From Mobula hypostoma (Eukaryota): a stretch of 64,000 bases of DNA. The notes under the pieces are model-generated. The model did no database searches. It was not told the DNA's origin and saw only the letters and a program-made list of their open reading frames with translations. Location of the stretch: assembly GCF_963921235.1 (NCBI RefSeq), contig NC_086107.1:102364001-102428000 (forward strand), read 5' to 3'. Below, in pieces: positions 1 to 64,000 of this stretch; the first letter of the stretch is position 1, and the number at the start of each line of letters is the position of its first letter. The position numbers and the translations under genes are program-made.

Positions 1-3000
1 CAGTGAGAATGAATCTGGCTATCCATTCTATCAATACCTCTCATAATCTTATGCACCTCAATCAAGTCGCCCTTATCCTCCATTGCTCCAAAGAGAAAAA
101 CTTTAGCTCGCACAACAATTCCTCATAAAACGTGTTCTCTAATCCAGGCAGCATCCTGGTAAATCTCCTCTGAATCCTTTCTAAAGCTTCTACATCCTTC
201 CTATAATGAAATGGCCGGAAATGAACACAATACTCCAAGTGTGGACCAACTAGAGTTTTATAGACCTGCAACATTACCTTGTGGCTCTTAAACCCAATCC
301 CCCAACTAACTCAATATCCCAGGAGCTATGGTTTCTTCCTACAGCCAAAAACATGAAGGTTGGTAGCTTAATGGGGCATGGCATATTGCTCATCATATGT
401 AGAGGAGAGGTAGAACCTGGGTGGGGTGAGGAGTTGCTGGGAGTGAGGAAGTCCATTAGCATGGATTGGAAATCTAGCTGTCACTTATAAACAAACTTGA
501 AATAAATGAGACCTTTCCTGGCTGGAGTGTTTTAACAACTGGAAAATCCCAGGGGTCAATTCTTGACCTTCGGTTGTTTTGCTATTTATTTTAGTGACCC
601 AAGAATGGACTGAAACATGAAGTTGAGTTTGCTAATGATAAGAAAACTGGTGGAAGGATTTGTGCTGAGGACATTACAATGCGCTTGGAGAATATTCTGA
701 CTGGTTGCTTCACGGCCTGGTTTGGAAACACCAATGGCCAAGAACAGAAAAGCCTAGAGAAAGTGGTGGGTGTAGCCCACCCCACCACTGAGCACACCTA
801 CAAGGAGTGTTGCCACAAGAAAGCAGCATCCATCAAGGACAACCACCATTCAGGTCACGTTCCCTTCTTGCTATTGCCATTGGGAAGGAGCAACAGGAGC
901 CTTCAGTCCCACATCATCAAGTGCGGAACAGTTACTACCCTTCAACCATCAGGCTCCTGAACCAGAGTGGATAACTTCACTCACCTCAACATTGAACTGA
1001 TTCCACAGCCTACGGACTCATTTTGAAGGCCTCTAGAACTCATGTTCTCAGTGTTATTTATTTACTATTTAGTTATTATTATTAGGTTCTTTTTGTATTT
1101 GCAATTTGTTTTCTTTTGCAAGTTGGTTGTCAGTCTTTGTGTGCAGTTTTTCATTGAGTTACTGTGAATGCCCACAAGAAAATGAGTCTCAGGGTAGCAT
1201 ATGGTGACATATACATACTTGAATAATAAATTTACTTTGAACTTTGAAACCGCAATGATTTGGGCATAGAATGAGTGCTTTTTTTTTTGGAGGGGGTGAC
1301 CTGACAAATGGAGTTTAACACGGGGAAGTGTGAAGTCATGCACTAAAGCATGAGGAGAGAGGCTGTAAGTGAGTGAAGTTCAGTAGGTCTAGGTGCTTCG
1401 GTTCATGAATGGCAAAATGTTCGTAGGAAGGGACAACAAGTATTTAGAGGAGCAAACAGCACATTGGCTTTTATTGTGAAGTGGTGGCACTCTAGAAGAG
1501 AGGTGTTGTTACAGTTGTACATGGTGTTCGTGAGGCCACATCTTTAATACTGTGCAGAATTTAGTGTTAAGTGGTTAATTCACTAATAATAACTCTTTGA
1601 GATGGTTCCATGGGATGAAGAGTACACACCTACCTTCAGCTTAAATAACTCATCTGAAAGATGGCAGACCTTGACTTGAGATTGTCCAGTTCAGGCTCAG
1701 TTCTCTGGAGGGGGGCAAGCCCAAAAACTACAAAGTGAGGGGAAAATATCAACGTTTATCTAATTGCTCATTACGTTCTACAATGCACAAAATCAAGGAA
1801 TACCTTTTAAAGAGCTGTTAAGGTTGGTAGGAATATATGGCAACCAAATTATATCCCGAGAATTTCTGTTAACAGCAATGAAGTGAATGACCAATTTTGA
1901 TAGTGCTATGATTAAGAAAGGCTTGCCAAACTCACCAGAGATCTTCCTTTCAGTAATTCCACAGGATTCTTTCTTTTCAAGGCCTCGGACGTAATTGAAA
2001 AGTTCATCCAAATGACAAGGAAAATGTAAGCAGGTCAGGTAGCATCTATGGAAAGTTAAAACAGAATTAATACTTCAGGTCAAATAAATAATCTTTAATT
2101 CATATTACAGCAGTGCTAGGACAGTTAACAAAATGTCCCTCAAGCCTTTACAGACATCTTGCCAAAAAGATTATTGACTCTAAGAGGCAAAAACTTAGAT
2201 TTACAAAGGCTCTTAGCAATGTTTACAGATGAAATTCCATGGCTTAGGGCTATTGAAACATTGAAAATCTGGAGTTTGAACAGACAAGCATCACATGTTG
2301 AAATACTTTCACTCGCAGGAGGATCTCGAGCCAGGGGACACAATTTCAAGGGGTCAGTCAGTTAGAACTTCTCACTGTAGGTAGCAAATTTCTAGAATTC
2401 TCTCCCAGAGAGGTGTGGAGACCGCATTAGTATAAATATTTTAAAAAGTGTAAGAGAGTGTGTGTGAGTGTGAGCGCGCACGCGCAGAACACTTGAAAGA
2501 TCAAAGGATTGAGTGCTATGGGGACCTGGCACAGAGGAGGAAACCTGGGCAGATCAGTCACAATCATACTGAGTTATTGGCCGACGGCCTATTCCAGCCC
2601 CTATCTCCCTGTGCTCCTGCGAGCCAAACATTTGGGTAAAAAGAGATGGTGACCAAGAGACTGGTCAAAGAACTAGTTCTTACGGATGGGAAGGCACATA
2701 CATCAGAAATCTTCTGCCTGTGCATGTGTTACTCAGAGGATCCCACCATGGATTGAAACAGTCTACAGGATTCCTAATCAGCAGAGGGAGAATGCTTCTG
2801 ATTAAGTTCAGTGCCCAGTGAGAACTGAGCCATTGCATGCAAATTCAATCGTTGCTATATTTTAAATTAACAGCAGGAACTGCTGCTGGACACTTGGCCT
2901 ATAGAGATCGGGTTTCTCTCTGCTACTCCAGTATTCAGTGATCCAAACATGGAAAGCATCACACAGGCAGGCTCAGCAAGAACAGAGATGTGCTTGGGTT

Positions 3001-4469
3001 TAGGCCACAGCACCCCCCCACCTAATAATTCACTCACCTTCAGAAAGAACAGTCACTTAGCTCAGGTGTCAGACAGCAGGAGCCCAGACTTGTCTGTATC
3101 TGCAGTAGAGGAGAAACAAGCCCGTGATCTGGAATGTGCTGCCGTAAAGGGCGACAGAAGTGGATTGGATTCAAAGACAAATTCCAAGGGGGAATTTGAT
3201 AAACATTTCAGGAAAAATTATTAAGCATCGAGGAAGTGTAGGGGACCGAGACTAACCGGAAAAAGGCCTCCCAATGAGCTGGCAACAGCACAATGGACAG
3301 AAGGAACTTGCTTAGTCCTTCATGATGTCACAAAAGAGGCTGTGTCATTGTACTCCAAGTAAAAAGGGAAGAAAGGATGCAGGATTTTAATGATTTCAGA
3401 AAAAAAATGTATCATTGCTTTACAGCAATGCACACACAGAAAAGGACCACAAAGGCCAGAGCAGTTGCTCCGATTCCTTACATTTCCCTTGAAGAACAGC
3501 AGGAGGAATAAAGCATTTCAGATTCATCTGTAACTATTTACCTTCCTCTGGCTAAATATAGAAACTCTTACAGTTTGTCACAGTACGTTTATTAAACTGT
3601 CAAAGATACATTTTATTTTTAGTAAGCTGTCTCTCTCTTTAAGTTAACTTGTGGCTTTTAAGCCAGCTGTTATTCTGCTCCAGTTATTTGCTTCAGCTCA
3701 GACAATGACATCAAAGTCTTTGACCACTGGCAGAATCACAGCCGTGACAGATGTGGGCTCATCACAATCCCCTGTTGGTTTTCATGGATACCCAATAGTA
3801 GGGTTAATATTGGTCAATATCTACCCTCCCCGATAAAGATATTGTTTTGTAGATTGTCTTTAATCCGTTCAGACTGCTTCAAAGCACATTTCAGCTAATG
3901 AAGTGGAATCATCTGTAATGTAATCAGAAATGAGCTAGCCAACTTGTAGGGGAAGCAATAGCCAAGCTCAAAATCTTAGAAATGGCCAAGTCAATGGGCA
4001 AGGCAACGTTGCTGGTGGGACAAAATACTGGGAGAACATCCCTTCCTTCCTTTGCTGCAGTTATGTTTTTATGTTCTCTGAGAGGTCAGAAGATAGTCTC
4101 GGTTTAACAGTTCACCCAAAATAGCTGTATTTCCAATTGTGTGGCATTCCTGCAATGGACTGAGGAATAACACAGTTTATGTCCCGAAGTAGGACTTGAA
4201 ACAATGACCACTAAATGCTAACCGCACTGCCATCCCTACCTGGAGAGTTTTAGTGATGCTGCCATAGCAGACCCAAACATTGATCTTTAAACCAACAACT
4301 TTCACCAGCAACTTTGACGTGTGTTCATTGATCTTTAAACCAAGCTGCACTCTGCTTCAAATAACCAAACCCTCAGAAAGCTACATATGCTACTGCCCAC
4401 TTTCATTGCTGAACCAAATTACAATCCCTAAATCCCCTGATTATAGAAAAGGGGATTAGTCACATCTTC

Positions 4470-4518
4470 ACAGTAAAAGAAAACACAAATGATTGCTTTA
4501 AAAGTATGTGGGTTTATT
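4470..4518 (-). terminator. Candidate polyadenylation signal for L3MBTL2
   Basis: Minus-strand AATAAA (4518-4513), CA dinucleotides about 18 and 22 nt downstream, then the GU/U-rich tract TTTGTGTTTTCTTTT. Confidence 0.45.
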
Positions 4519-7500
4519 ACCTTGAATAAAATTCATTACAGTGATTTATATCTTTACAGATCAGTAAAATTGACAAATTGTAGTACAGATAGAAAATCTA
4601 TTGACTTTGAGAGAACAGCAACACGCCCTGACAAAATTACAAGTATAAAATATTAGTTTGTATACCTGTGTTTGAAGTATATAAAACTGTAGATATTTCT
4701 CCAGTGATTTTCCAAGTTGCATTGTGTTTTGGAACAGATACCAGTTCTTCCAAATCCTTACACGCAACCATGGGTGCCGATAGCACCTTTATTCATCACC
4801 TCATCTGAAAAATAGGACCTCCAAGGGCACAGCCTCACATTTCCACTCCACTGGAGCACAAGGCGGGATTACAAAATCAGATTCCTGTAATGTGTCCTGA
4901 CCACTCAATTTTGACTCAGCAATGAGATTGCTAATACAGTTGAATTTGTCTAGTACATTACATCAGATAATTAAATAACCAAATAAACTACTAACCAATA
5001 ATGGCAACCCAATTTCTGAAGCATATTGTGAATAGAGTGGTAAAATACACCTTGTGAAATTGCACCAGGCAATCTGGGGACAGCATCTCTGATGGAGAGG
5101 GCACTTCAAAGAAGGGAATCACCTTTATTCTATGACTTTCCAGTGGCCCACTTTCAATTCTAACTTCTCAAGAAATCCAGTCACACCATTAGCACATTGG
5201 GAAAATATGGAGAAAGACAGGGATGGGGGAGAAAAAACGGCAATAGCTACCAGTCTGCCCATTCACACAGATTGCTGAATCTTTGTGTGGCTGTTAGCTG
5301 AATTACTACCAATATAACAAAATCTAAAGGTTTATTCATTGTGAGGTGCAGGACTACCAAGGGGTCCCTTAAGTTATTAGGCACAATGTGCAGAAAACTT
5401 CTGTTCATCTGCATCTACATTACTCATTTATAAAAAGTGTGCAAGCTTTCACAGAAAAAGCTTCATCTCTTTACACACATTTAAAGAATGCATTTCGGAA
5501 CTTCAGCTAACACATGATACATACAAGACACAATTCCAGGCAACAAATTGAACATGATTTCAGGGGAATCTAGCAGAAAAAGACTTGTTAAAATGCTAAG
5601 AATCATGATTAAAAGCACATAATGCATCACCGCATTCTAGCTCCAGCGATCAACACTGATTGTATTAATTTATCTACATATTAAACACCAATGAAACCTG
5701 CCCCCCCCCCCACCAAATGACTGGTCTATTTTCTGGGGTTGAGGATTTAAGTTCTGGTTTATTTCATTACATTGCACGTACAATTGCTTCTACTCTCGAC
5801 CTTTTAATTCACTGTGTTTCAAAATAAACTCTGACTCCATAGACCAAAACTATTTCTAAGCATCCCTCATGTAAACCATCCAAGATGCTTGGATGCTTTG
5901 TTATAGCTTGTTTGGTTTCAGTGTGAGAAAACTCAAATCATGCACAAAGTCCCTTGCCAGGACATTAAGATGGGCTGAAAACAAAAATAGCTTAGATCTG
6001 AGAAAGGTGAGAATAAATCAAAGTGCCAGAAATATTCAGCAATTGTGACAAAAGAAAGAACTTCTTTCCCACAGATGCTGCCTGAACTGCTGAGAATTTC
6101 CAGCACTTTGCTTTACCTAATGATATGGTTGTTGGAGGATGGAAAATGGTATACTGACATAAAACCTGCAGCAATACATCATCAGTACAGCAGCGGAGGA
6201 ATATTGTATCATTTCTTAATGCATGCATTACTAAATGACAATAAAAGAGGATTGCGTGTCCTCATAATCTAATCTAACTCCTTACCCAAATTGAAATAAA
6301 AAATATTTTGCCAAGGTCTTTGGAGAGCAGCACTCCTCAAAAGTGTACCTTCTCAAACAAAAATTACACAACACTTGAAATTTCATCCCTGGACAGTAAT
6401 AAATAGACTAATGACATGATGAATATAAATATTTCACTAAGCAAAAGAGTTCTGAACCTTGTGTTCGCAGTTACCTTTTTGCCATAGTGAATTACTTTAA
6501 TAGAAAAGGCTCAGCCAGAAGAGCCATTACCTCATAGTTCAACAGCCCAAATTCATTCCTGACCCTGCATGCTGTCTGTGTGGAGTTTAAATGTTCTCCA
6601 TGAGACTGCATGGGTTTCCTCTTGGTGCTCCAATTTCCCACCCCCCCCCCAACCCCCAATATCTGAATGACATGGAGGGAGATTGGTTAATTGGCTGCTG
6701 TAAATTGCTACAGGTGTGTAGGCGAGTGGCAAAATCTGGAAGGGAGCTGATGGGAACGTGGGGGAGAGTAGAAAGTGTAAGATTAGTGTGAATGGGTGCT
6801 TTACGGTTGGCAATGGTTTCAGTGTACCGAATCACTGGAGCTGTGAGACGGCAGTTTTAGCAGCTGCACCTCTGCACCCCCAACTGCTGCATGATTCAAT
6901 TACAAATGCAATGAGGACCAGCGCCTCAGAACCTCACTGGATGCCGTGCCCAAAGTGAAGGCGCTGCAGCGAGGACACTAGAAAGTCAGGAACAGTCAGC
7001 ACCAAGGAAGAGAGAAGCAGTGACTACTACTCGGATTGATGACTTTTCACTAGAGCTGGGAAATGTTAGAGAAACAGCAGGAGGAAGGCGGGGGAGGGAA
7101 AAGCGAGCTTGGAACAAAAGTAAAAGCTTGCGATAGGATGGTTAATGAGAGAGGGGATGATTAGCACAAGATGAAAGGGATGGGTGCAACAACAGAACAA
7201 GTGTAAAAAAAAATGATTGGCCTAAACGATTTGTAGCTGGGAGAAGCAGGCTCATTACCTGAAATAAAGTAATTTTGAAACACTGAAATGAAAACAAATT
7301 GCTGGGAATGCTCAACATCTGAGAGGTTCTACAGCAGATAGAGCTGAGATATTCAGTTGATCACCCTGGTACGTGGATGGGGGTAAATGGGTGATTGATG
7401 ATTAGCAGTGGGCTGACTTTAAAACTCGAATCAGATTTGCTCTAAGTGACTGAAGTTGTTTTATGTACGTTATTTATATGCAACTATCCTTCACTCACTG

Positions 7501-10033
7501 TTTTCCTGGGTAAATGAATCTCCCAGTAGTAGGGAGAAGTTTGGTATTACTCCTATTTAAAGAGGCTGCCTTTCGGGGAAAAAACCCAGAAAATGTTAGA
7601 AGCCTTCAGCAGATCAGTCTGCAAAAGTGGAAAGAGGAGCAGAGTAAAATCTCAGGTTAAAACAAAGGGTCTTGAAACCGATGCTTGCTTCCCCCGCTTT
7701 AAAAGTCCTGGATCTGAAATACAAACCAGTTCACTTTCCACAGGTGCTGAGTTTCCAGCATTTCCTGTTTTTAAATCCTAGACTTCCAGCATTTGTAATT
7801 TATTTTTCATTTACTTTTTGAATAAAATGATTTCGTTGGCTGTATTATAAACCATTTGCTCCATCATACAGTATATGCTGGCTCATTCAACTCGCAGGCT
7901 GACAATAGATACTGTTAAAATAAATGGAAGAACTAGAGAAATTATTTTGCAAAGTATTATTCTCATCAGACATACAACTCCTGAAGAGATGGTGGAAATC
8001 AAGTTCCACTGGAACATTCAAAGACAATTGTATGTACATATAATGGGGAGAAGACTGAAATTTAGGGTGAAAACTGGACAGGTCAGTGCAGAAAACTGAT
8101 GTGAGATTCTATGGATGCTTGGAAAGAGCATTTCAAATTGTCAGATTATTAAGATGATGGTTTGTTCCCATAATATGGTGTTTGGCCCATATTACAGTTC
8201 TCTCTATAAAAATGGCACATAACCCAATTTAAGATCTTTGAGGATCAGTAATTTCACATCAGGCTTGGGTACCAGCCTTGCACTGAATGAAAGAATTAAT
8301 GAGTCACACAGCTTTGGAATACAGTAAACCAGCTAAAAACAGAGTACATCACCCAATGAATGACATATCTTAAGTTCTAAGCCACATTTTGGAATGATAT
8401 GGAACCCACACACTTCAAAGACTGAGTTTCCCCTCAATACATACAAATTTTCTTCCTCCACCCTGCATAAAAAACTGCATTTCCATTGCACACCCTTCAG
8501 AACTCCTAAAGAGCTTTATAGACGATGAAAACCACCTTCTTGTACAGTGGTGTTAATGTAGGAAGTGCAAGTGCCAATTTGTTCCCAGAAACAGCGGTGT
8601 AAAGAAAGGCCACGTAAATTTGATCAAGGGATTAAATTTGACCAGAGAGAATTCTCGTACTCTACACTGAAGTAGATCCATTTGATCTTTCACATGCAAC
8701 TGATGGCTGATAGAACTTCAGTAGTATGCCTCACCTGAATGACTAGAACCACTCAGCGTTGCAATCAAGCATCAGACCCAGCTATGTACTTAGATCCTCG
8801 GAGACATTCACAATAAGTGGCTCTTTGAAAGGAAATAAAGATTGTTCTGGGCTACGCCAGGTTCGTTTCATGCACAATGTCTTGATATTCTTGTTCAAGT
8901 TCTCTACTTGCTTACTGACCTTTTCTGCTCTGGTTAAAACTCACCCAAGGTTTAAAAAAAAAGAACTTCTAGCCCTTCTCTCCCATTCATAGATCAGCAA
9001 GTTTATACAATAAGAAACTGAGGTATGTGGGACACACCAATCCCAGGCTGATGATGGTCTCCACCAGAAAGGCAAGGAGGAGACCAAGTTAGCCAAATAT
9101 CCCTACCTCGAATCATCCCACAGAAGAATACTGGAGTAGCTGCATCCCACCACCACCCAACTCCAGATCAGGTCACTGGACCACTGAAAAGCCCGCTAAT
9201 GGCTGTTATGCACATCACAAGCCACCAAGTGGTCAAGCTTCTGGTAAGTGATGGCAACCATGTGGTCAAGCACAGAGAACTTTAAATGGAAGGGAAGATG
9301 ACCAGATCTCACATTCACAGTACTGAACTACACAGACCACAGAGCCCCCAGTTTCATTGTCTGTCTTGACTAAAGACCTGAAATTAGCAAGGACAAATAT
9401 AGGAATCACCAGAGGTGGTTTTTAACTGGTTCTGAATAAAGGACTCAAGGGAATTAAAAGCTGGATCCTACTGCCAACCACAAGAGAGGCATCGCATCAA
9501 CAGTGCAATGCAGAAACAGTGATTGATATAGCTATGTGAGTAGTTGAATGATTCACATCTATCTGCTCTCCACACATGCATACAAAGAATGACCACTTGG
9601 GTGTGATAGAGGGCAAAGGGGCCTCAGAATTAGGAAATGTGTTTAAATGTAACATGATGGGTGGTAATATCAATTGAAAAGAAATTGTACAATATTCTGA
9701 TGTTATTTTTTGTAAAGCACTCTCAGACCAGCTTCTGAAACACTCTCATATAATTACTTCAGCCATGATATTTCTAGCCTATTACAGCAGAACTCTTATT
9801 AATAAATCATAAGCCTTTTTGACAGCACAGAATTAGTATCACAAGAGCCCCAGTACATACTTAGAGGAGGATTCCAGTCCTAGCCAGTTTAAACCAGCCT
9901 GCTTCACCGAACTCAGCTTCCAAGGCTGGGGCCCGTGACCGCTGCATTTGCTCTCCAACAGCAGTCGCTAAATTGAAGAAACTTACAGGGTGCAGAGGTG
10001 GCCAATTCACACCAGCGCTGAGTCAAGAGTGGG

Positions 10034-10140
10034 TCAGTCATCTGGCTCCTGCTTGAGGTTTTCAGGGGGGAGCGGCATGCTGGCGGGATCCAATGATGCT
10101 GGAAACTCAATGGTTTCTTCTTTCACTTGCACTTCGATGA
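10034..10140 (-). CDS. L3MBTL2: L3MBTL2 last coding exon with stop
   Basis: Acceptor ttctctccccag, TGA at 10036-10034. IIEVQVKEETIEFPASLDPASMPLPPENLKQEPDD*. Matches the recalled L3MBTL2 C-terminus (VKEE...ENIKQETDD) with two psi-KxE SUMO-type motifs, which favours L3MBTL2 over MBTD1. Confidence 0.88.
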
Positions 10141-11894
10141 CTGGGGAGAGAACAGAACATCTTTTCAATAGGTTGTTCAGCCTATTGGCCTGTTGAAAAA
10201 TGTTAACAACCAGCAGCAGGGGCATCACAGCTCAGCGACACAAGCTCATTGTTCCCAGCGTGGAGACAAGCTTCCCAAGAGAGCTGCTCTGGACTCACCA
10301 GCACAGCAAAGTGCTGCTGTGATACTGGGATTTGGAACACCTGCTAAATGACTAGCAAGTTATGTCATAGAAAGAGCTGCTCGTCAGACTGATTTCCTTG
10401 CAAAGGTTGACATCATTTTATATACGAAACGTTTGATTCTTGTATTCAATCCCTCAGTGGCTTCAGTTGATGCTGGAGGATCTCAGCAGGTCAGGCAGCA
10501 ACAATGGAGGGGAAATGGACAGTTGATGCTTCGGGTCGAGACCCAGATGAAGGATCTCGAGCCAAAATGCCAACCGTCCATTTCCCGCCACAGAAACCGC
10601 CTGTCCCGCAGAGTTCCGCTGGCATCTTGTTTGTTGCTGAAGGCTCCAGCTCTGCACTCTCCTGGCTTCACTTGGTTACACATTTATTTTTTTTAAATTG
10701 AGACACAGGCCCTTCCAGCCCTTCGAGCTGTGCTGCCCAGCAATCCCCCAAGTTTATCTGAGCCCAATCACAGGACAATTTACAATGACCAATTGACCTA
10801 TCAACTGGTACATCTTTGGATTGTGGGAGGAGACCAGAGCACCTGGAGGTCACAGGGAGAATGTACGAATTCTTTACAGGGAGCGGCGGGGATTCAAACC
10901 GGGTTGCTGGTACTATAAAGCATTTTGCTAACCATTACGCTACCGTGCCGCCCTAATATCGAGGAACAGATATACAGGCAGCTTCGGGAAAAATGTAACC
11001 TCCTTCAGCACTTCAAGCCTCAGAGTTCCACACACCTCCAACAACGGCACCTTGGAAAAAGCCACTTCTCTCACTTTGCATTTGGCACTGGACATCTAAG
11101 CAACAAACCCCAACCACCAAAGTTCTGTCCCTGATGTTTTTCAGCTCTCTAGAGATGCTGTTTTAAAAAAAAAATCCCTGACCAAGCATTTATTCACAGC
11201 CCTAACATCTCCCACTTAGGTTTGCTGCCCAGTGATACTCCTGTACAGCAGCTGGGATAGATTTTGCCTTTTGAAGATACTAAGATTGTGTAGTAATTCC
11301 CTTGCTCTGTGCTACATGGAGCAGGGAGCAACTTACTCCATTTGTGTTATGCTTTGGAGAGGGTGCAGAAGAGGCTTACCAGGATGCTACTCGTAACTAG
11401 AGAAAAAGTTTAGACAAACCTGGGTTGTTTTCTCTGCAGCAAATGGAGGCTGACAGAAGAGCTGATAGAACTTGTAAGATTGAGAGGATTGAGCAGACAG
11501 GGTTTATTCAGGGTCAAAAAGTCTAATGCCAGAGGCCATGAATTTAAGGAGAGGGGTCAAGTTCAAAGGAGATGCATGGGGCAAGTATCTCACCCTCTGC
11601 ATGCCACCTTGGCTGAACAGAGGAGCACTTTCAGTAATAGACTAAGACAACTGCGCTGCTCTAAACAGCACGATGAGGTCATTCTTACTCTCGGCCGTTA
11701 GGCTCTATAATGAGTCACCCTAAAGCTGGGGAAGTAATGACCCCCTCCTGTTAGCCTGTTTAAGATAACTTACTTTTATTTATTCTTCTTACTTATCTAA
11801 TACTGTATATCTGTGAACTTGTAATGCTACTGTGACACCGTAATTTCCCTTGGGATCAATAAAGCACCTATTTTTCTAAGTCCACCCCCCCCAC

Positions 11895-11953
<59 letters not shown>
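11895..11953. repeat. Compound (CT)n(CA)n microsatellite; a second (CA)n lies at ~12558-12584
   Basis: Seen directly in the sequence. Confidence 0.95.
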
Positions 11954-11956
<3 letters not shown>

Positions 11957-14744
11957 GGTGGGAACCTGGAGTATACTGCCAGGGATGGAAATGGAGGTAA
12001 ATGCTACAGAGGCATTTAAGAGGCTCAAAGGTTGATGTGCAGAAAATGGAGGGATATGGAGATTACGTAGGTAACAGGGATTAGTTTAGTTATGGGCATT
12101 TAATTACTAGTTTAACTAATTCTGTACAGCATGGTGGGCCAAAGGCCTGTTCCTGTGCTGTACCATTCAATGTTCTTTTTGCAGTCAGCAGTTATTGGGA
12201 ATGATTGTAGTGTTATCTGTGTGATCCACCTTTAGTTTTATTAAAAATTCACCTACAGTTCCTTTTGCCTTTTACTACAATCCTCCTGCTTAATCCCACC
12301 GCTTTTTCCCCTTGTTCTACGATTTTTCTCCCACCCCAGCTTTCCACACTTCTAGATTTGCTCCAAGTTGGATACCCATCTAACCTTTGCTGATGAAACA
12401 TTTGAATTTACGATGTTAATCCTTTCCCCGGAGGTAGCCCAAATTATTCTAATCTTCACTGTTATTTCAGATATACAGGAGATGTGCATGCACAACCAAA
12501 AACACGGTGAAACTATTTTATAAACAGATTAGAGCAAATCAGTCCAGATTGTTGTTTACACACACACACACACACACACACACAATGCATTATCTTAATA
12601 TTAGACCTAAACCACTCAGAATGATACCAGGAAGCACAAGCTCACACAAGAGGAAATAGAAATATGAAACTCTTCCTCTGCCGAAACAAAAAGCCATTGA
12701 GTTTTGCTTCAGTGCACAATTTAAAAATTACGATTAACTGAACCTAGTTTATTTATTTTTCAGATCTAGTTATAGTCAACAGATTGATTTATTTATTGCC
12801 TTTTTTTTAAAGTGGCGTTGAGACGTGGGTAGTGAGTTGCTGCCTAGGACCTAGACAGTCTTTCTGGTGAAGGTGCTCCTGCAGTGTGGAGGAGTTCCAG
12901 GATTTACTCAGTGGTGATGAAGGAACAGATGCATCTGCAGGTCAAGATGCTGTGCAACTAGGTGGTGGTTCTGGTGTCATGCGTCAAATGCCCTGTCTGT
13001 CCTTCCCGATGGTAGAGATGGGGGAGGGGTGGGGGGGGGTGGAGGTTAGAACTGTTGTCAGAAGAGCTTGGCAAGAAACTGCAATGTACTTTGCATGTGG
13101 CATATACAGCAGGCATTGTGTGCTAGTGGTGAATGATAACAAGAGTTAAGACAACTGGGTAAACCGAGAGGATGTTGTATTTTATATGAGCAATAGGAGA
13201 GCCTCGAGGCTGAATAGCCTGCTCCTGTGCATCATTTTCTTACATGTCCACATAGCCCCAAATCCTTTATCTTCATTCATATAATCTTCTTCACTAAAGG
13301 GAATTTTATCTCACTCGTGGATCCTGCACCTGAGACTCTGCATGAAGAATGGTTGTGGCTTTAATCTGTGCCGCTCACATTTCTGATCTTCACTGCAAGT
13401 GATTTGCTGCCGTCTAACCTGCATCATCTTTGTATCCATTTATAAAGTTCTTTTCTATCAAAGTTCAAAGTAAATTTATTATCAAAGTACATCTACAACC
13501 CTGATAATAATGATCTTGCGGGCATACTCAATAAATCCATAGTAGAATAACTAGAACAGAATCAATGAAGGTTCGCACCAACTTGGTCACTTAACCAGTG
13601 AGCAGAAGGCAACAAACTGTGCAAATATAAAAATAAATAATAAATAAATAAGCATCGAGAACGAGATGAAGAGTCCTTAAAAGTGAGACAAAAAATAATC
13701 TTCTGAGCCTTCCTTTATGCCTGTGATTCCATACGACATACTAAAGTGGACAAAACCCATTACTTGTGATATTGACAATATCACTATATGAACAATTCAC
13801 AAAAAAAAACCTGATAAATGTTTGGCCTTCCACTAATAATGTGGGATGGGAGTGAAATATAGTTCTAGAATGCATTTAGCTTTTCTGTTAACATTAGTAA
13901 ATAGCAGGAATGACGTCTTTAAGTCTTTAAACTCACTTTTCTGTTTCTTTCTGATCCATATGATCAGAACGAAAGAGTTGTCCCCTATTGTCCAGAACTA
14001 GGGAGACTGTATTTCAGTGAGGTAAGGTTGGGTACTGGTGAGATCTCATCTGGTCTACTGTGTACAGCATCGATGTGTTTAAGGACACATATTTATGCAT
14101 GGCAAACTGTTCAGAGAAGGCTTACTAGATCTGCAATGAAGGTTCATTTTACAAGATTAGATAGTCTAGGCTTGTATCCTCTGGAGCTGGGAGAGTGAGC
14201 GGGAGGTTTGATTGAAACATACAAGATCCTGAAGGCCTTATACAAGGTAAGCGCAGAGAGAATATTTAGCTTGTAACAGAGAGCCACTGCTTAAAAATAA
14301 GAGGCCACCACCAGCTTAAGAAGGATGAAACAAGTGAGTCTTTGGAATTCCCTTCCACAAGGAGCAATGGAAGCACATGTGTTCAAGGTTTTTAAGGTAG
14401 GTGCAGATAGATTCTTGGGAAGTGGTGAAAAGTACCCTTGCAGACAGGAATATGGAATTGTAGTTACCATCAAATCAATTAATCTTACTAAATGAGGGAG
14501 CATGCTTGAAAGACGTGCCTACTTCTGCTCCTCAAATCCTCCAAATAATTATATAAAATTACATTTAACAGGGATTTGTTACAGTATTACAGAAAGTCTT
14601 CTCAACCATATACCATTTGACATTTGAGCCATTTAACGTGGCCGCAATGAAAAAGCTATCTATAGTATTTTCCCTTTTGGATGCTGACTAACTTGCTGGG
14701 TGCTTCCAGCTGTTTTCACTATCAGAAGACTTGATTTTTCTTAC

Positions 14745-14837
14745 TTTTATCGTCAACTGGCTCTTCCTTTGCTTTTATTTTGGATAATGCTCTTGATTTG
14801 CCCTTCATTCCACGGTTCATCAGCAGCACCTTCTTCC
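14745..14837 (-). CDS. L3MBTL2: L3MBTL2 penultimate coding exon
   Basis: cttttcag/gtaag, 93 nt, phase 1->1. RKKVLLMNRGMKGKSRALSKIKAKEEPVDDK; keeps frame between neighbouring exons. Confidence 0.78.
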
Positions 14838-17800
14838 CTGAAAAGATTAAATGGGCTAGTTAAAGATACCTCCACTCCCCAACACCACCCCCCCCCACCA
14901 TTTTATAAGTGCATCTTGCACCATGGCAAAGGTGTGTTACTCTATACAATCTAGTTAACCCACCTTTCCAGTGTAAACCCCACACTTCACATTCACCAGA
15001 CGGCAATGTTTCTCAAATTCCCCGCTCCATCTGAAGTTCAAGGAGCTCATCTTGCAATCCCATTAGTAAATGCTCTGCCATTTTACTGAAAAGCAGTTTT
15101 CTGCCGAAAAGCATCCGTGAACCACTTTGAAACTGGAGATCACTTTTGTCCCAGTAACATGCTATCACTGTCTCTATACACAGAAAAGATTACATCAAGA
15201 TACATACACGGAATTGGTACAATCGTTCTTCCAATCAATCATTTGATATTGAAATTCAACAATTTCAAGCATTTCACTTTCCTTGAATTCATCAGAATTG
15301 TTCATATTCTGATGAAGGTTATCTATCCGTGAGGTCACAACATGAATAGTTCATTATTAAGACTATCTGACTGCAGTGATGCTTCTGAAATCTCTGACCC
15401 ACATTTCAGCTTTTCATCCATTCTTCAGTTGGCACTCTCCCATTCTGACTTCCGTCACTAATCTCTCAACTGCTCATCACCACAGCAATTCTGGCTGCAT
15501 TCTAGTCGGGATTTCCCCTTTGTCCTGTCATCCCTCTCCCAATCTCTCTGCAACTTAACTTACTTCTCAATCTCCTTCCCACTCTTTGATGTGAAACGTT
15601 TCTTATTTCTCCTTCCACAGATGTTGCCTGGCAGGCTGAGAATTTCTAGTGCATGAGTCACAAAAAAGCATGTCCAGCAATAATTGAGATGGACAAAGGC
15701 ACTTTAGCCTCTGCAACTGGATCCTCTACTTTCTTATAGGAAGACCACAGTCAGTGCAGACCAGTGATATCTCCTCCTCACTGACCACCACACCACAGGC
15801 ACACCTCAAGGATGTGTGCACAGCCAACTGCTCTACTTTCTCTACAGTCATGATGGTGTGGCTAATCATTGCTCAAACACCATTTATAAGTTCACCAATG
15901 ACACCACTGTTGACGGTAGAATCTCTATTGTCAGTGAGGAGGCTTGCAGGAACAAGATAGATTGGCTGGTCAAGTGTTGTCACAACAATCTCACGTCAAT
16001 GATCACAGAACTGATTGCAGACTTCAGAAAGGGGAAGAGTGAACAGCTTCATGTTTGTGGGCTCAAAATCTCAGGCTCTATACAGTACTGGGCCCAACAT
16101 ATTGATGCAATCATGAAGTCTGCATGCCAACAGCTCTACTTTATTAGGAGTTTGAGGTGATTTGGTTAAGTCAACAAAGACTCAAAAAATTTCTATAGAT
16201 GTACAGTGAAGAGATGTACGGTTTCATCACAGCTGTATGAAGCCTCCAATGCACAAGATCGCAGGAGGCTACAGAGAGATCCAGACTCAGGCAGATCCTT
16301 CACGGGAATGCAGGCTTGCCTGCTGCAGCCACCCAGGGAGGAAAGGCACCAGAGGTGTCCAACCCTCCAGAGTTCGCTCAGTGGAAAACAAGCTGGACTG
16401 TGTGCATGCATTTGTTCATCAGCAGACTGCTGAAGGCTTGTTGTTGCTGACAACACCATTGCACCACCAATTTACAAGACATGCCACTCAGGGACTTGGA
16501 CTATATTATATTACTTTTATATAACAGTATACTTACTGCTGTCTTGTATACGCTATATGTGCCTTGTGCTGTGTACGACTGTTGGTACTGTGTTTTACAC
16601 CTTGGCCCTGGAGGAACACTGTTTTGTTCAGCTGTACTCACGGGGATTCATGTATGGTTGAATGATAATTGAAATTGAATTTGAATCCTCCCCACTAAGT
16701 ACATCTTCAGGAGGTAACGCCTAAAGAACCTGGCATCTGTCATTAAGGACCCTCACCATCAGGTTCATGCCCTCTTCTGGTTTAAGACGGCATTACCAAA
16801 AGCGTGTGACAGATTACTGGCAGTTTGAAAGCAAAGAAATTTGATTAAAGACATTAATAATAACACTATTTTTAAAAAAAGGTAAATTATGGTAACTATC
16901 ACTGCAAACAATGAAGAGGTGAACGAAGGCAAAGCAAGTTCAAGAGATGTGCCCTGCTGGTGCGCTGCAACATCAACACACTTGGAGATGGAGCCGTGCT
17001 GGTTGGAGTGAATGATTCGGAGAAGAGACGATGAGGCAGAGGATTTCCAATGCCCGTCCAACTAACCTGGGTGCAAGGGTGGATCACTCTAAGTGGCGAG
17101 CCGATTTGGAGAGGTCGAGAATGGTTTCTTCGGCGGCAAGATCTAGACCTCAATCAAATTTCTGGGCAGCGTGCTCTAAGCCTGGAGTGATTCGCCATGG
17201 CGGAGCCCCGGTCCTAATGCGAGGTATGATCTACTGTTTGGACAATTTAAACGCCAGCCCAGATAGACAGGGGACTCCTCTCTCCACGACGCTGAGGCTG
17301 TGAGATTGCTCCAGGCTGATGTGCTTCGTGTCTGCGAACTTTGTTGCAATTTGCCCCACTAATATGATGAACTGAATACCGAGGCTTTAGGCCTTCTCCG
17401 AAGGTTCAGATCTAAAGGACTCAATTTGGTCTGGAATGTTGTTGCTTGTTTCTATTGTTTGCATGATTTGTGTTTCTCCACCCCACCCCCCCTTCTCTGT
17501 GCGCATTGGGGATTGGTCTTTATTTTTTTTTAATTGGTTTTTTTTTGGGTGTCTTGCTTTGCTGCTGCCTGTAAGCAAACAAATCGCAATGTTGTATAAT
17601 TTATACATTCTTTAATAACAAATTTACTTTGAATCTTTTTGTTATCATCAGGGAGGAATACAAGAGCCTGAAGACCTATACTCAAAGATTTAAGAAAACC
17701 TTCTTCCCCTCATCCATCAGATTTCTGAATGGTCCATGAACACTACCACTTTCTTTGCACTATTTATTCTTACGTCGAAAGGTACAGTAGCACTGGGCAG

Positions 17801-18442
17801 TCCAGTGAAGATTCACCAGGCTGAGTCTTGGGATGAGAGGGTTCCTCAATCAGGAAAGGCTAGTTTGAGTAGGCATTCCTTGGAGTTTAGATGAATGAGG
17901 AAATGTCAAAAGGAAGAGACTTCCCACTTTAACAAGAGTTCAAGAACGACAACTAAATTCACCATAAAAGAGCATGGTTACAGAAGGAGATGATGGGAAA
18001 GAGAAAAGATTATATATTGAAGGATACGACTATCACAGTGAGGCTGAAGAATTTCAGGATGGACAAAGGGTCAGAAATGGAGAAGAAGTTTCCCTGAAGA
18101 CTGGAGAAAGTTTGGATTACTTGATTAATGGAAGGTTGAGTACATAAAATTCACCAGGAAAGCGACTGAATTGTTAGCTAGAGGTGCAAGAGTTACATAT
18201 AAAAGATCCTGTATGAATATTAGGCAAGGGCAGAGAGGGCCAACCTTATTTAGTAGAAAATAAGTAGTCTGTGATATGGAATTGGATATTCTGCTTAAGA
18301 TTCAAGTAGAACATGAAGGTTGCAAGAAATTGGCTTTAACCTGTGGAGAAAGGAGCTGGTGGTGAGGAGATAGTCTAAGATAGGGACCACAGAATGACTA
18401 TTAGTGGGTGGGATTCCTTAGTCTGAAAACACTGATGAGCTG

Positions 18443-19315
18443 TGTGACGAGAGTACACATAGATTAAGATGTTAGCTGTCCTGTGCTGGCACCAGTGGGA
18501 TCAGCAGTTGGTCTGCCACCTGTCTTCAGGAGAAAGAGAGATAAGGAAAACAATGGAGCAGCATTTGGAGATGTTAATGAAGGGGCGGAAGGAGAGCTGT
18601 CAAGATCGGCTCCCCTTTGAACCCTGAACTGTTTGAAGTGATGGACAGGCGATACCCCAGCAGGGGGATAAAAAGGGACAGGTTCGCTAAGGCAAGACAC
18701 ACACGACACCACGAGGTAACGAGACCCTGGAAGCGGTGCGCCTCCCACAAGTCGGTGGGAGTTTTGGAGGGCTGGTCGCGGGACCAAGCCATAGACGCAC
18801 AGGGTGGAAAGGTACGATCGGCGGGAACCTGGTGTGTGTCCGCCCTTGCCTGGGTGCCAGGTTCACCGCAGAGAAACGATCGTATCTGGAAACGGAGGGG
18901 TCATGGTCAGTGACCTCAGAAGACATCACAAAGGGCTCGCCCGAAAGCTGACTGCGAAGAATATCGAAGGTCTGTGTGGAAGCCGTTTGAATATTCATTC
19001 GTTTTTGCTCTCTCTCTCTCCTTCCTCCCACTGTCTATCGCCACGGCAGTGATTACTGTGAACTGAACTGAACTTTGCGTCACTTTGAAACTAGTCATTT
19101 ACCCCTAGACGATGATAGAGCTTGATTGATCCTGTTATCCTAATTCTGTGTACATGCGTGTTTATCATTGCTGAACTGTTGCATTTATTATCCTTTTGAT
19201 TAGAGTACTGTGTTGCTTGTTTCTTTAATAAAACTTTCTTAGTTCCAGTAATCCAGACTCCAACTGAGTGATCCACTTCCGCTGGTTTGGCAACCCAGTT
19301 ACGGGGTACGTAACA
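18443..19315 (+). repeat. 5' LTR of the Gmr1-like element
   Basis: TGTGACG...GTAACA; near-identical to 22478-23349; AATAAA near the 3' end. Confidence 0.95.
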
Positions 19316-19319
19316 TAAG

Positions 19320-19338
19320 TGGGGTTCTCGTCCACGAT
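19320..19338 (+). promoter_or_regulatory. Primer-binding site, tRNA-Pro-like
   Basis: TGGGGTTCTCGTCCACGAT just after the 5' LTR, resembling the canonical TGGGGGCTCGTCCGGGAT. Confidence 0.7.
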
Positions 19339-19414
19339 TTTGAACGCTAAATTTGGGACGGAGTAAATTGATTGGGTTAAAATTCCCGAAAGAAAGAAAA
19401 GACAAACAGCAGAA

Positions 19415-20057
19415 ATGGAGGCTGAGGAATTTATAAAGGCACCGACCTTGGAGGCATTAGAGGATGCCAGGAAAGTGGAATTGGCAGCTGTGGCCAAACG
19501 GTTGAATCTTGTTAAGGGGAAGTTGACAATGAGGAGAGAGAAGATACACAGAGCTATTGTAGAGCACTATGTATCTATAGGTGTGTTTCCCCAAGGGGAG
19601 CTGGAGGTGGTGTCTATTGAAAAACCTGCTGGAGACGCGGTACAGGTGCAGCTTGAAAAACTGAGACTCGAGCATGAGTTTCGGGTACGGCAGTTAGAAC
19701 ACGAAGAGAAGCAGTTAGAAAGGCAGGAGAAAGAGAAACAGTTAGAAAGGCAGGAGAGAGAGAGAGAGAGTTAGAAAGGCAGGAGAAAGAGAAACAGTTA
19801 GAAAGGCAGGAGAGAGAGAGAGAGAGAGAGTTGGAGCAAGAAGAGAGGCAGTTGGAGAAACAGAGGGAAAGGGAATTTGAGCTGGAGAAGTTAAAGATAA
19901 GGGCAGAGCAGGGGCCCGTGCTGAACCAAGGTGGAGGGTTCCAGGTGACCCAGGAAGTTAGGCTGGTTCCCCCATTTGACAATACCGATGTGGATCGGTA
20001 CTTTCTCCATTTCGAAAAAGTTGCTACAAGTCAGGACTGGCCGAGGGATAAGTGGGC
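19415..20057 (+). pseudogene. gag: Truncated gag (Gmr1-type) with coiled-coil repeat and frameshift
   Basis: MEAEEFIKAP..., then QLERQEKEK repeats, frameshift in a (GA)n tract, then VRLVPPFDNTDVDRYFLHFEKVATSQDWPRDKWA; ends at the deletion junction. Confidence 0.8.
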
Positions 20058-21076
20058 GGGAGTACATGATGACTATGATGTGCGCCGCCATCAGGTTTCC
20101 GGAGGCGGTGCCCCTGGCCAGCGTAAAGGCTCCTGCAGTGGTAAAGGCGCTTGTGAAATTTTTCACTACAGTGAGGCTGCCCAGGGAAATCCAGTCGGAT
20201 TAGGGGAGTGTCTTCACATCTCACACATTCTGACGGATGTTGGATGAGATGGGAGCAAAGCAGATTTTGGCCTCCGCGTACCACCCTGAGTCACAAGGGG
20301 CGTTGGAACGATTCCATGCCACATTAAAGACCATGATTAAAATTTACTGTCAAGAAAACGCTAGGAGCTGGGATGATGCTTTGCCCCTCCTCTTATTTGC
20401 CGTGAGGGACACGGTTCAAGAGTCATTGGGGTTCAGTCCATTCGAGCTCGTCTTTGGTCAACGGCCCAGAGGACCCCTGACCTTACTAAAAGAGCAATGG
20501 TCCAGTCTGGCAGTCCAAGTTAATGTGATTGATTACGTTTTAAAATTTCGTGAGAGGCTTGAAAGGATCTGTGACCTTGCCAAAGAAAATCTGTGACACT
20601 CCCAGACTAAAATGAAAAAATGGTATGATAGGCGTGCCCGCGAAAAAGTGTTCTAAGTGGGCGATCGGGTCTTAGTTCTGTTCCCAGTGGTAGCCAACCC
20701 CCTCCAGGCGAGATTCCACGGTCCGTACAAGGTAATTAAAAAGATAGACCCTTTGAATTATGTTATCGAAACGCCGGACAGGCGTAAACCCACACAGTTG
20801 GTACACATTAACATGTTAAAAGTCTACCACGATCAGAAAGAAAACCCGGTTGGTGTTATCACGGAAATTAATGAGGCTGGGGTGTCGAATGAGACGGGGA
20901 AAACCCATCTCGAAAAGATGAATATGGTGCCGACCCGATTGGAGAACTCTATTGTTCTGGCTAAGTTTGCTGATAACGTCTCTCACCTAACCCCCGAACA
21001 AAGCGGGCCATTGATAAAGCTAATTCACCGGCACGCAGATGTATGTCCCGATGTCCCGAGGTGATGCAAAGGGACA
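20058..21076 (+). pseudogene. pol: Integrase core plus GPY/F C-terminal region, N-terminus deleted, five in-frame stops
   Basis: RFPEAVPL...IQSD*G...SAYHPESQGALERFH...FSPFELVFG...FHGPYKV...VHINMLK. Same frame as the RT; stops at 20201, 20231, 20594, 20654 and 21062. Confidence 0.9.
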
Positions 21077-22360
21077 GTGCATGATGTTGTGGTCACCTCA
21101 GACCAGCCTATTAAACAACACCCCTATAGGATGAACTTGGAGAAGGGCAAGCTAGTGGAGAAAGAAATTGAACACATGCTAACCACAGATATTATTAGGC
21201 CATTTAAGTCAAAATGGGCGTCTCCCTGTGTGGTTGTCCCAAAAGCCGATGGGAGCATCCGATTCTGTACAGATTACAGAAAGGTGAATGCTATCACGAA
21301 AACTGATGCTTACCCCATCCCAAGGGTAGACGATTGCATCGATAAAGTGGGGAGAGCTACGTACATCACCAAGATCGATTTGCTGAAAGGGTACTGGTGT
21401 GTTCCTTTAACCGACCGGGCTAGAGAAATCTCAGCATTTGTCACTCCCTCCGGTTTATACGAGTATAATGTTCTACCTTTCGGCATGAAAAACGCCCCAG
21501 GGACCTTCCAGAGGATGATTAATTCAGTAATAAAGGGACTAAGGAACACAGAAGCATATATTGATGATTTGGTGGTCTGGAGTGACACATGGGAGGAGCA
21601 CATTGTGGCGGTAGAGGAGCTATTTAAATCGCTGTCGGAAGCCAACTTGACAGTGAACCTCGCAAAAAGTGAGATCGGCCACGCGAAGGTCACTTATCTG
21701 GGATTTGTGGTAGGACAGGGGCAGCTGGCTCCGATGCAGGCTAAGGTGCGGGCTATCTCGGAGGTCCCCACCCCGACAGACAAGAGAGCCCTGAGAAGGT
21801 TCTTGGGGATGGTGGGGTACTATAGGAAGTTTTGCAAAAACTTTGCGGATATTTCCCTCCCTCTCACTAAGCTTTTGCCAAAGAATGCGAAGTTTGTGTG
21901 GAATGACCTTTGCCAACAAGCCTTCGAGAGTCTGAAGGCGATTCTGTATTACCATCCTGTGCTAAATGCGCCTGATTTTTCAAAACCCTTCTCCCTAGCA
22001 ACAGATGCTAGCGACGAAGCTGCCGGGGCGGTGCTGTTGCAGACCGACAAAGAGGGGGTTGAGCACCCAGTCGCTTACTTTTCCAAGAAATTTAATACCC
22101 ATCAGAGAAATTATTCCACTGTGGAAAAGGAGTTACTGGCCATCATACTAGCATTACAACATCTTGAAGTTTATATTTGCCCGGCACGGAAGCCACTGGT
22201 AATTTACACTGACCACAACCCATTAGTGTTTTTGGCCACTAAGAAAGATAAAAACAAAAGATTGCTAAGTTGGAGTCTGGTGCTACAGGAATTTGATATA
22301 AAAATTACACATATAAAAGGAACGGAAAATGTGATTGCTGACTGTCTGTCAAGGTGTTGA
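21077..22360 (+). CDS. pol: Open RT-RNase H portion of pol (427 aa)
   Basis: FCTDYRKVN, IDLLKGYW, LPFGMKNAP, YIDD; RNase H TDAS...EKEL...TDH...ADCLSR. Probably not expressed as an independent ORF. Confidence 0.85.
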   Translation: MHDVVVTSDQPIKQHPYRMNLEKGKLVEKEIEHMLTTDIIRPFKSKWASPCVVVPKADGSIRFCTDYRKVNAITKTDAYPIPRVDDCIDKVGRATYITKIDLLKGYWCVPLTDRAREISAFVTPSGLYEYNVLPFGMKNAPGTFQRMINSVIKGLRNTEAYIDDLVVWSDTWEEHIVAVEELFKSLSEANLTVNLAKSEIGHAKVTYLGFVVGQGQLAPMQAKVRAISEVPTPTDKRALRRFLGMVGYYRKFCKNFADISLPLTKLLPKNAKFVWNDLCQQAFESLKAILYYHPVLNAPDFSKPFSLATDASDEAAGAVLLQTDKEGVEHPVAYFSKKFNTHQRNYSTVEKELLAIILALQHLEVYICPARKPLVIYTDHNPLVFLATKKDKNKRLLSWSLVLQEFDIKITHIKGTENVIADCLSRC

Positions 22361-22477
22361 CAACTTAAAATTCGCTGTATTAGCCAAATAGCTGATGAAG
22401 ATGTATATTTGTGTGTATCAAATAATGTATTCACGTTTGTAATTTTTACCCTGGTAAAAATCCTTAAAGGTGAGGGG

Positions 22478-23349
22478 TGTGATGAGAATACACATAGATT
22501 AAGATGTTAACTGTCCTGTGCTGGCACCAGTGGGATCAGCAGTTGGTCTGCCACCTGTCTTCAGGAGAAAGAGAGATAAGGAAAACAATGGAGCAGCATT
22601 TGGAGATGTTAATGAAGGGACGGAAGGAGAGCTGTCAAGATCGGCCCCCCCTTTGAACCCTGAACTGTTTGAAGTGATGGACAGGCGATACCCCAGCAGG
22701 GGGATAAAAAGGGACAGGTTCGCTACGGGCAAGACACACACGAGACCCCGGAAGCGGTGCGCCTCCCACAAGTCGGTGGGAGTTTTGGAGGGCTGGTCGC
22801 GGGACCAAGCCATAGACGCACAGGGTGGAAAGGTACGATCGGCGGGAACCTGGTGTGTGTCCGCCCTTGCCTGGGTGCCAGGTTCACCGCAGAGAAACGA
22901 TCGTATCTGGAAATGGAGGGGTCACGGTTGGTGACCTCAGAAGACATCACAAAGGGCTCGCCCGAAAGCTGACTGCGAAGAATATCGAAGGTCTGTGTGG
23001 AAGCCGTTTGAATATTCATTCGTTTTTGCTGTCTCTCTCCTTCCCCCCACCGTCCATCGCCACGGCAGTGATTACTGTGAACTGAACTGAACTCAGTTGA
23101 ACTGAACTTTGCGTCACTTTGAAACTGGTCATTTACCCCTAGACGACGATAGAGCTTGATTGATCCTGTTATCCTAATTCTGTGTACATGCGTGTTTATC
23201 ATTGCTGAACTGTTGCATTTATTCTCCTTTTGATTAGAGTACTGTGTTGCTTGTTCCTTTAATAAAACTTTCTTAGTTCCAGTAATCCAGACTCCAACTG
23301 AGTGATCCATTTCTGCTGGCTTGGCAACCCAGTTACGGGGTACGTAACA
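22478..23349 (+). repeat. 3' LTR of the Gmr1-like element
   Basis: Follows the PPT; differs from the 5' LTR by roughly two dozen substitutions (counted by eye) and two ~15-bp indels. Confidence 0.95.
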
Positions 23350-23694
23350 GCTGGAAGACCCATAGGCTGGAGATACATCTTCCTAGAGCTCAGCTAGGTG
23401 GAGAAAATACAAAGGAGGAAGTTGGATGGATCAGGCATCATGGTATATGCTCACAGTGGGATAAACCACATAAAGAAAAACAACAGGCTGAAGCTGCAAG
23501 ACAATAAAACTATCATGATTCACTATCATTACACTGTTAAAACTCCAGCAACATCTGGAGAACCCACATGCACTTCAGTGCTGAAATCCAAAACTGCATG
23601 GTGTGCAACAGACACAAAATGCTCGAGGAACTCAGCAAACAAGGGAGCGTCTATGGAGGGGAGTAAAGAGTCGACACTTTGACTGCTTACTTGG

Positions 23695-23730
23695 AGTCCT
23701 GAAGAAGAGTCTCAGCCTGAAACGTCAACT
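23695..23730 (+). ncRNA. Minimal hammerhead motif, core intact, stems partly decayed
   Basis: AGTC-CTGAAGA-AGAGTCTCAGCCT-GAAA-CG-TC-AACT within foldback element ~23605-23830. Confidence 0.55.
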
Positions 23731-24733
23731 GCTTACTCCCTTCCCCGGATGCTGCCTGACTCGCTCAAGTTCCTCCAGGATTTTGTGCATGCTGCCCATG
23801 ACTTCCAGCTTCTGCAGAATCTCTTGTGTTTATGATTTGCCCCTCTACATGATGTACCATTTTGCAATTCTCCAGTATAGTCTTCAGAAATAACTGGAAA
23901 CTTAATTGTGAAACTAAGCTGGTAAGGGGTACCAAAAAAAGCAGTAAATGCAATAAGCTCAAAAGGGTCAAAGCTGCAAAGTTAGCATATCATCTTATTG
24001 ATAATGAATTTAAGTTACTTTTTCTTTTATGGATAATTACAAGCTATTCTTATAAAATGCTCAGAAAATATTTTGCCTTTTGTACAAGGCATAGGTGAGC
24101 TTATAATGACACACTATGCCAACACTGTCTCCATAAAACATATGTAAAATTTCAATACTTTCACATGCGTTTTGAAACTTTAATGGATTTTTTTTTTAAA
24201 AAAAGAAAGTTTCTTATTTCCTACCCTAATCACAAACATTTCTGGCTCAGTAAAAGTCGTTGAAGCTCCGCTTTTTGAACTTCTTGATTTAAATATCTGT
24301 GAGAAATCTTTAACCTGATTGGCTGCTCAGCTAGCTGGATGACCTCACCCTTCCTAGACACAGGAAACCAATCCGACAGCACTCGATGTTGATAAAGGAA
24401 AAGCAACTGAGAACATTACACCACAAAAATCAGCAGCAAATGACATCATTTAGCAGCTAATTAAAGAACCCAGACTATTGTAAAAGATCTTGCATTACAT
24501 ATTCCAATTACAAGTATTATTTCAAAATGCTCTTAATTACTAGTTTGTGTAGTATTCTTCCATATTCGTTAAAGAGTCAGAATTTGGACAGCTCAGGAAG
24601 TAATTAAAGGTGGGAAATGAATAACAGGAATGAAAACTCTAAAGGATGTTGCTCAAAACAGTAAATAAAGGGGGTAACCATTTTAGTAGGGGATTTGATT
24701 AGATGTAAATGAAACAAGCCTAAGCAAACTAAA

Positions 24734-26040
24734 TTCAAAGTTCAAAGTAAATTTAATATCAAAGTCCATACATGTCACCATATGTGACCCTGGAAGGTGG
24801 GGGTCCTCGATGATGGATGCTACTTTCATGCTCCCTGTAGATGTGCTCAATGGTGGGGAGGGCTTTACTCATAATGGACTGGGCTCTATCCACTTTTTGT
24901 AGGCTTTTCCATTCAAGGACTCTGGTGTTTCCATAACGGGCCTTGACGCAACCAGTCAATATATTCTCCACAGGACATCTACAGAAGTTTGTCAAAGTTT
25001 CAGATGACGTGCTGAATCTTTGCAAACTTCTGAAAAAAAGTAGAGGTGCTGCTGAACCTCCTTCAATATGGCACTTATGTGCTGGACCCATAACATCAGC
25101 CGAAATGATCAACACTGAGGAATTTAAAGTTGCTGACCCTCTCCGTATCTGATCTCCCAATGAGCACTGGCTCTGGTTTCCTCCTTCCGAAGTCAATAAT
25201 CAGCCCCCCTGGTCTCGCTGACATCGAGTGAGACGTTGTCGCTGCAGCACCACTGAGCCAGATTTTCAATCTTCCCCCCACATGCTGATTCATCATCACC
25301 TTGGATTCGGCCAACGGCAGTGGTGTTGTCAGCGAACTTAATTATAGCATTGGATCTGTGCTCAGCCTCACAGTCGTAAGTATAAAATGAGTGGAGCAGG
25401 GGGTTAAGCACACAGCCTAGTGGCACACCTGTGCTGACGGAGATTGTGGAGGAGATAGTGTCAATCTAAGCTGACTGGGGTCTGCAAGTGAGGAAATTGA
25501 GGATCTTATTGCACAAGGAGGTACCCAGGCTAAGGCCTTGAAGCTTATTGATTAGTTTTGAGGGGATTGATGGTATTGAATACCAAGCTGTTGTCAAGAC
25601 AGAGCATCCTGATACATGCATCTTCACTGTCCAGATGTTCCATTTTTGAGTGAAGAGTCAATGAAATGGCATCTGCTGGTGGCCTGTTGTGATAGTAGGC
25701 AAATTGGAGTCGCTTCTGCGGCAGGAGTCAATATGTCTGATCACCAACCTGCCAGAGCACTTCATCACTGTGGATCTAAGTGTTAATAGACGATAGTCAT
25801 TGAGGAAGATTCCCACTTTCTTGGGCACCAGTTATAACTGAAACCTGCTTGATGCGAGTGGGTACATCAGACTGCCAAAGTGAGAGATTAAAGATATCGG
25901 TGAACACTCCAGCCAGTTGATCAGCACAGGTCCTAAGTACCTGGGCAGGTACATCGTCTGGATCGGATGCACCCTCCTGAAGGATGCTCTCATGTTGGCC
26001 TCAGAGACTGAAATCACAGCGTCATCAGGGGCCGTGGGAG
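24734..26040 (-). mobile_element. Rex1/Babar-type LINE 3' fragment (degenerate RT)
   Basis: GCVLNPLLHSFYTYDC...IIKFADNTTAVGRI and ENILTGCVKARYGN; tail ...AAATTTACTTTGAACTTTGA. Similar fragments at 678-1247, 15680-16690, 35890-36465, 60388-61100, 61370-61900 and 63560-63930. Confidence 0.78.
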
Positions 26041-26249
26041 TTTGTGAAAGTTCCTAGGACCAAGAGTTGGATGCTTAATGGTTTATCATGTGAACAATTT
26101 AGCATTTGTAAACGATATAAGATACAGGAAATGGAAGCCATTACATCACCATTAGTTGGGAATAGAGATTCACATTTCTGGGCAGCTCTGACTCAAACAA
26201 GTTCAGAACTTTGCTCTCATTCTGAAAGAGGTACAGTGTCAGGACTTAC

Positions 26250-26318
26250 TTTTTTTCCTGTAAGTCTTCTTCTTTGGCTTGTTGGTTTCTTTCCACTTAC
26301 CCACCGGTTGTTCAGGAG
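26250..26318 (-). CDS. L3MBTL2: L3MBTL2 coding exon (basic, NLS-like region)
   Basis: Polypyrimidine tract + tag, donor gtaagt, 69 nt, phase 1->1. APEQPVGKWKETNKPKKKTYRKK, positioned like the K-rich segment after MBT4. Confidence 0.82.
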
Positions 26319-27029
26319 CTATGTACAAAGTGAGGGAAAGAAATCTTAAATACAGGTCAAAGAAAAAACGGGAATTACACAACATATCTACCTGGGGCAC
26401 AGGCTGATATCCCCAATTTCTCTGTTGGCTTACAGCAACCAGTTACAAAGTAACATTAACAGAATCAGGCCATTCAGCCCATCAATTCTGCTCCACCATT
26501 TGATTATGGCTGATTTATTTTCCCTCAACCCCATTCTCCTACCTTCTCCCCACAACCTTTGATGCCATTACTAATCAAGGATCTTCCAACCTCGGCTTTA
26601 AATCGACTTGGCATCCACTGCTGTCTGTGGCAATGAATTCCATAGATTTATCACCCTCTGGCTAAAAAAAAATCTGTTCTAAATTATCTACCCTGAATAG
26701 ATTCACAGTTAGCGGACACTTTTGCTTACACTAAAAGAAAATGTTGGTGCTAGTCAGATTAGGCAGCAACTGCGAACAGAGAAATAGAGCTAACAGTTTA
26801 GGCTGTTGGCTCTTGATCAGAGCCTTAGCTTCATTTCCCTATGAACGATGCCTGCACTGTTGTGAAACCCCAACATTTTGTGCTTTTATTTCAGAGCATT
26901 CAGAGATGATGAGTCAGCATGGCTTTGGCTGTGTGGATTTGGAAATGGCTTGCTCACAGAAGGCAGTGGACGGTAGTAGATGGAGTGTATTCTGCCTGCA
27001 GGTTTCTGCATTATCTGATTTATCATAGA

Positions 27030-29680
27030 ACAGTATAGCACAGTACAGGAACTTCAACCCATAATGTTGTGTGGATCTTTTAACCTACTCCAAGATCAAT
27101 CTAACCTATTTCTCCAACATAGTCCTCCATTTTTCTTTCATCCATGTGCCCATCTAAGAGCCTCGTTAATGTCCTGAATGTATCTACTTCTACCACCACT
27201 CCCAGCAGTGCATTCCATGAACTTACCACTTGTGTAAAAAAAAGAGCTACTACTGATGTCCCCTGAATACTTTCCTCCAATCGCCTTAAAGCATGTTCTC
27301 TTGTGTTAACCATTGCCACCCTGGAAGAAAGGCACTGGCTATCTGCTCTGCCTTTTATCATCTTATGCACCTCTATCAAATCATCTCTCATCCTTCTTCG
27401 CTCCAAAGAGAAAATTCCTAGCTTGCTCAACCTATCTTTATACACACTCTCAAGTCCAGACAGCATTCTGGTAAACCTCCTCTGCAATCTCTCTAAATCT
27501 TCCACATTCATCTTATAATGAGGCAACCAGAATGGCACATAATATTCCAAGTATTCCAAGATGTTCCAGGACATCCCCTCTTATTACTATCATCAGGAGG
27601 GAGGAGACAGGAGCCTGAAGACGAACACTCAATTCTTCAAGAACAGCACCTTCCCATCCATCAGATATCTGAAAGATCCATGAATTCATGAACACTACAT
27701 TATTTTTCTTTAACACTATTTTACTTTAACATAATAAATTTGAGGATTTGCACTGTACTGCTGCCACAAAATAACAAAATTTATGATATAGGATTCTGGA
27801 GTGTGGTCTTACCAGAGTTTTATACTGCTGCAACATTACCTCACAGTTCTTGTACCCCTGACTAACAAAGGCCAACATACCAACGTCTTCACAACTACCC
27901 CATCAACTTACTTGGCAACTTTTAGGGATCTGTGGACATGGACCCCAAGATCTCTCTGTTCTTCCACACCGCTGAGAATCTGTAATTCACCTGTATTCTG
28001 TCTTCAAGTTTGACCTTCCAAAGTGTATCACTTCACACTTTTCTGGATTGAACTCTATCTGCTACTTTTCAGCCCAGCTCTGCAAGCTGCCAATGCCGCG
28101 TTGTAACCTACAACAACCTTCCACACCATCCATAACACCACCAACTTTTGTGTCATCTGCAAACTTACAAACCCACCATTCTACTTCCTCGTCTAGGTCA
28201 TTGATAAAAATCACAAAATGTCCCAGAATATATCCCTGCCAAACACAACTAGTCACAAACCTCTAGGCAGAATACATTCCTTCTACCACCATCCTCTGCC
28301 TTCTGTGGGCAAGCCAAAGCCAGGCTGACCATCCTTAATCAGACTATACATCTCCAAATGCTCGTAAATCCTAATTATAAGAATTCTCTCCAACAATTTA
28401 CCCAGCACTGATATAAACCAGTAGTCTTATAATTCCCAGAATTACTCTTATTACCGTACTTGAACAAAGGAATAACATTTGCCATCCTCTAAGCTTCTAG
28501 TTCTACTCCTGTGGCCAATGAGGACAGACAGATAATCAAAGGCGTAGCAATATCTTCCCTTGCTTCTCGCGGTAACCTGGGGTATATCCTATCCAGCCCC
28601 AGACAAGTACCTATCCTACTGTTTTTCCTTTAGTTCCAACACAGCTTTTATCTGAACTTTGACATGTTCCAGCACATTAGCCTGTTCGCTGCTGAACTCA
28701 CATTCACAAGGTCCCTCTCACGGGTGAATACTGAGGCAAAGTATTTATTAACAACATCCCCTATCTCTTCCAATAGCAAGCATGCTTCTTCTTTTAACCC
28801 ACTTGCCAAAGCCTTCTCATGTCCTCTTCTAGCTCTAAGACCATTCTTAAGCTCCTTGGTTACCTTATAACTCTCAAAAGCCGGTCTGATCTGCTTCCTA
28901 AACCTTAGCAACACATACCAACTGCTGGAGGAACTCAGCAGGGTCAGGCCTCATCCAAGGCAAGGAATTAACTGTAACATTTTGGGTTGAGACCCTTCAT
29001 TAGAAATATACGCAGCTCAGGACACTAGTCACATCTTTTGATTCCTGACTTTGTCTGAGGTCTTACCAACATCCATCTCCACAACTTCTCCACTAACTTT
29101 TCTGGCACACTGGTTTCCATTCCGCTGCAACTCTCGTTTAAATCTTACTGTGTAGCACTAGCAAACCTTCCCACTAGCATATTAGTCCTCTTCTAGTTCA
29201 GGTGCAAATCACCTCCCGTTTATCCTAAATCTTAAGTATGCTTCCTTCTTCCTCTTGACTAAATGTTCACCTCTCTTGTTAAATTAACAACCTTTCCCAT
29301 TTATCCAGAACCCTGTGCAAGTGCTCCTTAAACAACCTCCACATTTTCCCAAGAACATCTGCTTCTAATTTATAGACCCAAATTCCTGCCTAATAGCATC
29401 ATAATGCACCATCCCCCAATTAAATACCTTCCCATACCATCTGCTCTTATCCTTGTGCAAGGCTATGCTAAAGGTTTAAGGAGTTGTGGTTACTGTCTCC
29501 AAAATGCTCATCCACTGAGAAATCTACCACTTGACCAGGCTCACTGCCTATACTAGATCCAGTACGGCCTCTCTAGTCGGCTTCTTCATATATTGTGTGA
29601 GGAAACCTTCCTGGACACATTTAACAAATTCTGCCCCATCTAAACCTCGTACATTAAGGAGGAGCCAATCAATATTAGGG
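27030..29680 (-). mobile_element. CR1-clade LINE fragments (degenerate, interrupted by other repeats)
   Basis: FINDLDEEVEWWVCKFADDTKVGGV, LERLQRRFTRMLSGL, and a CR1-type 3' tail. Further CR1 pieces at 1-300, 11350-12175, 29870-30360, 36895-37370 and 57555-58550. Confidence 0.8.
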
Positions 29681-30647
29681 ATGTCAATACTGATCAATAT
29701 TATCAAACGAGACATTGAAGGAGGCCACTCTGTATATCCGTATTTTGGTCGATCTTTCTAGTTATTCCCATTCATTTGTTTAATTGATCCTTAAATCAAT
29801 CTATGAAAACAATTACACCTTCATATCTCCAGCTCTTCCCTACTCTGTCTGACAGAAACCATCTCAACTTGGAAGCTTTAGAGAAGGTGTAGAGGAGCTT
29901 TACCAGGATTCTGCCTGTACTAGAAGGCATGTGTTAAGAAGATGGGTTGAGATGTTAGGGCTTTTGTCTTTGGAATGAAGGTGGTGTACAAGATGACAAG
30001 AGGCATAGATCAAGTGGATGGCCAGAGACCTTTCTCCCCCAGGGCAGAAATAGTTAGTGCAAGGGGGTATAATTTTAAGGTTACTGGAAGAAAGTATAGG
30101 GAAGATGTTAGAGGTACATTCTTTACAGAGAATTGTGGGTGTGATACACACTGCTAGGGGCAGTAGTGGAGGCAGATTCATTACGGGCATTTAAGAAACC
30201 CTTAAGAGTTCAGGGTTCTCAACCTGCAGTCCACAGACACTTTGCTTAATAGTATTGGTCTATGGCATTAAAAAAAGTTGGGAAACCTTGTCTTAAACAC
30301 ATGGATGATAGAAAATTGGAGGGTTATGTAGGAGGGAAGGCTTAGATTGATCTTAGGAATTCTGCTTCTTGGCTTTGAATATCATGACATATTAAGAGCT
30401 CATCCATATCTTTTGTAAATGAAATGAGGGATTCTGCCTTTGACTCAGGACCCTAGTACTTGTTGGATAATTCTGTTTCCCACCTCCCCCAGCCTTCAAC
30501 TCTACTCCTAACAACGTCTCTCATGCCCTCCAAGTGAAATAATTTTACAAATTTTACTTCAAGTTCCTCTTCTACTCCTCTGTTCCAAAGAAAATATGCT
30601 CAGCATAGCTGATCTTATCCCTTGACTACAATTCTCCAGTTTTGGAG

Positions 30648-33028
30648 TGTACGGGGTCTTTCTCTTGTTACATTTAAAATGGCGACTTTGTTATGTTAAT
30701 CTGGGGAATGCGGCTTTGTTGTGCTTTAATGCTGAAGAGAGTTTGCGTTAACAGTTTGTTTTACTTTAAAATGAGATAACAGGGTTCTATTAGCCAATGG
30801 GTGGTTATGTATCGTTTTGTTTTTGGATACCATGTTGTATGATATGACTGTGGACTGAGTTTTGGCGGGGAGTCGGAGGAGAGACGAGGAAGACCGCGGA
30901 CGTGTGGAGAGGCTCCGGTCGATCGCTCAGGGTGGTCCCGAGCCGTGAGTCGACGGAATTCGGGTGGTCGTCTGAAGTCGAATTGAGCTCCAACGTAGCG
31001 CGCAAAGAACTTGGACTTTGATAAGTGTTGGCGCTTTTTTTTCATTACTTTCCTCTCTGTATCAAATATATATTAATGTCATAGAATTAGTAATGTTTAT
31101 AAAGTGTATTTGTTAAAATTTACTGGGTGTGCTGGCTGATGATTGATGTTTGTGATTGATTCGGGCGGCGACTGACCCTGAGGGGAGTGTTGAAGCAGGT
31201 GCTGGGCTGGATTTCCACTAGACATACACGAGCTAATATAACTGAACGTTACAAGTGGGGGCTACCGTCTGGGATTTGGACTTTTCGGGAAAGTTGTACT
31301 TGTCGTTGTGGTAAGTGGTGTGAAGATGGATCGAGATAAGATTGTAAGTTGGTGTGAATTGGAGGAGGTATTGGTGTACCTGGACGACCTGATAGTGTTT
31401 GGATCTACGTTGGAGGAACATGAGGAGCGGCTGCTGAAGGTGCTGAGTCGGCTGAAGGAGGAAGGATTAAAACTTTCCCTGGATAAATGTCAGTTCTGCA
31501 AGACGTCAGTCAGTTATGTTGGGCACATAATCTCGCGAAATGGAGTGGCCACCGATCTGGATAAGATAGCCGCAGTCACCACCTGGCCGAGACCTCAGAA
31601 GGTGAGCGCCTTACGCTCGTTTTTGGGGTTTTGCGGATATTACCAGCGGTTCGTGAAAGGATATGCGAAAATGAGTCATCCATTGAACCAGCTGCTGTGT
31701 GGCTATCCACCTGTGGGGAGGAGGAGGAAGGGAAACCGAGGGTCAGAGGTAGGAGGATACTTGGACCCGGGAGAGCCTTTTGGATTGAGGTGGGATGCTC
31801 AATGTGAGGAGGTGTTCCAATCTCTTAAAAAGGGTGCTGACGCAGGCCCCAGTGTTAGCATTTGCTGATCCCCGGAAGCCGTATGTTCTACACACTGATG
31901 CCAGTCACGACGGTCTGGGGGCTGTTCTGTACCAGGAACAGGGAAACGGATGGAGGCCGGTAGCGTTTGTCAGTCGGAGTTTGTTGCCATCTGAGAGAAA
32001 CTATCCCACTCACAAGCTGGAGTTCTTGGCGTTGAAATGGGCAGTGGTGGACAAGTTGAGTGACTACCTATATGGGGCCCAGTATGAGGTGAGACTGATA
32101 ACAACCCCCTCACTTATATTCTGACCTCGGCGAAGCTGGATGCTACTGGGCACCGGTGGTTAGCAGCCTTGTCTGCCTATGAGTTCAGCCTGAAGTACCG
32201 CCCGGGGAGTCGGAACATCGATGCAGATGCCCTGTCTTGTCGGGCGCACGACGAGTCGGGCACGGCCGGGGAGTGGAAGAGTGTCCCCCGCCCAGGGAGT
32301 AAAGGCCATGTGTCAAGTTGGGAGCGACGGGGAAGTAGGAGCACAGATGGGAACAGATTGGGCAGTAGATCAACTGGGGGCTGACGATGACGCGCTACCC
32401 ACTGTTTACTGTGGGGGGAGAGTGTACGGGGTCTTTCTTTTGTTACATTTAAAATGGCTTCTTTGTTATGTTAATCTGGGGAATGCGGCTTTGTTGTGCT
32501 TTAACGCTGAAGAGAGTTTGCGCTAACAGTTTGTTTTACTTTAAAATGAGATAACAGGGTTCTATTAGCCAATGGGTGGTTATGTATCGTTTTGTTTTCG
32601 GATACCATGCTGTATGATATGACTGTGGACTGAGTTTTGGCGGGGAGTCGGAGGAGAGACGAGGAAGACCGTGGACGTGTGGAGAGGCTCCGGTCGATCA
32701 CTCAGGGTGGTCCCGAGCCGTGAGTCGACGGAATTCGGGTGGTCATCTGAAGTCGAATTGAGCTCCAACGTAGCGTGCAAAGAACTTGGACTTTGATAAG
32801 TGTTGGCGCTTTTTTTTCATTACTTTCCTCTCTGTATCAAATGTATATTAATGTCATAGAATTAGTAATGTTTATAAAGTGTATTTGTTAAAATTCACTG
32901 GGTGTGCTGGCTGATGATTGATGTTTGTGATTGATTCGGGCGGCGACTGACCCTGAGGGGAGTGTTGAGGCAGGTGCTGGGCTGGATTTCCACTAGACAT
33001 ACACGAGCCAATATAACTGAACGTTACA
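30648..33028 (+). mobile_element. Ty3/Gypsy LTR element, doubly internally deleted (non-autonomous)
   Basis: 606-bp TG...CA LTRs 30648-31253 and 32423-33028; TSD GGAG/GGAA (1 mismatch); PBS TGGGGGCTACCGTCTGGGA; PPT GGGGGGAGAG; only 1169 bp internal. Confidence 0.93.
31326..32412 (+). pseudogene. pol: gag N-terminus fused to RT C-half and RNase H, frameshifted, no integrase
   Basis: MDRDKIVSWCELEE|VLVYLDDLIVFG...LRSFLGFCGYY; then LHTDAS...HKLEFLALKWAV and YRPGSRNIDADALS in shifted frames. Confidence 0.85.
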
Positions 33029-34265
33029 GGAACATGCAGCTTAATCTACTCTACACCCTCTCCTGTACTATTATATCCCTCCATTGGTCAAAAACAGCAC
33101 AGAAACAGGTCCTGTGGCCACCCAGTCCACGTCCAACAAGTGCCCACTTACCCCTAGTCCCATGTTATTCCTCCCCTAACTCCCATCAACCCCCCACCCC
33201 ACCCCCTACATTCTACCACTCACTTGCACACCAGAGACGATTTCACAGTGGCCAATGAACCTACCAACATGGAAATCAGTGCATCTGGAGGAAACCCACA
33301 AGGTTCCAGGAGAAATATACAGAGTCCACACAGAGAGCACCCAAGGTCAGGATTGAATCCAAGTAACTGGGGCTGTGAGGAAACAGGTATACTAGCTGTG
33401 CTAATTTGTCACGACCAGTACATCCAGCTGGTGTTTTACCTTCCTGTGGCATAGTCTGCACTTTATCCCAATGGTTTCTTAGCCATTGGGCTTGCTACCT
33501 TGAGGGTTCTGTTGACATGAACTGCAGGATCTCTCTGCTCCCCCTGCAGTGCAGTTTTGCTACATTTCACCTCAGAGGTTTGCCGTCACACTCCCTTTGC
33601 TCATTTAAATTTGAACGGAAACCATTTTCGTGATTGTGCCCCCATCATCTCCCCCATTGAACATGCTCCAGGAACCCTCTGCCTTGCTGTACTTAAGATG
33701 CTACTGCATTTCCAAAACGCTGAACTCTGATTTGAACAACTGGAGATACACCTGGCACATTTATGCAGGACACATGAAACCAACCTCTCCCCCACCTCCC
33801 CCTCCCCCCCCGGGTTCTCATTAGGCACTGGAATTACTGCAGATAAGACTCAGCTGTCCCAACATTTTGCTTGAAAAAACATTCAGATTAATTACTTTGA
33901 ATACTTACAGATTTATGGCTCTCCCTAGTTTAAATATATCCTGTATTGGCTGGCGTTCTCTCCCCAGCAAGACTATTTAGTCCTACGCTAAACCTCCCAT
34001 ATTTACCCTGGCTGGCAAGAGGCACCATTAAGATGGCATCTCTACACATGGGTGTCTATGCTGGTTACAGTCAGATCTGCCTTCATAACTCCACTTCTTC
34101 AATGCAATGAAAAGCTATTCTGGGAACATCAGTACCCTGCAAGACTAAAGCTTCATCAGAAGAATATCATTAACCTGAACTAATTCTCTTTAGCTTTTAG
34201 CTAAACTGCACACTAACACCCATTCCATTCCCAGGATGAGCAGAATGCAGGCACTTGTCAGAAGT

Positions 34266-34453
34266 AACACACATCAAAGTTGCTGGTGAACGCAGCAGGC
34301 CAGGCAGCACCTCTAGGAAGAGGTACAGTGGACGTCTCGGCCTGAAACGTCAACTGTACTTCTTCCTAGAGATGCTGCCTGGCCTGCTGCATTCACCAGC
34401 AACTTTGATGTGTGTTGCTTGAATTTCCAGCATCTGCAGAATTCCTCATATTT
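34266..34453. mobile_element. 188-bp Penelope-derived foldback mini-element
   Basis: Near-perfect ~70-bp inverted arms (34266-34338 / 34348-34416); 13-bp TSD ACTTGTCAGAAGT (34253-65, 34454-66); arms match 50867-50936. Confidence 0.88.
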
Positions 34454-37394
34454 ACTTGTCAGAAGTGACTGCTGGATGATTTCTCTCCTAAAGAAGTCCA
34501 CTGATTCAGAAAGGCCAACAGTTGTCTTGCATGGTTCAAATCTCACTCTTCAAAAACTTAAAACTTACACAAACTTCACAAAAGTTTTCATAAATGAAGC
34601 ACAGATTCAAGAGGTAATTTGTTTTTTTTAAGACCTTAAGGGGGCTGAATCATGCTTGCATACATGGTTCATTTCAGATACAAAGTAACATAGCAACAGT
34701 GGCCAAAACTTCAAGGATTCTAAAGGAAGATCTTGATTAGATATCAAGGGGTAGCTTTCCTCCATGAGAACAGGGAACTGTGGAACAAATTCCCTGCCTG
34801 TACAATGGAAGTCAATTCACTGAATACATTGAGGTGGGAGGAGAGGGTAGGATATATTCCATCAACATTTGTACAATTACGTGGGATAAACTGGATATAC
34901 GGCCTTTCAAATCTATCACTTTTATACAGATACCAAGCTGGACTGGTGGACATCAGAGGGAAAGAAGAAAAGCTTCATCACATGCTATATAGTTTTCAAG
35001 ACAGCCGTAAGGTCTAAAACTCTCAGCAAAGCTATTTCAATGAGTGTGATGAAGGCACTGTTAAGCTCAGTTACCCACAAGTGATCAAAAGGGACTAAGT
35101 AACTCAAGTAACCAGAATCCAAGCAATGGAACATCTTGGACTGTAGGAGACAGAACTGAAGAGTGGTCCACAGATATGAAGATAACCAACAGCTGAGAAG
35201 GGAATGGATTTTTAATACACAAGACAGGCTGGGAGCAGTTGCAGGATAGCAAGGCCCGTGGGGAGTAATAAGATAGTAAGCAGGAGTCTGTATTAGGCCA
35301 GTTAGCCTCCAGCATATGATGACCATAAAACCTTAAGACATAGAAGCAGAATTAGGCTATTCTGCCCATCGAGTTTGCTCCGCCAGTCTACAGAGCTGAT
35401 TTATTATTCCCCTCAACCCCATTCTCCTGCCTTCTCCCTGTAACCTTTGACATCCTCACTAATCAAGAATCTATCAACTTCTGCTTCAGATATACCCAAT
35501 GACTTGGCCTCCACTGTCGTCTGCGCCAGTGGATTCCACAGATACACCACCCTTCAGCTAAAGAAATTCTTTTAGCCAATGACACTACACACCAGCCTCA
35601 GTGATAGAAGGGCTGGAGGATGCAGTGACTTGGAAGCAATGAAGCATTTGAAGATTAGAACAGTGAGTTTAAATGCAGCACAATGCCAAAAAGAAAAATA
35701 ATTGTCTGGTTAAATCTGTACTGATGGCTGGGATGGATTCAATGGAGACCAGAATTTTATGTGGGAGTTGATGATGAACACACAAACTGGACATCACTGG
35801 CTGCCTCCACATCCTTAAATAATGAGATGGTCTCACAGGAGGAAGCACGAGACACATTTCTGTAGCACTGTTTACAAACAATGACTTCCAAAGGCAATTT
35901 ATAGGCCTATCTGCACATAAAAGATGGATTGATATATTCACGGGAGCAATGCAACATCCCTTTTGCAACAATACTAAGATAACAAGTTTGGTATGGGGGG
36001 GGCACTGCACAAGACTGAAAGAAGCTGCAGAGGGTCGTAAATTTAGTCAGCTCCAACTTGGGTATTAGCCTACAAAGTACCCTGGACATCTTCAAGTAGT
36101 GATGTCTCAGAAGGGCAACGTCCATTATTGAGGGTCCCCAGCACACAAGGCATGCCCTTTTCTGAATGTTACCATCAGGTAGAAGATACAGAAACCCGAA
36201 GGCAGACACTCAGCGATTCAGAAACAGCTCCTTCCCCTCTGCCATCCAATTCCTAAATGGACATTGAACCCGTGAACACTAGCTCACTTCTTAAATTTAG
36301 ATTATTACTGCTTTTGCACGATTTTTAATCTACTCAATGTACGTATACGGTAATTGGTTTATTTATTTATTTCTTCTTCTATTTTATGTATTGCATTGAA
36401 CTGCTGTTGCTAAGTTAACAAATTTCACCACACATGCCGGTGATGATAAACTGATTCTGATTCTGACAAGTTTGTGATCAGTTGAGGATTAATTTTTTCC
36501 ACTTGGACATTGGTGAGAACTACTGCTTTCCACATCTAATCCTGCTCTTTTACAAATCACTACTATGGCTTTTTTTACATCACATTAGAAGACATTCAGG
36601 GTCTCAATGTAACACTTCTCCAAGACAAGAGACCATATAGCACTCTTCCACTGCTGCAGTGGAGTGTCAAGCTATTTCCGCACTCAAGTCCCCAATATGG
36701 GGTTTGAATGCCCAAGCAAGTATGCCACTAAGTCACAACTAGAAATGATCAGAGACCCTAGCTGAGGGTGAACCATGTACAATTAGATAACTTAAGAGTT
36801 ATGGAAGGGTGCCCCCCCCCCACTCCCGAAGGCTTAATTTACTGATGTATTATGGGAATAACAAAATAATATTTATAAGACACAAGGCATAAAACATAGG
36901 AACAGAATTAGGCCACTCAGCCCATTGATTCAGTTCCAACATTCAAAATTGGCGAATTATTGTCCCTCTTAACCCATTCTCCTGCTTTCTCCCTGTAACC
37001 CTTTTTGCTATTACTAATCAAGAACCTATGAACCTCTGCTTTAAATATACCCAATGTCTTAGTAGCCACAGGCATCTGTGGCAATGATCTCCAGAGATTC
37101 ACCACCTTCTGATTAAATAATCTCTGTTCTAAAGGTATGTCTTTGTATTTTGAGACTGTACCCTCTGGTCCTAGACTCCCCCTCCATAGGAAACATCCTC
37201 TCCATGTCCTCTCTTTCTAGGTCTTTCAATATTCAATAGGTTTCAATGAGACCCCTCCTCCAATTCTTCTAAACTCCAGCAAGTACAGGCCCAGAATCAT
37301 CAAATGTTCCTCATACTCTAACCCTTTCATTCCTGGATCTCGTGAACCTCAACCCTCTCCAATGTGAGAACCAGATATATTCCTCCCTTCTCTA

Positions 37395-37688
<294 letters not shown>

Positions 37689-37936
37689 TCACAGACTTCT
37701 AATGCTGTAAATCAGGTCATATTGTTGTTCCCTTTGCCACTGTAGGTCTGCAAGTTAGGCATTCCATGTGCTAGAAACCAAATGTCCATGGTATTAAATC
37801 CAAATTTCCTTGCAAGTCTCAACAACCTTCATTATATAGCTTACAAAAGCAAACACCTCAGTACTTAATAAGCCAACAATCAGGACCCTCATGCTGCCTG
37901 TTGTGACACAGACCAAGCTGGATGCATCCTGTAGGA

Positions 37937-38833
37937 CAGGGGTTCCCAACCTTTTTTGCATTGTGGACCGGTTTAATATTGACAATATTCTTGCGGACCG
38001 TCAATTATCAGGGGAGGACAGGGGAGCTTGAAGTGAGTGTTGAATGAACTTCCAGTAGAAGTGGTAGAGGCAGGTTCGATATTATTATTTAAAGAAAAAT
38101 TGGATAGGTATATGGACAGAAAAGGAATGGAGGGTTGTGGGTGAGTGCAGGTCGGTGGGACTAGGTGAGAGTAAGCGTTTGGCACGGACTACAAAGGCCG
38201 AGATCGCCTGTTTTCGTGCTGTAGTTGTATGGTTATATAAGTCACTTATAAGTCAATAGCATCATAACATTTTAAGTAACGTTTGGGTATTAAACACATA
38301 GCACATATTTTCCCCGTATGAACATATAAAATCATTGCAACACACCAATATCGCTGAATCAGTGGGAGCCCTGGGCTTGTTTTCCTGCAACAAGACGGTC
38401 CCATCGAGGGGTGATGGGAGACAGCGATACTCGAACGGGGTTCCTTATGTCCAGTCTATTCCGCAATTTAGTTTTCGGTGCATCCATTGCAGAGATATGT
38501 TGGAAATGGAAGCAACGTTTTCAGTGCTTTCGTGGCTATCTCAGGATATTCAGCCTTGACTTTGATCTGGAATGCCGGCAGAGATGTTATGTCAAACATA
38601 CTTTTCAGCCCGCCGTCATTTGCAAGCTCAAGGAGTTGATCTCCTTCCCACGCTGACATGGATGACTCGCGGGTAATGACCTCGCGTGCATTCAAGCTCA
38701 ACAGTGGGCGTGACAGGGAATGAGGAAAGGTGCAGCTGACTCCTACCACCAAATCATATCGTTTCCTCGCGGCCCGGTAGCACATGCTTTGCGGTCCAGT
38801 ACCGGTCAGCGGCCCGGTGGTTGGGGACCGCTG
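37937..38833 (-). mobile_element. hAT (Charlie-type) non-autonomous DNA transposon with a nested CR1 3' tail
   Basis: TIRs CAGGGGTTCCCAACC / GGTTGGGGACCGCTG; 8-bp TSD CTGTAGGA/CTGTAAGA; transposase dimerisation-domain remnant (EYPEIATKALKTLLPFPTYLC); CR1 tail at ~38020-38238. Confidence 0.88.
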
Positions 38834-40767
38834 CTGTAAGACACAGATGTCAGATAGGAATGACATGCACAAAGAGCTGGAGGAACTTAGCAGGTCAGGC
38901 AGAATCCATGGAAAGGAATCAAGAATCGATGTTTTGGGCCGAGACCCTTCATCAGGCCTGGAAAGGAAGAGGGAAGAAGCCAGAATAAGGTGGTGGGGGG
39001 TGGGGGGGGTAAGGGAAGGAGTACAAGCTGGAAGGTGATTGGTGAAACCAGATGAGGAGAGCACATGGTGGAAGAGTCAGAGAGCAGCACAGACCACAGG
39101 GCGGGAGCAGACTCATTAAATTGTTAGAAAGCAGATTTAGATGTCAGACAGGATCTGTTAAAGGTAGTAAATGATTCAACACAAGACATAAACCACTATT
39201 TGTACGTGGTGCTCTTAGAAGCAGTCCATGTAGGGTCAATGTCCAGTCTTCACATCAAGGACACCATCCATGTTGTACACTACCATAATTATGCAAAATA
39301 GAATGGACAGAGTGTATATCTAGCAGCTCAAGGCTCATAACATGAAGTGGTGTGGACTGTCAGCACTAGCAGAAATGCACACCAATACAATCTGTATGGC
39401 CTGGCATATTTCTCACTCTAGCCTTATCATGGAGTTTGGGAATCAGCCCTTGTTTAATAAGTGCAGAAGAGGGTTGCACAAGATATACCGAAAAACGAGA
39501 CGACAACCTGGTGAGTATGTAAAGCAGGAAGTAAATAGCCAAAGACGGCAATGGAGGTTTTTGCGGACCTGGGCGACTTCTTTGAGATCATTGTATTCTC
39601 ATGCCAGTTTTTCCCCTTTCAAGGTGGATGAGGTCCTGTTGGAGTCCATGATCTACAGGTGTGCTCAATCTATGTTCTTCATGGACGGTGGGTTCTTGCT
39701 CTTTGGGACTTGCTGAGTGGCTTACACTTCAGTACCTCCGGGAGCGCTTGGAAGACATGTGCCTTCGGGGTGTGGCCTTGTGGACCACCCAATTCCTTGT
39801 CCATGTTGCCAAATGAAGCATCGTGGGAGACCGAAACGTCGAGACGGCAGCTGCCAGAGGCGCCTGTACTCGAGCGATTCGCTCTGTCTCGACAGTGAGA
39901 GAGAGTTGGCTGATTGTCAAGTCGGGGGAACTCGCTGCAGACTGCAACATTGTAACAGCGAACTGTTGGTCTCCCCTCTCACTGTGGCGGGAGCGACACC
40001 TCTCTCTCCCCCTTGTTAGTGAGCGAGAGGGGCTATTGAGATGTCCAGGTGTTGGGATGAACAGTGGTTTTTCATGGAAAATAGATCATGGTCTTTGGGG
40101 GCATGCTATTGCTTGCATAGTGGATGGTGGGGCGAGGGTGGGGTTCTGATGAGAACAAGTGGGGGGAGGGGGGGAGAGGTTGTTGCTGCTTGTGTGTGGG
40201 AGTGGGGAAGGAGGGCTTTGGGGTGCTGATGTTTCTCTGTCATTCATTCTTTGCACGTTATTTTCCCCCCTGTTTTATGGATATCTGGAAAGAGTAAGGA
40301 TTTTAGGTTATACATTAAATTGAACCTTTGAACCATTGAGACAGAACTAAGTGATGGCATAACCAAAAGATCAGACCAAAAGCTTTGCAGTCCTACCACA
40401 TTTAGTTGTGAGCAATACAGGACAGCCAGTAGAAGGACTTGGCTCCAAGTACATCCCAACCCCAGAATGTGTGTGCTTAAGAGGCTGAATCACCCAAACA
40501 CATTCAACCAGAATGACTGATTCTTATCAGCTCTACTAAGATCCTCTCCATCATAGAAGCCAGTCTTTAGCTACTTTCATTCACTCTATAAGGTATCAAA
40601 AATACTGGATCCAGCAACCTAGGAGTCCAGACACCATTCTGTCTATAGTACAAAACACCTGTGCTCCACAACTAGCTGTGCTGTAGGCCAAACATAGTTA
40701 CCTGACAATGTGCAAAGTCAAAAGAGATTAAAGATTAGCTTTATTTGCCACATGTATATCAAAACAT

Positions 40768-41100
40768 TGGGTGGCTGAGTGGAGATCTGTCTCCAGCAAA
40801 GGAGGTGTAAGGCACTCCTTCTCTCCGCTAGCCTGCAGATCAGCCTTGGGCAAGGCGCAAGCACCTGTTTAGCAACCTGACGGGGTCATGTGAAGCATGG
40901 GAGCAACTGGTGGATGGTTGTATGATCAGCTGGTGCACATCACAAGTCCCGGTTATGCGACCACTGACTCCAAGCAGACAATCCCTGAAGAGTATTGATA
41001 TTGGCTGGGGTCACCCATATTGTGAAGACACTTTAACAGAAGAAGGCAATGGCAGACCACTTCTGTGGATGCGGCACAGAAGGATGATGATGATGATAAT
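40768..41100 (+). mobile_element. RTE-related SINE-like insertion with (GAT)n tail
   Basis: Contains GAAGGCAATGGCAGACCACTTC (RTE/BovB-like 3' motif) and a GAT repeat tail; splits another repeat at a duplicated AAACAT. Confidence 0.45.
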
Positions 41101-42116
41101 AAACATATTGTGAAATGCATTATGTCAAATCAACTTAGAGAGGCTTGTGCTGGGAAGCCCATAAGTGTAGCCACATTTCCAGTGCCAACATAACACGCCC
41201 ATGACTCACTAATCCTAACATGCACATCTTCGAAATGTGAGGGGAAACCAACACTGTCATCAGAAGAACGTACAAACTCCTTACAGAAAACAACAGGAAT
41301 TGAACCCTGATCTTACATCTGGTGTTGTGAAGTACTGTGATAACCACTATACTGCCGTGCCACAATCTGACAATCGTTCAGGTATTGCCTGTTTACAGAA
41401 TACAGGGCAAGTCCAATTAACTGATTACCAGTCTACTCTCAAAGTGATGCAGTGCTAAAATGAGGAGGCACTCACTAAGAACTTCTCACTCGTGCCACGG
41501 TAACGTAGTGGTTAGTACAACACTATCACAGCTCAGGATGTTCCGGAGTTCAGAGATTAATTCTGGCAACATCTGTAAGGAGTCTTCCCCGGGTGCTCCC
41601 CAGGTGTGCCGGTTTCCCTTCAGAGACCAAAGACATACTGGGTAGCTACACTGATGACTGCAAATTGTCCTGCGATCAGGTTAGAGTTAATCCGGTTTAT
41701 CAGGGGTTCCTGGAGTGGTACAGCTCGAAGCGTCAGAAGGGTATAAATAAAGGCGCCCTAAGATGACTTTTTTTTAAAAACAAGAGATTTATTAACTAAA
41801 TATAACATGGACAAACATAACTGGACAAGTTTAGAGTTTTATGGAAAGTCTTAAGAAGCAGAGAAGCAGAAAGACCTAGGGAAGCATTTTCAGAGATTGC
41901 TATTCCTCTCTGATTATTCCTTGCCATTTCTTTAGCATTTAGTCTGTTTTCTTTTTACAAGTTGCTAGCTCGACACTCAACCCAGCACGGATGGAAATTG
42001 TGCAAGGAGCCAGCTGGATTCGAACCCGCGACCATTTGCCTCGAAGTCTGTCTTCTCCTATCACTTTGGATCTCCCGCTCCCCCTCCCCCCCCCACTTTC
42101 AAATCTTCTTTCAGTT

Positions 42117-42152
42117 AGTCCTGACGAAGGGTCTCGGCCCGAAACCTCGACT
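42117..42152 (+). ncRNA. Minimal hammerhead motif with a stem III substitution
   Basis: AGTC-CTGACGA-AGGGTCTCGGCCC-GAAA-CC-TC-GACT (CG->CC breaks the ACGT palindrome). Confidence 0.6.
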
Positions 42153-42205
42153 GTACCTCTTCCTGGCCTGCTGCGTTTACCAGCATTTTTTGTGTGTGTT
42201 GCCTG

Positions 42206-43030
42206 ATGCTGTGTGTTCTGAGTTGGTGAGGAAGGACAGGCAGGGGACAAAACATAAATGTAGCCAGTTAGAGGGGTTGAAATGTGTCTGTTTCAATGCT
42301 ATAAGTATTAGGAATAAAGGGGATGAACTTAAGCATGGATCAATACGTGGAACTACGATGTTGTGGCCGTTACCGAAACTTGGCTGGAGGAAGTGCAGGA
42401 GTGGCTGATGCAGGTACTGGGGTTTAGGTGTTTTAAAAGGAATAGGATGGGAGGTAGAAGGCAGGGGGGGGGTGGTGAGGAGTAGCATTACTGGTCAGGG
42501 ATAGCATCACGGCTATAGAAAGGGAGGACGCTGCAGAGGGAGTGTCCACTGAGTCGGTGTGGGTGGAAGTCAGAAATAGGAAGGGATCAATCACTGTGCT
42601 GGGAGTAGTCTATAGGCCCCCAACAGCCCTCGGGACACCGAGGAGCAGATAAGCAGGGAATGGTGCAGGAAATACAGCGTTGTAGTTATGGGTGTTTTCA
42701 ACTTCCCTCATATTAACGGGCACCTCCTGACTGCAAGGGGGATAGATGGGGCTGAGTTTGTCAGGTGTGTTCAAGAAGGATTCCTGACACAGTATGTGGA
42801 CCGGCCGACGAGAGGAGAAGCCATACTGGATCTAGTTCTGGGTAATGAACCTGGTCAGGTGGCAGACCTCTTGGTGGGGGAGCATTTTGGTGAGAGTGAC
42901 CACAACTCCCTTAGCTTCAGCACAGCTATGGAAAAGGATAAAAACAGACAAGTGAGAGTAAGAGTTTGGCACAGACTAGAAGGGCTGAGATGGCCTGTTT
43001 CCGTGCTGTAATTGTTATATGGTTATATGA
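42206..43030 (+). mobile_element. CR1 ORF2 endonuclease fragment joined directly to a CR1 3' tail
   Basis: LKCVCFNAISIRNKGDEL...FNFPHI...PTRGEAILDLVLGNEPGQV...GESDHNSL, then GTGAGAGTAAGAGTTTGGCACAGACTAGAAGGG...GTTATATGGTTATATG from ~42952. Confidence 0.8.
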
Positions 43031-43764
43031 TGCAACTACACCACTGGCCAGCATTTCCAGAGATCACGCTCACACAATTGAAGATACGCCCATCAATGTG
43101 CAAGGAGTCAGAATCAAAGGAAAACAGAGATTTTGGAGGCTTGTTGGAAGTAACAGAAATGGGGAGGGGTAAAGCTAGAAGGACTTGAGAATGAGGAAGA
43201 ACATTTATGAGACGTGACGGATTTCCAGACTAGGAGCCAAAAACAGGAGTATAGGACGTGGGACCTGGTACATTTTAGGGGCACCACAAGTTCCCTATGA
43301 TCTATTGAACATTTCTATTGTTTTCAAAAAAAGGGCTAGCTGGAGGAACTCAGCAGGTCCACACCCAAAATGTCCATTGTCCGTGTGAGGCCAAGCTAAA
43401 AGAACACCACCTCATATTCCACTTTGGTCGTCTAAAGTCCAAGATATAAACAATGAATTTGCTAATTTTAGGCCACCTACATCACCCAAGCTTCTTTCTC
43501 ACTCTTTTCAATCCATCCAGGTTTACTAATCCATTTTTCCCGAAACCATACACCCCAGCTCCCTGTTAGCTAGTTTTGTGCCCTCTCACACCTTCCTCCA
43601 CCTGCTTATCATCGACACTACTAACCAAATGATTCCAACTATCGCCTGCCAGCCTTTGCTTCAATTAGGCCTCCTCCTCACCTTCTATCATAAGCCATCC
43701 CTTTACATGTCGTTCTGATGCAGGATCTCAAACAGAAATTTTAGCCATCCTTCTGCTTCCATGG

Positions 43765-43976
43765 CTGGCTGGTGGCGTAGTGGCATCAGCGCCGGACTTC
43801 GGAGTGAAGGCTCCCAAGTTCGAATCGAGCCGGCTCCCTTGCACGCTTTCCATCCGTGCTGGGTTGAGCGTCGAGCTAGCAACTCTGCCTCGTAAAAATA
43901 AGAAAGCCTGCTAAAAAAACGCCGTCATGACAGTGTCCCGATGACTCCACTCAGAGTTCTTCTTCTTCTTCTTCTT
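43765..43976 (+). mobile_element. tRNA-derived SINE with (TTC)n tail
   Basis: A-box TGGCGTAGTGG (43773-83), B-box GTTCGAATC (43818-26), TSD CTTCCATGG; inserted into a Penelope remnant (~43340-44080). Relatives at ~41920-43055 (-), ~53130-53327 (-) and ~63271-63460 (+). Confidence 0.8.
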
Positions 43977-44163
43977 CTTCCATGGATGCTGCCTGACTCA
44001 CTGAATTTCTCCAACAATTTTTAAAAAAAATTTTTTTTCCTGTCCACTCAAGGTTTCAGCACCTGCAATCTCTTGTGTGTCCAACATGTCGACTAAGGTC
44101 CACTTAACTAATGGTCAGGGGAATTTTAAAAAAATTAATCACAAAAAAAAAATCAATACTCAC

Positions 44164-44243
44164 CCGAATGAAGAGATTTGCAGGGGCTGCCACAGAGCCA
44201 GTCTCTATTAAATATGTTTCCCAGTCAAAATTTTTCTCATAAC
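44164..44243 (-). CDS. L3MBTL2: L3MBTL2 coding exon (arm of MBT repeat 4)
   Basis: ttctag/gtgag, 80 nt, phase 1->0. (G)YEKNFDWETYLIETGSVAAPANLFIR, MBT 'FDWxxYL...AAP' motif. Confidence 0.92.
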
Positions 44244-45619
44244 CTAGAAACATAAAATGCAAAATGTTACCAGCAGCATCAAACATGGTTCAAATCAGAC
44301 ATGTGTACAAGGAGTGCATTAATAGATGTCATCACAAGAAGACACCTAGTAAATGACACCCATCCACCAATAAACCAAAAATTTTCCAAAGTTCCATTGA
44401 AAAAGCCAATGGGAGTGGAAGTAGGAATAGGAGTGACCATCAGCCATTTAACTCTAGTCTATATTCAATAAAATTACAACAATGTAAAATTTAAATTCTA
44501 ATTCACCTTACTTTCATATCCTTCAATATACCATGGGTGGTAAAACTCTATCACTTTCAATTGATTGGGCTACTGCTTAGTTTTTCATGTTATTATGACA
44601 TTTGTGAAATGTTTCTTAATTTTGAGTAACTTCCACAACCCTAACAATAAAAGTAAAATTTGTAACAACTTCTTTGAGATTCCTAAAATGCTGACTCGCC
44701 CTTTCATCCCTGCATATCAGGGATTACAAGACTAGCTTATGCAATTGCCACTCATGGTCAACCTCTGGAGCTACAGTAGCATTTTGATGATTCTGCACTG
44801 CAGTCCTTCCAAAATCAACATATTCCATCTAAGATGTAGTGCTCTGAACTCAATACGGTACTCCAGATGTGATCAAAATAGAACATTCCACAGATTAACA
44901 AAATATTCTTCCTTTACAAGCTAGCAGAGAAAACTAACAAAACATTCTAGTACAAGTTTTCATTATTACTTTTACCTGATCAAGTGATCTGTTAATAGGA
45001 GCCCTCAGTCCTTTGGTTTTGTGTCCCAACACTTGTTCATGAAGAAGAAAATCATTCTCAGGTACCTCTTTTGAGGTTTGAAATAGGTCCTCTTGCAGAC
45101 ATTTGTGATTAAACTCACCTACTGCAATTACATTCATTCTACCGGAATATTAACATAATTCTATGGTCCCATCCATACCACTTGGTCTCCCACCAATCAT
45201 TTTCAAATTTTGATATTGATTTGTTATCTAAGTTATTCATGAATATGGCGAATAACTACGAATCCAGCACTTACTCCTGTTGGGCACCAATATCATTTTT
45301 TCTATTTGAAGCAAACTACATGGAACCTTATTACATACCTTCTGAAAATCTACCTCGGTAACACACACAAAGTATTTCTCCTGCTTACTAATTTAGTTAC
45401 TGCCTCAAAAGATTTAATTAGTAGTCAACTACAGGACTTTACAAAATTGTGTAGGTTCCCCAAACTGGTAAAAGTCTAACTGTGCCTTTAAAATTTGCTA
45501 CTACTCCCTTCTACTCTCCTTCTTTTGCCATTTTGTTAAATAATAGCAACACTTGCTTTTTTAAGTTTAAAAGGATAATTCTCAAACTAAGTTCATTTTG
45601 GAAAATCATGGCTTAATTA

Positions 45620-46400
45620 CAGTGGATTTCAGTTCATTGGGAACCATTCCTGATGTGGACCGGTACATTTTGGTCCAATTAAGCAGCTACCCTAATTAGC
45701 CAAAGTTTCATGGAAATAGTTAGAAAAGGTATAAAAAGAAAAACTGAGTAACGAATTATGTATTTAAATGAAATACAGAACAAATTAGAACATACCAATA
45801 TTACCACAGCACTATAAAACTGTACTAGTTCCTAAGTGTTATAAGAAGCATTCATCCTGTGTACACAATGAACAAAATCAGCAGACACCTAGTGCAGATA
45901 ATAGAGTGCCTTCATACCATGCTATCAACAAATGCATCCACCAGATCTTCAATTTCAGTGCAACATTCAAGAGGATTTATCGATACCTTCAAATTCTTTG
46001 TAATCCCTAATTCGTTGAAGTAGTGAAATCATTTCATTTTCACTCCTGTCCTTTTCTGGCATTTCCAAGCCTGAATGCTTGAAACTCTAGTGAGCAAAGC
46101 AGCTCTGATTGTCTTACTGCTTATTTGTCATCAACAAGCACTGCTTTTTGAGCATAAACACACGCAACTGATGCTATTTAAAAACGGTTTGCTCTTGGCA
46201 CAGTATCGTGTCTAATGTCCACATAAGCAGGCACAACTGACGCTATTTAGAACCTGTTCAGCAAGTCTCCTGCCCCAATTAAACGGCATAGTGTCCCAAA
46301 TAAACAAAGGGAATCCCGGCTATTTTCCCAATTTATTTTTGTTCTTTAAGAGTTGTCCCAAATAAATGGCTTCCTCATTAACAGATGGCCCAAATAACCT
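45620..46400. mobile_element. Tigger/pogo-like non-autonomous DNA transposon remnant
   Basis: TA|CAGTGGATTTCAGTTCATTGGG left end; repeated CCCAA(T/A)TAA subterminal motifs at the right end, which appears truncated. Confidence 0.55.
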
Positions 46401-46929
46401 GTTATGAGGCAGCACAAAGTTAGAATGTTGGGGCTTCCAGAGTCATTCAAACACTCGAGTAAAATCTACACAGACATTCTAGTACAGTGCACAAGAATGT
46501 AGAACAAGAAATATGTGGGCAAGGTTCACCCAACTGAAGTGCCTAAGGCGAATCAAGAATAAACACGGTAGAATAGTGGTGCAGCCAGTAGAGTGGCTGC
46601 TTTGCATTTCCAGAAATCCCGACTCTGGTGCTGTTTTTGTGGAGATTGCATGTCCTTTCCATGACTGTTTCCAGTCTCCTTCCACATCTCAAAGGGTTTG
46701 CAGGTTAATTGTCTGCTGTAAACTGGCACTGGTGTGCTATTGTCCCCGAGTTCACGGGAAAGTGGGGAGAGTAGGATTAGTTTAAATGGGTTCTCGATGG
46801 ACTTCAAGGGGGTTAGGGTAATTATGGTTGAAGACATATTTCTGTATTCCATTTAATCATACTGTTTATTATACTGAATGCTTAATTTGGTAAGTTTAAA
46901 AACAAGCTTACAATCAAGTCCAATTGTTA

Positions 46930-47091
<162 letters not shown>

Positions 47092-49945
47092 CTATCATTC
47101 AATGGGACATGAAACAATCCATCACATCTGTTGCACTGGTCTAGAGGCAGATAACATAGCACAGCTCGCACTATTTGTTCTCTATTTAAATATCAAATCT
47201 TAGTAAAATTGAAGCCCAGGAACTTAAAAAGACTTTGAGTGCATTGGAAACCACTGTTTTTTAAAAAATAATACTTTTATAAGATTTGTATTATTAACAA
47301 GCTTGTGTATTTTTCACACTCACTGGCAGAAAGCAGTATAGCAGCTAAACCAACGGTTTAATTACCTTTCTTATTTTTTATTGGCTAAGTATTAGCACAT
47401 TACCCAAGTGATGTAATTAGTTTAAATATGTAGCCTATTAACCAATTTATCTCTAAGGAATTTTCTTTATCTTGTCTATTAAAGTAACAGATTTTTTAAG
47501 AAGTACCATCTTTATTTTCTTTAGTCCTTTGTCTTAGCATTAATTCCCCTCTTAGCTTTGTTTTTCAATTCTTTATTTATTTTGCTTAGTATTTATATAC
47601 TTACTGAAATTTTGGAATTAAGACTGCTGGTCATTTTGGACTCCTAGAAGAATCCCAAGGATTGGAAAATAAACAGATCTAATGGGGGGGGGGGAGGGTG
47701 TGTGTGTATGCACGTGCGTGCAGTGAGGAGATGTAAAATTTACAGGGAGACGAAAAGCAAAGAATGCTGGTAAATGCATTTAAAAGTCTGAAGGGTAGTG
47801 TGCAGTTGTGTCCCGATGAACTGACATCTCTTTTTTACTACATATGTGGTGCACAGGGTAAAAAATTCAAAGCTTACAGATAATATGAAAATCAAAATTG
47901 CAGCATTGAATATAAACCATAGCAACAGACTTCAGGGAGACAAAGAATAGCTTAAAAAAAATAAAATACAGGTGAATAAAAATTAATGCTGTTAGGTATA
48001 AAATGAAACAAAAGAATGAGAAGGCAAATATAAACCTAAATACTACAGGCTGAAATGGATGTGCAAGAACAGAAAGACCAGGTTATTTATCCACAAATCT
48101 TAAAAGTGACACGTCAAGTCAAGAAGGCTGTTGGTTTATAGGGTTATATTGTACAGAAGCAAGAGTGATTTGCCCTGGCTGAATTCTAGCACTTCAGGAA
48201 GTATGCCAGTACCTTTTTGCAGTAAAATAGCACAGATCAGGAAACAAATTTCAATCCCACTCCTGCTGTTGGAGAATTTAACAAGTATATCTAAAAGAGC
48301 TAACTATTATCACTAATTATTACCACAAATCTGCCCAATTGTTGTAAAAACCTGTTGCGTTCACTAATGCTCTGCAGGGAAAGGAAATCTGGCAACGTAA
48401 CCCAGCCTGGCTGATATGCAACTCCAAAGCCTTCACCACATCCCGCCTCCCCACCAACCTGGAAGTTCTGGTAAGGCAAGGGTTAGCATATCATCCAGGA
48501 GAAATTGCAGATATACTGTAGACAAGACAGGTTGTCGAAGAGCACAAGTTCCCTTCTTACAGCAGGTTACTAGAGCCATCTATTGAAGGATGCAAGGGGC
48601 ACACGTCCCAGCTAACAGTCAATTACTTTACTAACTTCAAAGTATCATTGTTTGTTAGCTGGTAGTTGCTATTGATTTCGGACACCTCTGTTGTGAATGC
48701 TGATTGATTCTTGCAAAATAAGGAATTCAAACATACAGAGTTTACCAAACGGTCAACATCCGTAACTGCTACTCAATTCTGTATAAAAATGTCAATTCTC
48801 TGTTCAGACTTCAGAGCGGTGTGGTGACGGGACCATGCTGTTTTCCTTTTGCACAAGTAAATAAAGTGCGTTTGAGGGATGAGAGAGCTTTCAGAGTCTA
48901 GTTAATCAGCGACGACACCCAGACTGCTGACTGAACTGCCTCGTTTGTTTGGCAGTGGGCAATTAATGCCAGCCTTGCCAGCAACACCCACATGGGTGAA
49001 CAAATAAATGGAGAGAGGGAAAAGGCAAGATTTATGAGAATGACACCAAGAATATGAGGCTTCATTTACATTGACAGCTCAAAAGTTGAGTTCTCAGAGC
49101 AGATTTTAACAGGACAAGATAAATGAAAAGCAGTACACAGCAGTTTCAGCACAACCAAGGATCACCAAGGGAAAATATTCAGGGCTCAGGAAAAGATGAC
49201 CATGGGGATTATTAAGTAGCTCTTTCAAAGAGCTGGTACACACACAGTGGGCTGAACAGCCTCCTTTTGTACTTTCCAATTTAAAAAGATAGAAGCTCTA
49301 TCTTTGGTTCCTTTCACTTTGTTTCATCACCACTAACAATCTCTGTAGCCACAATCTGAGCCTTCACAATTTCATTCTGGTTGAAACCAAATTTCTAACC
49401 CCTAACCTTCTTCCCTCACCATAGAACAGCTAATGCTCCCTCCACAGTGCCACAATTGTGCCCTGTGCTAGCAAGATGAGCCTATAGAGTCATAAGGCTA
49501 AAAACGAGGTTGTAGACCTAATGATGTTAGAGGCACAAAGAGAGAATGCAATATGAGAATCCACATTTTGTCTGACTGTGGGCCAGCTTAGACGAGTGAA
49601 CAATGATGTAATGATTGGCCACAAAAAAAAACAATAGAATAGTTGAGCCTGTAGCTCAACCCCCTGAATCAGCTGGTCCGATTCTGATCTCTCGCTCGCT
49701 CCCAATTTCTGTTGTCATACCACTAGTGATTATGCCTTCAGTGATTCATCTTTAAATTTTGGTATTCCTTGCCCAGCAGTGTGTCAGACAGAACACCTTT
49801 ACTCTGAATTGCCAGAGAGAGCCCTATATAACATACTAGAGACAATTCTAAACAGTGTTTTATCATCACGTCCACCCACGAACAACTAAAAACTAAATAC
49901 CCTTACTCTTAATAATTTTAAATTCTCACAAAGATCAACAAAGGG

Positions 49946-50757
49946 AACCTCTACCAGTCTTACACAATGGCACCTAATGGCAACTTCTTTACTTGCATCT
50001 TTGGAAACAGCTCTATTTCCATCTTTAATATCTCTATTTTCCCCTTTCAGGGTTCTTTTGAAGACCCTGACCTGGAGTTACACACTGACCACGGTTCTTT
50101 GTGGGAATGGGACCTGCTCTCAGGGTTTCACGACTGGCCGTTATTCGATATGCCGAGGATGCGGCCTAAGAGCTTCGCTTGCCTTCGGGGGTCCGGGATC
50201 TCATGGCTCTGGAGATGGGCAGACCAAAGGTTGGTGCCTCTGCAGGAATCCGGTGTGTCGTGGGAGACGGAAGATCAAAAGCAGCGAGCTGGCTGCTGGC
50301 TTTATGCCCAGAGACCCGAGTTCTTTGGGCACAGAGCTTGGAAAAAGCGATGCAACGGACTTTTAACATTGTAAATCAGCGAGTTGTTTGTTATGTCTCC
50401 CCTCTCCCTGTAAAACAGAGACACCTTTCTCCCCTTGTTAGGGAGAGAGAGAGAGCCTGTGGTATGTCGAACACCGGGTGAATGAGTAGTCTTTAGGATA
50501 CTGCAAGTTTGTGTCTTTGCTAATGCTTTGCTGTACGCTTGAGTGCCCAGTGGGGGCGCCAATGCTTTTTTATTTTGCAGATGGGGAGGGGGATTGTTGC
50601 CTGGGAGGAGAGAGCTGGGGGGGCGGCTTTGGGGTTCTAACATTTAACTGTCATTCATTCTTTGGGACACTCTTCTGTTTTTGTGGATGGTTGCGAAGAA
50701 AAAGCATTTCAGGATGTATATTGTATACATTTCTCTGACATTGAATGTACCTTTGAA
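49946..50757 (+). mobile_element. Non-coding ~810-bp retroposon with a Rex1-like 3' tail
   Basis: TSD AACAAAGGG (49937-45, 50758-66); ends ...ATTGAATGTACCTTTGA; related copies at ~39540-40338 and, more distantly, ~16900-17635. Confidence 0.7.
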
Positions 50758-50864
50758 AACAAAGGGCACGAAAATGAAATTCAAGTACAGCCTGCTTAAA
50801 GATTCTACAGCGCTGGATTAAAAAGTTCAGGATCAGTTCTGAGTTTCCATACAGATGAATAGCA

Positions 50865-51505
50865 AGCAACACACATCAAAGTTCTGGTGAACGCAGCAGG
50901 CCAGGCAGCATCTCTAGGAAGAGGTACAGTCGACGTTTCAGGCCGAGACCCTTCGTCAGGACTAACTGAAGGAAGCGTTAGTAAGAGATTTGAAAGTGGG
51001 AGGGGGAGGGGGAGATCCAAAATGATAGGAGAAGACAGGAGGGGGAGGGATGGAGCCAAGAGCTGGACAGGTGATATGAGAGGATCATGGGATAGGAGGT
51101 CCGGGGAGAAAGACCGGGGGGGGGGGGGGAACCCAGAGAATGGGCAAGGGGTATAGTCAGAGGGACAGAGGGAGAAAAAAGGAGAGTGAGAGAAAGAATG
51201 TGTGTATAAAAATAAATAATGGATGGGGTACAAGGGGGAGGTGGGGCATTAGCGAAAGTTAGAGAAGTCGATGTTCATGCCATCAGATTGGAGGCTACCC
51301 AGACGGAATATAAGGTGTTGTTCCTCCAACCTGAGTGTGGCTTCATCTTTACAGTAGAGGAGGCTATGCATAGACATGTCAGAATGGGAATGGGATGTGG
51401 AATTAAAATGTGTGGCCACTGGGAGATCCTGCTTTCTCTGGCGGACAGAGCGTAGGTGTTCAGCAAAGTGGTCTCCCAGCCTGCGTCGGGTCTCGCCAAT
51501 ATATA
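50865..51505 (-). mobile_element. Penelope-like element 3' fragment (GIY-YIG endonuclease C-part plus pseudo-LTR with hammerhead motif)
   Basis: IYIGETRRRLGDHFAEHLRSVRQRKQDLPVATHFNSTSHSHSDMS...LEEQHLIFRLGSLQSDGMNIDFSNFR* (51249-51512), followed by a pyrimidine-rich UTR and the ribozyme motif. Confidence 0.88.
50928..50963 (-). ncRNA. Minimal type-I hammerhead ribozyme motif (Penelope-associated), core intact
   Basis: Minus strand AGTC-CTGACGA-AGGGTCTCGGCCT-GAAA-CG-TC-GACT: stem I AGTC/GACT, CUGANGA core, short stem II, GAAA, palindromic ACGT stem III, GUC cleavage triplet. Confidence 0.75.
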
Positions 51506-51860
51506 TTTCCAATGTGCTTCAGACCATTCAGCCTAGCTTTCGATCAAGGCCGATTTATTTTCCCTCTCAATCCTATTCTCACGCCTTCTCCCCATTGCCT
51601 TCAACAGCTTTATTAATCAATAATCTATCAAACTCCACTTTAAATATTACCAATGACTTGGCCTCCACGGCCATTTTAGGTCTATCTTTAACATGAGGAA
51701 GTGTGCAGATGCTGGAAATTTAAAGCAACACTTACACAAAAATGCTCATCTTTAATTTGCTTTCATTAGCAGCTTACAATAAACCAGTTCTATCCTAACT
51801 GCAACCTATCAGCCACTTACTCCAAGGAAGTAATGCCCAACTGCAAGACTGACAGGGAAG

Positions 51861-52696
51861 TGTGACGAAAAACCAAGTTATCAGAAGATTGATGCTAATG
51901 AGGGAGATAAGTGAGACAATGGAGAAACATTCAAAATGCTAATAAGAGAGAAGAGAGAGATTAACGAGAAAGAAACACATTTCAGAATATTGACAGACCG
52001 ATTGCTTTGAACCTGAACTGTTTGAAGTTTGATGGACAGGCGATACTCCAGCAGGGGGATAAAAAGAACAGGTTTGCTAAGGCACGACACACACCATGAG
52101 ATCACGAGTTAACGAGACCCTGGAAGAGCGGTGTACCCCCACAAGTTGGTGGGAGTTGGAGGTCTGGTTCGAGGGAACCGACCATAGACTGACAGGGTGA
52201 AAAGGAACGATCAGCGGGAACCTGGTGTGTGTGTCTGCCCTTGCCTGGGTGCCGGGTTCACCGCGGAAGAACGGTCGTTATCCGGAACGGAGAGGTCACA
52301 ATCGGTGACCACAGAAGACATAAAAGGGTTCGCCGGAAAGCTAACTGCGAAGAACATCAAAGGTCTGTTTGAATCAAAATTTGCATTCTCTCTCTCTGTC
52401 TCTCCAACGGCACAACAGCGATCACTGCGAACTGTACTCAGCTGAACTGAACTCTGCGTCACTTAAGACTGATCGTTTTACCCCTAGACTGCGATAGAGC
52501 TTAGTTGATTCCTGTTATCCTAGTTCTGTGTACACGTGTGTATTAACATTGCTAACCTGTTGCATTTACATCCTTACGATTAGAGTACTGTGTTACTTAT
52601 TTCTTTAATACAACTTTATTAGTTTCTGTTAAACCAGACTCCAACTAAGTGGTCCATTTCTGCTGGTTTGGCAACCCAGTTATGGGGTACGTAACA
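51861..52696 (+). mobile_element. Solo LTR related to the Gmr1-like LTRs
   Basis: TGTGACG...GGGTACGTAACA; 4-bp TSD GAAG on both sides; extensive similarity to 18443-19315. Confidence 0.92.
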
Positions 52697-55689
52697 GAAG
52701 AAAGATCCCAATAAAAGGTAGAAATTCCTGACAATAATTATTGCAGAAAATGGTTATCAACTGGAAAATGGCACAGGAAGGACAAAGCTCCTGACCATTC
52801 CTTTATTAAATATTTTCTTTGTTTCCACCTCATAATTTAAAATGACAAAAGAACACAACATGCCTACACCCCAATCCAAATTTCACCTGCCCTTTCTTAT
52901 TTACGCCTCCTTCTACTCATTAGCCTTTATCATCCTCTTTCAGACAGCATCACCACCACTGGATCTCTCCTAGTCTCCATTCTATCAGAGGCCATCCTGT
53001 TTCTTCTTGGACTGTGGCCCAGAAAAATTAACTGATTCTCTCTCCACAGAGCTCTTCAAGCATTTACCATGCTGGTCAAGGTCAGCACTGATGGGTCTCC
53101 TGTCAGACTGTCTGACTGCCCCTCATGTGAAGAATTGTTGTTGTTCCTTTTAGCGCCTTGTAGCACATTGGGCAGCACTCTTTGCCGTTTCCTTAGCACT
53201 TGTCTGTTTTTACAAGGCGGAGTTGCTAGCTCGATGCTCAACTCAGCACAGATGGAAAGTGTGCAAGCAGCCAGCTGGGAACATTCGCCTCGAAGTCCAG
53301 TGCTGATGCCACTACACCACCAGCTGGCAAATCATGTGAAGAGTGACTGTATGAATTTTGCACCATAACCTCAATAGCGCTTTACAGAATTCTTCAGACA
53401 GGAGTCAAATTGGCCTTTCAAGTCCAAACTCACTCGAGTAGAGCAATCATTCCCTTGCTTTTCTCTAATAGCTGTAGACATTTATTCACTCTCAATTGCC
53501 TATCCAATTACATAATAAAGCCTCTGATTGGTTCTGTTTTAACTAACCTTAAATGGTACAGGAAGCACCGAAAGAAAGCAAGTTCTTGTTCATTCCTATA
53601 CAAGCTTGTTCCTTTGTTCCCATCCCAGGAGTTCATAACTTAAAAAAATGATAAACGATTAGAGTTCTACGCTGTGCACACCTATAGCCCAATCTGAATC
53701 CAACTTCCTTCAGTGAATTTCAGAATAACTACATTCCACATAAAAAGGTTTATCCCATTATCCTCTTTGTTACACCTTTGGCTAAAGTTTTAATTCTGTG
53801 TCCTCTCAGGCTTGAACCATGAGAATAGGAATAGTCTCCCTCCACTTAACCTTTCACGCAAGGTCTCTTTACTTCTCTATCCAGATCCCAATTTAGGAAT
53901 GCGTGTTCAAGAGGACAAAATGTTGTAACTTTCCCTCGCCTTCCCCTTTATTCCCTACTCGGATCTCTTGCCTGTTCTCGCCTGCCTCTCATCTCCCCCT
54001 GAGTCACCTCCTCCTTCTCTTTCCCCTATGGTCCACTCTCCTCTCCTACAGTCCTTCTCCAGACCTTCATCTTTCCTACCCACCTGGCTTCTATCTATCC
54101 TCATTCCCTCCACCTTTTTAATTGTCGTTTTCTCCCTTCCTTTTCCGTCCCAAGGAAGCATCTCAGGCTGAAACATTGACTGTTTAGTCATTTCCATTGA
54201 CGCTGCCTGATCTGCTGAGTTCCTCCCACATTTTGTGTGCCTCCAGATGCTTTGGATTTCCAGCATCTGCAGACTTTCTTGTGTTTAAGATATTGTGAAT
54301 TAAAAAAAAATATACTGGACGGATTGAGGTAAATATTTTAAAATATGATACAGTGACATCAGTTATACACCTTAATTTGACTGTTAATAGCGCTATCAAA
54401 ACTTTTCAAAAACAATACTGTGTGGGACAGTTGCCTGTTTTGGAGACCCAGGTTCAATCCTAATCTGTGTGGTGCATCTTCTCCCTGTGGCCATGTGGAT
54501 TTCCCCCACATCCACTGGTTTACTTTCACATCCATTTCATGAAGAGTTGGCACTGTAAATTGGCCCTACTTTGTAGGTAAGTGGTAAAATGCGGAGATCT
54601 ATGGGGTTAATAAAATAGGACTGTCAATGGGTGCTTTATGGTCAGTAGGCTGAAGAGCCTGTTTCCATGCTGTGTTGCTCCAGGACTCCAAAACAGGAGC
54701 AACACTTGGTGTCAGCACAAACACAGGAGGAACACAGCAGGTCAGGCAGTATCTTTGGAGAGAAATGAACAGACTGTGTTTTGGATGGAGACCTTCTACA
54801 AAGAACATTCAGTCCAGCTGAAGAGTCTCAATCCAAAACACTGACTGTTCATTTCTCTCCGTAGGTACTGCCCAACCTGCTGAGTCTCGTCTTGTGCCTC
54901 CAAAGACTTGGAACCATCGATTTCATGCTGAAACTCCCTCCAACAGATTGAAAAGATTAACTTTATTTGTTACACGTACATCGAAAAATTGAAACATACA
55001 GTAAAATGCATCATTTGCGTCAATGACCAATGCAGTCTGAATGTTTGCTGGGGGTGCTGGCAAGTGTTGCCAAGCTTCCAGCACCAACGTATGCCCACAA
55101 CTCGGAGTGCCTGGACAAAACCAACATGGTCACAGGGAGAAGGTACAAACTCCTCAGAGGCAATGGCACGGATTGAACTCTGGTCACTGGCACTGTAATA
55201 GTGTTCAGCTAACCGCTATGCTATCGTTCCACTCCACGAACCTGTGAACAGCCGAATCCCTTAAGTGCTTAATCGTACAAAGAATGACTCAGCCAAGTAA
55301 TATTTATTTATTGTGAGATACCCAGCAGCCACCTATTTAACACTAGCCTAATCACACGATATTGTACATTGGCCCATTTACTTGCCTCCATCCTTTCCAT
55401 TGTGGAAGTCAATGAACTAAAGGTTAACTCTGTCTTACAGGACACACTCAAATACCACATTGAACAACATATATAAGCCATGACGACAAGCGCAAATGAC
55501 TTTAAGATTTCTTCCAGATTTCTTTTCCATCAGTTGCAGATTGCCTTTCACTGAGCACCCACATCATAAGGAAGCAAGGGTCCAAAACGGAAATACTACC
55601 AATACATTTCTGAAATCAACTGAATGATGGTACTCTGATCTTCCTCTGACTAGGGAGTGTTCCTTTGAATAGCTAACCAAATAAACATA

Positions 55690-56180
55690 CCCTCAGTGGC
55701 CATTTTATTAGGTACACCTGCGTGTTAATGCAAATATTTAATCAGACAGATATGTGGCAGCAGCTCAATGCATGAAAGCTTGCAGACATGTCAAGAGGTT
55801 CCACTGTTATTTAGATTAATCATCAAGAAATGCAATCTAAGTGACTTTGAGTATTGAGTGACTGACTACTGGTGCACCCGGGTCAGCCTGAGCAGCTCAG
55901 AAAATGGTGCAAAAGCAAAAAACATCCAGTGAGCAGCAGTTCTGTAGGTGAAAGGCCTTATTAATGACAGAGGTCAGAGGAGGATGGCCCAACTGGTTCA
56001 AATTGACAGGAAGGCAGTAGTAACTCAAATAACCAAGCATTACAACAGTGGTGTGCAGAAGAGCATCCCTGAATGCACAACATGTCGAAGTGGATGGCCT
56101 ACAGCAGCAGAAAACCACAAACATGCACTCAGTGGCCACTTTATTAGGTACAGGAGGTATCTAATAAAATGGCCACAGTG
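55690..56180. mobile_element. Tc1-derived non-autonomous element; a related fragment lies at ~57230-57500
   Basis: TA|CCCTCAGTGGCCATTTTATTAGGTAC...CTAATAAAATGGCCACAGTG|TA inverted ends. Confidence 0.7.
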
Positions 56181-56199
56181 TACATAACAACAGATTTTA

Positions 56200-56430
<231 letters not shown>

Positions 56431-56629
56431 CTAACCCTTCCAATGTGGGGAAACATACTGTTAAGTGGTCCATTACATGTGTTTACTTATTGATTTCTCT
56501 CAAAGATGATGACTGAACTGTCTGCTGTCAATTTCTTATACTAAGGTATCAAACGTATAGATGGATCAAAGTAGTTTAAGTGCCAGCAAGGTTCAGGGCC
56601 CACACTCTAGTTGTCAATAGTCCTTGCAA

Positions 56630-56890
56630 ACGGCAGCACAGTAACACGACACTTTACAGTATCAGCGGCCCAGGTTCAACTCTCGCAGCTGCCTGCAAGG
56701 AGTTTGAATGTTTTCCCCATGACCTTGTGGGTTTCCTCTGGGTGCTCTGGCTTCCTCCCACAGTCCAAAAACCTACTGGTCGGTAGATCAATTGGTCATT
56801 GTAAATTGTTCCGTGATTAGGCAAGGGTTAATTGGGGATTGCTGGGCAGCTCTGCTCGAAGGCTCGGAAGGGCTTACTTCACGTTCAATG
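56630..56890 (+). mobile_element. V-SINE/HE1-like SINE (representative copy)
   Basis: tRNA-like head, CAGTCCAAA, and TTGGTCATTGTAAATTG V-domain-like core. Other copies at ~6520-6800, 10700-10950 (-), 33100-33400 (-), 41150-41360 (-), 41492-41750, 46565-46830 and 54420-54680. Confidence 0.7.
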
Positions 56891-58833
56891 TATATACACG
56901 GAAGGAGGGAGGGATAGATACTGTTGAATTGTTCACAAGAGTAGCAGGTACACTTAAGAACAGCATGACTGGATTCTAACTCAGTTTGTTTGATGTGGGA
57001 GGACGACTCCCCAGACTTTTCCCTAATATTCCACAATTTTCACAAACAAAGGGAATACCTACAATGAGTGAAACATAATTATTTCCCCTCACAAAGCAAC
57101 CACAATAGCTAATTAGGTATATCCACCAAAAGGGAAATGTTATTTATTTATAAATGTTTCTTGTTAACCAACTAATCTAATTGCGCCAATTTTAGAACTC
57201 CAGTCATGAGCTTTTACTTTAACATAGACTGTGCCCACTTTGAGGTACACCTGTATACCTGCTCGTTAATGCAAATATGTAATTAGCCAATCATGTGGCA
57301 GCAACTCAAGGCATAAAAGCATGTAGAATGGTCAAGAGATCAGTTGTTCTTTAGACCAAACATCAGAATGGGAAAGAGATGTCATCTCAGTGACTTTGAC
57401 CATGGGCTTTGGTGCCAGGCGGGGTGGTTTGAAATTGCTGATCTCCTGGGATTTTCACACATAACAGTCTACAAAGTTTACAGAGAATGGTATGAGAAAG
57501 AGAGTGGGTTTCCTCCAGGTGCTCCGGTTTCCTCCTATAGTCCAAAGATGTGCCAGTTGGCAACTTTGGGGGATCTATGGACATGGACCCACAGGTTCAG
57601 TCTGTTCCTCTGCACTGTTAGGAATCCTGTCATTAACCCTTCATGTTTGACCTTGCAAAGTGAATCACTTCGCACTGATCTCTATCTGCCACTCCACGGC
57701 CCAGCTGTGCATCCTACCAATGTCCCGCTGTAACCTATGACCGTCTTCTGTGCTATCCACAACACTAATCCTCGCGACATCTGCAAACCTGCTTCAGCTA
57801 CTGTAAGTCATACATAAAAATTACAAAGAGCAGGGGGTCACAGAACAGATCCCCGCAGAACACCACTAGTCATGGACCTCCAGGCAAAATGCACTCCGTC
57901 TACTGCCACCCTCTGCCTTCTATGTCAAGCCAATTCAGAGTTCATGCCTTCTGACTTTCTGAATGAGCCTATCATGGGGAACCTTGTTGAATACCTTACT
58001 AAGTTCCATATTAACCACATCCATCACTCTACCTTCACCAATTTGATTAGTCTTTTCCTCGAAGTCAAATCAGGCTCAAGAGGGATGACCTGCCCCTCAC
58101 AAGGTCAGGCTAATCATCTTTAATCAAACTCTGCTTCTCTAACGTTTGTAAATCTTGTCTCTGAGGATCCTCTCCAATAGTTTGCCCACCACTGATGTAA
58201 GCCTCAATGGTCAATAAATCCAAGGATTATCTGTAGTATCTTTCTTGAAGAAAGGAATAACATTTGCCATCCCCCCCCCCCCCGACAAGCCTTTTGGTAC
58301 TACTTGTGTGGCCAGTGAGGATACAAAGAACAAAGAGACAGCAATCTTTTCCCTCTTTCTGTAGTAACATGGGTATAACCCCTCCAGTCCTAGGGATGCA
58401 TCTATCCTAATGTCTTTCTAAGGTTCCAGCACATCCTCTTTCTTAACCTTGGCATGTTCCAGCATATTAACCTGTTCTACACTGACTTCATCTTTGTCAA
58501 GATTCCTCTCACTGGGAAATGCTAAAGCAAAGTATTCATTAAGAGCATCCTCCAATGAGTACTTCACTTACTGCAATTACCTTTGACAAAGTACCTCCAC
58601 CAGTTTGAAAATAATAATACATTGACTATTCCCAGTTAGTCTGTATCACATTACATCTTCCAGGAACACCAATAGATATTCCATTCACAAAAACAGAATG
58701 GTTTTGCCAGATTACCTTGAATTTTTCAAAATGTTCTGCTAATTGCACTAATCCCACCTTCCAGCACTTGGCTCATAACCTCCTATGCTGAGGTGATTTA
58801 AGTGATCTTCTAGACGCAACCTCTGGTCACATA

Positions 58834-60385
58834 CAGTGCCTATAAAAAGTATTCAACCCCCACCCCCCCAGAAGGTTTCACATTTTGTTTTACAACGTTG
58901 AATCACAGTGGATTTAATTTGGCTTTTTTGACACTGATCAACAGAAAAGACTCTTTCATGTCAAAGTGAAAACAAATTGGTCTAAATTTATTACAATTAT
59001 TAAATATAATTGATTTCATAATTATTCACCCTGTCAAGTCAGTATTTATTAGATGCACCTTTGGCGGCAGTTACAGCCTTGAGTCTGTGTGGAAAGGTCT
59101 CTATCAGCTTTGCACATCGGGACACTGTAATTTTTCCCTATTCTTCTTTACAAAACTGCTCAAGCTCTGTCAGATTGCATGGAGATTGTGAATTAACAGC
59201 CCTTTTCAAGTCCAGCCACAAATTCTCAATTGGGTTGAGGTCTGGACTCTGATATGGCCACTCCAAACATTATCTTTGGTGTTTTTAAGCCATTCCAGTG
59301 TAGCTTTGGCTTTGTGCTTGGGCTCATTGTCTTGCTGGAAAACAAATCTTCTTCCAAGTCACAGTTGTCTTACAGACTGCATCGGGTTTTCCTCCAGGAT
59401 TTCCCTGTATTGTGCTGCATTCATTTTTCCCTCTACCTTACAAGCCTTCCAGTGTCTGCTGCAGTGAAGTAACCCCACAGCATGATGCAGCCACCACCAT
59501 GCTTTACAGTAGGTATGGTCTGTTTTTGATGATGTGCGGGGTTTGGCTTACATCAAACATAGCATTTAGTCTGATGGCCAAGAAGCTCAATTTTGGTTTC
59601 GTCAGACCATAGAACCTTCTTCCAGCTGACTCCAGAATCTCCCACATGCCTTCTGGCAAACTCCAGCTGAGATTTCATGCAAGTGTTTGAATGAATGATT
59701 TAATTTCAAGATCCCGGGCAACAGTTGTATACGCAGTCTCCCCCATATCAGTCACTGAAGCTTGCAACTCCTCCTGAGTTGTCACAGGTCTCTTGTTGGC
59801 CTCCCTCACTAGCCCCTGCTTGCACGGTCACTCAGTTTTTGAGGATAGCCTGCTCTAGGCGTATTTACAGCTATGCCATATTCTTTCAATTTCTTGATGA
59901 CTGACTTAACTGTATTCCAAAGGATATTCAGTGACTTTTCTTGTATCCATCTCCTGACTTGTGCTTTTTGTTAAATTTTTCATGGAGTTACTTGGGGTGT
60001 ACCTTTGTCTTCATGGTGTAGTTTATGCCAGGATACTGACTCACCAGCAGCTGGACCTTCCAGACATAGGTGTATTTTACTATAATCAATTGAAATTAAC
60101 ACCTTGACTGCACGCAGGTCTCTAAAAAAAAAATAATAAATCTCTATTTAACTAATTGTGTGACTTCTGAAACCAACTGGCTGCACCAGTGATGATTTAG
60201 TGTCACATTAAATGGGGCGAACACAATCAAATATTTTGTGTTTTATATTTGTAATTAATTTAGATCATTTTGGAGAAAATTAAATTAGGGTTAGGGTTGA
60301 ATCCATTATGATTCAATATGGTAAAACAATAATGCGTGAAAACTTCCAAGGGGGAGGGGGTGGTGAATACTTTTATTAGGCATTG
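58834..60385 (-). mobile_element. Tc1-family DNA transposon with long IR/DR-type TIRs and degenerate transposase
   Basis: TA|CAGTGCCTATAAAAAGTATTCA...TGAATACTTTTATTAGGCATTG|TA; ~200-bp inverted ends; decayed transposase on minus strand from MKTK (~60014) to KY* (~59039). Confidence 0.88.
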
Positions 60386-62926
60386 TAGTCCATCGAAACT
60401 AATAAGATCTAAGACCCAGGCCTCAACACCTCCTTGTGCAACTGGATCCTCAATTTCCTCACTTGCAGACCCCAGTCAGTTCAGATTGGCAACATCTCCT
60501 CCACAACCCCCATCAGCACAGGTGCACCTCAAGGCAGAATGCTTAGCCCCCTGCTCTACTCACATTATACTTATGACTGTGTGGCTCCGTACAGCTCAAT
60601 GGCATATTCAGGGTTCCAGACATCACCACTGTTGTTGGCTGAATCAAAGGTGGTGATGAATTGGCACAAAGGAGATTGAAAATGGGGGACCATGAGCCAG
60701 CCCTCATTAGGAGAGGAGAGGTGGAATTCCTTGGCATTATCATTTCAGAGGATCTGCCAACGTAAGTGCCATTACAAAAAAGGTACGATAGCAGCTCTAC
60801 TTACTTAGAAATTTGCACAGGTTCGACAATCTTCTATAAATGCACAATATAGACTATACTGACTGGTTTCATCACCCCCAGTATGGAAACACCAGTACCC
60901 ATGAACTGAAAAGCCTACAAAAAGTAGTTTTGTGTTTACATAGTTTGTCTTTCTTTGCACATTAGTTGTTTGTCAGTCTTTGTGTGCAGTTTTTCCACTG
61001 ATTCTATTGTATTACTTTGCTCTACTGTGAATGGACTGCAGAAAATGAATCTTAGGGTAGTATATGACATATATGTACTTTGTTAATTAACTTACTTTGA
61101 ACTCTAATCATACGGGACTAACTTATATGGGCTTCTTGATCAGCATAGCCCTACGTGAAATGATAATGCCTAGGAATTTAAAGGTACTGACCCTCTCCAC
61201 CTCTCTTCCCCTAATGAGGGCTGCCTCATGATCCTCCACTTTCTTCCTCCTATAATTAATAATCAGCTTTACAGACCATTAACTGTAAAGATAGTGCTGG
61301 AACTAAAGAGTAAGACTCTCAGATTTCATTTCTAATTTGTTACAAGTTAGTTGGTTATTAGGCATCAGAATCAGATTTAATATCACCAGCATGAGTCATG
61401 AAATTTGTTAATTTTGAGGCAGTAGTTCGATACAATACATGATAAATATAGAAAGAATTGAATATATATAATATTTTATATATATATATACACATATATT
61501 TTAAAAAGTGTGTGTATGTATATGTATATTAAATTGTTAAATTAAATAAGTAGTACAAAAATAAAAATAAAAAAGGTATAGATGTAGTGTTCATATAAAT
61601 CGGATGGCAGCAGGGAAGAAGCTGTTCCCAACTTGCTGAGTGTGTGCCTTCAGGCCTCTGTACCTCCTTCCTGATGGCAACAATGAGAAGAGGGCAGGTC
61701 CTGGGTGAGTGGGGTCCTTAATGATGGACCCCTCCTTGAAGATGTCTTGGATACTATGGAGGCTAGCATCCATGATGGAGCTGACTAATTTTATACTCCT
61801 GTGCAGCAGCACACCACCCCCACCCCACCATACCAGACAGTGATGTAGCCAGTCAGAATGCTCTTCACGGTATATGTGTAGAAGTTTGAGTGCAGAAGTT
61901 TCCAACCTCTTATCAAGTGCCTAATGGTGCAGCAGACAGCTCCAGCCACACATGTTCAATCCTGACCTCTTGTAGTTCAAACATTCTTCATGTACCTGCT
62001 TTGGTTTTTCCCAAATGCTCCATTTTCCTCCAAAATGGCAAAGGGAAGCTAATAGGTTAACTGGCTATGATAAACAAGAAAATGAATCTCAGGGAAGCAT
62101 ATAATGGCATATACATATTTTAATAATAAATTTACTCTGAACTGCCACTGGTAGAAGTGGATGACAGGAGAACTGGGGAAATTTGTAAGTATGTGAAAAA
62201 TATAGGTTATTGGGAAATACCGGAAGCATGAGAACATTCTGTGTTGAGAATGGATTTGAGGGCCATGAAATAAAATGAGATTCCCAATAAATGAGAGTCA
62301 GAATTGTTTGCACACTTGGAGAAATGACTGATAATTGATCACTCCTCAGCATTCAAGCAAAGGCACCTCCGCAGAGGATCGAAAGAGACTACATCGGGTT
62401 GTACATTCAGCCATATGATTTCTGAGTGGTCCATGAACTATTCCTTCTTTACACTAATTTATTATAACTTTTTAAAAAAAAATCTTGATGCTGCAAAATA
62501 ACAAATTTCACGGCATACACTCAGTGGAGGATATCTCCTCCTGTACCTAATATTCTTTCTAACATACACATCAACTTTACCCTGATTCATTCACCACTAG
62601 TAATTCACAACAGCTAATTAACCTAACAACCAGCACATCCTTGGGACTTGTGAGGAAATAAGAGCACTTGGGAGAAACATGGGCACAGGGGAATGTGCAA
62701 ACTCCACAGACATCAAGCCTGGGACTCTGGAGTTAAGGCAGAAACACTACCAACTGTATCACTGTACCATATATATAGGCAGTAAGACAGTTTCTCTTCT
62801 TTGTGCTTCCAACTACTTTTGCCGTAGCGACAAAACTGTTGACTTGCTCCACTGCTAACAATGCATTCCTTTTCTGATGCAGACACTCCCAGAGAATGAA
62901 ATAAAATGTACAGTATTTTTCCTTAC

Positions 62927-63006
62927 CTTTTTGAAGATGTGGTATACAGCATCACAGTAGAATTTCCTGATTGCTGAGACGTTCATCTCTCCGTTAAGAG
63001 ATTCTT
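62927..63006 (-). CDS. L3MBTL2: L3MBTL2 coding exon (linker into MBT repeat 3); first exon visible in the window, gene continues beyond 64000
   Basis: Acceptor ttctacag, donor gtaag, 80 nt (phase 1->0). Encodes ESLNGEMNVSAIRKFYCDAVYHIFKK, resembling L3MBTL2 'FRKIYCDAVPYLFKK' as I recall it. Confidence 0.88.
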
Positions 63007-64000
63007 CTGTAGAAGTGAGAACGTTTTAAGATGACAGCTGCACAGACTAGAAAATTGTCACTTTTTAAATCTATTTTATAAATACCCTGTTAATCTTACC
63101 CTTTCTCATTTTAACTGGTAAACAATTCACAGGAACTAACTTGTTGATTAGCATCATGTTATAAAACCAGTCTTTACAAAATGACAAGCTAATAGCTCCT
63201 CACCTTCACATGCTAAACTCACTCCTTCTTATTTATCAAGAGCATGATAATGTTCTTCCATTCAAATTCTCAGCTGGCTAGCGGTGTCGTGGCATTGCAA
63301 TGGACTTTGAGGTGAATGGTCCCGGTCTTTGCACACTTTCCATCCATAGGTGGGTTGCGCCCTCAAGCTAGCAACTCGGCCTCATAAAAAAGTAGACAAA
63401 TGCTACGGAAACAGCAAAACCGCCACTCGATGCACATCAAGGCATGAAAAGGGACAACAAGAATTCAAAGCCTCAGCTTTACATGTTCTCCCTTTTTGTT
63501 CCATCTACTGATTCTTCTGATTTATTCTTTGAACATCTTACTGTTCAATGGTCTTGTAACAGTAGGATAGAGACCGCCCTTGAGCCTTGTGATATGTGCT
63601 TTCAGGCTTTTGTGTCCTTGGCCTGATTTTTTTTTGGCGGCGGGGTGGGGGGGGAAGAAGAGAGAATATCCAGGGTAAGGGCTTTGATTATGTTGGCTGT
63701 TTTACTGAGGCAGTGAGAAGTGTAGGTGAAATTCATGGATGAAGGGCGGGGGTGGTTTCTGTGATGCGCTAAGTTGCGTCCACAACCCTCTGCAGTTTTA
63801 TGCGGTTGTGAGCAGCGCAGGTGCCATACCAGGCTGTGATGCATCCAGAGAGAATGCTCTCTATGGGTGCATCGATTAAAAATTGGTGACGGTTAAAGAG
63901 GACGTGCCAAGTTGCTCTACAAAGGCAAGTATAAATCTGGAACTTCAACCGCCCAGTGTGGGAGTGATATACAATGGTTTGGAGGTCCTGTTGAAAATTT

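What the first reader, a model, noticed from the sequence alone, without database searches (positions are those of the whole stretch)
50928..50963. Minimal hammerhead ribozyme motifs dispersed through the introns of a chromatin gene
Seen: the Penelope 3' region contains AGTC-CTGACGA-[A]GGGTCTCGGCCT-GAAA-CG-TC-GACT, a complete minimal type-I hammerhead, on the same strand as L3MBTL2 pre-mRNA. Other copies lie at 23695 (+) and 42117 (+), with decayed ones at ~38924 (-; GAAA->AAAA), ~28980, ~43712, ~54160 and ~54813. Established: Penelope-like elements carry minimal hammerheads with palindromic stem III that cleave as dimers. Inference: an intact sense-strand copy could cut the intron when paired with another copy, and selection might favour decay of sense copies.
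Basis: partly seen in the sequence, partly recalled or inferred. Interest (0 to 1): 0.7.

Follow-up and report, generated by a model that had tools for sequence, protein, structure and literature searches.

The report
Penelope hammerhead relics in ray intron
The 36-base motif is real and has the layout of the tiny dimer-type hammerhead ribozyme that Penelope-like jumping genes are known to carry at their ends; here it sits in the stump of such an element inside a ray's L3MBTL2 intron, where it is likely an inert passenger, because no working partner copy lies in the mapped gene and the intron is spliced correctly.

Summary
The motif is at 50928-50963 on the minus strand, sense to L3MBTL2. It is the only copy in the window with both catalytic boxes, stems I and II and a palindromic stem III; chance gives 0.01 per window. 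It lies in a 640-bp, 5'-truncated Penelope-like element, about 290 nt behind a GIY-YIG fragment 90% identical to a Mobula protein. Copies decay at CpG sites (39% vs 17%), with no sparing of the core and no strand effect. About 98,000 contigs of one DNA run show the same pattern, catalytic G8 and G12 included. No competent sense partner exists in the mapped gene, the motif is predicted misfolded in context, and RNA-type contigs splice the 9.1-kb intron correctly. Verdict: a new member of the known Penelope minimal hammerheads; intron cutting and selection against sense copies are unsupported. The scan found this family before on other DNA. One open lead: copy ends cluster at the motif's 5' edge, an acceptor-like AG.

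The parts
50928..50963 (-). Focal minimal type I hammerhead motif: stem I 50963-50960 with 50931-50928; CUGACGA 50959-50953; stem II 50951-50940; GAAA 50939-50936; palindrome 50936-50933; predicted cut between 50932 and 50931
50864..51506 (-). 5'-truncated Penelope-like element (endonuclease fragment, pyrimidine-rich spacer, hammerhead, 3' end without the optional tail); no target-site duplication of 7 bp or more found
51249..51506 (-). C-terminal part of a GIY-YIG endonuclease reading frame, ending in a stop; 90% identical to Mobula protein P0001, 44% to the 664-aa RT plus GIY-YIG protein P0025
50962..50985 (-). Acceptor-like stretch (branch-point-like heptamer, pyrimidines, two AG dinucleotides at 50967 and 50963); the second AG is the first two bases of stem I; use as a splice site not shown
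   Evidence: 14-16 of 20 pyrimidines; the gene's likely own acceptors 12-16
42048..42203 (+). Young antisense copy; hammerhead 42117-42152 with intact boxes but G16.2>C (palindrome lost) and a short deletion downstream
23605..23832 (.). Fold-back insertion; + arm carries the motif at 23695-23730 with intact boxes but broken stem I and II pairs; tail present on the + arm
34253..34466 (.). Fold-back insertion 34266-34453 joined inside the hammerhead, tail on one arm only, flanked by a 13-bp target-site duplication (34253-34265, 34454-34466)
38862..38965 (-). Sense copy of a second subfamily; G12>A, G16.2>A, stem I mismatch
28907..29008 (-). Sense copy beginning at the hammerhead's 5' edge; G5>A, G12>A, decayed
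43706..44019 (+). Old antisense copy, probably one copy split by a later insertion (43706-43743 and 43978-44019); A9>C, decayed
54060..54292 (+). Antisense copy with tail, same intron as the focal copy; U4 and G5 changed
54716..54886 (.). Fold-back insertion with two dead hammerheads head to head; its minus arm is the only other sense copy in the focal intron
10471..10637 (.). Fold-back insertion in the last intron, joined at the hammerhead; both motifs dead or partial
10037..63010 (-). Host gene L3MBTL2, 3' half: coding exons near 62906-63010, 56218-56328, 46942-47091, 44164-44244, 37422-37661, 26281-26340, 14728-14835, 10037-10141; the focal copy lies in the 9,129-nt intron between the 56218 and 46942 exons

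Best explanation
The motif is a minimal type I hammerhead sequence in the 3' end of a 5'-truncated Penelope-like retrotransposon that sits in an L3MBTL2 intron of a ray, and at this locus it is likely an inert passenger. Shown: its layout, its place about 290 nt behind a GIY-YIG endonuclease fragment, the many dispersed copies and fold-backs, CpG-type decay that does not spare the catalytic bases, and correct splicing of the intron in RNA-type contigs. Inferred from published work: in full or tandem elements two such motifs pair through the 4-nt palindrome and cut the element's own RNA after GUC, weakly and probably with help from the element's protein; this would explain why subfamilies with different flanks keep the same 36-nt block. 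Inferred here: after insertion the copies are under no constraint and decay by methyl-CpG deamination, and the focal copy is intact because it is young, not because it is kept.
For: Element identity: fragment 90% identical to P0001, which has RT-thumb sequence, a Cx4CxxC linker and a GIY-YIG hit (E 5e-4, below the gathering cut-off); P0025 has RVT_1 and GIY-YIG hits. Fold-backs, a tail on one arm and a 13-bp duplication match the described insertion anatomy (PMC8557442 and PMC3846280 passages). Abundance: 97,779 and 52,424 contigs laid on 211 bases in two DNA runs. Neutral decay: 45 of 115 CpG cells vs 49 of 288 other cells differ in 12 window copies (p=7e-6; copies not independent, the two reference copies included); non-CpG core 15 of 98 vs non-core 34 of 190 (p=0.62). 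In run X1, 10 of the 11 listed variant sites inside the motif are at CpG positions, including G8>A 7.9% and G12>A 5.9% beside 10-13% for non-catalytic CpG guanines (40 of 55 rows shown). Lineage-level retention: contigs stop matching the focal copy at the motif's borders (50926: 584 contigs; 50961-50963: 278, 317, 889 in X1; 24 of 874 rows shown), and window subfamilies share the block but not the flanks. Inertness: no other sense copy with intact boxes; stems I and II at probability <=0.07 in 4 of 4 context windows; double-hammerhead fold -9.5 vs -28.3 kcal/mol for the best dimer fold; antisense copies would pair with it at -265 and -153 kcal/mol vs about -56 to -64 for random windows. One contig in each of X17 and X19 joins 56219 to 47089 across the intron with canonical ends. 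Published: single motifs inactive, dimers weak (PMC4209133); the anole motif cuts only with its protein (PMC11167929).
Against: No cleavage assay was run. Folding energies ignore tertiary contacts, protein help and co-transcriptional folding, and the motif also fails to form in shuffled flanks (median P<=0.01), so low predicted stability is a trait of the class and not of this locus. The family is so abundant that a partner could come in trans from other transcripts. G8>A (7.9%) is somewhat lower than at other CpG guanines, and G12>A is lower still, though G12 is in a CpG only when 11.1 is C. Contig depth is not copy frequency, and the 80% cut-off favours young copies. It is not shown that the individuals behind X17 and X19 carry this insertion, these runs are only guessed to be RNA, and a cut late in a long intron might leave splicing intact. 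The 5' half of the gene lies outside the window and may hold an intact sense partner. Window copies show no covariation above shuffles (146 of 500 reach the observed pairing).
Confidence: 0.85

Rival explanations
1. The intact sense copy cuts the L3MBTL2 intron by dimerising with another family RNA in trans, or with help from the element's protein, and so lowers or reshapes the gene's output.
For: All conserved bases, both stems and the palindrome are present. Isolated, stems I and II form with probability 0.83 and 0.95. Family sequence is plentiful in two RNA-type runs (6,484 and 4,932 contigs) and is less CpG-decayed there (G8>A 2.0-2.7% vs 7.3-7.9%), so intact partners probably exist in the cell. 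Protein-assisted cleavage is shown for the anole element (PMC11167929).
Against: No competent partner in cis within the window. The dimer is held by 4-bp helices and is 19 kcal/mol above the best dimer fold. The intron is spliced correctly in contigs of X17 and X19. No pile-up of contig ends at 50931/50932 among the rows shown, though contigs cannot show RNA ends. The anole study found no RNA-seq reads ending at the cut site (PMC11167929).
Confidence: 0.07
2. Selection removes or degrades sense-strand intronic copies with intact cores, so that decay is orientation-specific.
For: Solo copies in the gene are 3 sense vs 5 antisense; G12>A is in 3 of 5 sense vs 2 of 7 antisense copies. Tandem retrozymes are reported as depleted from Xenopus introns (10.64898/2026.07.22.740005, passage; orientation not examined there).
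Against: None of the differences is significant (p 0.56-1). The only fully intact copy is sense. G12>A is the expected product of the C11.1-G12 CpG and occurs on both strands. Family sequence in RNA-type runs is more intact than in DNA runs.
Confidence: 0.08
3. The sense copy affects the host, if at all, as a cryptic 3' splice site at the start of stem I or as one arm of a long double strand with antisense copies (editing, back-splicing of the two exons between 42203 and 50864), not as a ribozyme.
For: Pyrimidine-rich AGs at 50967 and 50963 score like the gene's own acceptors. In Drosophila virilis Penelope an intron ends at the 5' end of helix I (PMC4209133). The focal and 42048-42203 copies are inverted, 95% complementary over 60 nt, and flank two exons. 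RNA-type runs show more sense-strand A>G in the family (e.g. 51023: 6-13% vs 0.3-0.5%).
Against: No contig joint from exon 56219 into 50961-50965 and no back-splice among the 15 of 790 joints shown. The branch-point-like bases vary in the family (50978, 50979). The A>G excess is family-wide, unstranded and lacks matched DNA.
Confidence: 0.12
4. The copies are an independent small mobile element (non-LTR retrozyme) that propagates through circular RNA.
For: Many copies are 100-200 bp and carry only the hammerhead end. Retrozymes are proposed to derive from pseudo-LTRs (10.64898/2026.07.22.740005).
Against: Retrozymes are defined by head-to-tail tandem units each with a hammerhead. No such unit appears among the 23 hits; paired copies are head to head. 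The focal copy is continuous with endonuclease coding sequence.
Confidence: 0.05

Closest known systems
Minimal type I hammerheads (min-HHR) in pseudo-LTRs of metazoan Penelope-like elements: Xena, Poseidon, Neptune of fishes, coelacanth, Xenopus (Cervera and De la Pena 2014, PMC4209133)
   Same: CUGANGA and GAAA boxes, extra base between 9 and 10.1, 4-bp helix I, palindromic 15.1-16.1 without a helix III, position in the 3' pseudo-LTR, mass dispersal as single motifs from truncated copies, pairs on opposite strands.
   Different: Host is a ray; no shark, skate or chimaera term was found in the two supplement files searched (one file not searchable). Helix II is 4 bp (the paper gives 7-8 bp for Schistosoma). 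The focal copy has G-U instead of G-C at 10.1-11.1.
Inverted-pLTR plus tail insertions of endonuclease-bearing Penelope-like elements (PMC8557442, PMC3846280); Neptune/Nematis-type linker
   Same: 5' truncation, adjacent inverted copy, 30-40-bp tail on one arm, target-site duplication (13 bp at 34253/34454); a close relative P0001 has a Cx4CxxC linker before the endonuclease.
   Different: Units here are very short (about 170-230 bp), and joints cluster at the hammerhead's 5' edge. No full-length element is in the window, and no RT tree was built.
Poseidon element of Anolis (PAc), Frangieh et al. 2024, PMC11167929
   Same: Hammerhead near the element's 3' end; two alternative 3' ends (with and without tail).
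   Different: There cleavage was tested and needs the protein; here untested. There the motif overlaps the ORF start; no long reading frame follows the motif in the focal copy.
Ultraconserved intronic hammerheads of amniotes (RECK and others; PMC6155905 passage)
   Same: Type I hammerhead, sense within an intron of a protein-coding gene.
   Different: Those are single-locus and conserved across classes. This one is a young copy of a very abundant repeat, minimal in form, with no evidence of locus conservation.

Membership tests
Penelope minimal hammerhead (min-HHR) | CUGANGA and GAAA boxes with U16.1-H17 | tested here: met
   (focal copy; also 42117 and 23695)
Penelope minimal hammerhead (min-HHR) | Helix I and helix II can pair; extra base between 9 and 10.1 | tested here: met
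   4+4 pairs; 72.7% of cells pair in register vs 19-41% when slid; no covariation above shuffles in 12 copies
Penelope minimal hammerhead (min-HHR) | Palindromic 15.1-16.1, no monomeric helix III | tested here: met
   only the focal copy among descriptor hits
Penelope minimal hammerhead (min-HHR) | Conserved G10.1-C11.1 pair | tested here: inconclusive
   Focal copy G-U; C11.1 in 6 of 12 window copies and 27-38% of depth in four runs. U11.1 is a common family state, probably from CpG decay.
Penelope minimal hammerhead (min-HHR) | Self-cleavage as dimer or with protein | not testable with these tools
   No assay; energy models only
EN+ Penelope-like element | C-terminal GIY-YIG endonuclease followed by pseudo-LTR with hammerhead | tested here: met
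   Fragment itself has no Pfam hit, but its 77-90% relatives hit GIY-YIG at E 5e-4 to 1e-3, below gathering
EN+ Penelope-like element | Telomerase-like RT in the same ORF | tested here: inconclusive
   Absent from this truncated copy; relatives P0001 and P0025 carry RT sequence
EN+ Penelope-like element | Inverted truncated copy, optional tail, target-site duplication | tested here: met
   4 fold-backs; a 13-bp duplication abutting both ends for 1 of 10 units searched
Neptune clade | Cx2-5CxxC linker between RT and endonuclease; RT phylogeny | tested here: inconclusive
   Linker seen in relatives P0001 and P0025 but shared with Nematis (PMC8557442); region missing from the window copy; no tree built
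Non-LTR retrozyme | Head-to-tail tandem units each with a hammerhead | tested here: not met
   (window only)
Domesticated intronic hammerhead | Locus conserved across distant species | tested here: inconclusive
   Repeats swamped the lay; presence of this insertion in organism B not resolved

The most novel reading that the evidence does not exclude
In this ray family the element's RNA is processed at the AG that opens helix I, a 3' splice site as in Drosophila Penelope. That step, not the ribozyme cut 32 nt further on, would set the 5' end of the short copies and the joint of the fold-backs, and young sense copies in introns would act as ready-made splice acceptors for host transcripts, with the hammerhead as the first exon sequence.
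Probability: 0.15. Interest if true: 0.5.

Novelty: new member of a known kind. Interest (0 to 1): 0.15.

Why it matters
As it stands it matters little: it extends a described class of retrotransposon-borne ribozyme motifs to rays, where the family is very abundant. What these motifs do in the element's life cycle is still open (PMC8557442, PMC11167929). A family with this many young copies is good material for two tests: whether intact sense copies are depleted from introns, and whether copy ends map to the cut site or to the motif's 5' edge. The data here favour the 5' edge. If intact sense copies did cut host introns, a large repeat family would be a genome-wide load on splicing; the evidence here does not point that way.

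Tried and rejected
Own-genome tally by orientation: no genome held. Rfam gathering scan: 0 hits; its models do not cover this minimal form, so this is no evidence against. Plain pattern count CTGANGAN{5,35}GAAA: 14 vs 7.5 expected, 3 of 100 shuffles as high, weak on its own. First descriptor script had a fault that over-extended stem II and dropped 42117; corrected. MBTD1 as host: solved-structure hits were split between MBTD1 and L3MBTL2; rejected because ray L3MBTL2 matches the four MBT exons at 85-100% and also the C-terminal exons, while amphibian MBTD1 matches 62-79%. Pfam on the endonuclease fragment alone: no hit. No RNA holder listed on record and no raw reads offered, so RNA ends at the cut site could not be examined. 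Presence or absence of the focal insertion in organism B: unresolved, repeats swamped the tables. Target-site duplications: none of 7 bp or more for 7 of 10 units; the 7-8-bp matches at 10465 and 54716 do not abut both ends and were not accepted. Covariation in 12 window copies: not above shuffles. The 2016 RNA Biology paper on dimer cleavage (PMC5785218) is not held; only its title and the review's summary were seen. Earlier notes near this place: none.

Full report
Observation. The 36-nt motif lies at 50928-50963 on the minus strand. Read 5' to 3' it has a 4-nt stem I arm, CUGACGA, one extra A, a 4-bp stem II closed by a CUCG loop, GAAA, the palindrome ACGU at positions 15.1-16.1, C17 and the complementary stem I arm; the predicted cut lies between 50932 and 50931. 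A structural descriptor finds 2 hits in the window (this one and 42117-42152), only this one with the palindrome, against 0.03 and 0.01 per simulated window in 200 simulations (an earlier version had a fault and missed 42117). Rfam gives no hit at gathering thresholds.

Host gene. MBT-repeat exons lie on the minus strand. Solved-structure searches did not separate MBTD1 from L3MBTL2, but one exon is 99% identical to a Mobula L3MBTL2 (P0038), and that protein maps eight exons from 63010 down to 10037. The focal copy is sense, in the 9,129-nt intron between the exons at 56218 and 46942. One contig in each of two RNA-type runs (X17, organism A; X19, organism B) joins 56219 to 47089 and 46942 to 44241 with canonical intron ends. 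Whether those individuals carry the insertion is not shown, and the RNA label is a guess by the tool.

The element. The motif sits about 290 nt behind the stop of an 85-codon frame (51506-51252) that begins at the YIG motif. The fragment has no Pfam hit alone. It is 90% identical to P0001 and 44% to the 664-aa P0025; both hit GIY-YIG below the gathering cut-off, and P0025 also RVT_1. Both have a Cx4CxxC-type linker, which PMC8557442 gives for Neptune and Nematis elements; I built no tree, so the clade is a lead only. A profile from seven copies finds 23 hits, 19 at E<=0.01, against one at E 0.17 in the reversed window (the seven seeds match by construction). Seventeen of the 19 lie in the gene. 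Counting 43706 and 43978 as one interrupted copy gives 16 arms: eight form four head-to-head fold-backs joined in or just before the hammerhead, and eight are solo, 3 sense and 5 antisense (p=0.73). The fold-back at 34266-34453 has the optional tail on one arm and a 13-bp target-site duplication. This is the insertion anatomy described for these elements (PMC8557442, PMC3846280).

State of the copies. Of 12 aligned copies, three keep both boxes (50928, 42117, 23695), two also keep both stems, and one also keeps the palindrome. The three other sense copies that retain the 5' box region are dead (38926 G12>A; 28977 G5>A and G12>A; 54797 many changes). The focal copy has G-U at 10.1-11.1, where PMC4209133 reports a conserved G-C.

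Why copies decay. The motif has five CpG sites. In the window, 45 of 115 CpG cells differ from the young form against 49 of 288 others (p=7e-6, copies not independent), and outside CpGs the core is hit as often as the stems (15 of 98 vs 34 of 190, p=0.62). No strand effect is seen (1 of 4 vs 2 of 6 with intact boxes; G12>A 3 of 5 vs 2 of 7), with little power. Public runs extend this: 97,779 contigs of X1 and 52,424 of X5 lay on 211 bases. Of 11 variant sites listed inside the motif, 10 are at CpG positions; G8>A reaches 7.9% and 7.3% of depth, G12>A 5.9% and 6.2%, other CpG guanines 10-13%. Only 40 of 55 variant rows were shown, depth is not copy number, and old copies are under-sampled. The 36-nt block is nonetheless shared by subfamilies whose flanks differ, and contigs stop matching at its borders (50926 and 50961-50963). 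So the motif appears kept in the active lineages and neglected after insertion. Pairing is register-specific (72.7% vs 19-41% slid), but covariation does not exceed shuffles.

Could it cut here? In the double-hammerhead model each core joins one copy's boxes with the other's cleavage site, so the focal site needs a partner with intact boxes; none exists on the sense strand in the window. The isolated motif forms stems I and II (P 0.83, 0.95), but its best fold pairs G5-G8 with 15.2-17 and locks the core (-10.0 vs -6.0 kcal/mol). The double-hammerhead arrangement scores -9.5 against -28.3 for the best dimer. With native flanks both stems fall to P<=0.07 in 4 of 4 windows; shuffled flanks do the same, so this is a trait of the motif. 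Antisense copies offer far stronger pairing: -265 kcal/mol with 42048-42205 and -153 with 54060-54245 in the same intron, against -56 to -64 for random windows. Published assays agree in direction: single motifs inactive and dimers weak (PMC4209133); the anole motif cuts only with its protein, cutting is not needed for insertion in vitro, and no reads end at the site (PMC11167929). Against this reading, family RNA appears abundant and more intact than the DNA average (G8>A 2.0-2.7% in X17 and X19), so trans partners and protein help cannot be excluded. The 5' half of the gene was not seen.

An open lead. Among the 12 of 440 junction rows shown, seven join the focal motif's reverse strand (50939-50966, five at 50962-50966) to the start of a forward motif, at depths of 105-164 where single-copy contigs have 12-17. 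These are multi-locus fold-backs joined at the motif's 5' edge. Loose ends also cluster at 50961-50963 and not at the cut site among the 24 of 874 rows shown, though a second subfamily's different flank contributes to that. The AG that opens stem I follows a pyrimidine tract (14 of 20 here, 19 of 20 at 38959; the gene's likely acceptors 12-16), and in Drosophila virilis Penelope an intron ends at the 5' end of helix I (PMC4209133). No splice into this site was seen among the 15 of 790 joints shown. An earlier scan note made the same remark.

Literature seen. PMC4209133: parts 1-2 of 4 and a term search of two supplement files (one further file not searchable); PMC11167929: parts 1-2 of 4; 10.64898/2026.07.22.740005: part 1 of 5 and passages; PMC8557442, PMC3846280, PMC6765202, PMC6155905: passages; PMC5785218: title only. 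Searches gave no paper describing this family in rays; Repbase and subscription journals were not searched, so it may be catalogued. The double-hammerhead geometry, the catalytic roles of G8 and G12, methyl-CpG deamination and splice-site consensus are recalled knowledge.

Verdict. Real, correctly recognised in kind, and ordinary: a young stump of a Penelope-like element with its known minimal hammerhead. Intron cutting and selection against sense copies are not supported. The scan has recorded this family many times. Interest 0.15.

Noticed in passing
window 50961-50966 and junctions to 42114-42118: Fold-back joints and loose ends of family copies cluster at the hammerhead's 5' edge, which coincides with a pyrimidine-tract AG, and not at the predicted cut site.
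   Followed up: partly
window 50915, 50925, 50989, 51023, 51026: RNA-type runs show more T>C on the + strand (A>G in element sense) than DNA runs, e.g. 51023: 6.4% and 12.5% vs 0.5% and 0.3%; compatible with A-to-I editing of family double strands, but family-wide and without matched DNA.
   Followed up: partly
window 42048-42203 (+) and 50864-51040 (-): Two young inverted copies flank the exons at 44164 and 46942; predicted to pair over about 143 bp, the arrangement that favours back-splicing.
   Followed up: partly
window 18436-23361: Gypsy-type LTR retrotransposon in an intron, on the + strand, with 96-98% identical LTRs and RT plus RNase H domains; a related solo LTR lies at about 52170-52710.
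   Followed up: no
window 30645-32719: Second pair of 97% identical direct repeats 1.8 kb apart around a short RT-like frame (31242-31868): probably an internally deleted LTR element.
   Followed up: no
window 26755-26883: Two weak profile hits on opposite strands (E 0.86 and 0.018) look like a fifth, much older fold-back.
   Followed up: no
window 14677-14714 (+): A tail stub of the family lies about 15 nt from the end of the exon at 14728-14835, antisense.
   Followed up: no
window 51683-51727 (-): A lone 3' tail of the family lies 180 nt upstream of the focal element, same strand.
   Followed up: no
proteins P0003, P0005, P0012: Several annotated ray proteins named as host genes contain this endonuclease fragment, either by exonisation or by mis-annotation.
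   Followed up: no
window 62906-62930: The exon at 62906-63010 and the next exon share similar boundary codons (tblastn runs a few residues into the intron); exact boundary not set.
   Followed up: no
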